A model generated the notes under the pieces. It was not told the DNA's origin. It did not search any database and was given only the letters and a program-made list of their open reading frames with translations. The position numbers and the translations under genes were made by a program. DNA of 36,359 nt from Nitrospirota bacterium (GTDB taxonomy: Bacteria > CG2-30-53-67 > CG2-30-70-394): the NCBI GenBank assembly GCA_050050395.1, contig JASFUG010000002.1, positions 1-36,359 of the forward strand, in the 5' to 3' direction. Of this stretch, positions 1 through 36,359 are shown piece after piece; positions within the stretch are counted from its first letter, which is position 1; each line of letters begins with the position of its first letter.

Positions 1-432
1 TGGGATCTGGATGGCGAAGGTGGAAATCCACCCCACCTCCGTTCCGGTGCGGATCGCATCGGGATCCATCCAGGTTCGGTAGCCGTCGATCTTCGGCGGA
101 CCGCTTTCGGGAGCAGCGCCATAGAGGTTCGCGACCTCGGCCGCATCGCGGGTCTTGCGCACCTCATACTGCTCCACCAGCCAACCGACGCCGTAGCCGA
201 CCGCGCCGCCGACCGCCGCGCCCGCCGCCGCGGCCTTCAAATCGCCACCGGCCACCGCGCCGATCCCCGCACCGACCACGGCACCCATAGCGGCACCCGC
301 ACGCCGATTGTCCGCCGTGACATCGGACTTCGTCGCGCATGAGACGGGCAGCAGCAGCAGCAGCAGCAGCGAGGAGAACAGCGCTACGAACCGCGCTCCG
401 TATCTGTCGAGAGTGGGCATCATCGTCGTCAT
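1..432 (-). CDS. Glycine-zipper lipoprotein (partial; C-terminus runs off the window start)
   Basis: Absent from the supplied ORF track because there is no stop codon inside the window. I checked every triplet: the minus frame is open from the ATG at 432..430 down to nt 1 (144 codons). Translation is MTTMMPTLDRYGARFVALFSSLLLLLLLPVSC-ATKSD.., a signal peptide ending in a lipobox-like Cys. It continues GAAMGAVVGAGIGAVAGG...GAAVGGAVGYGVGW, a glycine-zipper motif. It lies 76 nt downstream of the HEAT gene stop on the same strand. Confidence 0.55.
   Translation of the reverse strand, partial: MTTMMPTLDRYGARFVALFSSLLLLLLLPVSCATKSDVTADNRRAGAAMGAVVGAGIGAVAGGDLKAAAAGAAVGGAVGYGVGWLVEQYEVRKTRDAAEVANLYGAAPESGPPKIDGYRTWMDPDAIRTGTEVGWISTFAIQIP
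349..369. repeat. Trinucleotide repeat: (CAG)7 on plus, (CTG)7 on minus
   Basis: Seven perfect CAG units read directly from the sequence. They encode the Leu7 run in the h-region of the lipoprotein signal peptide. Confidence 0.9.
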
Positions 433-508
433 GGCGTGCCGTGCCGCACTTTCGCACGGGGAATTTCGTGGTGGATTGCACATCCGGAGCGGTGCGGCGC
501 TGGACAAG

Positions 509-1447
509 CTATCTGAGGGCGGCCCGTGCCTGATCGAGCTCCGCCTGGGTGTAACGCTTCACGACCTCCACCTTGAACGGGAACGGATGATCGAGCAGCT
601 CATCTAGCGAGTTCACCGCCACGTCGCAGACCCGGATCCAGAACGGTCCGTGCGACGGACCGACGTTCTTCGCGTCCCGCAGGTCTTCGAGCAATGGAAC
701 GATCTCCTGCGCCAACGTGCGATCGTTCAAATAGGGCAGATCCTCCAGGGCCGCGACGCGTAGGGGCGGGTCATTCTGGATGAGTCGGTCCAGATACGCC
801 TGTCGATGCTCTGCGTCGCCCAGCCGGGCGAGGGCGAGCGACATCGCGTGCTTCGCATCCGGGTACCCCTCGCGGGCAAACTGTATGCGAAGCGGTTCGA
901 TTGCCGCCTTGTCACCCAGAGTACCGAGCGCGAGTGCAACCTGCTCTCGGACGTAGTCGTCGTCGTGATGCTGGAGCCGCTCCACGAGGGCCGGCACATC
1001 CGCGCCCGTACAGTGGTGGCGTACGCTCCGGGCGGCGATGCCCCGAACCATCTGGTTTTCGTCGTCGAGCGCCCGGAAGAGGCTCGCCTTGACCTCCGAT
1101 CCGCCCATGCGGTCGAGGAGCGAAACGGCCAGCTCACGGACTTCTGGATCGGCGTGTTCCAGCATCCCGATGACCTCGCTCGCCTGTTCCGATGATGGCG
1201 GGCGTTCCAGCAAGTCCCAGTCCTTGGCTTCGATCTGGTGAGCGATGGCGTGCGTATTCATGGGGTTGCCTTTCTCATGGCCTGCAACCGCGGCACCGGA
1301 TGCCGCCGCCTCCACCGGCGCGTCGCTGCCCACGGCCGGGCTTCCACAAAGGACCACCCCCACGACCAGCGGGGTCACGCCGACGGCCAGGGCGAAACGC
1401 GATCCGCGGCCATGGGTTCTGAGAGGTACGACGTGCGGCCATGACAT
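509..1447 (-). CDS. HEAT-repeat (PBS-lyase-like) protein with N-terminal signal peptide; candidate periplasmic immunity protein
   Basis: Part of ORF 509..1720. I chose the internal ATG at 1447 (cat at 1445-1447), which gives MSWPHVVPLRTHGRGSRFALAVGVTPLVVGVVLCGSPAVG.., a signal-peptide-like N-terminus. The longer upstream extension is Arg-rich junk that overlaps the preceding gene. The body has repeated D..VR..AA.aLg..G motifs (PEVRELAVSLLDRMG, ENQMVRGIAARSV, DYVREQVALALGTLGD, PPLRVAALEDL). The start codon is uncertain; an alternative is MNTHAIAH.., which has no signal peptide. Confidence 0.7.
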   Translation of the reverse strand: MSWPHVVPLRTHGRGSRFALAVGVTPLVVGVVLCGSPAVGSDAPVEAAASGAAVAGHEKGNPMNTHAIAHQIEAKDWDLLERPPSSEQASEVIGMLEHADPEVRELAVSLLDRMGGSEVKASLFRALDDENQMVRGIAARSVRHHCTGADVPALVERLQHHDDDYVREQVALALGTLGDKAAIEPLRIQFAREGYPDAKHAMSLALARLGDAEHRQAYLDRLIQNDPPLRVAALEDLPYLNDRTLAQEIVPLLEDLRDAKNVGPSHGPFWIRVCDVAVNSLDELLDHPFPFKVEVVKRYTQAELDQARAALR

Positions 1448-1461
1448 TGCACATGTTCCCG

Positions 1462-2595
1462 TCAATACGGATTCAACGATCGCCGCCGCGCACGACCGGC
1501 TTCGCCGTCGGTACCACTGACCGCAGCCGGCATGTCTTTGACGGTGATCTTTGCGCCTCGCGTCGTTGCCCCGTAGCCGACGTTGTCGCGGTGGGCGATC
1601 CCGGTCGCGGTGTACGGGCTGGGAGACCACATCAGCCGTCGGCGAGCCCACATATCCTGGTGCGCGGCGCCCGGAGCGACTGCATCTTGCCCATGTCCCG
1701 GATTGTCCAAGTAGTGGCACAGCTCGTGCGCCACGGAGTTATCCGTGGCGTTATCGGCGCTCACGATGCCGTAGCCGTTGGGTCTGGCGTTGGTGTTGTC
1801 GAATGTCAGTCCGAAGACCTCGTTCGCCGCGTGGACGAAGTAAACATTGATGTGATTCGCCCTCGGACGCGCGTTGATGATCGTCGAGAACTCCCGCCAG
1901 TCCTGTGGGGAATTCGTGTGCCCGGGGTCCGAGGCGCTCATCGTGGTGGTCATCTGGCCAGCCACGGCGAACGGCGTGACCCCGTCCCTCAGCACGTTGA
2001 GATTCTCGGATCGCGTCTGTGCGGCATTGTAGATGAACTCGATGCCCAGCGGTCGCCAGATGATGTTGATGTTCCGGAACGTCGCGACGAGTGATGCTGC
2101 AGTGCGAGCCGTGGCGACACCTCGGATCGTCACCAGGTGCGCGGTGACTCGAAGACGGCGCAGCTGGAAGATATGCGGCTCCAGCTCGCCGAGCACGGGC
2201 CCGGTCGTGCTACCCAGACGGACCTGGATCGACACCGGCCTGTTCGCATAGTCACGCACGCCCTTGATGCTGAAGATCCCGTCGTTCGGGATCGGGCCGC
2301 CTCCCGCAGGGGCGACGACCTCGGCACATTGCGTATCCGTACTGGTCGCGAAGAGTGGTGCCGCGGCGTCGATGTCCTCGCGTAGCACCTTGACCCGGAC
2401 CGTATCGCCCTCGGTGATGCTGACCATGGCGCCACGCGCCGGGGAGTTCCCCCAGGTCCCGGGCCGCGCGCCCATGGCGAAGCCCCGGTCATCCACCTCG
2501 GGCGCGTCGATCACGGGCGGCCCCGTCACCGCCCGCGTAAACCGCAAAGGGCAGATGATCTGGCGGTCGTGCCGGACCTTCACCTTGACGGCCAT
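1462..2595 (-). CDS. HExxH zincin-like (metzincin-like) metallopeptidase, no signal peptide; candidate T6SS cargo effector
   Basis: 377-aa ORF with ATG at 2595, preceded by GAGGGAG about 8 nt upstream. HELCH is at aa 290-294 (nt 1714..1728; revcomp reads cacgagctgtgccac). Another His follows in HELCHYLDNPGH, and a possible Met-turn (RRRLMWSP) lies about 25 aa further on. The N-terminal half is beta-rich. It is the fourth gene after vgrG in a tightly spaced operon. Confidence 0.75.
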   Translation of the reverse strand: MAVKVKVRHDRQIICPLRFTRAVTGPPVIDAPEVDDRGFAMGARPGTWGNSPARGAMVSITEGDTVRVKVLREDIDAAAPLFATSTDTQCAEVVAPAGGGPIPNDGIFSIKGVRDYANRPVSIQVRLGSTTGPVLGELEPHIFQLRRLRVTAHLVTIRGVATARTAASLVATFRNINIIWRPLGIEFIYNAAQTRSENLNVLRDGVTPFAVAGQMTTTMSASDPGHTNSPQDWREFSTIINARPRANHINVYFVHAANEVFGLTFDNTNARPNGYGIVSADNATDNSVAHELCHYLDNPGHGQDAVAPGAAHQDMWARRRLMWSPSPYTATGIAHRDNVGYGATTRGAKITVKDMPAAVSGTDGEAGRARRRSLNPY

Positions 2596-2621
2596 TGTCT
2601 AAGCTCCCTCTCGCACCCAAC

Positions 2622-3140
2622 CTACGCGCCGGCGCGGTTCGTCATCTGATTCTGTACGGCGGCGTTGATCACCGCATCGTTGTAGAGCGACTCGTCGGTC
2701 TGAAAATCCAACACGGAGCGTTCGAACTCCATGACGTCGGGTGTGTTGTCGACGCCGTTGCCGTCGGGACCGCCGTGCCCGATCTGGTAACCCAACAGAC
2801 GCAATCGCTGTTTCTGCCCGCGTAGATCGGCCACCGGCGCCAGCGCGGCCGCCGAAAAACGCACCTCGTACTCGGCGACGCGATTCCCGCCGTGTAACAG
2901 CTCGAGGGTCGAGACGCCTCCGCGAATGGGCATGTTAATTCGCCCATCGTTTCCCGTGACGCCTCTCTGGATCACGAATCCCTGTGCACGGACCTGATAG
3001 TGGAGCCCCGCGACGGTCCGGTCTCCGCCGTTGTCGTTTCCCGGAGACCGTTGGAAGAAGATGTCCACCGTGCGGACGTTGAGCACGTTGTGAAGCACCG
3101 AGTTCGCAACCTGCCGTGCGATGGTTTCGAGGTCGCTCAT
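2622..3140 (-). CDS. Small beta-sandwich plus putative peptidoglycan-binding (PG_binding_1-like) domain protein
   Basis: 172-aa ORF whose ATG at 3140 overlaps the upstream stop (ATGA). The C-terminal part (LRGQKQRLRLLGYQIG...VDNTPDVMEFERSVLDFQTDESL) resembles the three-helix PG-binding repeat. The middle contains QRGVTGNDGRINMPI, a TxxDGxI beta-sandwich signature. Confidence 0.7.
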   Translation of the reverse strand: MSDLETIARQVANSVLHNVLNVRTVDIFFQRSPGNDNGGDRTVAGLHYQVRAQGFVIQRGVTGNDGRINMPIRGGVSTLELLHGGNRVAEYEVRFSAAALAPVADLRGQKQRLRLLGYQIGHGGPDGNGVDNTPDVMEFERSVLDFQTDESLYNDAVINAAVQNQMTNRAGA

Positions 3141-3751
3141 TGTCCAAACGCCTCCTTGAGCTTGTTCTTCGTGGGCTCGTCCAGTTGACCTGTGGGTTCG
3201 AGGCCTTCCGCTTCCTGAAACTCGCGCAGGAGGTCGCCAAGCTCGAGGCTGTCATCGTAACCCAGGCCTCGCAATCGCCCACGAACCCCCGTCTCGGTGT
3301 CTACTGGATCCAAGGTGCCGAGTCGAAGCGGATAAATCTCCTCGACATCGCCGTCGGTGATCGTCAGCTCACCCTGCTGCGCACCAGGAGGGATCGGCAC
3401 CTCAATCCTGCCATCGCCGTCCGTCGTGCCTTCTGTAGTCGTGCCATCGACCGTCAACACGAACCGCACGTTCGCGCGCGGCTCATCGTCTCGTTTGATC
3501 TGTAAACGCAACATCGCCGGCACACCCTTGCGCCGGAAGCGGTGACGCTGTTCGGAGCCGCCGGTCTCCTCCTTGCCACGCTTATCCGGGACGATAACGA
3601 CGTCGCCGGGGGCGAGGACGCTTGCATCACCGCGCTTCTCCTTCAGCTTGGCGTTGGCGGGGTCATCCCAGATCGTACCTGGGAACAGGCCATATTTCGC
3701 TGCGATGCTGGAGAGGCACTCGCCCTGTTTGACCTTATGCTCCGTGGCCAT
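3137..3751 (-). CDS. LysM domain plus beta-sandwich plus PG_binding_1-like domain protein
   Basis: The ORF track starts at GTG 3766. I prefer ATG at 3751..3749, which overlaps the vgrG stop as TGATG. The N-terminus HKVKQGECLSSIAAKYGLFPGTIWDDPANAKL...LAPGDVVIVP is LysM-like. The centre contains EGTTDGDGRIEVPIPPG. The C-terminus VRGRLRGLGYDDS...LLREFQEAEGLEPTGQLDEPTKNKL is PG-binding-like. Confidence 0.8.
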   Translation of the reverse strand: MATEHKVKQGECLSSIAAKYGLFPGTIWDDPANAKLKEKRGDASVLAPGDVVIVPDKRGKEETGGSEQRHRFRRKGVPAMLRLQIKRDDEPRANVRFVLTVDGTTTEGTTDGDGRIEVPIPPGAQQGELTITDGDVEEIYPLRLGTLDPVDTETGVRGRLRGLGYDDSLELGDLLREFQEAEGLEPTGQLDEPTKNKLKEAFGQ

Positions 3752-6069
3752 CACGCCTTCTCCCACGCTTCCTTGTCGAGGTCGGGGAAGGTGATCTTGC
3801 AGTTGGCGCCCTTCTCCACGCCGGTGACCTTGAGCACGCCGTCGGGACCGGTGCGGCCCGTGTAGACCTTGCCGTCGGGCATCGTCACCATGACCTTCTC
3901 CCCGGCCACCGGCTGATCGGCCTCGTCAATCAGCTCGACCTCGAGCCACGACTTCTCCTCCTCGTCCTCGGCGGCATCCTTGTGGGTCGGGGCGTCGAGG
4001 GCCTTGGCCACGATGGGGTCCATCTCCGTCTTCTGCTTGCTGTAGGTCAGGCCCTTGCCGGTGACCACCGTCGCGGCGACGGCGGCCTCCAGCGGTGCGG
4101 CCGCCGCGACCGCCTTGCCCATCTTGCCGGAGCCGGCGGAGCCGCCGCTGTTGAGCTTGAGCATCGGGCCACTGATGGTGACGCCACTGGAGTCGACCTT
4201 GAGGAACGACCCACCCACCTTGATGGTCAGCTCCTTCATCCCCTCGATGACCAGGCCCATGGCCTTAATGAAGAGGTCGCTGCCCACCTCCTGGCTGTAG
4301 TTCTTCTTGTACGCCTCGATGACGTCGCCCTTGACGGTGAGCGAACGGCTCTCGCCGATCTCGATGGACTGCTTCTTGGCCACCTTCAACGACTGGTCCC
4401 GGGAGATCTCGGTGACCTGATCGCGCGCCACCATGGAGTGCTCGTCGCGCTCCACCTTCTGGACCTTGTCGCGCGCCACCACGAGATGGCGGTCGTTGCC
4501 GATGTGCTCCCGGCGATCGTTCTTGACCCGGAGGTCGAGGTCCTTCTCGGCGTGGAGCAGGAGCTGCTCGTCGCCCTTCTTGTCCTCGAAGGAGATCTCG
4601 TTGGAGCCGCCACCGCCCTTCGAGCTGTCGGTCTTGATCACGCTGCGGGTCTTGTTGTCCGGCAGCTTGTAGGGCGGCACCTGGTCGGCGTTGTAGACGC
4701 TGCCGGTGATCAGGGGGCGATCCGGGTCGCCCTCCTCGAAGGCCACCACGACCTCCTGCCCGACCCGCGGCAGGAACAGGCAGCCGTAGCCGCTGCCGGC
4801 ATGGGCCTGGGCGACGCGCACCCAGCACGACGCCTTGTCGTCGTTGATCCCCGCCCGGTCCCAGTGGAACTGCACCTTGACCCGGCCGTGCTCGTCGGTG
4901 TGGATCTCCTCGCCAGAGGGCCCGACCACCCGTGCCGTCTGGGTCCCGGGGATCATCGGCCGCGGCGTCACCCGCTGCGGGCGAAAGGACAGGCTCGCCG
5001 GGATGCATTCGATATCGTTCTCGTAGATCTGCTGGCCGCCCTCGGTACCTGTCGCCTCCGCTCCGACCGCCTGCGGCTGAAAGCCGTAGTGCTGCACGGC
5101 GGTGATCAGGTAGGACTGGTTGAAGCTCGACCGCTCGTGGCCATCGAGGGTGAACTTGTAGCCACTCACCAGCCGCCGGCAGTCGCTGTGGGCGGTCATC
5201 ACGTCGGCCGGCACGGCGCCCTCTTCCCTGCGCCGTTTGGCAAGCTCGGTACCAACGTCCTTTTCCCGGTAGCCACCGGGATAATCGAAAACCTGGAGCT
5301 CCTTCCACTTGTCACCGTCGGCGCTCGCCGTCAGATCAAGGGAGGGCTTGGTGAAGTTGTAGTCGCGGAGCTGGCTTGCGCCGGATCGGATCTCCTGCGT
5401 CACCTGGCACGCCTGGATGAACTCCTCGGTGGTGGTCCCAAATCCCTCGTCGTTGAGCAGCACGGTGGTCGGCTTGACGATATCGGTGTGGGCGTCCGGG
5501 CTATCACCGAACACAGCCACGTGGCCGGTTTCCTTGTGCTCGAAGAAGTAGCAGATCCCTTCCTCCTCGAGGAGGTAGGCGATGAAGTCCATGTCGCTCT
5601 GCCGGTACTGGACGCAGTACTCGCGTGGCTTGTAGGTCCCCTTCAATGAGAAGCGATAGCTATCGCTGGGGACCTGGGCCTCCTCAAGCACCGCCTTGAC
5701 GATGTCCGGCACCGACTTCTCCTGGAAGATGCGGAAGTTCTGGCGCTGAGTCAGGAGCCAGAGCGCCGGTACCAGGGTCGCGCGGTAGCGGGTGTAGTCG
5801 GTGCCCCGGCCGGCCTGCTCAAAACGCGACACGATGCCGCTCACGTGACGCGGCTCGGGGTTGCCCTGGATGGTGAGCAGGGCCGCCTCGCCCAACACCT
5901 TGGCGAAATCGATCTCGCCGTCGGTGCTGGCGAGGTCCAGGGTGAACTGGAAGAGTTGCGAGATCCCCTCCGTGCCGTTGAACTGCACGACCTTCAGGAC
6001 AGTGTCATCCAGAGCTCCGACCCGAAAGGTCAGGTCGGCCTCGGCTGCGCGATTGCGTATGACGGCCAT
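3751..6069 (-). CDS. vgrG: T6SS spike protein VgrG (TssI) with a roughly 70-aa C-terminal beta-sandwich (TTR-like) extension
   Basis: 772 aa. The N-terminus ...LKVVQFNGTEGISQLFQFTLDLAS... and the gp27/gp5-like core (GRVKVQFHWDR, RVAQAHAGSGYGCLFLPRVGQEVVVAFEEGDPDRPLITGSVYN) are classic VgrG. GAGGAG lies upstream of ATG 6069. The C-terminal tail contains MPDGKVYTGRTGPDGVLKVTGV. Confidence 0.95.
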   Translation of the reverse strand: MAVIRNRAAEADLTFRVGALDDTVLKVVQFNGTEGISQLFQFTLDLASTDGEIDFAKVLGEAALLTIQGNPEPRHVSGIVSRFEQAGRGTDYTRYRATLVPALWLLTQRQNFRIFQEKSVPDIVKAVLEEAQVPSDSYRFSLKGTYKPREYCVQYRQSDMDFIAYLLEEEGICYFFEHKETGHVAVFGDSPDAHTDIVKPTTVLLNDEGFGTTTEEFIQACQVTQEIRSGASQLRDYNFTKPSLDLTASADGDKWKELQVFDYPGGYREKDVGTELAKRRREEGAVPADVMTAHSDCRRLVSGYKFTLDGHERSSFNQSYLITAVQHYGFQPQAVGAEATGTEGGQQIYENDIECIPASLSFRPQRVTPRPMIPGTQTARVVGPSGEEIHTDEHGRVKVQFHWDRAGINDDKASCWVRVAQAHAGSGYGCLFLPRVGQEVVVAFEEGDPDRPLITGSVYNADQVPPYKLPDNKTRSVIKTDSSKGGGGSNEISFEDKKGDEQLLLHAEKDLDLRVKNDRREHIGNDRHLVVARDKVQKVERDEHSMVARDQVTEISRDQSLKVAKKQSIEIGESRSLTVKGDVIEAYKKNYSQEVGSDLFIKAMGLVIEGMKELTIKVGGSFLKVDSSGVTISGPMLKLNSGGSAGSGKMGKAVAAAAPLEAAVAATVVTGKGLTYSKQKTEMDPIVAKALDAPTHKDAAEDEEEKSWLEVELIDEADQPVAGEKVMVTMPDGKVYTGRTGPDGVLKVTGVEKGANCKITFPDLDKEAWEKA

Positions 6070-6088
6070 GGTCTCCTCGGGTTACTCG

Positions 6089-6481
6089 CTATAAGGCCGG
6101 GCGCGATGGACTGGCCATCATCGTGTGCACCGGCACGTCCACTCTCACGACCTCACTGACGACGTGCTGATCGTCAAAACGCAGCAGCAGCGCCCGCTCC
6201 AGCCCCGCGGCGACGAGGCCGTGGCGCAGCCCCGATTCTTCGACGAGCCCGCGGCAAACTCGCACCAGGATCGATCCGTGACAGACGATCGTGGCCCTCA
6301 CGGGACCCGTGCCGCGGATACCGGCAGCGCGCCGACAGGAGATGAGACGCTCCTCGCAAAGGATCATCAGCGCGTCGCGATACACCGCCTCGGGCCAGCC
6401 CGCACCCAACAACCGATGCACCTCGTGAGCGAGCTGCAAGATCTCGCGCGTCCTTTGATCGGTGGGGGAAGTCTCGGTCAC
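6089..6481 (-). CDS. GxxExxY-family (PD-(D/E)XK-like) small protein, apparently degenerate or relic
   Basis: Inside ORF 6089..6679. The translation ...REILQLAHEVHRLLGAGWPEAVYRDALMILCEER... contains the literal G-W-P-E-A-V-Y (GxxExxY) signature in its usual context. The region where the family normally has a D...ExK core reads ILVRVCRG and is shorter than usual. I chose GTG at 6481 because a sigma54 promoter sits inside the longer ORF. This could be a non-functional remnant within the vgrG leader. Confidence 0.4.
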   Translation of the reverse strand: MTETSPTDQRTREILQLAHEVHRLLGAGWPEAVYRDALMILCEERLISCRRAAGIRGTGPVRATIVCHGSILVRVCRGLVEESGLRHGLVAAGLERALLLRFDDQHVVSEVVRVDVPVHTMMASPSRPAL

Positions 6482-6528
6482 AGCAATCGCCTCGATCGGG
6501 TGTGGCAAAGAGTGCTCACCCCGCCAAA

Positions 6529-6544
6529 AGCAATGGCCGTGCCA
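6529..6544 (-). promoter_or_regulatory. Sigma54 (-24/-12) promoter for the GxxExxY-vgrG-cargo operon
   Basis: The minus strand reads TGGCAC-GGCCA-TTGCT, a match to the TGGCAC-N5-TTGCW consensus at every specified position. It lies about 48 nt upstream of GTG 6481 and about 460 nt upstream of the vgrG ATG. Confidence 0.6.
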
Positions 6545-6631
6545 CCCTGCCGTCAAAGGCAAAGCCGTGTAACGACAAGCACCTCCGCGCTGGACGCCGT
6601 GCGGTCGCCACGACACGGCTCCTTCGCACTT

Positions 6632-6642
6632 CTCCGGAATCC
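6632..6642 (-). promoter_or_regulatory. Candidate upstream activator site (GGATTCCGGAG on minus; core palindrome CCGGA-A-TCCGG at 6634..6644)
   Basis: An identical 11-mer recurs at 13560..13570. In both places it lies about 87-95 nt upstream of a sigma54 -24 element. Confidence 0.3.
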
Positions 6643-6684
6643 GGAACGCCGCTCCGGTTTGGCAATCCGCCAACCTCACCCCAC

Positions 6685-9381
6685 CTACTCCACTTCGCCG
6701 AACGTCATGGCGAACTCTCCTGCCTCAGTCAGCTCCAGGTCCAGGCGACTCGGGAGGGGGCCGGCGCTCATGCGCTGCAACAGCTCGGTGGAGATCTGCG
6801 GCAGCAGCGTGCCTTGCAGGATGTGGTCGATGTTGCGTGCCCCGGTCTCCACCTCGGTACAGCGCGCGGCGATCTGCTCCACCACGGCGTCCGAGTAGTG
6901 GAAGGCCATGCGGTGGCTGTCGTGCAGGCGGCGCACCACCTTCTTCATCTTCAGGCGCACGATGTCACCGAGGACGTCGGGACCCAGGGGGTAGAACGGA
7001 ACGATCATCATCCGCGCGAGCAGCGCCGGCTTGAAGTGGGCGGAGAGGATCGGGCGGATGGCAGTGGCCAGCTCCTCGGGAGTGGGCCGCTCGCCGTCGG
7101 TGCATAGGGCCATGATCTCGTCGGTGGCCAGGTTGCTGGTAAGGAAGATGCAGGTGTTCTTGAAGTCGATCTCGCGCCCTTCCCCGTCGCTCAGGGTCCC
7201 CTTGTCGAAGACCTGGTAGAAGAGGTTCAGAACCTCCGGGTCTGCCTTTTCCACCTCGTCCAGCAGCACCACCGAGTACGGCCGCTGGCGGACCGCCTCG
7301 GTGAGAACGCCGCCCTCGCCGTAGCCGACGTAGCCGGGTGGTGAGCCGATCAGCTTGCTCACCGTGTGCTTCTCCTGGAACTCGCTCATGGCAATGCTGG
7401 TCATGAACTGCTCACCGCCGAATAACAGGTCGGCGACGCCGAGGGCGCACTCGGTCTTGCCCACGCCGGAGGTGCCGACGAACAGGAAGATCCCTATCGG
7501 CTTGCTGGGGTCCTGTACCCCGGCCTTGGCCGCCTTGATCCCCTGGGCGACCGCGGCCACCGCCTGATCCTGCCCTTTGATGCGCTCCTTGAGGCGGCGG
7601 TCGAAGTCGAGCACCGCCGTCGCCTCGTCCTTCACCATGTTGCCCACCGGTACCCCGGTCCAGTCGGCGACCACCTGGGAGACCGTCTCCCCCGTCACCT
7701 CGGTGGGGATCATGGGTGCCTCTCCCTGGATTTCCTTCAGGGCCGCCGCGGCGGCGGCGAGCTCGGCGCGCAGATCCTCCAGGGAGACGGCTTCGGCCGG
7801 GGTCGCCCCCGCCGCCTCGGTCCCGACTTCGCCCTCGGCAACGTCCGGGGTCTTGCCGGCCTCCGCCAGGCTCACCCGCTTGCGAAGATCGAGCAGGCGG
7901 GAGACCGCCTCCTTCTCCTTGAGCCACCGCTCGCGCAGGGCGTCGTGCTTCTCCTGCGCCTCCTCAAGGAGCCCAGTCAGCTCTTGGAGACGCTCACGGT
8001 CCACCTCAAAGCCACTCTCCGCGTCACGCTGCAGGGCCACCTGCTCGCGAGTCAGAGTCTGCACGCGCCGCTCCAGGTCCTCCAGGCTGCCGGGCTTGCT
8101 GGTGATGGCGATCTTCACCCGCGCGGCCGCCGTGTCGAGTAGGTCGACTCCCTTGTCCGGGTGCTGGCGGCCACTGATGTAGCGGCTGCCGAGGGAGGCA
8201 CAGGCGGCCACCGCCGAATCGGCGATGTGCACGCCGTGGGCCTGCTCGTAGCGCTCGCGCAGGCCGCGCAGCATGCCGGTCGCCCCGTCCGCGTCGGGCT
8301 CGTCGACCTTCACCGGCTGGAAGCGCCGAGCGAGGGCCGGGTCCTTCTCGAAGTACTTCTTGTACTCCGACCAGGTCGTCGCCGCGACGGTACGCAGCTC
8401 TCCCCGGGCGAGGGCCGGCTTGAGCAGGTTGGCCGCGTCACCGCCCCCGGCAGCACCGCCGGCGCCGATCAGGGTGTGGGCCTCGTCGATGAACAGGACA
8501 ATCGGCTTGGGGGACGATTTCACCTCGTCGATCACCCCCTTGAGGCGGTTCTCGAACTCTCCCTTCACGCTGGCACCGGCCTGGAGGAGCCCCATGTCGA
8601 GGCCGAGGAGATCGACTCCCTGGAGGATCTCCGGCACATCGTCCTCGATGATGCGCAGGGCAAGCCCTTCCACCAGGGCGGTCTTCCCGACGCCCGCCTC
8701 GCCGACGATGATCGGGTTGTTCTTGCGGCGCCGGCCGAGGATGTCGACCATCTGACGGATCTCCCGGTCGCGACCGAAGATCGGATCGATCCGCCCGGCG
8801 CGCGCCTCGGCGGTGAAGTCGATGGTGAAGCGGCCCAGGGCGGTGTCACCACGGGGCCCGGGCGCGCCTTCCGGTGCTGCGGCGGCGCGACCCGGCTCCC
8901 GTACGTCCTCCACCGAGCCGGAGACGATGGTCAGCAGGTTACGACGTAGCTCGTCCTTGCCGACCTTCTCCAGCAGGTCGAGGTAGGGGCCGTTACCGAA
9001 GCGGCGTGGGTTGGAGGCCAGGCAGGAAAAGAGGACGCCGGAGCGCACCTCGGCGAGACCCAGCTCCACCGAGCCCACCAGCCACGCCTCCTGGATCCAC
9101 TCCATGAGGGTAGGTGAAAAGACCGGCCGGCCGGTGTTGCCTGTCTTGAGGTCCTCGACCGTCTCCTGCACGGCACGCAGGAAGTCGGCCGCATCGATGT
9201 CGAAGTGCGACAGGATCTGCACCACGTCGCCATCGGCGTCCTCGGCGATCCTGAGCAGCACGTGCTCGACGGTCACCTCGTAATGACCCCGTGCCACGCA
9301 CAGGCCGGCGGCCCCCTCCATCGCCTTGGTGGTCCTGGTGTTGAGCCGCTGGAGCAACGGCTTCAGATCGACACTGATCAT
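6685..9381 (-). CDS. clpV: T6SS AAA+ ATPase ClpV (TssH)
   Basis: 898 aa with a Clp N-domain and two AAA modules carrying Walker A motifs GEAGVGKTA and [15 protein letters not shown] lies upstream of ATG 9381. Confidence 0.95.
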
Positions 9382-9485
9382 GGTCTATCCCTCCTCATGG
9401 GAGCACTACAGAAAGTCTTTTTTTGCCACAGATTACGCAGATTTCTACGACCGATTAAGGACTGCCTGGCGAGAACCTTCTGTCC

Positions 9486-9576
9486 TCACCACAGGGACAC
9501 AGAGAGCACAGAGACCCCCCAAGTCACTCGTTCCCTTTGCTCTTCCTTCTCTGTGCCCTCTGTGACTCTGTGGTGA
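9486..9576. repeat. Imperfect inverted repeat of a 28-nt CACAGAG-rich unit (arms 9486..9513 and 9549..9576, 35-nt spacer)
   Basis: The left arm is tcaccacagggacacagagagcacagag. The revcomp of the right arm is tcaccacagagtcacagagggcacagag, matching at 25/28 positions. A third copy lies at 36233..36260. The repeat sits in the relatively AT-rich tssG-clpV spacer. Confidence 0.75.
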
Positions 9577-9642
9577 AACCGCGGTCGTCGTCTAGCTCGT
9601 TCGCAATCACATCATGCGGCACCATCCGCGGCAAATCGTCGT

Positions 9643-10662
9643 TTACGCCACGCCGGCGAGACAGACCACCGGATCTTCGGCGCAGGTACCGAGCCATGTG
9701 GTCCATCCGAGGCGCGGCGCGGGGTCGGCGGCACCTAGACGCAAGGGCGGCACCTCCGCGCGGTGGAGCTGCACGTGGACGTCGCAGGCGAGAGGGTCGC
9801 GGAGGTAATAGTGAACCAGGGCGAGGCCGGCACGCAGTGCCTGGCCGCCGGGGAGCAGCGCCTCGAACAGGGTGAACGACACCGGTCCGATACGGACAGC
9901 GAACTTTCCGGCGCGATCGAAGACACGGCGGCCGGCGACCGCCGTCTCTCCGAGACGGGCGGTCGCACCGCCGAGGCGGGCCAGCTGCTCCGGCGCGATC
10001 GTCACCCAGCGCGCGACGCACTCCTCGACGAGCACCGCGACGCCTCCGAGCTCGTCGCTCAGCAGGCACTCCAGACCGCGCGCCGAGTGGCTCTCGCTGC
10101 CCAGTAGCCCGGCGTAGTGCAGGAGATGGACCGGATCCATCCCCACCGCTGCGCCGCATCCCTCCGTGGCCACGCCCACGAGGCCGAGCAACAGGGGAGA
10201 CAGATCGTCATTTCCCCCGGTGCGAAAACGCAGGGCGTACCGATACTTCAGCCACGCTCGATAGAGGAGCGACAGCAGGCGGTGGTGGAAGAGATCGAGG
10301 AACTCCCGGCGCGTGGATTCGTCGTTCTGCCACAGCACCGCCTCGGTGAAGTACGCGGGAAGCGGCGAGTCCGCCCCATAGAGGCCGAGGAACGAGGTGG
10401 TGAGCTGCATCCGTGGACCACTCGCGGCCCGGCCGCTGTCGATCTCGTGGATCTCCACCACATCGCTGGCGGGAAAGGCACAGTTCGCGGCCGGACGGAG
10501 GCGAATCGCCTCACGCTGCGCCGGTCCCGCGCCTCCGATCGGCGCGGCGTCGGGACGTGCGGCCTCCAGCAGCCGTACGGCCTGAAAGAACGGAAAACGC
10601 CGCGCCTCCGCCAGCAGGCGGCGCATCACAGGAGCGTCTGTCGTCCGAGGCGTGCCGGCCAT
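9643..10662 (-). CDS. tssG: T6SS baseplate protein TssG
   Basis: 339 aa. The N-terminus ...RRFPFFQAVRLLEA... and overall length are typical of TssG (ImpH/VasB). It overlaps the end of tssF by 37 nt. Confidence 0.9.
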   Translation of the reverse strand: MAGTPRTTDAPVMRRLLAEARRFPFFQAVRLLEAARPDAAPIGGAGPAQREAIRLRPAANCAFPASDVVEIHEIDSGRAASGPRMQLTTSFLGLYGADSPLPAYFTEAVLWQNDESTRREFLDLFHHRLLSLLYRAWLKYRYALRFRTGGNDDLSPLLLGLVGVATEGCGAAVGMDPVHLLHYAGLLGSESHSARGLECLLSDELGGVAVLVEECVARWVTIAPEQLARLGGATARLGETAVAGRRVFDRAGKFAVRIGPVSFTLFEALLPGGQALRAGLALVHYYLRDPLACDVHVQLHRAEVPPLRLGAADPAPRLGWTTWLGTCAEDPVVCLAGVA

Positions 10663-12386
10663 CGGTAGACCTCCCCTTGCCGCACCCCACGGACCGTGAG
10701 GCGGGTGAAGGCGTTGATGGTGGAGAGAGTGGCGAACAGCTCATTCAATACGGTGCCGAACAGCACCATATCCCCCTCGCCGGTGAAGCTCTCCTCGTCG
10801 AGCTCCACCGACACGTCGCTGCCGCGCACCGGCGCACCACGGAACAGCAGGTCGGCCGAGGTGACGTGCACGGCGCGGATGCCATCCAGGCGGAGCTGGT
10901 TTGCCGCCGCAGCCTGGCGGTCGACTCGCGCCTGGAAATTGTACAGGGAGAGGATTCCGCGCAGGACGTCGGCGCTCATCATCGGCAGGCGGCTCAAGGC
11001 GAGGTGCGAGATCAGGCGCCAGTGCAACCCCTCGCCCAGGGGCGGTGGCACGGCCCCGGTGACCCGCGTGATGTTCGTGAACGTCGCGTACTCGGGAGAG
11101 GTGCTGGTCGCCACGTTTATGTCGCCCACCCCGAGGCTCGACGGCAGGCGGCGATTGGTGCAGGTCATCTCGATCCCGACGGTCTCGGTGGGCGGCATGG
11201 CCGCTTCCCCGCTGCGGGAGACGAACGTGATGTAGGTCTCGGTCCCCTGGCCAACCACCGAGTCGACGAGTCGGGTGTGATAGAAAAGCGCGTCGCGCTC
11301 GCGCGCCGCCATCTCGTGGGAGAAGGCGTAGAACGGTTCGTAGCGGCGCTCCTGACTGGTCCCGACTTCCCAGCCCAGGACCCGCTCGATGGCGTAGATC
11401 TCGTAGTGCGCCGGGTCCTTGCCCTCGGGGCGGATCCGGTATGCGGTCCGGTCGTGCTCGACGCGCAGGGGGTCGGAGCGGTGCGGGAAGAGGTTCACCA
11501 CCGGCGTGCAGAACAGGCGCAGGTTGTCGGCGGTCACCCGCGGCATCTCCCCCGCGGGGCGCCGGTACGGCAGGCGCAGGACCCATTCCTCTGCCTCGCT
11601 GAGCTCACTGGTGGCAAGGTCCGTCAGCTCGACGGCGAGAAACTTCGCCGCCAGGGCGAAGTATTCCTGCACCAGGCGATAGCCGGGGAAGGCGTTGGCC
11701 GGGTACGGCAGGACCGTCTCTTCGTCGCCGAAGCCGCACGGGCGCACCGCCAGCGCCGGCAGGTCGCGGCGCTCCGTCGCCCTGCCTCCGACCCGCGCTT
11801 CCACGGTGAGCCCCGTCGCGAGGCGCGTGAACAGGAGATAGAGGCCGTACATCTGCCGCGGCTCGCCGTGCAGGAGAAACCGCAGGCGCTGCACATCCAG
11901 GCCGGCGAGGCTTACCCCTTCCAGGGGGCGGAGGGTCAAGACCAGTCGCGGACTCTCGCCCGCCGGCTCCTCGATCCGCGCCTCGCTGAGCTGAATCGGC
12001 CACATCTCCACGGCCGCCGTGGTGCGAAACCGGCACGGAGTGCCGTCCACCGGCACCGAGTGGATCTCGATGCCGCGGTCCACCACCTGGCGGTCGCGCA
12101 GGGCCGCCGGCCGCGGCTGGAACTCGACCACGGACATCGCGGGAATCGGCCGCAGGTAGTGTGGCCACAGCAGCCCCATCAGAGTGTGGGTGATCTCCGG
12201 CAGCTCGTCATCGAGCTTCTGCCGGATCCGCCCCGTGAGGAAGGCGAACCCCTCCAGGAGGCGCTCCACGTCCGGATCGGTGCCGTGGGACGCGAGCATG
12301 TGCGCCACCTGGGGGTGGGCGGCGGCGAACTCCTCACCCATCTCCCGCAGGAAGGCGAGCTCGTCCTGGTAGTACTTGTTGAACAT
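10626..12386 (-). CDS. tssF: T6SS baseplate protein TssF
   Basis: 586 aa. The N-terminus MFNKYYQDELAFLREMGEEFAAAHPQVAHMLA is the canonical TssF (ImpG/VasA) start. Confidence 0.95.
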   Translation of the reverse strand: MFNKYYQDELAFLREMGEEFAAAHPQVAHMLASHGTDPDVERLLEGFAFLTGRIRQKLDDELPEITHTLMGLLWPHYLRPIPAMSVVEFQPRPAALRDRQVVDRGIEIHSVPVDGTPCRFRTTAAVEMWPIQLSEARIEEPAGESPRLVLTLRPLEGVSLAGLDVQRLRFLLHGEPRQMYGLYLLFTRLATGLTVEARVGGRATERRDLPALAVRPCGFGDEETVLPYPANAFPGYRLVQEYFALAAKFLAVELTDLATSELSEAEEWVLRLPYRRPAGEMPRVTADNLRLFCTPVVNLFPHRSDPLRVEHDRTAYRIRPEGKDPAHYEIYAIERVLGWEVGTSQERRYEPFYAFSHEMAARERDALFYHTRLVDSVVGQGTETYITFVSRSGEAAMPPTETVGIEMTCTNRRLPSSLGVGDINVATSTSPEYATFTNITRVTGAVPPPLGEGLHWRLISHLALSRLPMMSADVLRGILSLYNFQARVDRQAAAANQLRLDGIRAVHVTSADLLFRGAPVRGSDVSVELDEESFTGEGDMVLFGTVLNELFATLSTINAFTRLTVRGVRQGEVYRWPARLGRQTLL

Positions 12387-12387
12387 G

Positions 12388-12410
12388 ATTTTTTCGCGAC
12401 GCGAAAAAAT
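12388..12410. promoter_or_regulatory. Perfect 23-nt AT-rich palindrome filling the tssE-tssF spacer
   Basis: The sequence is attttttcgcg-a-cgcgaaaaaat, with 11-nt arms and one central nt. Its last nt is the first base of the tssE stop codon complement (tta at 12410-12412). It ends 1 nt from the tssF ATG (12386). No Shine-Dalgarno sequence is visible for tssF. Confidence 0.6.
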
Positions 12411-12826
12411 TATCCCTTCACACTGATGCGGCCAGAGGGCGAGATGGTGGTCTCGAACCAGACGGCGGCCTGCTCGTCGGCGGTGACCAGCTCGCCGGTG
12501 ATCTCGAAGCGCAGGCGGAAGAAGTCGTCAGGGTCCTCCACCGGGTTTACTCGTACCCGGCGTAGGCGTGGCTCGTAGCGCTCGATCGAATGGCGGATCG
12601 CCCGCTGCATCCGCCCTACGGCCTCCGGAAAGCTGTGCACCATGTCGGTGAAGTCGGGGATGCCGTAGTCGTCCAGGGTCAGACAATTGCCCTGGCGGGT
12701 GTTGAGCATGCGCTGCAGGTGGGCGAGGACAGACTCCGCCAGGTCCTCGGTAGACTCCTCCACCCGCCGCGGCGCATTGGGCCGCGGGTCATCGAGACGG
12801 TCGAGGAGGCTCCGTTCCCGCGCCAT
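12410..12826 (-). CDS. tssE: T6SS baseplate protein TssE (gp25-like)
   Basis: 138 aa. SLLDRLDD...ESVLAHLQRMLNTRQG...YGIPDFTD... is a typical GPW/gp25 family pattern. Confidence 0.85.
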   Translation of the reverse strand: MARERSLLDRLDDPRPNAPRRVEESTEDLAESVLAHLQRMLNTRQGNCLTLDDYGIPDFTDMVHSFPEAVGRMQRAIRHSIERYEPRLRRVRVNPVEDPDDFFRLRFEITGELVTADEQAAVWFETTISPSGRISVKG

Positions 12827-12848
12827 GTCGCGCCATCGCCGGGCGAAA

Positions 12849-12876
12849 CGTGGCGGCCCGAGACCGGGCCGCCACG
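12849..12876 (-). terminator. Strong GC hairpin (12-bp perfect stem, 4-nt loop) just after hcp; possible attenuator or mRNA stabiliser
   Basis: The sequence is cgtggcggcccg-agac-cgggccgccacg. On the transcript it begins 10 nt after the hcp stop and is followed by only UUU, so it is not a full intrinsic terminator. Confidence 0.4.
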
Positions 12877-12886
12877 GCGCCCCAAA

Positions 12887-13372
12887 CTACTTCGGTGCGA
12901 TCCAGCTATCGGACGCTGAAACGCCGTCGACCTCCCACGTCCACTCGATCTCCTTGTAGGTGCAAGAGACCTCCTCCATGTGGCCGTACTGCTCGGTCTG
13001 GGTGTCGAGGGCGTTGGGCATGAAGGGGCGTATGTTAACGATGATCGCGTCCTTCAGGGTGGTGGTGAAGTAGTGCTCCTCCTGGCCCGTGGGGTCGATG
13101 CGGTACCACTTGAGCACCACCTCCTTCATGTGCTCGCCGGTGCACAGGGCCTGGTAGAGCAGGGGGCTCGCCTTGTCCTGGAACTTGACGATGGTGAACG
13201 GCTCGTGGATTCGCTTGCCCTGGGCGAGGCCGGTCTGGGGATCACGCGGGATCCGCACCTGGTGGTTGAAGGCCTCGACGAGAATCGTGTCTTCGCGACC
13301 GGCCATGTCGCAGGAGCCGGCGATCTCTCCCTGATTCTCACCTGTGAACGTGATGTGGCATGGCATTGGCAT
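12887..13372 (-). CDS. hcp: T6SS tube protein Hcp (TssD)
   Basis: 161 aa. MPMPCHITFTGENQGEI.GSC...EAFNHQVRIPRDPQTG...HEPFTIVK..DKASPLLYQAL is a typical Hcp1 family pattern. GGAGGA lies upstream of the ATG. Confidence 0.95.
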   Translation of the reverse strand: MPMPCHITFTGENQGEIAGSCDMAGREDTILVEAFNHQVRIPRDPQTGLAQGKRIHEPFTIVKFQDKASPLLYQALCTGEHMKEVVLKWYRIDPTGQEEHYFTTTLKDAIIVNIRPFMPNALDTQTEQYGHMEEVSCTYKEIEWTWEVDGVSASDSWIAPK

Positions 13373-13448
13373 GGTGTGTCCTCCTCTACGGGGGGGCTGC
13401 CCGGTTTGCCGTCCGTGGCAGCGGTTAGTGAGTGTCTACCGTCTTCTT

Positions 13449-13464
13449 AGCAGCCGCCGTGCCA
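13449..13464 (-). promoter_or_regulatory. Sigma54 (-24/-12) promoter upstream of hcp
   Basis: The minus strand reads TGGCAC-GGCGG-CTGCT, with GG and GC correctly spaced. It lies about 77 nt upstream of the hcp ATG, in a 230-nt spacer that also holds an AT-rich tract. Confidence 0.55.
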
Positions 13465-13490
13465 GCCGTGCCGAACCGCCAAGAAAACCC

Positions 13491-13503
13491 TAACTCATTG
13501 AAA
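13491..13503 (-). promoter_or_regulatory. Possible IHF site between the upstream motif and the hcp sigma54 promoter
   Basis: The minus strand reads TTTCAATGAGTTA, against the consensus WATCAANNNNTTR (one mismatch). It is preceded by the A/T-rich tract cgtttttcttttat. Confidence 0.3.
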
Positions 13504-13559
13504 TAAAAGAAAAACGAATCGTCAGCGGTTGAACGGCACCCACCCCCTCGGCCGTGCCG

Positions 13560-13570
13560 CTCCGGAATCC
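13560..13570 (-). promoter_or_regulatory. Candidate upstream activator site (GGATTCCGGAG on minus), second copy
   Basis: The same 11-mer occurs at 6632..6642. Here it lies 95 nt upstream of the -24 element of the hcp promoter. The adjacent GCCGCTCCGG is also shared with the vgrG upstream region. Confidence 0.3.
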
Positions 13571-13602
13571 GCAGGCGGGTCCTCCAGGTTTCGGAAGGGC
13601 TA

Positions 13603-15087
13603 CTACTTGTCGAGCTTGCCCACCAGCGACAGGGTGAAGAACGCCCCCATGTACTTGAAGTGGGGCCGCACCTTCATGTCGACCTTGTACCAGCCGGGAT
13701 CGCCCTCCACGTCGGAGACGATGATCTGCGCCTGGCGCAGGGGGCGCCGGCCGCGGGTACGCGGGTCGACCACGTCCTGGTCGGAGACGTATTGCCGGAT
13801 CCAGGTATTGAGCTCCTTTTCCAGGTCGCCGCGCTCCTTGAACGAGCCGAGCTGCTCCCGCTGCAGCACCTTGATGTAGTGCGCGAGGCGGTTCGTGATC
13901 ATGGTGTACGGGAGCTGGGTGCCGAGCTTGTAGTTCGCCTCCGCCTCCTTGCCCTCCTTGCTGGTGCCGAAGAACTTCGCCTTCTGGCAGGAGTTGGCGG
14001 AGAAGAAGCAGGCGTTATCGCTGCCCTTGCGCATGGCGAGGGCGATGAAGCCCTCTTCGGCCAGCTCGAACTCGCGGCGCTCGGAGATCAGCACCTCGGT
14101 GGGGATCTTGGTCTGGATCTCCCCCATCGCCTCGTACTGGTGGAGGGGCAGGTCGTCCACCGTGCCGCCGCTCTGCGGGCCGATGATGTTGGGGCACCAG
14201 CGGTACTTGGCGAAGCTGTCCGCGAGGCGGGTGGCGAACGCGAAGGAGGCATTGCCCCAGAGATAGTTCTTGTGGTCGTCGGTGACCGTCTCGTTGTAGG
14301 TGAAGGCCTTGACCGGGTTGTTCTCCTCGTCGTACGGCAGGCGCAGGAGGAAGCGCGGCAGGGTGAGGGCCATGTAGCGCGCGTCCTCCGACTCCCGGAA
14401 ACTGTTCCACTTGGCGTACTGCGGCCCCTCGAAGATCGCGTGCAGGTCCTTCAGGTTAGGCATCTTGAGGAAGTCGTCCTCACCGAAGAACTTGGGCCCC
14501 GCCGAGGCGATAAATGGCGTATGGGCCATGGCCCCCACTGCCGAGACGTTCTGCATCAGGGCGATGTCCGGAGACGAAGCACTGAACTCGTAGTTGGCGA
14601 CCATCGCCCCGAACGGCTCGCCACCGAACTGGCCGTACTCGGCGGTATAGACCTGCTTGTAGAGCCCGGACTTGGTAATCTCCGGCGCGTCCTCGAAGTC
14701 CGCCAGGAGGTCGTCCTTGGAGACGTTGAGGATCTGCATCTTGATGTTCTCGCGAAAGTTGGTGCGGTCGATCGCGAACTTCAGGCCGCGCCAGGCGCTC
14801 TCCAGCTTCTGCACGTCGGAGTGGTGGAGGATCGCATCCACCTGCGAGGAGAGCTTCTTGTCGATCTCCGCGATCATCTCGTTGACCACTGACTGATGGA
14901 CCTTCTCCCCGGCGTGCGCCGGGGTCACCAGCTCCTCGATAAACTTGCTCACCCCCTGCTTGGCAAGGGTGTATCCCTCGTCCGCGGGCGAGAGCTTGGT
15001 CTCGCTGAGGATTTGATCGAGCAGGCTGCCTTCCGCCTCTTCTGCCGCCGCGGGTGCGGCTGCGGCTTCTTTTTGTTCTTCCGCCAT
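13603..15087 (-). CDS. tssC: T6SS contractile sheath large subunit TssC (VipB)
   Basis: 494 aa with family-typical sequence throughout (…AEYGQFGGEPFGAMV.NYEF…, C-terminus FTLSLVGKLDK). AAGGAG lies upstream of ATG 15087. Confidence 0.95.
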   Translation of the reverse strand: MAEEQKEAAAAPAAAEEAEGSLLDQILSETKLSPADEGYTLAKQGVSKFIEELVTPAHAGEKVHQSVVNEMIAEIDKKLSSQVDAILHHSDVQKLESAWRGLKFAIDRTNFRENIKMQILNVSKDDLLADFEDAPEITKSGLYKQVYTAEYGQFGGEPFGAMVANYEFSASSPDIALMQNVSAVGAMAHTPFIASAGPKFFGEDDFLKMPNLKDLHAIFEGPQYAKWNSFRESEDARYMALTLPRFLLRLPYDEENNPVKAFTYNETVTDDHKNYLWGNASFAFATRLADSFAKYRWCPNIIGPQSGGTVDDLPLHQYEAMGEIQTKIPTEVLISERREFELAEEGFIALAMRKGSDNACFFSANSCQKAKFFGTSKEGKEAEANYKLGTQLPYTMITNRLAHYIKVLQREQLGSFKERGDLEKELNTWIRQYVSDQDVVDPRTRGRRPLRQAQIIVSDVEGDPGWYKVDMKVRPHFKYMGAFFTLSLVGKLDK

Positions 15088-15156
15088 AATCGGGTCTCCT
15101 TACGTCGGCGGGCATGGCGCCGCCGCGGCAATTATTGTCGTTCTCGGGGAATGGAG

Positions 15157-15660
15157 CTACGCCTTCTCCCCCCCCTCCCCCGACGGTCCCAGCTCCTTGA
15201 GGAGCTCGGCGCGCTTGGTCTCGTCGGCGAGGATACTTTCGATCTTCTTGCGGAACGCCGGCAGGTTGCCGAGTGGACCCTTCAACGCGGTGAGGGCGTT
15301 GCGCAGCTGCAGGAGCTGGTCGAGCTCCGGCACCTGACGTGCGACGCTCTCCGGGTTGAAGTCCGCCAGGGTGTCGAACTTGAGGTGCACCGCCAACTGG
15401 TCGCCCGCGACGCCGGAAAGACGATCTTCGACATTCGCGTCGAGCTCCAACTTCTGGCTGCGCATCACGTCGTTGAAATTGTCCTTGTCGACCTGGATCG
15501 CCTTGCGCTCCTCGAGGGGCGTGTCGTCGGCGCGCAGGGTGTAGTCGCCGAGCATCATGAACTTGAGGGGCAGCTCCACCTCCTCCTGGGCACCGCCGGT
15601 GGCCGGCTTGTAGGTGATGTTGACCCGCTCCTTGGGAGCGACCGAGCCTTCTTTTGCCAT
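15157..15660 (-). CDS. tssB: T6SS contractile sheath small subunit TssB (VipA)
   Basis: 167 aa. MAKEGSVAPKERVNITYKPATGGAQEEVELPLKFMMLGDYT is the canonical TssB N-terminus. AAGGAG lies upstream. Confidence 0.95.
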   Translation of the reverse strand: MAKEGSVAPKERVNITYKPATGGAQEEVELPLKFMMLGDYTLRADDTPLEERKAIQVDKDNFNDVMRSQKLELDANVEDRLSGVAGDQLAVHLKFDTLADFNPESVARQVPELDQLLQLRNALTALKGPLGNLPAFRKKIESILADETKRAELLKELGPSGEGGEKA

Positions 15661-15732
15661 GGCGTTCTCCTTTTAGGTGGCGGGAATCCGACCAGCGGCG
15701 TACCCCGCGAAACGATCCTGAGAAATGTGCAG

Positions 15733-17262
15733 CTATTTGACTCCATCGAGGTCGAGGGCAGCAACCACATCGAGCTGGCACAGGCGATGGCGCAGCTCCT
15801 CCAGGCGCTGTACTTGATCCGGCGTCGGCTTGCCACCCGCCCCCTTGCTGCGCACCTCTAGCAGGGCACCGAGGGCGTCCAGCGCCAGCGTCGGCTCCCA
15901 CGCCGCGAGGTCACGGGCCACGCTCTCCCGATCGAGGTCCTCCAGCAGGGGCAGGGCCACGTCACGGCGGCCCGCACCGTGACACAGACGTGCGGTGGCG
16001 AGACGCCACTGGAACCGACCGCGCCCATCGTCTGCGCTGCGCGCCCCGCCTTGCAGCAAGGCAAGGGCCCCCTTCAAATCGCCGCCGGCCGCCAGCTTGC
16101 GGGCCTCCGCCGCCCCCAGTGCCCACGCCGGCGCCTCCCCCTCCCCTTCGGCCACCGCCCCGCCGCCGCCGACCGCCAGGACTTCGCTCTCCAGCCACAT
16201 CCGGGTCTCACCGTCGGCCACCGGCGTCCCGTCACGGAAGGTGAGCTTGTCGACGCCGACCAGGCGGGTCACGAACAGGCGCAGCTCCGCCACGACGCCG
16301 TCGGCCGCGGCCGCATAAGCCGAGCCGAGACCGCGCAACCCCTGCACGACCCAGCGCTGCGGGTCGAGCCACAGGGGTTCGATGGCGAGACGCGCGTCGC
16401 AACCATTCACCAAGCCCTGCCAGTCACCTGCGGCGAGGAGGCCCTCCAGGGCCTGGCGGGTTGCCGGCTGCGGCGCAGGGATCTGGGTCTTGCCCCCCTG
16501 GTTGGGCGGAAGCTGGGTAAGCTTCGCCCACGCCGCCAGGCGTGGCAGGCGGTAGGCGAGGTGGTGGGCCGGATCGGCCTCCTTGAACAGGGGACCGGCA
16601 GCGGCCAGGGCCTTGAGAATCTCCTCGGGCGAGCCCAGGGCGCCCACGGCGGCGGCCGGTGCCGTGGGCGCCGTCGCCGCTGCGGGTGCCTCCTTCTTCT
16701 CCGCCGTCGCGGCGATCTCCTTCGCCATCCCCTCAAGGCTGCGCCGCACCGGGCCCAGGGCGGGTGCCGCGTCCCCGTACCGCTCCGCGGCGAGGGCATC
16801 GAGACGGCCCAGGTGGGTCACCGCCGCGGCCACGGCCTCGCCGTCGGGCTGGCGCGCAAGTTGTCTCTCCATCCCCGCCTCGAGCCGCTCCTTGAGCCAC
16901 TCCAGGGCGTTGGTGCGGCCGCGCGGGCGGCTCGGGAACATGGTGTCGCCGAACGTCTCGTGGAGGTCGGCGATCACCTCCAGACCGGCGGCCAGGCCTC
17001 CATAGCCCTCGACATCGAGCAGGCCGGCACAGAGATAGGTCGCGACGGTGAGATCCTTCGACTTGCTGCTCAGCAGGGCCGTGGCCAGCTCCACCACCCG
17101 CCGCCAGTCCACGGGGGTTCCACTCAGGCTTCCGAGTCGCGCCACCTGACCCGCCAGCTCCTCGTATTCCGGCTCGTACTTGGCATCCACCCCGACCGGC
17201 CCGTCGCCGCCCTCCAGGGGAGTCTTGCCGAGCCCTACCGTCTTCGTCGCCAGCTCACCCAT
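15733..17262 (-). CDS. tssA: T6SS protein TssA (ImpA N-terminal domain, VasJ-like C-terminus)
   Basis: This is the C-terminal 509 aa of the 911-aa ORF 15733..18468. The ATG at 17262 overlaps the tagF stop as TGATG. GKTPLEGGDGPVGVDAKYEPEYEELAGQVARLGS... is ImpA_N-like. The upstream 402 aa are Arg/Gly/Pro junk that overlaps tagF. Confidence 0.85.
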   Translation of the reverse strand: MGELATKTVGLGKTPLEGGDGPVGVDAKYEPEYEELAGQVARLGSLSGTPVDWRRVVELATALLSSKSKDLTVATYLCAGLLDVEGYGGLAAGLEVIADLHETFGDTMFPSRPRGRTNALEWLKERLEAGMERQLARQPDGEAVAAAVTHLGRLDALAAERYGDAAPALGPVRRSLEGMAKEIAATAEKKEAPAAATAPTAPAAAVGALGSPEEILKALAAAGPLFKEADPAHHLAYRLPRLAAWAKLTQLPPNQGGKTQIPAPQPATRQALEGLLAAGDWQGLVNGCDARLAIEPLWLDPQRWVVQGLRGLGSAYAAAADGVVAELRLFVTRLVGVDKLTFRDGTPVADGETRMWLESEVLAVGGGGAVAEGEGEAPAWALGAAEARKLAAGGDLKGALALLQGGARSADDGRGRFQWRLATARLCHGAGRRDVALPLLEDLDRESVARDLAAWEPTLALDALGALLEVRSKGAGGKPTPDQVQRLEELRHRLCQLDVVAALDLDGVK

Positions 17263-18191
17263 CACCGCCACCTCCAGCCCGCCAGTCGCGAGACCGGGAC
17301 TCCCCCGGCGTCCAATGCCGCGGCGATCCCCGGCACGAGGCGCCCACCGGCTGCCGCCAGCGTCGGAGCATCCATCGCATCGACCAACCGCTCGTCCTGG
17401 CCCATCCCCAGGAGAGTGAGGAAGACACCGGGAGCAGGCGACCCGCCGACCACCCAGAGCACGTCGTCCCCCCAAACGGCCGCATGGCTCGCAGCGTCCC
17501 GCGGCCGCAGACAATCCAGAAGATGGAGCCAGCCGGACGTGGTTCCCTGCCCCTCCGCCACGGGTAGGCGGAGGACCCAGCCGCCACGCGGCCGATCGAC
17601 CACCGTCTCGATCAGGAGCTGCAATGTCGGGGCGTAGATCTCCGCATCGGGGAGCAGGCGAGAGAGGCGCGCCTCCAATTCTTCCTCGACCGGATAGACA
17701 ACCTCCCGGGGCTCGACGAGGGCTGCCAGGCCGCGCACACGTTCCAGCCACGCCGTGCGATCGACCATCTCCTCGCCGGTCCGTGCCACCTGCGCCGCAC
17801 CGTCGAGGTACGCCTGGTAACGCAAGGGTACGAGGAAGGCCGGCTCCGCCTGCCGGGCGCCAGCCAGGAGAAACAGGGTGCAGGGGAACCGCCGGCCTGC
17901 GCTGTCCTGGCTCGGGTGCATGTGACCGATGCAGTAGCGCTGCCCCTTCTCCGGTGGCGGGAAAAAGAAGTCGCCGCCACGCCAGCCCCCGTACACCCCA
18001 CGGCCCTCCCCTTCGGGTCTGCCGTCGAGACGGCTGTGTGCCGCCGCCATTCCCCCCTGGATCCAGCGGTCGACCGCCGCCACCTCGGGATGCGTCGCAT
18101 TGAGGCGCAGGAACTCCCGATCCATTGGAAGCTTGCCGTAACAGCCAACGACCGGCGCCGTCGCGGCACGGCTGCGAAGCCAGCCGATCAC
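17262..18191 (-). CDS. tagF: T6SS-associated protein TagF (DUF2094 / ImpM-like)
   Basis: Within ORF 17262..18695. The GTG at 18191 overlaps the tssM stop as GTGA. The N-terminus VIGWLRSRAATAPVVGCYGKLPMDREFL carries the GKLPxxxEF signature of TagF. Confidence 0.8.
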   Translation of the reverse strand: MIGWLRSRAATAPVVGCYGKLPMDREFLRLNATHPEVAAVDRWIQGGMAAAHSRLDGRPEGEGRGVYGGWRGGDFFFPPPEKGQRYCIGHMHPSQDSAGRRFPCTLFLLAGARQAEPAFLVPLRYQAYLDGAAQVARTGEEMVDRTAWLERVRGLAALVEPREVVYPVEEELEARLSRLLPDAEIYAPTLQLLIETVVDRPRGGWVLRLPVAEGQGTTSGWLHLLDCLRPRDAASHAAVWGDDVLWVVGGSPAPGVFLTLLGMGQDERLVDAMDAPTLAAAGGRLVPGIAAALDAGGVPVSRLAGWRWR

Positions 18192-21100
18192 GGCGCCAGC
18201 CTCCCGGGGGGCCGGAAGTCGGCGGGGCGTGTGCCGCGGAACGGGTTGGCGTAGGCGCTTGCCTTGACGTCGATGGACACCGGGGTGGGCTGGGTCCCCT
18301 CCTCGCCGATGCGCCACTTGGCCTCGAACGCGGTGCGGCTGCGCGTCGTGATGGACGCCTGATCGAGGAGGCGGAACAGCGCCCAGGCCCCATCGAAGCG
18401 CAGGGTCCGACGCTGCCCGCGGCCGATCGGCACCGCCTCGATCGCCGCCTTGCCGCTGCCGTAGGCACCGGGCCAGGAAAGCGGCACCCACTCCTCCGGC
18501 GTCATGCGGTAACGCTCGCGATGCTCGTCGATCTCCAGGACGATCTCCTCCAGCCCGGGCGTGGGGTGGATCCGTACCTGGAACTCGACGCGTGGGTCCT
18601 GGGCGTTGCGCGGAAAGAAGGAGTCCGTGACCTGCCGCGCCACCTCGATCGCACGCAGCGCCTCGTCGCTCACAGCGACGCCGCCGTCGAGCCACACCCG
18701 TGGCCGCAGGCCCCCACGTCCCTCGCTCAAGAACGGCGAGAGATGAGTGCCGTAGAACTTCCAGAACGCCCCCTGCTTCGGCTGGAAGTAATCAATCAGC
18801 TCACCGATCGGCACGTCTTCGCGGCCCCGCGGGTCGAAGGGATAGCGCCCCTGTAGCCGCTTGCGATAGAGACGCACCACCGAGTCGGCCCAGGCGGTGT
18901 TGAGGGAGGTCTGGGCCTCCGCGAGCACTCCCTGGTAGCTATTACGCACGACACGCTCGAAGAACGGCCGCACGGCGGTACGGAGGCCGGAGCCGAACCG
19001 GTCGGCGACGCGACCGCTGAATGACAGGACGTCGCGGATCTCGTTGCCGGAGGCGTTGGTGAGCGCACCGAGGGCGAAGGTGGCGGTCGCCTCCTCACGG
19101 CTCTCCGCCTGGCGCAGGGAGGCGAGACGATCACGCAGGGAAATCAGGCGAGTGCGGTATTGATCGAGGGAGTACTGGTCGGCCTTGTCCCCCTTCTCCA
19201 GGATCGTCCGCACCGGCTCGAAGGTCTCCGTGACCTGTGCCATAGGCCCCGCCTCGCGCTCCTTATCCGACAGCTCCTTTGCCGCCGCCTGCCGCGCCAT
19301 ATCGCGACCTTCGTTGCCCAGACCCAGCTTGCGGCTGACCGCGCCGGTCACTCGCGCGATGGTCGTACGATCGACCTCCACCCCGCGCTCCGGCCGGTAA
19401 TCGGTGTTGTCGGCGACGGTCTCGAACAGCAGTGGGAGCGGCGAGTCCGGACCGGCGAGGAGATCGAGCTTGCGGATCGCGTCTTCGCTGTCACGGAACG
19501 GCACGATCGATAGGCCACCGAGGAAGGCGGTCCATGCCTTCAAATAATCGCGCGCGTACAGCCTCTCCATCGCCTGACGGAGCTCGTCCGCCTCGTCCTC
19601 GCCCAGGGCGGCACGACCGCCCTCCGGGGTGAGGATCCATGCATCCTCGACGGATGTGTGCGCCAGCTCGTCGATCAGCGGTAGCACTCGCTCGGTGTAC
19701 GCCTGCCGGGTATACATCCCCGGCACCTCCACCGGATCGGTGAGGAGCGCCTCCCGCTTCCAGCGCGTGATGGTGGCCAAGGTGAGAGGTGGGATCTCCC
19801 GGCTCAGGCGGTCACGCAGGCCCGCGTAGAGCCGCTCCGCCGGCGGGATGCGCGTCAGGGCGCGGCGTGCATCGGCCACCACGCGCTCGTCCACTTCGAT
19901 GGTGGGCATGTCGTCCTCACCCACCTGGGCGAGGTAGGCATCGAGGTGACGACCGGCGATCGCGTCCAGCGCCTCGCGGCCGACCTTCTCCGTGGGTAGG
20001 GGCTGATCGATCCCCCAGCGCGGCTCCAGGACGCTGCGCAACAGGTCTGCATCGGCGCGCTCCGGGTCACCGAGCATGAGGTAGCCCTTGAGCAGCGGGT
20101 AGGCCGCCTCGCCGCCCTCGGAGGCGGTGAGGGTCGACCCGATGTCCCGCGCCAGGTGCATCGCCGCAGGCTCCAGGTAGACCTCGCGGAGCCGCCGCAG
20201 ATAGAGGTGGCGCAGCTCGTCCTCCACCGAATCCCCGGTGTAGAGGCCGCCGCGCAGGTGGAGCGGCGGCCCATCCCGGTGGTACTCGTTGAGCTTCAAG
20301 GCGAAGCCACGCACCTTGTCCAACGCCTGCCAATGCTCCGCGGAGCCCGGGGCCGCCTGAGCCTCGGCACGCACCGCCTTGCCCACTCCCGACAGGAGGG
20401 TGCGGTTGGCGAGCCACGAGAATGTGATCCCGGTAGCGCCGCCCACGAGCAGCAACAAGGCGAGGGTGACGGAGCCGAGCTGTAACCACGACTGTCGCCG
20501 TGCGCCGCGACGGCTTGGGCCGGCGAGGTCACGGTCCGGGAAGATGACGTCGGTGAACAGGCCGCGCAGAAAGTAGCTCTTCTTCTCCCGCTCCTGCTCC
20601 ACCACCGCCGCGATGCCTCCGATGTTGAACGAGCGCCCCATGGACTCGATGAGGCGGTCGATCGGCGTCCCCTCCTGGGTACCCGAGGTGAAGTAGAAGC
20701 CTCGGAACAGCGGGTTCTCCTGGTACGGGTTGGGGGTGAACAGCGCCGTCAGGAACTGACGCAACACCGGCAATGCCGCTGCCACCTGTTCCGGGAATGT
20801 GAAGCACAGCAGCTGGTCACGTGCTCCTCGTACCTCACCGAGACGCACCAGGCGACGACGGGCGAGGCGGGTCTGCAGGGCAGCGAAGTGGGCGTCCAGC
20901 TCTTCCCCCGACGGCGGTGGGCCGCCGAATGGCAGGGTGACACCCCACACCTGGCCACGTTCCTCCCGACCGAGGTCACCGAAGGTCTCGACGAACCCCT
21001 GGATGAGGTCACACTTGGTGAACAGGACGTAGACCGGGAACTGCACGGCGAGACGGCCGATCAGCTCGTCGATCCGCTCGCGAATGCGCTTGGCGTGGTC

Positions 21101-21793
21101 TTCCACCTGGTGCTCGCCGCCCTCCAGCAGATCCGCGACGCTTACGCCGATCATCACGCCGTTGATCGGCTTGCGCGTCCGGTTGCGCTTCAGCAGGTCA
21201 AGGAAGGCAAGCCACTCATCCCGGTCCTCCTCACTCGTGGTGTAGCGGCCGGCGGTGTCCAGGAGCACCGCCTGATCGGTGAACCACCAGTCGCAATTGC
21301 GCGTGCCGCCCACGCCCTGGACGCCGCGCTCGCTGCCCTGGGCGAAGGGAAAATTGAGACCGGAGTGTTTCAGTGCCGTCGATTTACCCGAGGCCGGCGG
21401 ACCGATGATCATGTACCACGGCAGGGCGTAAAGCGCCGATTTGCCTCCGATGCCACGCCCCAGCTTGGAGGCCTTGAGGGCGGTGACCGCCTCTTTGAGT
21501 TGCCCCTTGACTGCCTGGATCTCTTCCTTGCGCTCAGGCCGGGCGTCCGCGGCCTGTGCGTCCGCCTGCGCCCACAGGGCGGTCTCCAGCTTTACCGCAC
21601 GCCGCGCCTCCAGGATGCGGCCGACAATGTAGACGATCGCCGCGATCACGAACACCACGGCGAACAGCGCCAGGCGTACGGTCACGCCGAGCTTCAGTAG
21701 GGCGCCGCCGAACCAGATGAATGCGAGCAGGGCGAGCAGGCCGACGGTTCCCACCAGCCGCCGGTCCTTGAGCAGGGTGAGGAGGAGCTTCAT
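18188..21793 (-). CDS. tssM: T6SS membrane complex protein TssM (IcmF)
   Basis: The ATG at 21793 overlaps the tssL stop (ATGA) and gives MKLLLTLLKDRRLVGTVGLLALLAFIWFGG (transmembrane), 1201 aa. Walker A is GPPASGKST. IcmF-like sequence runs throughout. Confidence 0.93.
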   Translation of the reverse strand: MKLLLTLLKDRRLVGTVGLLALLAFIWFGGALLKLGVTVRLALFAVVFVIAAIVYIVGRILEARRAVKLETALWAQADAQAADARPERKEEIQAVKGQLKEAVTALKASKLGRGIGGKSALYALPWYMIIGPPASGKSTALKHSGLNFPFAQGSERGVQGVGGTRNCDWWFTDQAVLLDTAGRYTTSEEDRDEWLAFLDLLKRNRTRKPINGVMIGVSVADLLEGGEHQVEDHAKRIRERIDELIGRLAVQFPVYVLFTKCDLIQGFVETFGDLGREERGQVWGVTLPFGGPPPSGEELDAHFAALQTRLARRRLVRLGEVRGARDQLLCFTFPEQVAAALPVLRQFLTALFTPNPYQENPLFRGFYFTSGTQEGTPIDRLIESMGRSFNIGGIAAVVEQEREKKSYFLRGLFTDVIFPDRDLAGPSRRGARRQSWLQLGSVTLALLLLVGGATGITFSWLANRTLLSGVGKAVRAEAQAAPGSAEHWQALDKVRGFALKLNEYHRDGPPLHLRGGLYTGDSVEDELRHLYLRRLREVYLEPAAMHLARDIGSTLTASEGGEAAYPLLKGYLMLGDPERADADLLRSVLEPRWGIDQPLPTEKVGREALDAIAGRHLDAYLAQVGEDDMPTIEVDERVVADARRALTRIPPAERLYAGLRDRLSREIPPLTLATITRWKREALLTDPVEVPGMYTRQAYTERVLPLIDELAHTSVEDAWILTPEGGRAALGEDEADELRQAMERLYARDYLKAWTAFLGGLSIVPFRDSEDAIRKLDLLAGPDSPLPLLFETVADNTDYRPERGVEVDRTTIARVTGAVSRKLGLGNEGRDMARQAAAKELSDKEREAGPMAQVTETFEPVRTILEKGDKADQYSLDQYRTRLISLRDRLASLRQAESREEATATFALGALTNASGNEIRDVLSFSGRVADRFGSGLRTAVRPFFERVVRNSYQGVLAEAQTSLNTAWADSVVRLYRKRLQGRYPFDPRGREDVPIGELIDYFQPKQGAFWKFYGTHLSPFLSEGRGGLRPRVWLDGGVAVSDEALRAIEVARQVTDSFFPRNAQDPRVEFQVRIHPTPGLEEIVLEIDEHRERYRMTPEEWVPLSWPGAYGSGKAAIEAVPIGRGQRRTLRFDGAWALFRLLDQASITTRSRTAFEAKWRIGEEGTQPTPVSIDVKASAYANPFRGTRPADFRPPGRLAP

Positions 21794-22482
21794 TGCGCCG
21801 CCTCCGCCACCGGTGCTGCCAGCGGCAGCCGTGCCGCTTCGCGGTGCAACAGCACCGCGTATCCGGAGTAGAGCATCACCAGCACCGCGCCACTCACCGC
21901 CAGGGCGACCCACGGCGGCAGCCGCCTGCCGACCTGGCCGGCGATGCCGCCAGCCTCGGGCGGTGGCGGTGGCGAGAGCTCATCGCCACCCTTGCGCAGC
22001 TTCGCCAGATCCGTGGAGAGGTCGGCGGTGAGCTGTCGCAGCCGCTCCGGCCCCTCCACCCGGTAACGCCCCTCGAAGCCGAGAGAGAGACACAGGTAGT
22101 AGACCTCGATCACCTGCTCCATCTCGGTCATGCGCCGACCCATCTCGGCGAGGCGTTGAAAGAACCCCTCTCCGGCCAGGCGCTCGCCGAATAGCTCGAG
22201 CTGCAGTGGCTTGGCCGACCACTCCTCTCGGAACGGCAGGATCGACGCCAGGATCGCCTCATCGAGAAAGGCGCACAGGGCGTACTTCGCCGACTCCACC
22301 CAATCGCCGGGGAAACCTGCCTCTCGCGCCTCCAGCTCCAGCCGATAGAGGCCACGGTCTACCTGACGGCGCACCTCCTCAGCACCGCCTGGGTCGGCGC
22401 CGGCACGAATCTGGACCGTCAGGGCCAGGAGATCGGTACACAGGTCGGCCAGCCGCCGTCCTCCCTTGGATGAAGATTCCAT
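21790..22482 (-). CDS. tssL: T6SS membrane complex protein TssL (DotU); no C-terminal OmpA/PG-binding extension
   Basis: The internal ATG at 22482 gives a 230-aa protein: MESSSKGGRRLADLCTDLLALTVQIR...AKYALCAFLDEAIL.. (DotU family). There is a single C-terminal transmembrane segment (LPPWVALAVSGAVLVMLYSGYAVLL), and the protein ends shortly afterwards. Confidence 0.85.
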   Translation of the reverse strand: MESSSKGGRRLADLCTDLLALTVQIRAGADPGGAEEVRRQVDRGLYRLELEAREAGFPGDWVESAKYALCAFLDEAILASILPFREEWSAKPLQLELFGERLAGEGFFQRLAEMGRRMTEMEQVIEVYYLCLSLGFEGRYRVEGPERLRQLTADLSTDLAKLRKGGDELSPPPPPEAGGIAGQVGRRLPPWVALAVSGAVLVMLYSGYAVLLHREAARLPLAAPVAEAAQ

Positions 22483-22556
22483 TACTGACTCACTCTCCGG
22501 GTGGACACGATGTCCCCGAAACGACAGACGACCCCATGCGGGCGATGCCAATCCGC

Positions 22557-22588
22557 GTAGGGGTGTGCCGAGCGAAGCGAGGCACACC
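22557..22588 (+). repeat. REP-like hairpin element (GTAGGG + 8-bp stem + 11-nt loop)
   Basis: The sequence is gtaggGGTGTGCCgagcgaagcgaGGCACACC, in the 224-nt tssK-tssL spacer. Confidence 0.5.
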
Positions 22589-22621
22589 GATTCCTGCGGT
22601 GCCATGCCATAGCTCCGGGGC

Positions 22622-22654
22622 GGTGGGCCGCGCTGCGCTTGGCGCACCCTACGG
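22622..22654 (-). repeat. REP-like hairpin element, inverted orientation relative to 22557..22588
   Basis: The plus strand reads GGTGGGCCgcgctgcgcttGGCGCACCctacgg. The revcomp begins ccgtagggtgcgcc. It has the same architecture as the copy at 31542..31574. Confidence 0.5.
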
Positions 22655-22706
22655 CGTGAAATCGTTGCGCACTCATCTGCGTAGTCTGCGCCTCACGAGC
22701 GGAGCA

Positions 22707-24065
22707 TCACCCCTTGATTGCGACCACTTCGAACCGAAGCTCCGGCGCCGAGACCGGCAGGTAGACCGCCAGGGAGCGACTCGCCTTCACCGCAGTCCAG
22801 GCGGGTGCACCCGGCTCCAGGCGGAAGTAGACCGTGCCGGTCTTCACCGGCAGCGACGCGGGCGGCCGTGGGCTATGGACCACCGGGATGCCCGGGAGCG
22901 CCGAGGAGATCAAGGCGTCGATCTGGTCCGGCGAGGCGACCTTGGACTTCTGCTGTACGTCGCGAATCAGCGTGCTCTCCGGCGCCTCGGCGCTCACCGC
23001 CATGTAGAACTCGGCCTTCTCGAACAGCTCGGCATCATCGGCACGCCCGCGGTACAGATACTCCCGCACGCGTTCCATCGGAAGATTGACGCAGTGGGTC
23101 GGCACCACGGTGCCAAGGAGGCGGCCGAGGAGGTCGTGGAAGCCTGCGAAGGTTGCCCCGAGGTCGTCGTGGCGATACGGCGGCACGTCCCGCGCCGCGA
23201 TCTCCGTGGCGAAGGTGGCCAACGACCCCGCGAGCTGTGCCAAGACCCGGTAGGCACTGTAAGGATGGGTCGCCGGGGTACGTGCCAGGTCCGCAACCAG
23301 GGGGAGCGCCGAGTTGACCGTGTTGAGGAGCCAAAAGGTGGCGGTATCGGCCGTGCCAAACTCCACCAGGTCACGGGTGCGGTGCCGCCGTTGGGCCGAC
23401 AGCGCGCTGCTCTTTGCCGAGAGCTGCTCGAGCAGACCATGGACCTCGTTCGCGACGGTTGGCGCCGCGGCCAGGTGCAGGGAGGGCGGTGCATAGGCCG
23501 GGTCCAGGGTGAGGGCACCGGCGGCCGTACGGGCGAGGCGGGCGATCGGCAGATAGTCGAAGCCATCCAGCTCCTCACCCTCGAATAGCAGGCGCCACTG
23601 GCCCCGGGCGACGGCAATCGCCTGCTCGTTGATACCATTGTTCTCGTCGATTGCGGTGAGTCGCTCCTCGCTCCACCGGACCGGCGTGGAGGGTGGCTCC
23701 GCGTCTGACAGGAGATGGGCGGCGGGCTGACCCGCCTGGCGCCGCGGCAGACCAAGGTACACGGCGAGGCCCGCGGCCTGGGGCGCGAAGTAGTCCCCCA
23801 CACCGCGGCCTTCGGGCAGGGGGTCCTGGCCCGGCAGATCGAAGGCGAGGCCGCCGGGCAGCACACCGGCGCACTCTTCGAGTCTCAGGACGCCGTTGGA
23901 GAGGGCCTCCGTCGCGATGGACAGCCGTGTCAGCCCCCACGGGTAGGGGTGCAAGGAGGCCAGCAGAGCGCCGCGCGTGACCTCTCGCTCACGCCGGTCG
24001 TGCTGGAAGTGGTGGGGTGTGAGGAGCATCCCCTCCGACCACAGGATCGGCGGCACACCAGCCAT
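22707..24065 (-). CDS. tssK: T6SS baseplate protein TssK
   Basis: The ATG at 24065 overlaps the tssJ stop (TGATG). The N-terminus MAGVPPILWSEGMLLTPHHFQ is the hallmark TssK (ImpJ/VasE) start. 452 aa. Confidence 0.93.
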   Translation of the reverse strand: MAGVPPILWSEGMLLTPHHFQHDRREREVTRGALLASLHPYPWGLTRLSIATEALSNGVLRLEECAGVLPGGLAFDLPGQDPLPEGRGVGDYFAPQAAGLAVYLGLPRRQAGQPAAHLLSDAEPPSTPVRWSEERLTAIDENNGINEQAIAVARGQWRLLFEGEELDGFDYLPIARLARTAAGALTLDPAYAPPSLHLAAAPTVANEVHGLLEQLSAKSSALSAQRRHRTRDLVEFGTADTATFWLLNTVNSALPLVADLARTPATHPYSAYRVLAQLAGSLATFATEIAARDVPPYRHDDLGATFAGFHDLLGRLLGTVVPTHCVNLPMERVREYLYRGRADDAELFEKAEFYMAVSAEAPESTLIRDVQQKSKVASPDQIDALISSALPGIPVVHSPRPPASLPVKTGTVYFRLEPGAPAWTAVKASRSLAVYLPVSAPELRFEVVAIKG

Positions 24066-24568
24066 CACTTACCCTCCGACTTCGAGCCGAAGCCGAACCA
24101 TCCACTAGTCGTGGCATCCATCTCCACCTGGCTGCCACGCAGGGAGAGGCGCACGGCCTGCTTGCGCTTCTTCTCGTCGAGCGGCAGGACGCGCCGCCAG
24201 CGATCGCCCTCAGGCTCACGGAACAGGGCGACGACCCCGAGGAAGCGGGTGTCGAGGTTTCGTCGAATCTGGATCTCGCGGGCCTCGCCGGGCCGGAGGG
24301 TGATCTCCTGACTCTCCACGAGATCGCCACCAAGGGCATCGCCCGGCGACTTCCAGAGGGCCCGGAAGTCGGCCTGCTCGAACTTGTCCCGGCGCTTGAG
24401 CTGGTAGAGGTACACGACCACCGGCAGAGACGCCCCTCCCGGGTCGGGATTGAGCACCGCGTCGCCACGCAGATTGATGGTCAGCACCGGCGGCTTATGG
24501 CCGCAGGCGGTAGCGAACACTGCGACGCACGCCGCGACGAGTAGCAAACGGAAGACAAACCTGGGCAT
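24065..24568 (-). CDS. tssJ: T6SS outer-membrane lipoprotein TssJ
   Basis: The ATG at 24568 is preceded by GAGGAGG. MPRFVFRLLLVAACVAVFATAC-GHK is a lipoprotein-type signal. PVVVYLYQLK...F..ADF..LW is TssJ/VasD-like. 167 aa. Confidence 0.8.
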   Translation of the reverse strand: MPRFVFRLLLVAACVAVFATACGHKPPVLTINLRGDAVLNPDPGGASLPVVVYLYQLKRRDKFEQADFRALWKSPGDALGGDLVESQEITLRPGEAREIQIRRNLDTRFLGVVALFREPEGDRWRRVLPLDEKKRKQAVRLSLRGSQVEMDATTSGWFGFGSKSEGK

Positions 24569-24607
24569 CGAAAATCCTCCTCGAATCATGGCGCAACCAT
24601 GCCCCAT

Positions 24608-25912
24608 TCATCGGGCATCGTCATCCCCCCGGTCCTGCATCTCCAGCCAGCCGCGTCCGAGCACCGGACGGAGCAACTTGTTGAAGGTCGCCTCGTCCAT
24701 CGTCGCCAGGCGCTGGTATTTCTCCACGTAGTTGCGCCATGCGGTCTGCTTCATTCCGGGCAGGTTCTTGCGCGACATGGCCAGGGGGCCGAGCTTCACC
24801 TCTTCCCCCCCTGCCTCCTTCTCGAGGCGCTTGGGCTCCACCTCGCTGAGCACCTCGCGCACGCACCGCTTGAGGCCGTGCAGCAGGCCGATCTGATGGC
24901 GCAGACAGTCCTCGGTCGCCTCGCGCAAAGCGCCGAGGGCCTCGTCGGCGTCCGGGCACTCGACTGGGTCGAGGAGGTAGTCTAGCACCGCCCCGGGCTC
25001 CTGGCCCGTGGCGCGCAGCTTCACCCTGTTGGTGCCAAGGCCGTGAAACCGCGTCGCCGAGGCGTCATAGGCGACCTCGAACTCCCGGCGCCCCTGGAGC
25101 AACGCGCCCAGGCCGTCGAGGAGCAGGACGACCACTCGCTCCAGGCGCTCGGCCGCGAGGGCCTGCCACTCGGGGGCACTCGGCAGATCGGTGCGACGCA
25201 AGAGGCGAGCGAGCAACGAGGGAAGATCGCGCACCGCGCCGAGATCCGGCGGCGGCACCTCCTCCTCCGCCTCCGCCTCCGGTGCCTGGCCGCGCTCGGC
25301 GACGAGCCGTGCATACTCCCGGTCGGGGAACTCGCCGCGCAGGGCGGCGACCACGGCGCTCGCCTCCTCGTCAGTCAGCGGGTCGAGGTGCTCGTGGAGG
25401 ATGCCGTCGAGCGATGTGGCGCGCTCGGCGCCGTGCGCTCGGGACGCCTCACCCAGGGCAGCAGCGAGCCGTCGTACGCGGCGGCGCAGCACCATCGCCG
25501 GATCCGGCCCGGCCGCCGCTGCCGGCTCGGGAATCTCCTCGCTGGGAACGAAGATTCGCGTCCCAAAGTCCTTCTTCGCGGTCACCTCCGCCCCCTCCTC
25601 GTCCGTGGCGAGGTGGAGGGTATAAGTGGCCAGTCCGATCCGGTCGCCGGCCACGAACACCTCCGGTTCGTTGGCAGCCAGGGGATGACCATTGAGTGTC
25701 GAGCCGTTGGTGGACCCGACATCCGTGATCCAGTACTGGTTGCCGCGGAACTCCACGCGTGCGTGGTGAGTGGAGATCACGCGGTTACGATCCTCGATTA
25801 CCAGGTCGTTGTCGTGGCCACGACCGATGGTGATCACGTCCGCCTCCGACTCGAAGCGGTAAGGCGGGGTGCCCGCCTCGGCGGGCGGCTGAATGGTGAG
25901 GGAGATGGCCAT
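24608..25912 (-). CDS. tagH: T6SS-associated FHA-domain protein (Fha/TagH)
   Basis: 434 aa. The N-terminal FHA domain reads ITIGRGHDNDLVIEDRNRVISTHHARVEFRGNQYWITDVGSTNGSTLNG. It sits directly upstream of tssJ, as in P. aeruginosa H1-type clusters. Confidence 0.85.
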   Translation of the reverse strand: MAISLTIQPPAEAGTPPYRFESEADVITIGRGHDNDLVIEDRNRVISTHHARVEFRGNQYWITDVGSTNGSTLNGHPLAANEPEVFVAGDRIGLATYTLHLATDEEGAEVTAKKDFGTRIFVPSEEIPEPAAAAGPDPAMVLRRRVRRLAAALGEASRAHGAERATSLDGILHEHLDPLTDEEASAVVAALRGEFPDREYARLVAERGQAPEAEAEEEVPPPDLGAVRDLPSLLARLLRRTDLPSAPEWQALAAERLERVVVLLLDGLGALLQGRREFEVAYDASATRFHGLGTNRVKLRATGQEPGAVLDYLLDPVECPDADEALGALREATEDCLRHQIGLLHGLKRCVREVLSEVEPKRLEKEAGGEEVKLGPLAMSRKNLPGMKQTAWRNYVEKYQRLATMDEATFNKLLRPVLGRGWLEMQDRGDDDAR

Positions 25913-26076
25913 GGGCTACAGGGGAGTAGGCAGTGGAGGACAGACAGTAGATAGGGTGGAACGCATCGCGTCCAATCGCTAGTGGATCCGACCAGTATAA
26001 AGTCCACTCCACCGGCGGTGGCATCGAGCTCCGGCCATGCGACGGTCCCCTCTGTCCGCTGTCGACTACCTGCTGT

Positions 26077-28119
26077 CTACGTGTCGGGCCACAGCGAGCT
26101 CTCCGCGCTTGCGGCACCCGTTGGCTCCCCGTCGTCGCCACTCAAGAAACGGTCGAGTGACTCCTGCACGGCGCGATGGAAGGGATCGCCTCCGAACAGA
26201 TGCGCTCGAACCCGGGTGGCGAGGGCGTGGAGTACTGCGATGGCGCGATCGATTGGGCCGCGGGGAAACTCCCGCTCGTAATCGCCGCGGTGGGCACAGA
26301 AGCCGAAGCCGGGACGCCACAGCAGGAGGCGAAAACCGAACAGGAGCAGCTCCTCCCACAGCAGTTCGGGGCAACCGGCCCGATGTTGGCGTCGATCATC
26401 CTCCCGATAGAGGCAGGCCAGGGGCGAGAAGAGGTCGCCGCGCGCAGCGATCTCCTCACACAGTGTCTCCCGGATCCCGTCGCCATCCGCGGCGACCCGT
26501 GCCCGATCGGCAACCGCGTCGCACGCCTCGACCACGGCGGCGGCCGACTGCCGATCGTTGACCAGCAGGCCGTGCAGCCACAGCCGACCGAGGCTGAAGA
26601 GGTCGCACGGTACGTGCAGGGTCGGATAGTGGAAGCATCCGACCTCCGGCAAGACCTCGCCCCGCGCCTTGGTCAGGACCTTCCCGGCCGCCGCCGGCAA
26701 CGTGCCGACGACGCGCATCTCCCCACGCTGCGCCTGGGTGACGCGGCCCCACAGGGCGACCTCCTGAATCCCAAGGCTCGGGGCATTGAGCTGGAGCAGC
26801 AGGCCGTCATTGACTACCGCCTCGAGTGGACCTCCACGCACCGTCGCCTCGAACTCGTCGCCGGTGGCCGACTCGATCCGCACGGTCGCGCGTTCTCCGT
26901 GACCCGCCTGACCGGCGACCACGGGGGGCGCGGCGAATGCCTGCCGAACCTCTCGCGGTGCCTGGAAGAGGCCGGTCGGGCCGTCCGCGGCGGCTATCGT
27001 CAGGGGCTGCGCGCCGCCCGGGCCGAGGACGCTTACCGACGTCCCCCAGCGGGACGGCATGTCACCCGGGCGTGGATGGAGGCGCGCCATGATGTTGGAC
27101 GGCTCAAGCCGCAGATGGGGCGCCAGCAGGATCTCGTGCACCGCGGCCACTCCTTCGAGGAGCTCGCGGAAGGCCGTGATCTTGAGATGCAGCACCTCGA
27201 GCGGAAAGGCGCCGGCGTGGTCATCAGCGAACAGGTACTGGCGCCCCCCTCGAAACGGCTCCGCCACCGCCGCCAGGGCGTGCCGCCGCGCCGCGTATGC
27301 CCCTCCGGCCAGGCGTTCGGCGAGAAACTCGTCCCATCCCTGGCCTCCAAGGAGAGCCATGTGCTCATCGAAGTGCAGGTGCAGCAGCTCCAGCGGTAGT
27401 GCGTCCGCGGCATGCATCGCCACGGGCGTCAGTCGCTCCGAGGCGACGCCCAGTCCTGCGGAGGGAAAGCACCGGGAGACCTGATCACAATCGACACACG
27501 GCACAACCCCCGGGTCGCGGCTCACCACGTTGGCGCCGAGATCATCGGTCCATCGAGCGAAGTCACGTAGGTCCGCATCGTGTCGTCCGATGTCTTCGAC
27601 CGTGCTGGCGGAGTAGGTCACAAGCCGCGTCCCTTGCGGGCAGGACGGGCAAACGAGGAAGACGTGATCCGCAGACGTGGGGTTCGGAAGCCCCGCCGAC
27701 TCCAGCAGCCGCTCGTCGTCGCACTCGCTGAGGGGTGTACCACACGTGGGACAGACCAGGGGAAAGGCGGCCCACTTCTCGATACAGAGGACGATGCCGC
27801 GACCACCGCCGAGGAGGGCGTCTCCGGCCAGCGGCAACGGATGCACGATGGACGGCGTCGATGCGAGTAGCCGGAGGGAGGCAGAGCCGCGTCGCCACGT
27901 CTCGCGAACCTCCTCCTGGGTAATGGCTGGACCGCTCAGGGCACGACGTGGCCGATCCCTGCGCAGTTTCAGCGCCACGGGGATCAGCGTCTCATCGCCC
28001 GACGCGACGCGTGCCAGGAGCACACGCGCCTGGCCGCCCGCGTCGCTCAAAACCATGAACGGCGCAGCACCCTCACCCGGCACCAACTCGAAGCGCATCA
28101 TCCCATCCTGCGCGGTCAT
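26077..28119 (-). CDS. Divergent protein-kinase-like protein (probable pseudokinase) with inserted CxxC...CxxC zinc ribbon
   Basis: The ATG at 28119 is preceded by GGGGGAG. Kinase-like landmarks were read from the translation. IPVALKL resembles the VAIK beta-3 Lys motif. VHEILLAPHLRLEPSNIM (nt 27094..27117 encode HLRLEPSN) aligns to HRDLKPSN, but the catalytic Asp position is Arg. CDLFSLGRLWLHGLL (nt 26587..26604 encode DLFSLG) is subdomain-IX-like. VCPTCG...VCPSCPQG (nt 27640..27753) is inserted between the Lys motif and the catalytic-loop-like motif. The family call is tentative; the CDS itself is well supported. Confidence 0.7.
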   Translation of the reverse strand: MTAQDGMMRFELVPGEGAAPFMVLSDAGGQARVLLARVASGDETLIPVALKLRRDRPRRALSGPAITQEEVRETWRRGSASLRLLASTPSIVHPLPLAGDALLGGGRGIVLCIEKWAAFPLVCPTCGTPLSECDDERLLESAGLPNPTSADHVFLVCPSCPQGTRLVTYSASTVEDIGRHDADLRDFARWTDDLGANVVSRDPGVVPCVDCDQVSRCFPSAGLGVASERLTPVAMHAADALPLELLHLHFDEHMALLGGQGWDEFLAERLAGGAYAARRHALAAVAEPFRGGRQYLFADDHAGAFPLEVLHLKITAFRELLEGVAAVHEILLAPHLRLEPSNIMARLHPRPGDMPSRWGTSVSVLGPGGAQPLTIAAADGPTGLFQAPREVRQAFAAPPVVAGQAGHGERATVRIESATGDEFEATVRGGPLEAVVNDGLLLQLNAPSLGIQEVALWGRVTQAQRGEMRVVGTLPAAAGKVLTKARGEVLPEVGCFHYPTLHVPCDLFSLGRLWLHGLLVNDRQSAAAVVEACDAVADRARVAADGDGIRETLCEEIAARGDLFSPLACLYREDDRRQHRAGCPELLWEELLLFGFRLLLWRPGFGFCAHRGDYEREFPRGPIDRAIAVLHALATRVRAHLFGGDPFHRAVQESLDRFLSGDDGEPTGAASAESSLWPDT

Positions 28120-28269
28120 CAATGGCTCCCCCGAACTTCAATCGCCCGCAGAGGCAGCGGACCGACGAAACATGACACGTTCTCTCGCAGGCAAACAACT
28201 ACAGCGGCCGTACGGTCATTCCCTCCGTCTGTAGTCTGTATCTATACCTGCTAGCACCGCCGCTTTCCC

Positions 28270-28812
28270 TCATCGGCCCGCGTGGCAACCAATGAAATGC
28301 ATGGGATGGACGCCATCATCGAGCTCGCCGTCGGAGACCACGAAAAACGCCCCATCCCAGCCAGAATAGAACCTTCGCTCGCGGGGCATCGCCCCGAACA
28401 GTACAGGATAGAGATTCCTGGAAGCTGCCAACGATGACAACGGGTAGGTAGGCGATGACTGGATTCTCCGCCCACGCGTGGGAGACGGTACCGATGTCGT
28501 CGGCGCGTAACAATGCGACGGCCGGGTCCGAGAGCCATTGTCGACAGTGAGCGGCGTCCACTTCCTTAGCGACTTTTGCATGCATCGCTCCATGCACAAC
28601 CCCTTGATCACGAGGTCGCGGGGCTCCATCGCCGCGCTGCAGCGCGTCGTTCGCGGTGACCGCGGAGTGGCAACAAACAGCATCTTCCGGTAGAAATACC
28701 ACGCGCCTCGCAGCTGGATGCGCTCAGTCGTGGAGGTAGACGGTGTTGCCACCGAGGCCTTCGCACCACGTCCAAAGACCGCCGCCGTCGAGGTCAAGAG
28801 TGATAACGACAA
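28270..28812 (-). pseudogene. Possible frameshifted or decayed gene remnant in a lower-GC spacer
   Basis: Three overlapping minus-strand ORFs (28270..28812, 28316..28702, 28251..28538) each contain protein-like stretches, for example RVVFLPEDAVCCHSAVTANDAL...GTVSHAWAENPVIAYLPVVIVGSFQE in one frame and NLYPVLFGAMPRERRFYSGWDGAFFVVSDGELDDGVHPMHFIGCHAG in another. No single frame is convincing and I recognised no family. Confidence 0.25.
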
Positions 28813-28960
28813 TGGTATCGATGGGCGTCGCCCCGGGACCGGCGTCTCCCCGCTTTACTGCACCGGCAGGCTGCCAACCCCGGAGAGCTTTCTCTCACCC
28901 CTGCCCGCGAGTATCGTCGACGCCACTCATAACCTAACCCAACGTTTCAAGGGAGAATCC

Positions 28961-29572
28961 ATGGAAGGTTCCACACCGCGTTCCGCCGGTGACGACGCTG
29001 CCGTCGCGACCCTCGACCGTTTCATCAGCGAGCGGTCCGTCGACACATCTCAAACAAACTGGAAGCTGGAGCTGCCCGAACCCCCGTGCGCGTCCTTCGA
29101 CGCGGATACGCAATACCTCTGGCACCTAGAGACCAATCAAGGCGACATGGTGGTTCGTCTGATGCCGGAGGTCGCGCCGATGCATGTCTCCAGCACGATC
29201 TACCTGACGCGCCTCGGCTTCTACGACGGCCTCTCCTTCCACCGGGTGATCACCGGATTCATGGCGCAGGGAGGATGCCCGCGCGGCACGGGCACCGGCG
29301 GGCCGGGCTACCAGTACGACGGCGAGTTCGATCCGTCCGTGCGTCACAACCGGCCGGGCCTGCTCAGCATGGCCAATGCCGGTCCCGGCACCGACGGGAG
29401 TCAGTTCTTTCTCACCTTCGTCGCGACGCCGTGGCTGGACGGGAAGCACACCATCTTCGGCGAAGTCGTCGAGGGCGTGGAGACCCTGCAGGCGCTGGAG
29501 AAGCGTGGTTCACAGAGCGGGCGCACCGACGAGCCGTTGGAGATCCGTCGCGCTACCATCGCCGTCGGCTGA
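28961..29572 (+). CDS. Cyclophilin-type peptidyl-prolyl cis-trans isomerase
   Basis: The internal ATG at 28961 is preceded by GGGAGA. FHRVITGFMAQGGCP.GTGTGGPGY....E......H.RPGLLSMANAGPGTDGSQFFLTF..TPWLDGKHTIFGEVVEG is the canonical cyclophilin core. Confidence 0.9.
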   Translation: MEGSTPRSAGDDAAVATLDRFISERSVDTSQTNWKLELPEPPCASFDADTQYLWHLETNQGDMVVRLMPEVAPMHVSSTIYLTRLGFYDGLSFHRVITGFMAQGGCPRGTGTGGPGYQYDGEFDPSVRHNRPGLLSMANAGPGTDGSQFFLTFVATPWLDGKHTIFGEVVEGVETLQALEKRGSQSGRTDEPLEIRRATIAVG

Positions 29573-29612
29573 CACGCGACACTGGGATGTCTCGTGGCCA
29601 CCGGCCAACGAC

Positions 29613-30296
29613 TCACCGCGGCGTGTCGGTATAGAGCACACTGCCGTCCGCCATGTGGACGGCGAAGATCCGGGTCGGCATGGCGCCATGCCTCTGCCGC
29701 CAGTCGCCCTGTGGGTAGAGACGCCGCACCTGCCGCAGATAGCTCTCGGTCTCCGCGAAGGGCGGGACACCGCCGAAGGCCTCGACCCGTTCCGGCCCGG
29801 CGTTATATGCAGCGAGCGCCAGGTTGAGGTCACCGAACCGATCCCACAGCCGCCGCAGGTACAACGCGCCGGCCCGGATGTTCTCCTCGGGATCGAACGG
29901 GTCCTCCACACCCATCTCGGCGGCGGTCGCAGGCATGAGCTGCATCAGGCCCAGCGCGCCCTTCGGCGAGCGTGCCGACGGCTGGTAAGCGGACTCGACG
30001 GCGATCACCGCGTGTAACAACCCGGCGTCGATGCCGGCCGCCGTGGAGGCCTGTCCCACCTCCCACGCGAACTTTCCGCTCGGTCGCTGACGGTACGCCA
30101 CCTGCGCCTCCGTCCGGCCACCGCGCGAGGCTGGATCGGCGATCGGGTGCTGCCCGGGAGCGAGCGGCCGATCAGAAAAATGCAGGGTCCCATCCGGTGC
30201 GCGATAGCGATAGATCTCGGTCGCCATGACGGACGTGGACCAACACGCTACCAGGCCCGCGAGGCACACCATCGCGCGCTGTGTTCGAGCCCCCAT
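29613..30296 (-). CDS. Soluble lytic transglycosylase (SLT domain) with N-terminal DUF4124-like module and signal peptide
   Basis: The ATG at 30296 gives MGARTQRAMVCLAGLVACWSTSVMA-TEIYRYRAPDGTLHFSD (DUF4124-like). It is followed by LLHAVIAVESAYQPSARSPKGALGLMQLMPATA...ALAAYNAGP, which carries the SLT catalytic Glu-Ser, GLMQ and AYNAG motifs. Confidence 0.85.
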   Translation of the reverse strand: MGARTQRAMVCLAGLVACWSTSVMATEIYRYRAPDGTLHFSDRPLAPGQHPIADPASRGGRTEAQVAYRQRPSGKFAWEVGQASTAAGIDAGLLHAVIAVESAYQPSARSPKGALGLMQLMPATAAEMGVEDPFDPEENIRAGALYLRRLWDRFGDLNLALAAYNAGPERVEAFGGVPPFAETESYLRQVRRLYPQGDWRQRHGAMPTRIFAVHMADGSVLYTDTPR

Positions 30297-30381
30297 GCCT
30301 CGCCTATCGGCATCCCCGTCCCGGTGGTGAACATGGGGCCCCACCCGGTAGGCCCCGACGCGCCGCGCGTCGGCGCACCCA

Positions 30382-31482
30382 TCAAACGCTAAGCATCCGT
30401 TCCAGCGCCACGCGTGCCCAGTGCTTGTCCTCCTCCGGCACGGTGATCTGGTTCACCACCTCACCGGCGGCCAGCGACTCCAGGGTCCACGTGAAGTGCG
30501 GTAGATCGATGCGGTACATGGTCGAACAGAAGCACTGCATCGGCGCGAGGAAATCGATCTGATGCTCCGGATGCTCCTTGGCCAGCCGCGAAACGAGGTT
30601 GAGCTCCGTGCCGATCGCGAAGTGGGTCGCCGGCGGAGCCGCCTGGATGGCCTTGACGATGTACTCGGTCGAGCCGTACGCGTCCGCCTTCTGCACCACC
30701 TCCCGGCAGCACTCCGGATGAACGACGATACGCACGTTCGGATCACGCTCCCGCGCGAGGTCCACGTGCTCCGGGCGGAAGAGCTGGTGCACGCTGCAAT
30801 ACCCCGACCATAGGATCACCCGTGCACGGCTGATCGCCTCCGGCGTATTGCCGCCGAGAGGCTGCTCCGGATCCCAAACCACCATCTCGTCATCCGGGAT
30901 CCCCATGGCGGTCGCCGTATTGCGGCCCAGGTGCTGATCCGGGAAGAACAATACCCGCGGCCGCCGCGAAAACGCCCAGTCCAGGACCCGCGGCGCGTTG
31001 GACGAGGTACATACGGTGCCGCCGTTCTCGCCGCAGAACGCCTTCAGATCCGCCGCGGAGTTGATGTACGTGACCGGGGTGATCCCGTCATTCGGCACCA
31101 CCGTGCCGAGCTCGTCCCAGGCGTCGATCACCTGGTCGTAGCTCGCCATGTCCGCCATCGAGCATCCGGCGGTCAGGTCGGGCAAGACCACCTGCTGGCT
31201 GCCCTGGCGCAGGATATCCGCAACCTCTGCCATGAAATGGACGCCGCAAAAGACGATAAACTCGGCGTCGGCCTGGAGCGCCGCCTGTTGGGAAAGCTTC
31301 AACGAATCCCCCAGGAAGTCGGCGTACCGCACGACCTTTTCCTGCTGGTAGTGATGACCAAGGATCACCGCCCGGCTGCCCAGCGCCTCCCGCGCCGCCT
31401 GCGCACGCGCATGCAACTCCTCCTCCGGAAGGAGCCCAAGATCGCGAACTGAAACCTGTAAAACCGCCACGGCGGCCTCCAA
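30382..31482 (-). CDS. nadA: Quinolinate synthase NadA
   Basis: 366 aa. ...AVILGHHYQ....V..ADFLGDSL.LS..A......FIVFCGVHFMAE.A.IL... and later conserved Cys positions are typical of NadA. The start is uncertain (TTG 31482 or GTG 31470). Confidence 0.9.
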   Translation of the reverse strand: MEAAVAVLQVSVRDLGLLPEEELHARAQAAREALGSRAVILGHHYQQEKVVRYADFLGDSLKLSQQAALQADAEFIVFCGVHFMAEVADILRQGSQQVVLPDLTAGCSMADMASYDQVIDAWDELGTVVPNDGITPVTYINSAADLKAFCGENGGTVCTSSNAPRVLDWAFSRRPRVLFFPDQHLGRNTATAMGIPDDEMVVWDPEQPLGGNTPEAISRARVILWSGYCSVHQLFRPEHVDLARERDPNVRIVVHPECCREVVQKADAYGSTEYIVKAIQAAPPATHFAIGTELNLVSRLAKEHPEHQIDFLAPMQCFCSTMYRIDLPHFTWTLESLAAGEVVNQITVPEEDKHWARVALERMLSV

Positions 31483-31541
31483 GTGGTTGATAAGTGAGGA
31501 TGGTATGGGGGCACCGCGAGCAAGTCAAAGCAAGGGACACC

Positions 31542-31568
31542 GGTGCGCCGCCCGTCTGTTGGCGCACC

Positions 31569-31574
<6 letters not shown>
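31542..31574 (-). repeat. REP-like hairpin element (third copy) abutting the stop codon of the response-regulator gene
   Basis: The sequence is GGTGCGCCgcccgtctgttGGCGCACCctacgg, a perfect 8-bp stem with an 11-nt loop. The 16 nt ttggcgcaccctacgg are identical to 22639..22654. Confidence 0.5.
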
Positions 31575-32939
<1,365 letters not shown>

Positions 32940-32973
32940 GGCGCGATGACCTGGCTTTCTGTGGCCTGCACGT

Positions 32974-34086
32974 TCAGGCAAGGGACGCCGCCGCTTCCGG
33001 CAGGTAGACATCAAATCGAGCGCCGCCCTCGGGTCGGTTCGCCACCTCGATGGTGCCCCCGTGGTCCGCGACGATGCGGTGACAGATCGCCAGACCGAGC
33101 CCGGTCCCCTCCTCCCGGGTGGTGTAGAACGGGTTGAAGACACGGTCGATGTCCTGCGCCGAAATCCCTGGGCCATCATCGCAGACGGTCATCCGGACCT
33201 GCTTCGTGCGGAAGCCCGGCGCATGACCGCCAGACACACGATCGAGCTGGATCTCCAGTCGCCCACCCGTGCCGATCGCCTGCAAGCCGTTGCGCACCAG
33301 GTTCCAGACCACCTGGCGCAGCAGATCCTCGTCGCCGGCGACCGCCGGCAGGTCGACGGGATCCACCACGTCGACTGTGACGTTGCGCTCCGCCGCCTGC
33401 GCGGCGAGGAGCGCCACCGTGTCGCGCACGCACGCCGCGAGTGCCAGGGGGCGCAGCTCCGGGGGCCGCGGCCGGGCAAAGGTGAGAAAGTCGGTGAGGA
33501 CCCGGTCGAGTCGCCCAGTCTCCTCGGTGAGGATCGTCAGCAACCGATCGCGGTCGGCGTCGGGAAGATCGCCGTCGCTGAGGATCTGCGCCGCGCCCTT
33601 GATCGAACCGAGGGGGTTACGGATCTCGTGGGCAAGACCTGCGGAGAGCTGGCCGACGGCGGCCAGCCGCTCACCGCGACGCAGCTCCCCCTCCAGCGCC
33701 TCGCGCTCCTCCAGGGTACGGCGCAGGCTGGCCGCGGTGTGCTGATGGTCGCGTTTCTCGCGCCGCTCGCGCTCCACCAGCAGACCGGTCACCACGCCCA
33801 CGACATTGTAGAGGAGCACCTCCAACCCCTTGTCGATCGGTGCTGCGGGGTCGTGGGAGATGTGACCCAAGGCATGGGGGAGGTAGGCAGCGGTGGTGAT
33901 CAAGGCCGCGCCGACGCCACCACGCAGGCCGTAGCTGAACGCCGCGAGGATGATCGGCAGGTAGTAGAGGCGGCGAAAGATGTCATGCGGGAGCTGGGTC
34001 GTCGCGCTCGCCGTGTAGTGGGCAACGCTCACCGCCACGATCAGCAGAGCGGGCAGCAGCCAACCCCAGGGACGTGCCGGGACCAT
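32974..34086 (-). CDS. Membrane-embedded sensor histidine kinase (HisKA + HATPase_c), no obvious periplasmic domain
   Basis: It has the H-box LSAGLAHEIRNPLGSIKG and ATPase G-boxes (FNPFYTTREEGTGLGLAICHRIV). Four hydrophobic segments lie at the N-terminus. The start is either ATG 34086 (preferred, with GGCGAGG upstream) or GTG 34176. Confidence 0.85.
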   Translation of the reverse strand: MVPARPWGWLLPALLIVAVSVAHYTASATTQLPHDIFRRLYYLPIILAAFSYGLRGGVGAALITTAAYLPHALGHISHDPAAPIDKGLEVLLYNVVGVVTGLLVERERREKRDHQHTAASLRRTLEEREALEGELRRGERLAAVGQLSAGLAHEIRNPLGSIKGAAQILSDGDLPDADRDRLLTILTEETGRLDRVLTDFLTFARPRPPELRPLALAACVRDTVALLAAQAAERNVTVDVVDPVDLPAVAGDEDLLRQVVWNLVRNGLQAIGTGGRLEIQLDRVSGGHAPGFRTKQVRMTVCDDGPGISAQDIDRVFNPFYTTREEGTGLGLAICHRIVADHGGTIEVANRPEGGARFDVYLPEAAASLA

Positions 34087-34179
34087 GGCCTCGCCCCCAC
34101 CTGGCAGGAGGCCACCCTCCGACCACGGTTCGGTCACGGTGCGGGAATCGGTTGGGGCCGCCACCTGGACCAGCACTTC

Positions 34180-35052
34180 TCAGATCAGCTTGGTCAGCGG
34201 GTATTCGATGATCCCCTCGGCCCCGACTCCCAGGAGCTTCGGGATGAGGTCGCGCACCGTCGTCTCGGCCGCCACCGTTTCCACCGAGTACCAGTCGCCA
34301 TCGTACAGCGCGGAGACCGTGGGGGCGTGCAGGCTGGGCAGCAACGCCACCACCCGCTCCAAATTCGCCTGCGCCACGTTCAACTTCAATCCGACCATCC
34401 CCTCGGCATGGAGGGCCGACTTGAGGAGCATGGCGATCTGCTCGATCTTGGTGCGCCGCCACGGATCGTCCCACGCACCCGGATTCGCGATCAGCTTGGT
34501 GTTGGTCACCAGCATCTCGTGGATGATGCGCAGGCCGTGGGCCTTGATGGTTGAGCCTGTCTCCGTGATCTCCACGATCGCGTCCACCAACCCCTCCACC
34601 ACCTTCGCCTCCGTTGCGCCCCAGGAGAACTCCACCTCGACATCGATGCCCTGCTCCGTGAAGTAACGGCGCGTGTAGTTGAGGAGCTCGGTCGAGATGC
34701 GCTTGCCACGGAGATCGGCGAGGGTTTCGTAGGCGGAGTCCCCGGCCACCGCCACCACCCAGCGCGCCGGCTTCGAGCTCGCCTTGGAGTAGACCAGATC
34801 CGCCACCTCGACCACCCGGGAGTCGTTCTCCAGAATCCAGTCAAGGCCGGTGAGCCCCATGTCGAGGGTGCCGTCTTCCACGTAGCGCGCCATCTCCTGG
34901 GCGCGTACCAGGGCGCACGAGATCTCCGCGTCGTCGATCGACGGGTAGTAATTTCGCGAGTGGACGCGGATCCTCCAGCCGGCCTTGCGAAACAATTCAA
35001 TGGTAGCGTCCTGCAGGCTACCTTTGGGCAGCCCCAACTTGAGCTGGCTCAC
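34180..35052 (-). CDS. hisG: ATP phosphoribosyltransferase, long form (HisG with C-terminal regulatory domain)
   Basis: The GTG at 35052 is preceded by AAGGAG about 6 nt upstream and gives [25 protein letters not shown]... The HisG catalytic core is followed by a HisG_C-like tail. The longer ATG-35121 form lacks a Shine-Dalgarno sequence. Confidence 0.9.
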
Positions 35053-35235
35053 GCCATTCTCCTTCCGGAACGGATTGCGATGCGGAGCTGGCAGTGTGCC
35101 ACCACGAAGAAAATCCGTCATCTTCGGAACCGCGCGGCCGGACGGTATAGTCTGTAAAATACTCGCCTGCCGCCGAGCTCCATCGACGGCGCTCCACCCT
35201 CTCCACCACGTCTGGCCCGTAGCAAGGAGATCGCC

Positions 35236-35646
35236 GTGAAACAGAAGATCGACGCTCTGTACACCGAGTGGCGAGAAGCGGGCTCACCCCGTGAGCGTGA
35301 CCGGCTTCTCGCCGAGGCCCTCGGCGGCGAGGTGACCGGTGACGGCGATCCACGGGTCCGGTGGCACCACCCCGGCCGTCCGGAGAGCGAGCCCCTCCCA
35401 GCCTACACCACGAACCTCAATGTGGCGGCGCAAGCCATGGACCAGGCGTGGGAGACCCTCGAGGAGTTTGCACCACACCAGATCCACTGTCAGCGCGACC
35501 CGGACCACCCGACCCAGCGTGGCGACTGCTTCGTCGAGTGGTGGCCGGACGAGGAGACCCACGTCTTCACGCCGCGTTTTCCCACCGAGGCGGAGACCCG
35601 CGCCTTCGCCGCCTTTGCATTCGCCCGCCTGCAGCGCGAGGTATAG
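35236..35646 (+). CDS. Hypothetical protein (136 aa); pattern faintly reminiscent of phage ABA-sandwich-type domains
   Basis: The GTG start is preceded by AAGGAGA with a 5-nt spacer. [12 protein letters not shown]....[24 protein letters not shown] resembles the ..LDALVAEKV.GW...P.YSTDIAAAWEVVE.. pattern as I recall it. This is unverified. Confidence 0.55.
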
Positions 35647-35683
35647 GACGCCTGAACGCCAGGTCGACGCCGAGGTTACTGCC

Positions 35684-36208
35684 CTACGGCGTGCCCTGCC
35701 CTCCCTCGTGCCGCGCCGCCAGCTCTTCGACAGCAGACTGGAAGTCCGGCATGAGGATCGAGGCGGAGTGGTTGCGCGCCTCGTCGAGCATCTTGATCAG
35801 CGAAGCACGCATCTCGTCGTCCACCGGCACCGCCTTGCCCACGACGAAGCTTCCGTTCTCGGCAGCGTAGATGTAGACCCCCAGCCTCTCCTGGCCCTGC
35901 ACCAGGTCCACCAGAGAGGCCTGTTGCTCATCGAGTGGGTCGAGGAGGATGGTGAGGTCGACGATCTCGTCGAACAGGCCCGCGACCCCTACGGTGGTCT
36001 GTAACACCACCCCGCGGGTCATCAGATGGACGTCCATGCCGAACTCGACGCCGACGCCGGCTCCATCGATCTCGCGGCCGGCGAGCGGCAACGCGGCAAC
36101 CACCCCGAGCTCGGCGCGTCCCTCATCCGAAGGCAGCAAGGCGTAGGTGCAACCGACGCCACCACTGGCAGCGAACGCCTCTTTCACGTCATCGGGGAGA
36201 CCGGGCAT
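35684..36208 (-). CDS. Hypothetical protein (174 aa), no recognisable family
   Basis: The ATG at 36208 is preceded by AAGGAG about 8 nt upstream. The composition is non-repetitive and protein-like. It is convergent with 35236..35646. Confidence 0.55.
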   Translation of the reverse strand: MPGLPDDVKEAFAASGGVGCTYALLPSDEGRAELGVVAALPLAGREIDGAGVGVEFGMDVHLMTRGVVLQTTVGVAGLFDEIVDLTILLDPLDEQQASLVDLVQGQERLGVYIYAAENGSFVVGKAVPVDDEMRASLIKMLDEARNHSASILMPDFQSAVEELAARHEGGQGTP

Positions 36209-36232
36209 GGCATCCACTCCTTTGATTCTGGT

Positions 36233-36260
36233 TCACCACAGAGGCACAGAGGGCACAGAG
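36233..36260 (+). repeat. Third copy of the 28-nt CACAGAG-rich unit
   Basis: tcaccacagaggcacagagggcacagag matches the revcomp of 9549..9576 at 27/28 positions and 9486..9513 at 25/28. It is followed by visibly AT-richer sequence up to the window end. Confidence 0.7.
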
Positions 36261-36359
36261 ATCTCGGCGTCTGCGGCATTATTACTGGCGAGTAGAGAAC
36301 GAAAGATATCCTGACAACTCGGCGATTAGTTGAAGGATTGATGCGATTACTACCGACAT

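Follow-up and report, generated by a model that had tools for sequence, protein, structure and literature searches.

A vgrG-linked four-gene cassette with a predicted split metzincin-like toxin and a putative exported HEAT-repeat immunity protein in a Nitrospirota T6SS locus

The window (the whole stretch of DNA that was analysed, 36,359 nucleotides) begins with five minus-strand genes, here named G1 to G5, located directly 3' of vgrG:

3751..6069, minus strand: VgrG spike, 772 aa, with gp27/gp5 domains (TIGR03361 E = 1e-193, Phage_GPD 7.5e-94)
3137..3751, minus strand: G1, 204 aa, LysM, Ig-like beta-sandwich and PG_binding_1 domains, no signal peptide
2622..3140, minus strand: G2, 172 aa, beta-sandwich and divergent PG_binding_1 domain, no signal peptide
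1462..2595, minus strand: G3, 377 aa, beta-sandwich and adamalysin/reprolysin-like metzincin domain, no signal peptide, predicted toxin
509..1447, minus strand: G4, 312 aa, HEAT-repeat protein with an export signal, predicted cognate immunity protein
1..432, minus strand: G5, first 144 of 244 aa, glycine-zipper lipoprotein, truncated by the start of the window

The arrangement of these genes, including the coordinates, overlaps and gaps described in the first-pass annotation, is confirmed by the open reading frames and the junction sequences. The vgrG stop and the G1 start overlap by one nucleotide (TGATG), and the G1 stop and the G2 start by 4 nt (ATGA, with AAGGAGG ~14 nt upstream). The following genes are separated by gaps of 26 nt (G2-G3), 14 nt (G3-G4), and 76 nt (G4-G5). 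A terminator and promoter scan of positions 1-6800 placed no site in the intergenic junctions, and the site count was not above that of shuffled sequence. The remaining part of the window comprises a complete T6SS-i cluster (TagH, TssJ, K, L, M, A, B, C, Hcp, TssE, F, G, and ClpV), in which TssL consists of a DotU domain only. A search of the window with three PAAR queries gave the C-terminal domain of VgrG as its sole match, and none of the classical T6SS adaptor families (DUF4123/Tap, DUF1795/Eag, DUF2169) or MIX/FIX was matched by G1-G5 in Pfam and NCBIfam at E ≤ 0.1.

G3 is built of an N-terminal beta-sandwich (residues 1-157) and a catalytic domain (residues 158-377), and in the AF2 model (pLDDT 94, pTM 0.92) the sandwich is tightly packed on the catalytic domain. 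The zinc site comprises HELCH at positions 290-294 and H301; the residues H290, E291, H294, and H301 are invariant across 111 homologues. The third histidine is located at +11 and the glycine of the HExxHxxGxxH motif is replaced (HELCHYLDNPGH), with the canonical +10 spacing present in some homologues. The conserved RRLM segment could, from its sequence, correspond to the Met-turn. Against the PDB, the G3 family profile matched snake-venom M12B proteinases (trimerelysin II, E = 3.8e-8). The Foldseek search with the model returned the snake-venom metalloproteinases (SVMPs) with a probability of ~1.0 and a TM score of about 0.5 (normalised by target length) and PAPP-A with a probability of 0.98, while the N-terminal sandwich gave generic p53- or Ig-like folds only. 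The nearest solved relatives are the SVMPs, PAPP-A, and ulilysin. By homology and modelled fold, the catalytic domain is thus an adamalysin-like (M12B) metzincin, with a deviation from the canonical motif. The N-terminus is not hydrophobic on inspection, and the earlier assignment of G3 as an HExxH zincin without a signal peptide is borne out and extended by the metzincin fold and the invariant zinc ligands.

The G3 family comprises 191 clusters at 50% identity (E ≤ 1e-30), and all homologues are annotated as 'hypothetical'. G3 does not pass the Reprolysin/Peptidase_M12B thresholds, and searches of Pfam and NCBIfam assigned it to no family at E ≤ 0.1; the Pfam models of Tox-MPTase1-5, PVC-metallopeptidase, and HopH1/NleD likewise gave no match at this level. 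Some relatives show weak, sub-threshold matches to Reprolysin_3/4/5. These toxin families have been characterised as small zincins, Wss1-like and carried on RHS stalks (PMC3482391), and G3 is unlike them. Nothing relevant was found in the literature on a metzincin or HEAT-immunity T6SS effector, and the view that the genes belong to no named effector family is upheld.

G2 itself has no Pfam match. It is paralogous to residues 108-203 of G1 (E = 3e-7), and elsewhere it is fused in frame to G3 (in the homologue P0376, residues 7-158 of G2 align at E = 2.7e-21 and are followed by the G3 part); the fused homologues match PG_binding_1 at ~1e-12. As the fusion in other lineages is to the N-terminus of G3, G2 is the detached N-terminal PG-binding module of the predicted toxin. 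In locus L039 the fusion is encoded after a PAAR protein and in locus L038 after sheath genes, and the HEAT protein is encoded 3' of the fusions as well. Such fusions reveal which proteins work together. The initial description of G1 and G2 as two peptidoglycan-binding helpers is therefore kept with respect to their domains and given up with respect to their equivalence, as G1 heads diverse cassettes and G2 is an N-terminal module of the protease.

The Pfam scores of G1 fall just short of the cut-offs (20.5 bits vs 20.9 for LysM and 19.2 vs 23 for PG_binding_1). The same two domains are seen in the precomputed Pfam matches of its homologues, and the family profile matched the PG-binding domain of CtpB (8.8e-6) and the LysM domain of LytE (7e-5) in the PDB. 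The AF2 model (pLDDT 89) shows three domains, the middle one Ig-like according to Foldseek, which returned generic Ig-like and LysM matches only. A VgrG-Tle1 complex appeared with a low probability (0.47) and was not used as evidence. Paralogues of G1 head other cargo cassettes, with Peptidase_C39_2, LCAT/DUF676-type lipase, or PAAR proteins, and unannotated proteins of 368, 448, 663, and 834 aa also follow G1 copies. Where a locus has several G1 copies, the one preceding G2-G3 invariably matches G1 of the window best; the G1 subfamily tracks its cargo.

The C-terminal ~70 aa of VgrG (residues ~700-772, window positions ~3754-3970) make up a beta-rich domain, which is likely the docking site for G1. 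Its Pfam matches are weak and Ig-like only (Invasin_D3 0.0015, Big_1, CarboxypepD_reg), and the C-terminal 173 residues gave chance-level matches to PDB sequences (best E = 1.2), so that the label 'TTR-like' is used here provisionally. In the G1 locus scan, built on 12 sequences, 55 of the 123 G1 copies had a homologue of this domain ending no more than 200 nt upstream. In 80 VgrG loci sampled independently, G1 was found after three of the 12 VgrG proteins with the C-terminal domain and after none of the 68 without it. G1 is predicted to act as an adaptor or co-effector coupling VgrG to the cargo.

The HEAT repeats of G4 are recognised by HEAT_2 (E = 1.2e-19), and its hydrophobic N-terminal segment ends with ...VVLCGSPAVGS, in agreement with what had been described before as a HEAT-repeat protein with a signal peptide (the export signals of G1-G4 were judged by inspection). 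Homologues from every lineage have an N-terminal signal peptide, mostly with a lipobox cysteine, and the gene lies directly 3' of G3 in all 30 loci whose contig extends that far. Since the export signal fits a toxin acting in the periplasm, G4 is the predicted immunity protein. A different role would be expected if the protease were an anti-eukaryotic or extracellular effector, degrading matrix or surface proteins of eukaryotic prey or hosts, in which case G4 would not confer immunity. The SVMPs, PAPP-A, and ulilysin all target extracellular eukaryotic proteins and favour such a function. However, in all lineages the protease is strictly accompanied by a HEAT protein that is exported and often a lipoprotein, a signature of periplasmic self-protection, the effector itself bears a bacterial PG_binding_1 domain, and the neighbouring G1-led cassettes carry typical antibacterial cargo, which makes an anti-eukaryotic function improbable.

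G5 scores above the Pfam cut-off for Gly-zipper_Omp, and a lipobox-like end (...LLPVSC) is present. No G5 homologue was found in any of the 31 related G3 loci, and the cassette of the closest relative is without it. In the longer source contig, G5 shares 8 nt with the gene that follows, compared with the 76-nt gap to G4, and is therefore assigned to the next unit as its first gene. G5 was considered as a second immunity gene of the cassette and rejected, since it does not recur with the cassette and its coupling is to the gene that follows. The five-gene unit originally proposed is accordingly reduced to a conserved unit of four genes. In the second cassette downstream, a 992-aa HExxH protein shows no significant similarity to G3, nor a 276-aa HEAT-like protein to G4; judged from these sequences, that cassette is analogous to G1-G4 and not a duplicate.

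The G1-G2-G3-G4 order is kept in ~29 of 31 loci, in at least six phyla (Gemmatimonadota, Planctomycetota, Acidobacteriota, Methylomirabilota, Zixibacteria, and Desulfobacterota). To our knowledge, almost no T6SS effectors from these host phyla have been studied experimentally. Some copies of the cassette lie directly 3' of vgrG, others are arrayed with further cargo cassettes, and others are orphans. In at least nine of the 31 related loci, from several phyla, vgrG is immediately upstream, often with a spacing of a few nucleotides, and T6SS genes are present within 10 kb in ~15 loci. Two tandem cassettes are observed in L020, and three successive G1-led cassettes follow one vgrG in L025. Among the cassettes whose flanks are long enough, about one third (nine loci) are without a T6SS gene over 9-10 kb, and the closest relative (89% identity) is also an orphan. 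In a scan of genome contigs with a Bryobacterales VgrG as query, the assemblies with orphan cassettes were not among the 80 loci listed of 187. The co-occurrence with vgrG, proposed as a check in the first-pass annotation, thus holds for the four-gene block, but about one third of the cassettes are orphans.

The orphans bear on the question of whether the genes belong to the T6SS at all or form a separate envelope-protease operon with no more than a tendency to lie close to T6SS loci. The latter would agree with the cassettes (at least nine) without a T6SS gene within ~10 kb and with the orphan state of the closest relative. It agrees poorly with vgrG placed directly upstream, at close spacing, in several phyla, and with the PAAR or sheath genes adjoining the fused form. 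Orphan cargo cassettes are, besides, usual for T6SS effectors. As neither the protease nor its partners bear an export signal, a dedicated secretion route is needed, and an operon independent of the T6SS is scarcely probable.

It was also considered that G3, carried on the spike, may be a processing protease that cleaves or releases a co-delivered protein (or VgrG, G1, or G2), with G4 restraining it. A precedent exists in the releasing metallopeptidases of polymorphic toxin and PVC systems (PMC3482391), and the tight packing of the G3 sandwich on the catalytic domain in the AF2 model is consistent with this role. The conserved four-gene unit, however, holds no second candidate toxin, the orphan cassettes contain just these four genes, and an exported inhibitor would be useless against a protease in the producer cytoplasm. 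The processing role is thus very improbable, if slightly less so than an operon independent of the T6SS.

The presence of PG-binding-type domains in both G1 and G2, together with a TssL limited to DotU, could instead point to the producer cell. In this arrangement, which the first-pass annotation had raised as an alternative, the role of the LysM/PG-binding proteins and the protease would be to anchor or locally remodel the cell's own peptidoglycan for T6SS assembly, offsetting a TssL without a PG-binding domain. Wall proteins of the TagL, TagN, or TagX type are employed by other T6SS clusters, which counts in its favour. However, G1, G2, and G3 have neither a signal peptide nor a membrane anchor and thus cannot reach the producer wall by Sec. 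The orphans among housekeeping genes and the tandem or polymorphic arrays fit cargo and not structural parts, relatives of G1 precede lipases and C39-like peptidases, and G1 occurs in only three of 80 sampled VgrG loci. As the cassette also occurs remote from any T6SS structural gene and invariably comes with an exported HEAT protein, anchoring to the producer wall is unsupported and is the least probable of the explanations.

Taken together, we infer with a probability of about 0.75 that G1-G4 constitute a self-contained T6SS cargo cassette, composed of an adaptor, a split zinc-protease toxin, and an exported HEAT antidote, for which binding, secretion, toxicity, compartment, and substrate are predicted. 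The recurrent vgrG/PAAR/T6SS linkage and an effector without a Sec/Tat signal next to an immunity protein with matching export are as observed for T6SS cargo pairs. The proposal of a VgrG-linked effector and immunity unit aimed at the cell envelope is thus supported by the vgrG linkage, the unsignalled protease, and the exported G4. According to this model, G1, G2, and G3 would be made in the producer cytoplasm, with the toxin in two parts: G2 (sandwich and PG-binding domain) and G3 (sandwich and adamalysin-like zinc protease). Upon firing, the spike and the cargo would enter a neighbouring Gram-negative cell, where the PG-binding domain(s) would hold the protease at the target sacculus and a periplasmic or cell-wall-associated substrate would be cleaved. 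The usual substrates of metzincins are proteins rather than peptidoglycan. G4, exported and probably lipid-anchored, would bind and block G3 in the periplasm, protecting the sister cells. The substrate of such a PG-tethered periplasmic protease could indicate a new envelope vulnerability.

More tentatively, G1-type proteins and the matching ~70-residue C-terminal beta-sandwich of VgrG or PAAR proteins may represent a distinct, widespread cargo-loading system, possibly the prevailing T6SS adaptor logic in Planctomycetota, Acidobacteriota, Verrucomicrobiota, Gemmatimonadota, and Desulfobacterota. In such a system, every subfamily of G1 would pair with a particular cargo, and G1 and G2 would be co-injected, their PG-binding domains tethering the split metzincin to the target sacculus. 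We regard this as possible but less likely than not. If so, G1 could be a genomic marker for many undescribed effectors, such as the unannotated proteins that follow G1 copies. The tight pairing of the VgrG C-terminal domain with G1-like genes could be used to mine cargo in environmental genomes.

The closest known arrangement is that of Ketobacter alkanivorans, with Kalk_10465 (VgrG), Kalk_10460 (LysM), Kalk_10455 (toxin), and Kalk_10450 (immunity), where effector-VgrG binding depends on the LysM protein; LysM and PG_binding_1 are also listed as conserved vgrG-locus domains (PMC10673891). The order of vgrG, a small LysM gene, effector, and immunity gene is common to both, with G1 as the stand-alone LysM gene between vgrG and G2/G3. 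The likeness is one of gene order and domains: G1 has an additional Ig-like sandwich and PG_binding_1, the effector is a split metzincin, and the hosts are mostly non-proteobacterial phyla. As stand-alone LysM/PG_binding_1 genes mediating VgrG-effector binding are published (PMC10673891), the architecture is already known. In Acinetobacter baumannii Tae17, an N-terminus with Ig-like and LysM domains binds the C-terminal TTR region of VgrG17 (PMC11796386). The same domain types are present in G1, which is encoded 3' of a VgrG C-terminal beta-sandwich; in Tae17, however, the loading domains are fused to a lytic transglycosylase and amidase toxin, whereas here G1 is separate and the toxin is a predicted metalloprotease.

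Pseudomonas aeruginosa VgrG2b reportedly carries a C-terminal zinc metallopeptidase behind a TTR-type domain, acts in the target periplasm, and has an exported immunity protein. A spike-delivered zinc metallopeptidase and exported immunity would thus be shared with the G3 system, but the VgrG2b protease is a covalent extension and its immunity partner is not of the HEAT type. VgrG2b was not among the best 60 of 71 PDB profile matches (E ≤ 10) to G3, nor among the 50 Foldseek matches listed. With the adamalysins/reprolysins, pappalysin, and ulilysin, G3 shares the catalytic fold and the HExxH…H zinc site. It differs from these metzincins in falling below every Pfam threshold, in its own conserved N-terminal sandwich, in the third histidine shifted by one position, and in lacking a signal peptide as well as disulfide-rich or disintegrin parts.

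The Imm-HEAT proteins are HEAT-repeat immunity proteins found beside toxins and described with Ntox34 or restriction-endonuclease-type toxins, while pairing with a metzincin and periplasmic export, as in G4, are not described there (PMC3482391). G4 agrees with this class in its HEAT repeats and in being encoded immediately 3' of the predicted toxin gene. The logic of vgrG, adaptor, effector, and immunity genes, as well as loading by LysM proteins, is established, and the present cassette is an extension of it rather than a new principle, adding a phylogenetically broad metzincin family with a putative HEAT immunity partner to the T6SS arsenal.

Five minus-strand ORFs follow vgrG, in the positions that the first-pass annotation had given them:
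3137-3751, minus strand, G1, LysM protein, 204 aa
2622-3140, minus strand, G2, paralogue of G1, 172 aa
1462-2595, minus strand, G3, HExxH protein, 377 aa
509-1447, minus strand, G4, HEAT-repeat protein, 312 aa
up to 432, minus strand, G5, glycine-zipper lipoprotein, cut off by the window edge

The tight spacing claimed for these genes is also borne out when the junctions are read from the sequence. The vgrG and G1 frames overlap by 1 nt (TGATG) and those of G1 and G2 by 4 nt (ATGA), and gaps of 26, 14 and 76 nt separate G2-G3, G3-G4 and G4-G5, respectively. No terminator-like site is present in the junctions from vgrG to G5.

A scan for G3 relatives, with one genome per species, gave 31 loci from Gemmatimonadales (the nearest relative, 89% identity), Phycisphaerae, Pirellulales, Bryobacterales, Terriglobia, Methylomirabilota, Zixibacteria, Desulfobacterales, Thermodesulfobacteriota and Chitinispirillaceae. 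Comparison of the window proteins with these loci by tblastn shows G1-G2-G3-G4 in unchanged order in ~29 of the 31, with G4 located 3' of G3 in 30/30 loci whose contig is long enough, whereas G5 is found in none (0/31). The proposed five-gene unit is thus reduced to a conserved cassette of four. VgrG is immediately upstream of G1 in L008, L013, L017, L020, L022, L026, L028, L030 and L031, and ~15/31 loci have T6SS genes at a distance of up to 10 kb. L020 carries a tandem pair of cassettes; in L025 vgrG is followed by three consecutive G1-led cassettes, with G1-G2-G3-G4 as the last. In at least 9 of the 31 loci no T6SS gene is found within 9-10 kb and the cassette sits amid housekeeping genes; that of the closest relative is likewise an orphan. 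T6SS effectors commonly occur in such orphan cassettes, and the ownership of a T6SS by these genomes is the main weak point of the T6SS reading. An operon with no part in the T6SS, which the orphan loci favour, is considered improbable beside the loci headed by VgrG.

In a longer public copy of the window contig (L036), the genes after G4 extend beyond window position 1 (L036:6905-13011). There G5 has 244 aa, and an 8-nt overlap joins it to the following gene. Next come a prealbumin/CarboxypepD_reg-like protein of 210 aa, a protein of 992 aa in which OmpA and PG_binding_1 are accompanied by HExxH at the C-terminus (weak Peptidase_M10 match), a 276-aa protein with weak likeness to HEAT repeats, and one of 298 aa. 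The overlap, together with the absence of G5 from the 31 loci, places G5 outside the G1-G4 cassette and in the next unit. The genes from G5 on look like a second, analogous metallopeptidase cassette, not homologous to the first: its 992-aa protein has no significant similarity to G3, nor its 276-aa protein to G4.

G3 has no Pfam or NCBIfam family, and its full-length homologues are all annotated as 'hypothetical'. An exhaustive HMMER search for the family gives 191 clusters at 50% identity (E<=1e-30). Residues H290, E291, H294 and H301 are invariant across 111 G3 sequences, alongside a conserved RRLM motif. Against the PDB, the family profile matches snake-venom M12B metalloproteinases (3.8e-8), ulilysin and ADAMTS. 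In the AF2 model (pLDDT 94, pTM 0.92), residues 1-157 form a beta-sandwich, which is joined to an alpha/beta catalytic domain that Foldseek matches to SVMPs and PAPP-A. A protease directed at eukaryotic cells, for which one might cite the likeness to venom enzymes, is very doubtful beside the exported HEAT protein described below. Models of named toxin metallopeptidases and classical adaptor families do not match G3. A processing protease is given little weight, as the four-gene unit offers no second toxin candidate.

G2, which has no Pfam match, is paralogous to the sandwich and helical part of G1 (E=3e-7). The more distant members of the G3 family include proteins of 480-650 aa whose G3 homology begins only at residue ~120-265. 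Their N-terminal part is G2: in the fused homologue P0376, the match to G2 residues 7-158 (E=2.7e-21) precedes the G3 part, and the N-terminal parts of such fusions match PG_binding_1 at ~1e-12. A HEAT protein is again encoded 3' of the fused gene, while the 5' side holds a PAAR protein in L039 and sheath genes with a 213-aa gene in L038. The fusions indicate that G2 and G3 function as one protein, and judging from these sequences the window encodes a predicted effector split into G2 and G3.

G4 combines HEAT repeats (HEAT_2, 1.2e-19) with a hydrophobic N-terminus. When its homologues are read in frame upstream, an N-terminal signal peptide appears in essentially every lineage, in most with a lipobox cysteine. 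No signal peptide is found in G1, G2 or G3. Cytoplasmic synthesis of a toxin whose antidote is exported is what typically marks T6SS effectors active in the target periplasm, and G4 behaves as a predicted periplasmic immunity protein.

The LysM and PG_binding_1 scores of G1 itself are slightly under the Pfam cut-offs. Its identity is confirmed by ~130 homologues carrying both domains in precomputed annotation, by PDB matches of the family profile, at 8.8e-6 to the PG-binding domain of CtpB and at 7e-5 to LysM of LytE, and by an AF2 model (pLDDT 89) in which LysM is accompanied by an Ig-like sandwich of seven strands and a bundle of three helices. Additional G1 copies among the loci of the G3 scan stand ahead of unrelated genes, namely a Peptidase_C39_2 protein with a PAAR protein, an LCAT/DUF676-type lipase with a PAAR protein, and several unannotated proteins of 368-834 aa. 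Four proteins without a Pfam family, directly 3' of G1-like genes, are candidates for unknown T6SS effectors:
L025:7753-8859, 368 aa
L016:12869-14215, minus strand, 448 aa
L003:11933-14437, minus strand, 834 aa
L027:3875-5866, 663 aa

A second scan, with G1 as query, added 76 loci, chiefly from Planctomycetota, Acidobacteriota, Verrucomicrobiota and Desulfobacterota. Of the G1 copies, 123 have 400 nt or more of upstream sequence, and 55 of these have a match to the final ~70 residues of the window VgrG within 200 nt upstream, and the adjacency is kept even with the domain ~1.5 kb past the VgrG core. Among 80 independently sampled VgrG loci, G1 follows 3/12 VgrGs with the window-type C-terminal domain and 0/68 without it (p ~0.003, our own hypergeometric estimate from the counts). 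The nearest neighbour of G1 copies preceding G2-G3 is another such copy in 32/34 cases, a count confounded by taxonomy; a better control is the comparison within genomes, where in all four multi-copy loci (L025, L027, L003, L016) the copy preceding G2 is the best match to the window G1. G1 is thus a predicted general, cargo-matched adaptor and G2 a part of the effector, not two peptidoglycan-binding helpers as first proposed. Anchoring to the producer's own wall, the other role suggested for these domains, has little probability given that G1 heads unrelated cargo.

In the 379-aa PAAR protein ahead of the fused effector (L039:858-1997), two internal repeats are homologues of the C-terminal ~70 residues of the window VgrG, which suggests that the same docking domain may be used on either VgrG or PAAR. 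Several Bryobacterales VgrGs (L118, L120-L125) have a window-like C-terminal domain and no G1 within 3 kb downstream, and orphan G1-G4 cassettes are present in other Bryobacterales genomes, consistent with cargo unlinked from vgrG in this order.

The T6SS-i cluster of the window is complete and lies on the minus strand:
24608-25912, minus strand, TagH/FHA
24065-24607, minus strand, TssJ
22707-24068, minus strand, TssK
21790-22647, minus strand, TssL, DotU domain only
18188-21913, minus strand, TssM
15733-18468, minus strand, TssA
15157-15660, minus strand, TssB
13603-15087, minus strand, TssC
12887-13372, minus strand, Hcp
12410-12826, minus strand, TssE
10626-12386, minus strand, TssF
9643-10662, minus strand, TssG
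6685-9381, minus strand, ClpV
3751-6069, minus strand, VgrG

Three PAAR queries found no PAAR gene in the 36-kb window, matching the VgrG C-terminal domain alone, so the spike tip protein is encoded elsewhere or absent. Taken from its first GTG, the TssA ORF has 911 aa and overlaps tssM; as its ImpA_N domain begins only at residue 421, the true start is probably much later. The G+C maximum of the window (0.74, at 16001-17000) is within this ORF. Between clpV and vgrG, a small ORF (6089-6679, minus strand; 130-139 aa in public annotations) encodes a PD-(D/E)XK nuclease-like GxxExxY domain (PDDEXK_3, 1.7e-5). Between tagH and the cyclophilin gene, a stretch of ~2 kb (26077-28234) has long ORFs that overlap one another on the two strands (minus strand, 681 aa; plus strand, 407, 174 and 185 aa), none with a Pfam match. 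The flank at 28718-34176 encodes a cyclophilin PPIase, an SLT lytic transglycosylase with DUF4124 (29613-30344), NadA and a sigma-54 response regulator with a histidine kinase (31569-34176). The SLT protein could aid passage through the wall, and the two-component pair could regulate the cluster.

From these gene-level facts we infer binding, secretion, toxicity and substrate. The C-terminal sandwich of VgrG would bind G1, which would recruit G2 and G3; the loaded complex would be fired into a Gram-negative neighbour, where the protease, held at the sacculus by the PG-binding domain or domains, may cleave a periplasmic or wall-associated substrate, kin being protected by G4. This scheme as a whole is the most likely one, at roughly three chances in four. 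The effector-immunity interpretation of the first-pass annotation therefore stands, with corrections to the gene number, the roles of G1 and G2, and the prior publication of LysM-mediated loading.

In the literature, no description was found of the G3 metzincin family as T6SS cargo or of its HEAT immunity partner, of the split or fused G2 module, or of the breadth of the pairing between G1 and the VgrG C-terminus outside Proteobacteria. The loading architecture has been published: the six accessory domains found conserved in a 2023 survey of 130,825 vgrG loci, whether stand-alone or fused to VgrG or the toxin, include LysM and PG_binding_1, and the survey shows that in Ketobacter the downstream toxin depends on a stand-alone LysM protein to bind VgrG (PMC10673891). 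In A. baumannii Tae17, an N-terminus with Ig-like and LysM domains binds the TTR-type C-terminus of VgrG17 (PMC11796386), and HEAT-repeat immunity proteins are known from polymorphic toxin systems (PMC3482391). With LysM/Ig-like loading and HEAT immunity both published, the architecture of the cassette is already known, and G1-G4 is a real feature, a predicted new effector-immunity family in a known kind of system.

Follow-up and report, generated by a model that had tools for sequence, protein, structure and literature searches.

In the window, the whole 36,359-nucleotide stretch of Nitrospirota DNA analysed here, we identified a 377-aa protein that is most likely a zinc endopeptidase with a metzincin fold, closest in its predicted structure to the adamalysin/ADAM and pappalysin/ulilysin types. 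Its gene is the fourth of an operon that encodes, in this order, VgrG, a LysM/PG-binding protein, a PG_binding_1 paralogue of the latter (P172), the metzincin and a HEAT-repeat protein. The operon is translationally coupled and closes a complete T6SS cluster (Table 1): the stop codon of vgrG overlaps the start codon of the LysM gene (TGATG), and the stop codon of the LysM gene overlaps the start codon of P172 (ATGA). We consider the metzincin to be probably a T6SS effector that is loaded onto VgrG and acts in the periplasm, with the HEAT protein as its immunity protein, the LysM protein as a bridge and P172 as an effector subunit. A scan of positions 1-6500 for promoters and terminators gave nothing above chance. 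A kinship of the C-terminal extension of VgrG with the LysM protein was also considered and dropped, BLASTP having given no match.

Table 1. Features of the metzincin operon and of the adjoining T6SS cluster (window coordinates)
Feature	Position	Strand	Description
HEAT-repeat protein, candidate immunity protein	509..1447	-	312 aa; ATG at 1447; signal-like N-terminus RFALAVGVTPLVVGVVLCGS
Putative metzincin effector gene	1462..2595	-	ATG start; 377 aa; no signal peptide
Metzincin-fold catalytic domain	1465..2166	-	residues 144-377; profile matches, AlphaFold model and Foldseek
M322, Met-turn candidate	1630..1632	-	in RRRLMW; kept in at least 90% of members
H301, candidate third zinc ligand	1693..1695	-	invariant in alignments; +1 relative to the canonical motif
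HELCH (H290, E291, H294)	1714..1728	-	residues 290-294; on the predicted active-site helix 285-295
N-terminal module	2167..2595	-	residues 1-143; conserved segment and Big_2-like Ig sandwich
DDRGF motif	2479..2493	-	residues 35-39; D35 and R37 invariant
P172	2622..3140	-	172 aa; beta-sandwich and PG_binding_1
LysM/PG-binding protein	3137..3751	-	about 204 aa; ATG at 3751; LysM, beta-sandwich and PG_binding_1
VgrG spike protein	3751..6069	-	772 aa; C-terminal extension
T6SS core	6685..25912	-	tagH, tssJ, tssK, tssL, tssM, tssA, tssB, tssC, hcp, tssE, tssF, tssG, clpV

The open reading frame of the metzincin stands as the initial annotation had drawn it. A longer N-terminus is impossible because position 2595 is the first start after the upstream stop codon, and the N-terminus MAVKVKVRHDRQIICPLRF contains no hydrophobic h-region (maximum Kyte-Doolittle 11-mer of 1.16), in agreement with the export signal having been reported as missing. 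Searches of Pfam, NCBIfam and the PDB sequences with the window protein alone returned nothing usable, and no model names the protein. Unlike this single sequence, a profile of the family gave usable database matches: trimerelysin II was reached with an E value of 8.7e-8, about 15 further adamalysins with values of 1e-4 to 1e-3, and ulilysin with 9e-3. Of 48 members scanned against Pfam with an E limit of 1, 22 gave weak, sub-significant matches to Reprolysin_5, the best of them at 4e-5.

The structure of the full-length protein was predicted by AlphaFold2 with a pLDDT of 87.3 and a pTM of 0.88. The strand-helix-strand pattern that had been read by eye ahead of the motif is present in the model as strand 146-157 (RVTAHLVTI), helix 166-183 (NINIIW at its end) and strand 249-254 (INVYFVH), and HELCH lies in the predicted helix 285-295, the place of a zincin active-site helix. 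The Foldseek search with the full-length model was swamped by weak matches to Ig and p53-like sandwiches, which was resolved by re-modelling the catalytic domain alone. With this model of residues 139-377 (pLDDT 89.1), the top 50 PDB matches were metzincins only, all with a probability of 1.00; they comprised ADAM-8 (TM up to 0.61), ulilysin, mirolysin, adamalysins, ADAMTS, PAPP-A and fragilysin.

The zinc site was then evaluated residue by residue. The HELCH motif is located at the nucleotides given by the initial annotation, and its sequence context, GIVSADNATDNSVAHELCHYLDNPGHGQD, matches the one quoted there. By rough estimate, 377 random residues have a chance of about 1% of containing one HExxH. 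HELCH is not a chance occurrence here because H290, E291, H294 and H301 are invariant in alignments of about 160 homologues; the HExxH itself is found in 158 of 159 close homologues. E291 is the candidate catalytic glutamate, and the three histidines would bind the zinc ion. H301 follows H294 by six residues, against five in HExxHxxGxxH, so that the third His is indeed one residue further away than in the metzincin motif, and the Gly of the motif (Gly8) is replaced by Asp297. The Met noticed downstream in LMW is M322, 21 residues past H301 and 28 past H294; its conservation was estimated from 70 aligned members, in which R319 is invariant. The fold, the conserved zinc ligands and the conserved Met together support the metzincin reading and, with it, the zincin-like protease proposed at the outset.

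Set against the extended motif, the corresponding stretch of the protein, HELCHYLDNPGH, keeps H, E and H, carries Asp in place of Gly8 and reaches its third His one residue late. Across the family, the second and third His are spaced by five residues (the canonical distance, in about half of the members), by six or by about 14, and a distant clade carries an insertion of about nine residues ahead of a conserved His. A regex tally, approximate since a number of sequences matched two classes and a dozen fell into the wrong one, counted 35 members with the exact motif, 82 with the canonical spacing without the Gly and about 79-91 with the +1 spacing. Judged from the alignments, the displaced third His is a feature of the clade; the ligand residues do not vary, and whether HExxHxxGxxH is matched to the letter depends on the clade.

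The window protein shares with the adamalysins/reprolysins (M12B) and the pappalysins/ulilysins (M43) a common fold, made of a strand, a helix, a sheet whose edge strand is antiparallel, the HExxH active-site helix, a third His after this helix, the conserved Met and a C-terminal helix. However, identity in the structural alignments is just 11-16%, the motif Gly is replaced, and the His spacing varies within the family. The Pfam Reprolysin model was not reached by the window protein, and the Asp that directly follows the third His (HD) is absent: the window protein has HGQD at this point, where the family consensus is HAD. Filing under M12B was rejected because no curated Pfam model was reached and because of this HGQD. 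The family also differs from both groups in having neither a cysteine-switch pro-domain nor a signal peptide, and in its obligatory DDRGF segment and Ig domain.

The latter two elements form the N-terminal module. Residues 1-55 are a family-specific, highly conserved segment with VPxRFxRA and APDxDDRGF, in which DDRGF has the top conservation outside the zinc site, and residues 56 to about 143 correspond to a Big_2-like Ig sandwich. AlphaFold2 predicts residues 1-143 to be all-beta, and the beta-rich character first ascribed to this region is therefore retained. The generic delivery role suggested along with it is not: a profile of the N-terminal domain, searched against 1.84 billion proteins, retrieved 248 cluster representatives and found the module only together with the metzincin, 106 of the 107 full-length matches carrying the HExxH metzincin. 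A trafficking tag shared between effectors, such as MIX or FIX, was ruled out by the same count. The module is conserved above the catalytic domain (64% versus 44% identity). Its profile gave no significant match in the PDB or Pfam, and a kinship with the beta-sandwich of the LysM protein and P172 was rejected, the hhalign probabilities being only 0.2% and 1.1%.

Within the module of four genes that follow vgrG, a signal peptide or lipobox is limited to the HEAT protein. According to a hydrophobicity heuristic, on which all these signal calls rest, a signal-like N-terminus is present in 33 of 39 HEAT homologues, many of them with a lipobox Cys, and in none of 37 metzincins (two upstream-read-through artefacts, at L020 and L021, being discounted), 49 LysM proteins and 36 P172 proteins. 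One locus (L025) carries a HEAT gene without a recognisable signal. The mechanical ORF of the HEAT gene in the window, 509-1720, was discarded as too long, since it overlaps the metzincin gene, and membership of TIGR02270 was rejected at 25.7 bits for a cut-off of 206.8. In most loci the HEAT gene is the least conserved of the module, and it is duplicated in four loci. HEAT repeats are generic interaction modules. From its predicted export and its position, the HEAT (lipo)protein is most likely an immunity protein that neutralises the protease by binding to it in the periplasm of the producer; as an inhibitor it would represent a new structural class of metzincin inhibitor. The immunity role published for a HEAT-repeat protein concerns a cytoplasmic nuclease toxin as partner (PMC3482391).

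P172 is paralogous to the C-terminal two thirds of the LysM protein. In Ralstonia it forms a single 689-aa protein with the metzincin, and such fusions also occur in three proteins from metagenomes (P0244, P0259 and P0252). Metzincins are not known to act as peptidoglycan hydrolases, and the two PG-binding partners are therefore uninformative on the substrate. In the window a stand-alone LysM gene stands between vgrG and the effector gene, and stand-alone LysM proteins encoded downstream of vgrG have been shown experimentally to bridge VgrG and the next effector; PG_binding_1 is also among the domains linked to effector recruitment (PMC10673891). By analogy, the LysM/PG-binding protein probably bridges VgrG and the metzincin. 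The arrangement resembles that of Kalk_10460 of Ketobacter (PMC10673891), likened here by domain and position, which is a small LysM protein without signal peptide whose gene comes immediately behind vgrG and ahead of that of a cargo effector. It differs in that the LysM protein of the window is tied to a metzincin, with a PG_binding_1 paralogue between adaptor and toxin.

All four genes that follow vgrG were found together in 30 of the 31 related loci with room for them, spread over at least six phyla. The 248 cluster representatives retrieved by the N-domain profile are distributed over Gemmatimonadota, Acidobacteriota, Planctomycetota, Methylomirabilota, Zixibacteria, Thermodesulfobacteriota and Proteobacteria, and the homologues come almost all from metagenome-assembled genomes. 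A vgrG gene lies at most 10 kb away in 18 of 29 loci and immediately upstream in at least nine. T6SS dependence is not universal in cis: the remaining 11 loci have neither vgrG nor a T6SS core gene within 10 kb, and the module stands there among unrelated genes. In Ralstonia the gene of the P172-metzincin fusion is found directly after vgrG. In Ralstonia sp. RRA.1 there follows an orphan stretch of 184 aa that repeats the toxin C-terminus at 90% identity, and behind it a second HEAT gene at 88% identity; this is the pattern shown by orphan toxin-immunity cassettes.

Two features of T6SS cargo effectors are thus found together: the metzincin is encoded in a vgrG operon, by its place in the window and by the proximity of vgrG in the related loci, and, by the hydrophobicity heuristic, a signal-less protein adjoins a co-conserved, envelope-targeted one. 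A delivered toxin is the reading supported by the location of the gene behind vgrG, by the lack of a signal peptide and by the exported HEAT partner conserved alongside it, and these features lend weight to the envelope-acting toxin that the initial annotation had offered as a possibility. In the mechanism that we propose, the metzincin would be made in the cytoplasm and loaded onto the VgrG spike of the adjacent T6SS, the LysM/PG-binding protein linking the two. P172 would serve as an effector subunit; in some bacteria it is joined covalently to the metzincin as a domain. After injection into the periplasm of neighbouring Gram-negative cells, the metzincin would cleave a target in the envelope, and self-intoxication would be avoided by the HEAT (lipo)protein, bound to the metzincin in the producer periplasm.

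Other explanations were weighed against this one. Delivery by the T6SS could be directed at eukaryotic cells or extracellular proteins, the metzincin acting on protists or fungi as a matrix protease or a sheddase of the ADAM kind and the HEAT protein having no immunity role. The nearest structural relatives, which are eukaryotic ADAMs, snake-venom proteases and the host-directed fragilysin, would suit such a target, and VgrG2b, the best-studied T6SS metallopeptidase, has a eukaryotic role too according to Sana et al., as quoted in PMC8867033. We regard a eukaryotic target as distinctly unlikely, however, because an exported HEAT protein that is co-conserved, duplicated and present with the toxin fragment in the Ralstonia orphan cassette is hard to explain without periplasmic self-protection; the LysM and PG_binding_1 partners also indicate the bacterial sacculus. 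It is very unlikely that the protein is a self-contained toxin independent of the T6SS, freed by lysis or by another route and tied to vgrG through nothing but frequent linkage. The loci that lack any T6SS gene nearby, and the L021 chromosome that has no LysM gene, agree with this view, but vgrG is close in the majority of loci, start and stop codons overlap in the window, and the Ralstonia fusion gene directly follows vgrG. Moreover, T6SS effectors are commonly encoded in orphan cassettes at a distance from the core cluster.

Less likely still is a role of the four genes in the T6SS of the producer itself, either as a module for its assembly that anchors to, remodels or processes peptidoglycan or as the source of a protease that matures spike components, with no toxin involved. 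Two peptidoglycan-binding proteins in the module, its place at the end of the structural cluster and its translational coupling to vgrG would fit. Against it, the LysM protein, P172 and the metzincin have no signal peptides and thus cannot reach the periplasm of the producer via Sec or Tat, 11 of 29 loci have the module as an orphan amid unrelated genes, paralogues of the LysM protein head other cassettes (with a lipase and PAAR, or with an M23 peptidase), and the Ralstonia toxin fragment was duplicated along with a HEAT gene. The least likely of all is that the HExxH site is a relic in a non-catalytic protein with a binding or structural function. The departure of the window clade from the canonical motif and the stronger conservation of the N-terminal module point that way, yet H, E, H, H, the Met of RRxLM and DVGYG are retained among members with only 26-31% identity, which is not expected of a dead site. 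The metzincin as a VgrG-loaded, periplasm-acting effector therefore remains the reading that we favour.

Among known systems, VgrG2b C-ter/PA0261 and Tpe1/Tpi1 comprise T6SS HExxH metallopeptidases that act in the prey periplasm, with immunity proteins that are periplasmic, lipoproteins or membrane-anchored (PMC6899460). The window presents a similar pair, a T6SS-linked HExxH protease and a neighbouring, envelope-targeted immunity candidate, as read from the genes. VgrG2b has been described as carrying an M91 domain (PMC8867033). No M91 match was obtained when 48 members were scanned against Pfam with an E limit of 1, and the VgrG2b chain is absent from the listed PDB sequence matches and from the top 50 fold matches; membership of the Tpe-Tpi (Peptidase_M91-type) group was ruled out on these two grounds. 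In contrast to VgrG2b, the effector is here a separate cargo, unfused to VgrG, and its immunity candidate is a HEAT solenoid that is not PA0261-like. The metzincin fold would thereby be added to the small set of T6SS protease toxins.

MMP zymogens offer another comparison. The MMP pro-domain belongs to PF01471 by its Pfam description, and PG_binding_1 is likewise associated with a metzincin here, on separate proteins in the window (in trans) and on one chain in Ralstonia, P0244 and P0259 (in cis). The cysteine-switch motif is absent, however, and the two parts are separated by an Ig domain and the DDRGF segment. The module could encode a latent toxin in several parts, in which the invariant DDRGF segment of the metzincin silences the enzyme in the producer, as the aspartate switch does in pro-astacin and pro-fragilysin, and/or PG_binding_1 silences it in trans like an MMP pro-domain; the enzyme would become active only when the PG-binding parts have bound to the sacculus of the prey. 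We hold this to be rather unlikely; if true, the HEAT lipoprotein would be, among the protein inhibitors of metzincins, the first of solenoid type.

The literature search gave no paper describing the family, and only a short Reprolysin_4 candidate in Salmonella. This protein, SESEF3709_03438 of SPI-6, has 243 aa and was proposed as an effector by bioinformatic prediction (PMC10469887). Compared by description, it is like the window protein a predicted T6SS cargo with a reprolysin-like HExxH domain that adjoins a signal-peptide immunity gene; it differs in being much shorter and in having no N-terminal module, LysM/PG_binding partners or HEAT immunity. A widespread family annotated until now only as 'hypothetical' gains a name with this work. 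Its four-gene signature (LysM adaptor, PG_binding_1 subunit, metzincin and exported HEAT protein) may serve to find T6SS cargo in poorly studied phyla of soil and sediment. Cultured carriers are Ralstonia sp. RRA.1 and Ca. Thiodictyon syntrophicum Cad16T, and the same gene order is annotated on plasmid pTs485 of Ca. Thiodictyon syntrophicum.

Re-reading of the sequence confirmed all the coordinates and residues that the initial annotation had given for the 377-aa HExxH ORF. The third histidine, H301, lies as noticed there one residue beyond the metzincin spacing: six residues separate it from H294, versus five in HExxHxxGxxH, and the glycine position of this motif is taken by Asp297. The downstream methionine is M322, within RRRLMW, and is conserved in at least 90% of a 70-sequence alignment. 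Inspection of hydrophobicity revealed no signal-like stretch at the N-terminus, in agreement with the lack of export signal reported from the sequence. A search of 5.8 billion proteins yielded 131 clusters of full-length homologues (35-89% identity), all unnamed or 'hypothetical', with a Pfam domain (Reprolysin_5) in one only. HExxH was retained in 158 of 159 close homologues, the single exception being a fragment. Residues A289, H290, E291, H294, H301, R319, Y341 and G342 are invariant in a 48-sequence alignment, and these include the His and Glu residues on whose conservation the initial annotation had made its reading depend. Zinc would be bound, and catalysis carried out, at this site. The HExxH feature is genuine and well conserved, and the interpretation first given to it is supported.

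The distance between the second and third histidines was tallied by regular expression in about 217 full-length members, an approximate count, with a dozen sequences assigned to the wrong class and some compatible with two. Canonical spacing (five residues) was obtained for about 117 members, 35 of them with the exact HExxHxxGxxH, and a six-residue spacing for about 79-91, the window clade among them. A distant clade (26-31% identity) carries an insertion of around nine residues ahead of a conserved histidine. The zinc motif reads HEIGHFLGLWHPAT in the Ralstonia member and HELGHFFSLWHPSD in the Thiodictyon member. The loop is plastic, the ligand residues being conserved.

In sequence searches, the window protein alone matched no Pfam or NCBIfam model and had no significant PDB match. 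The family profile matched trimerelysin II (E 8.7e-8) and around 15 other snake-venom adamalysins, ADAMTS, ulilysin, mirolysin and fragilysin, the alignment spanning the first helix of the upper sub-domain to the zinc motif. A Pfam scan at E up to 1 gave weak Reprolysin_5 matches in 22 of 48 members (best 4e-5), others among the 48 matching Reprolysin_3/4 or M43. In the AlphaFold2 model of the full-length protein (pLDDT 87.3, pTM 0.88), an all-beta N-terminal part precedes a strand/helix/sheet domain; HELCH is carried by the predicted helix 285-295, so that the motif is helical as the initial reading implied, and residues 365-373 form the C-terminal helix. Because weak Ig-like matches dominated the Foldseek search with this model, residues 139-377 were modelled separately (pLDDT 89.1, pTM 0.89). 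The top 50 PDB matches were then metzincins only, each with a probability of 1.00, the best being ADAM-8 (E 1.4e-6, TM 0.61), followed by ulilysin, mirolysin, adamalysins, ADAMTS, PAPP-A and fragilysin. The modelled catalytic domain thus has a metzincin fold, and the early guess of a zincin- or metzincin-like protein is borne out by both the family profile and Foldseek.

The N-terminal module (residues 1-143) is the more conserved part in 47 of 47 homologues, with a mean identity to the window protein of 64% versus 44% for the catalytic domain. Its profile matched 248 proteins among 1.84 billion representatives. That it is a tag common to different toxins was ruled out by the presence of a downstream HExxH in 106 of the 107 full-length carriers; the module is therefore integral to this particular metzincin family. 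The region had been described as beta-rich, which the model reproduces, and residues ~56-143 form a Big_2-like Ig sandwich (Foldseek against viral models). Residues 1-55 matched nothing in Pfam or the PDB and contain the strongest motifs of the family, VPxRFxRA and APDxDDRGF, kept even in the distant clade. The invariant DDRGF segment, together with the PG_binding_1 partner, could turn the toxin into a latent enzyme made of several parts. In a 1347-aa metagenomic protein (P0176), positions 57-127 of the N-domain profile matched nine times in tandem and HExxH is absent; this is an Ig-repeat protein with only the Big_2-like core in common with the module.

On its minus strand, the window encodes a complete T6SS cluster (tagH, tssJ, K, L, M, A, B, C, hcp, tssE, F, G, clpV, vgrG). 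Downstream of vgrG are found, in order, the genes of a LysM/PG_binding protein, a 172-aa protein (P172), the metzincin and a HEAT-repeat protein. The LysM gene start overlaps the vgrG stop (TGATG), the P172 start overlaps the LysM gene stop (ATGA), and the HEAT gene begins 14 nt past the metzincin stop, its probable start being the ATG at 1447, which fits the homologues. P172 comprises a beta-sandwich and PG_binding_1 (PF01471 matched by 15 of 20 members, best E 1.1e-10) and is a paralogue of the LysM protein minus the LysM domain (hhalign 99.5%, E 7.5e-23). Members of the P172 family terminate, after PG_binding_1, in a short conserved tail (…AGA, …AGG or …GGE; 2622-2640, minus strand, in the window).

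Coordinates of the features considered in the window
Feature	Position (nt)	Strand	Remark
Metzincin ORF	1462..2595	-	377 aa counted from first possible start
HELCH, residues 290-294	1714-1728	-	predicted active-site HExxH of metzincin
Mechanical HEAT ORF call, 403 aa	509-1720	-	overlaps metzincin gene by 259 nt
196-aa GxxExxY/PD-(D/E)XK-like ORF	6089-6679	-	between clpV and vgrG; PF13366 E 1.7e-5
681-aa ORF	26077-28122	-	directly upstream of tagH; no Pfam match
SLT lytic transglycosylase with DUF4124; sigma-54 activator/response regulator and histidine kinase	29613-30344, 31569-33179, 32974-34176	-	adjoin T6SS cluster

The context was compared in 36 loci from GTDB species representatives and metagenome contigs. 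In 30 of the 31 loci with enough flank, all four genes are collinear; vgrG is no more than 10 kb away in 18 of 29 and is the immediate upstream neighbour in at least nine, and eleven loci are orphan cassettes amid unrelated genes. Carriers include Gemmatimonadales (the closest, 89% identity), Bryobacterales and other Acidobacteriota, Phycisphaerae, Pirellulales, Methylomirabilota, Zixibacteria and Thermodesulfobacteriota. For plasmid pTs485 (Ca. Thiodictyon syntrophicum), the gene order annotated in RefSeq is PAAR, VgrG, peptidoglycan-binding protein, peptidoglycan-binding domain protein, hypothetical protein, HEAT repeat protein. In the Zixibacteria chromosome CP070796.1 (L021, ~9675-12158), the LysM gene is absent and P172 is reduced to its C-terminal part; this may be a decaying or re-wired cassette. 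LysM/PG-binding paralogues head other cassettes (locus L001, 5536-8752, minus strand; locus L002, 5405-8791, plus strand), of which one includes a 288-aa protein together with an LCAT-like lipase and PAAR, and another an 843-aa M23 peptidase. A general role as cassette leader in these phyla is therefore suggested for the LysM protein.

A signal-like N-terminus, often with a lipobox Cys, was found in 33 of 39 HEAT proteins, and in none of 37 metzincins (two upstream-read-through artefacts, L020 and L021, being discounted), 49 LysM proteins or 36 P172 proteins. HEAT is also the least conserved of the four genes in most loci. In four distant loci (L033, L034, L037 and L039, about 11230-13000), the metzincin is followed by two HEAT genes, of which the first lacks a signal peptide and the second has a lipoprotein signal; this may give cytoplasmic plus periplasmic protection. 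On the Ralstonia sp. RRA.1 megaplasmid NZ_CP146092.1 (L041, 8197-12787), one 689-aa gene directly after vgrG fuses a P172-type module (E 1.7e-17) to the N-terminal module and metzincin (E 4.3e-50), and three more such fusions occur among metagenomic representatives; this speaks for joint travel and joint action of the PG_binding_1 protein and the protease. Behind the Ralstonia fusion gene lie a HEAT-family gene with a signal peptide, an orphan 184-aa copy of the toxin C-terminus (90% identity) and another HEAT gene (88% identity). Such a cassette of orphan fragment plus HEAT gene is the hallmark of toxin-immunity loci. The PLSDB record of this megaplasmid has no annotation over the stretch.

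It has been demonstrated that stand-alone LysM proteins whose genes follow vgrG bridge VgrG and the next effector, and PG_binding_1 is listed with the domains linked to effector recruitment (PMC10673891). Periplasm-acting T6SS HExxH metallopeptidases are established (VgrG2b C-ter/PA0261, Tpe1/Tpi1), the immunity for the VgrG2b C-ter and Tpe1 type being periplasmic, lipoprotein or membrane-anchored (PMC6899460). For Salmonella SPI-6, a candidate effector of 243 aa with Reprolysin_4 has been predicted (PMC10469887), and HEAT-repeat immunity proteins are known against a nuclease toxin (PMC3482391). Our literature search found no paper describing the present family. The proteins form a new unannotated family that falls under two kinds already known: the metzincin proteases, and the T6SS effector-immunity cassettes that have a LysM adaptor.

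We consider the following course reasonably probable. The metzincin would be made in the cytoplasm, recruited by the LysM protein to the VgrG tip along with P172, and fired into the periplasm of a neighbour, where an envelope target would be cleaved; the exported HEAT (lipo)protein would shield sister cells. As substrate, peptidoglycan-tethered envelope proteins are as plausible as peptide stems; to our knowledge, metzincins are not known as muropeptidases.

Elsewhere in the window, the mechanical ORF list holds long overlapping or antisense ORFs typical of 65% GC DNA, such as the HEAT call and 3982-5649 (plus strand). The 681-aa ORF could represent a T6SS accessory gene not yet characterised or, in DNA of such high GC content, an ORF called too long. 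The SLT transglycosylase may serve as a cell-wall gate, and the sigma-54 activator/response regulator and histidine kinase may act as regulators. The 196-aa ORF scored 26.8 bits against TIGR04256, under the cut-off of 35.
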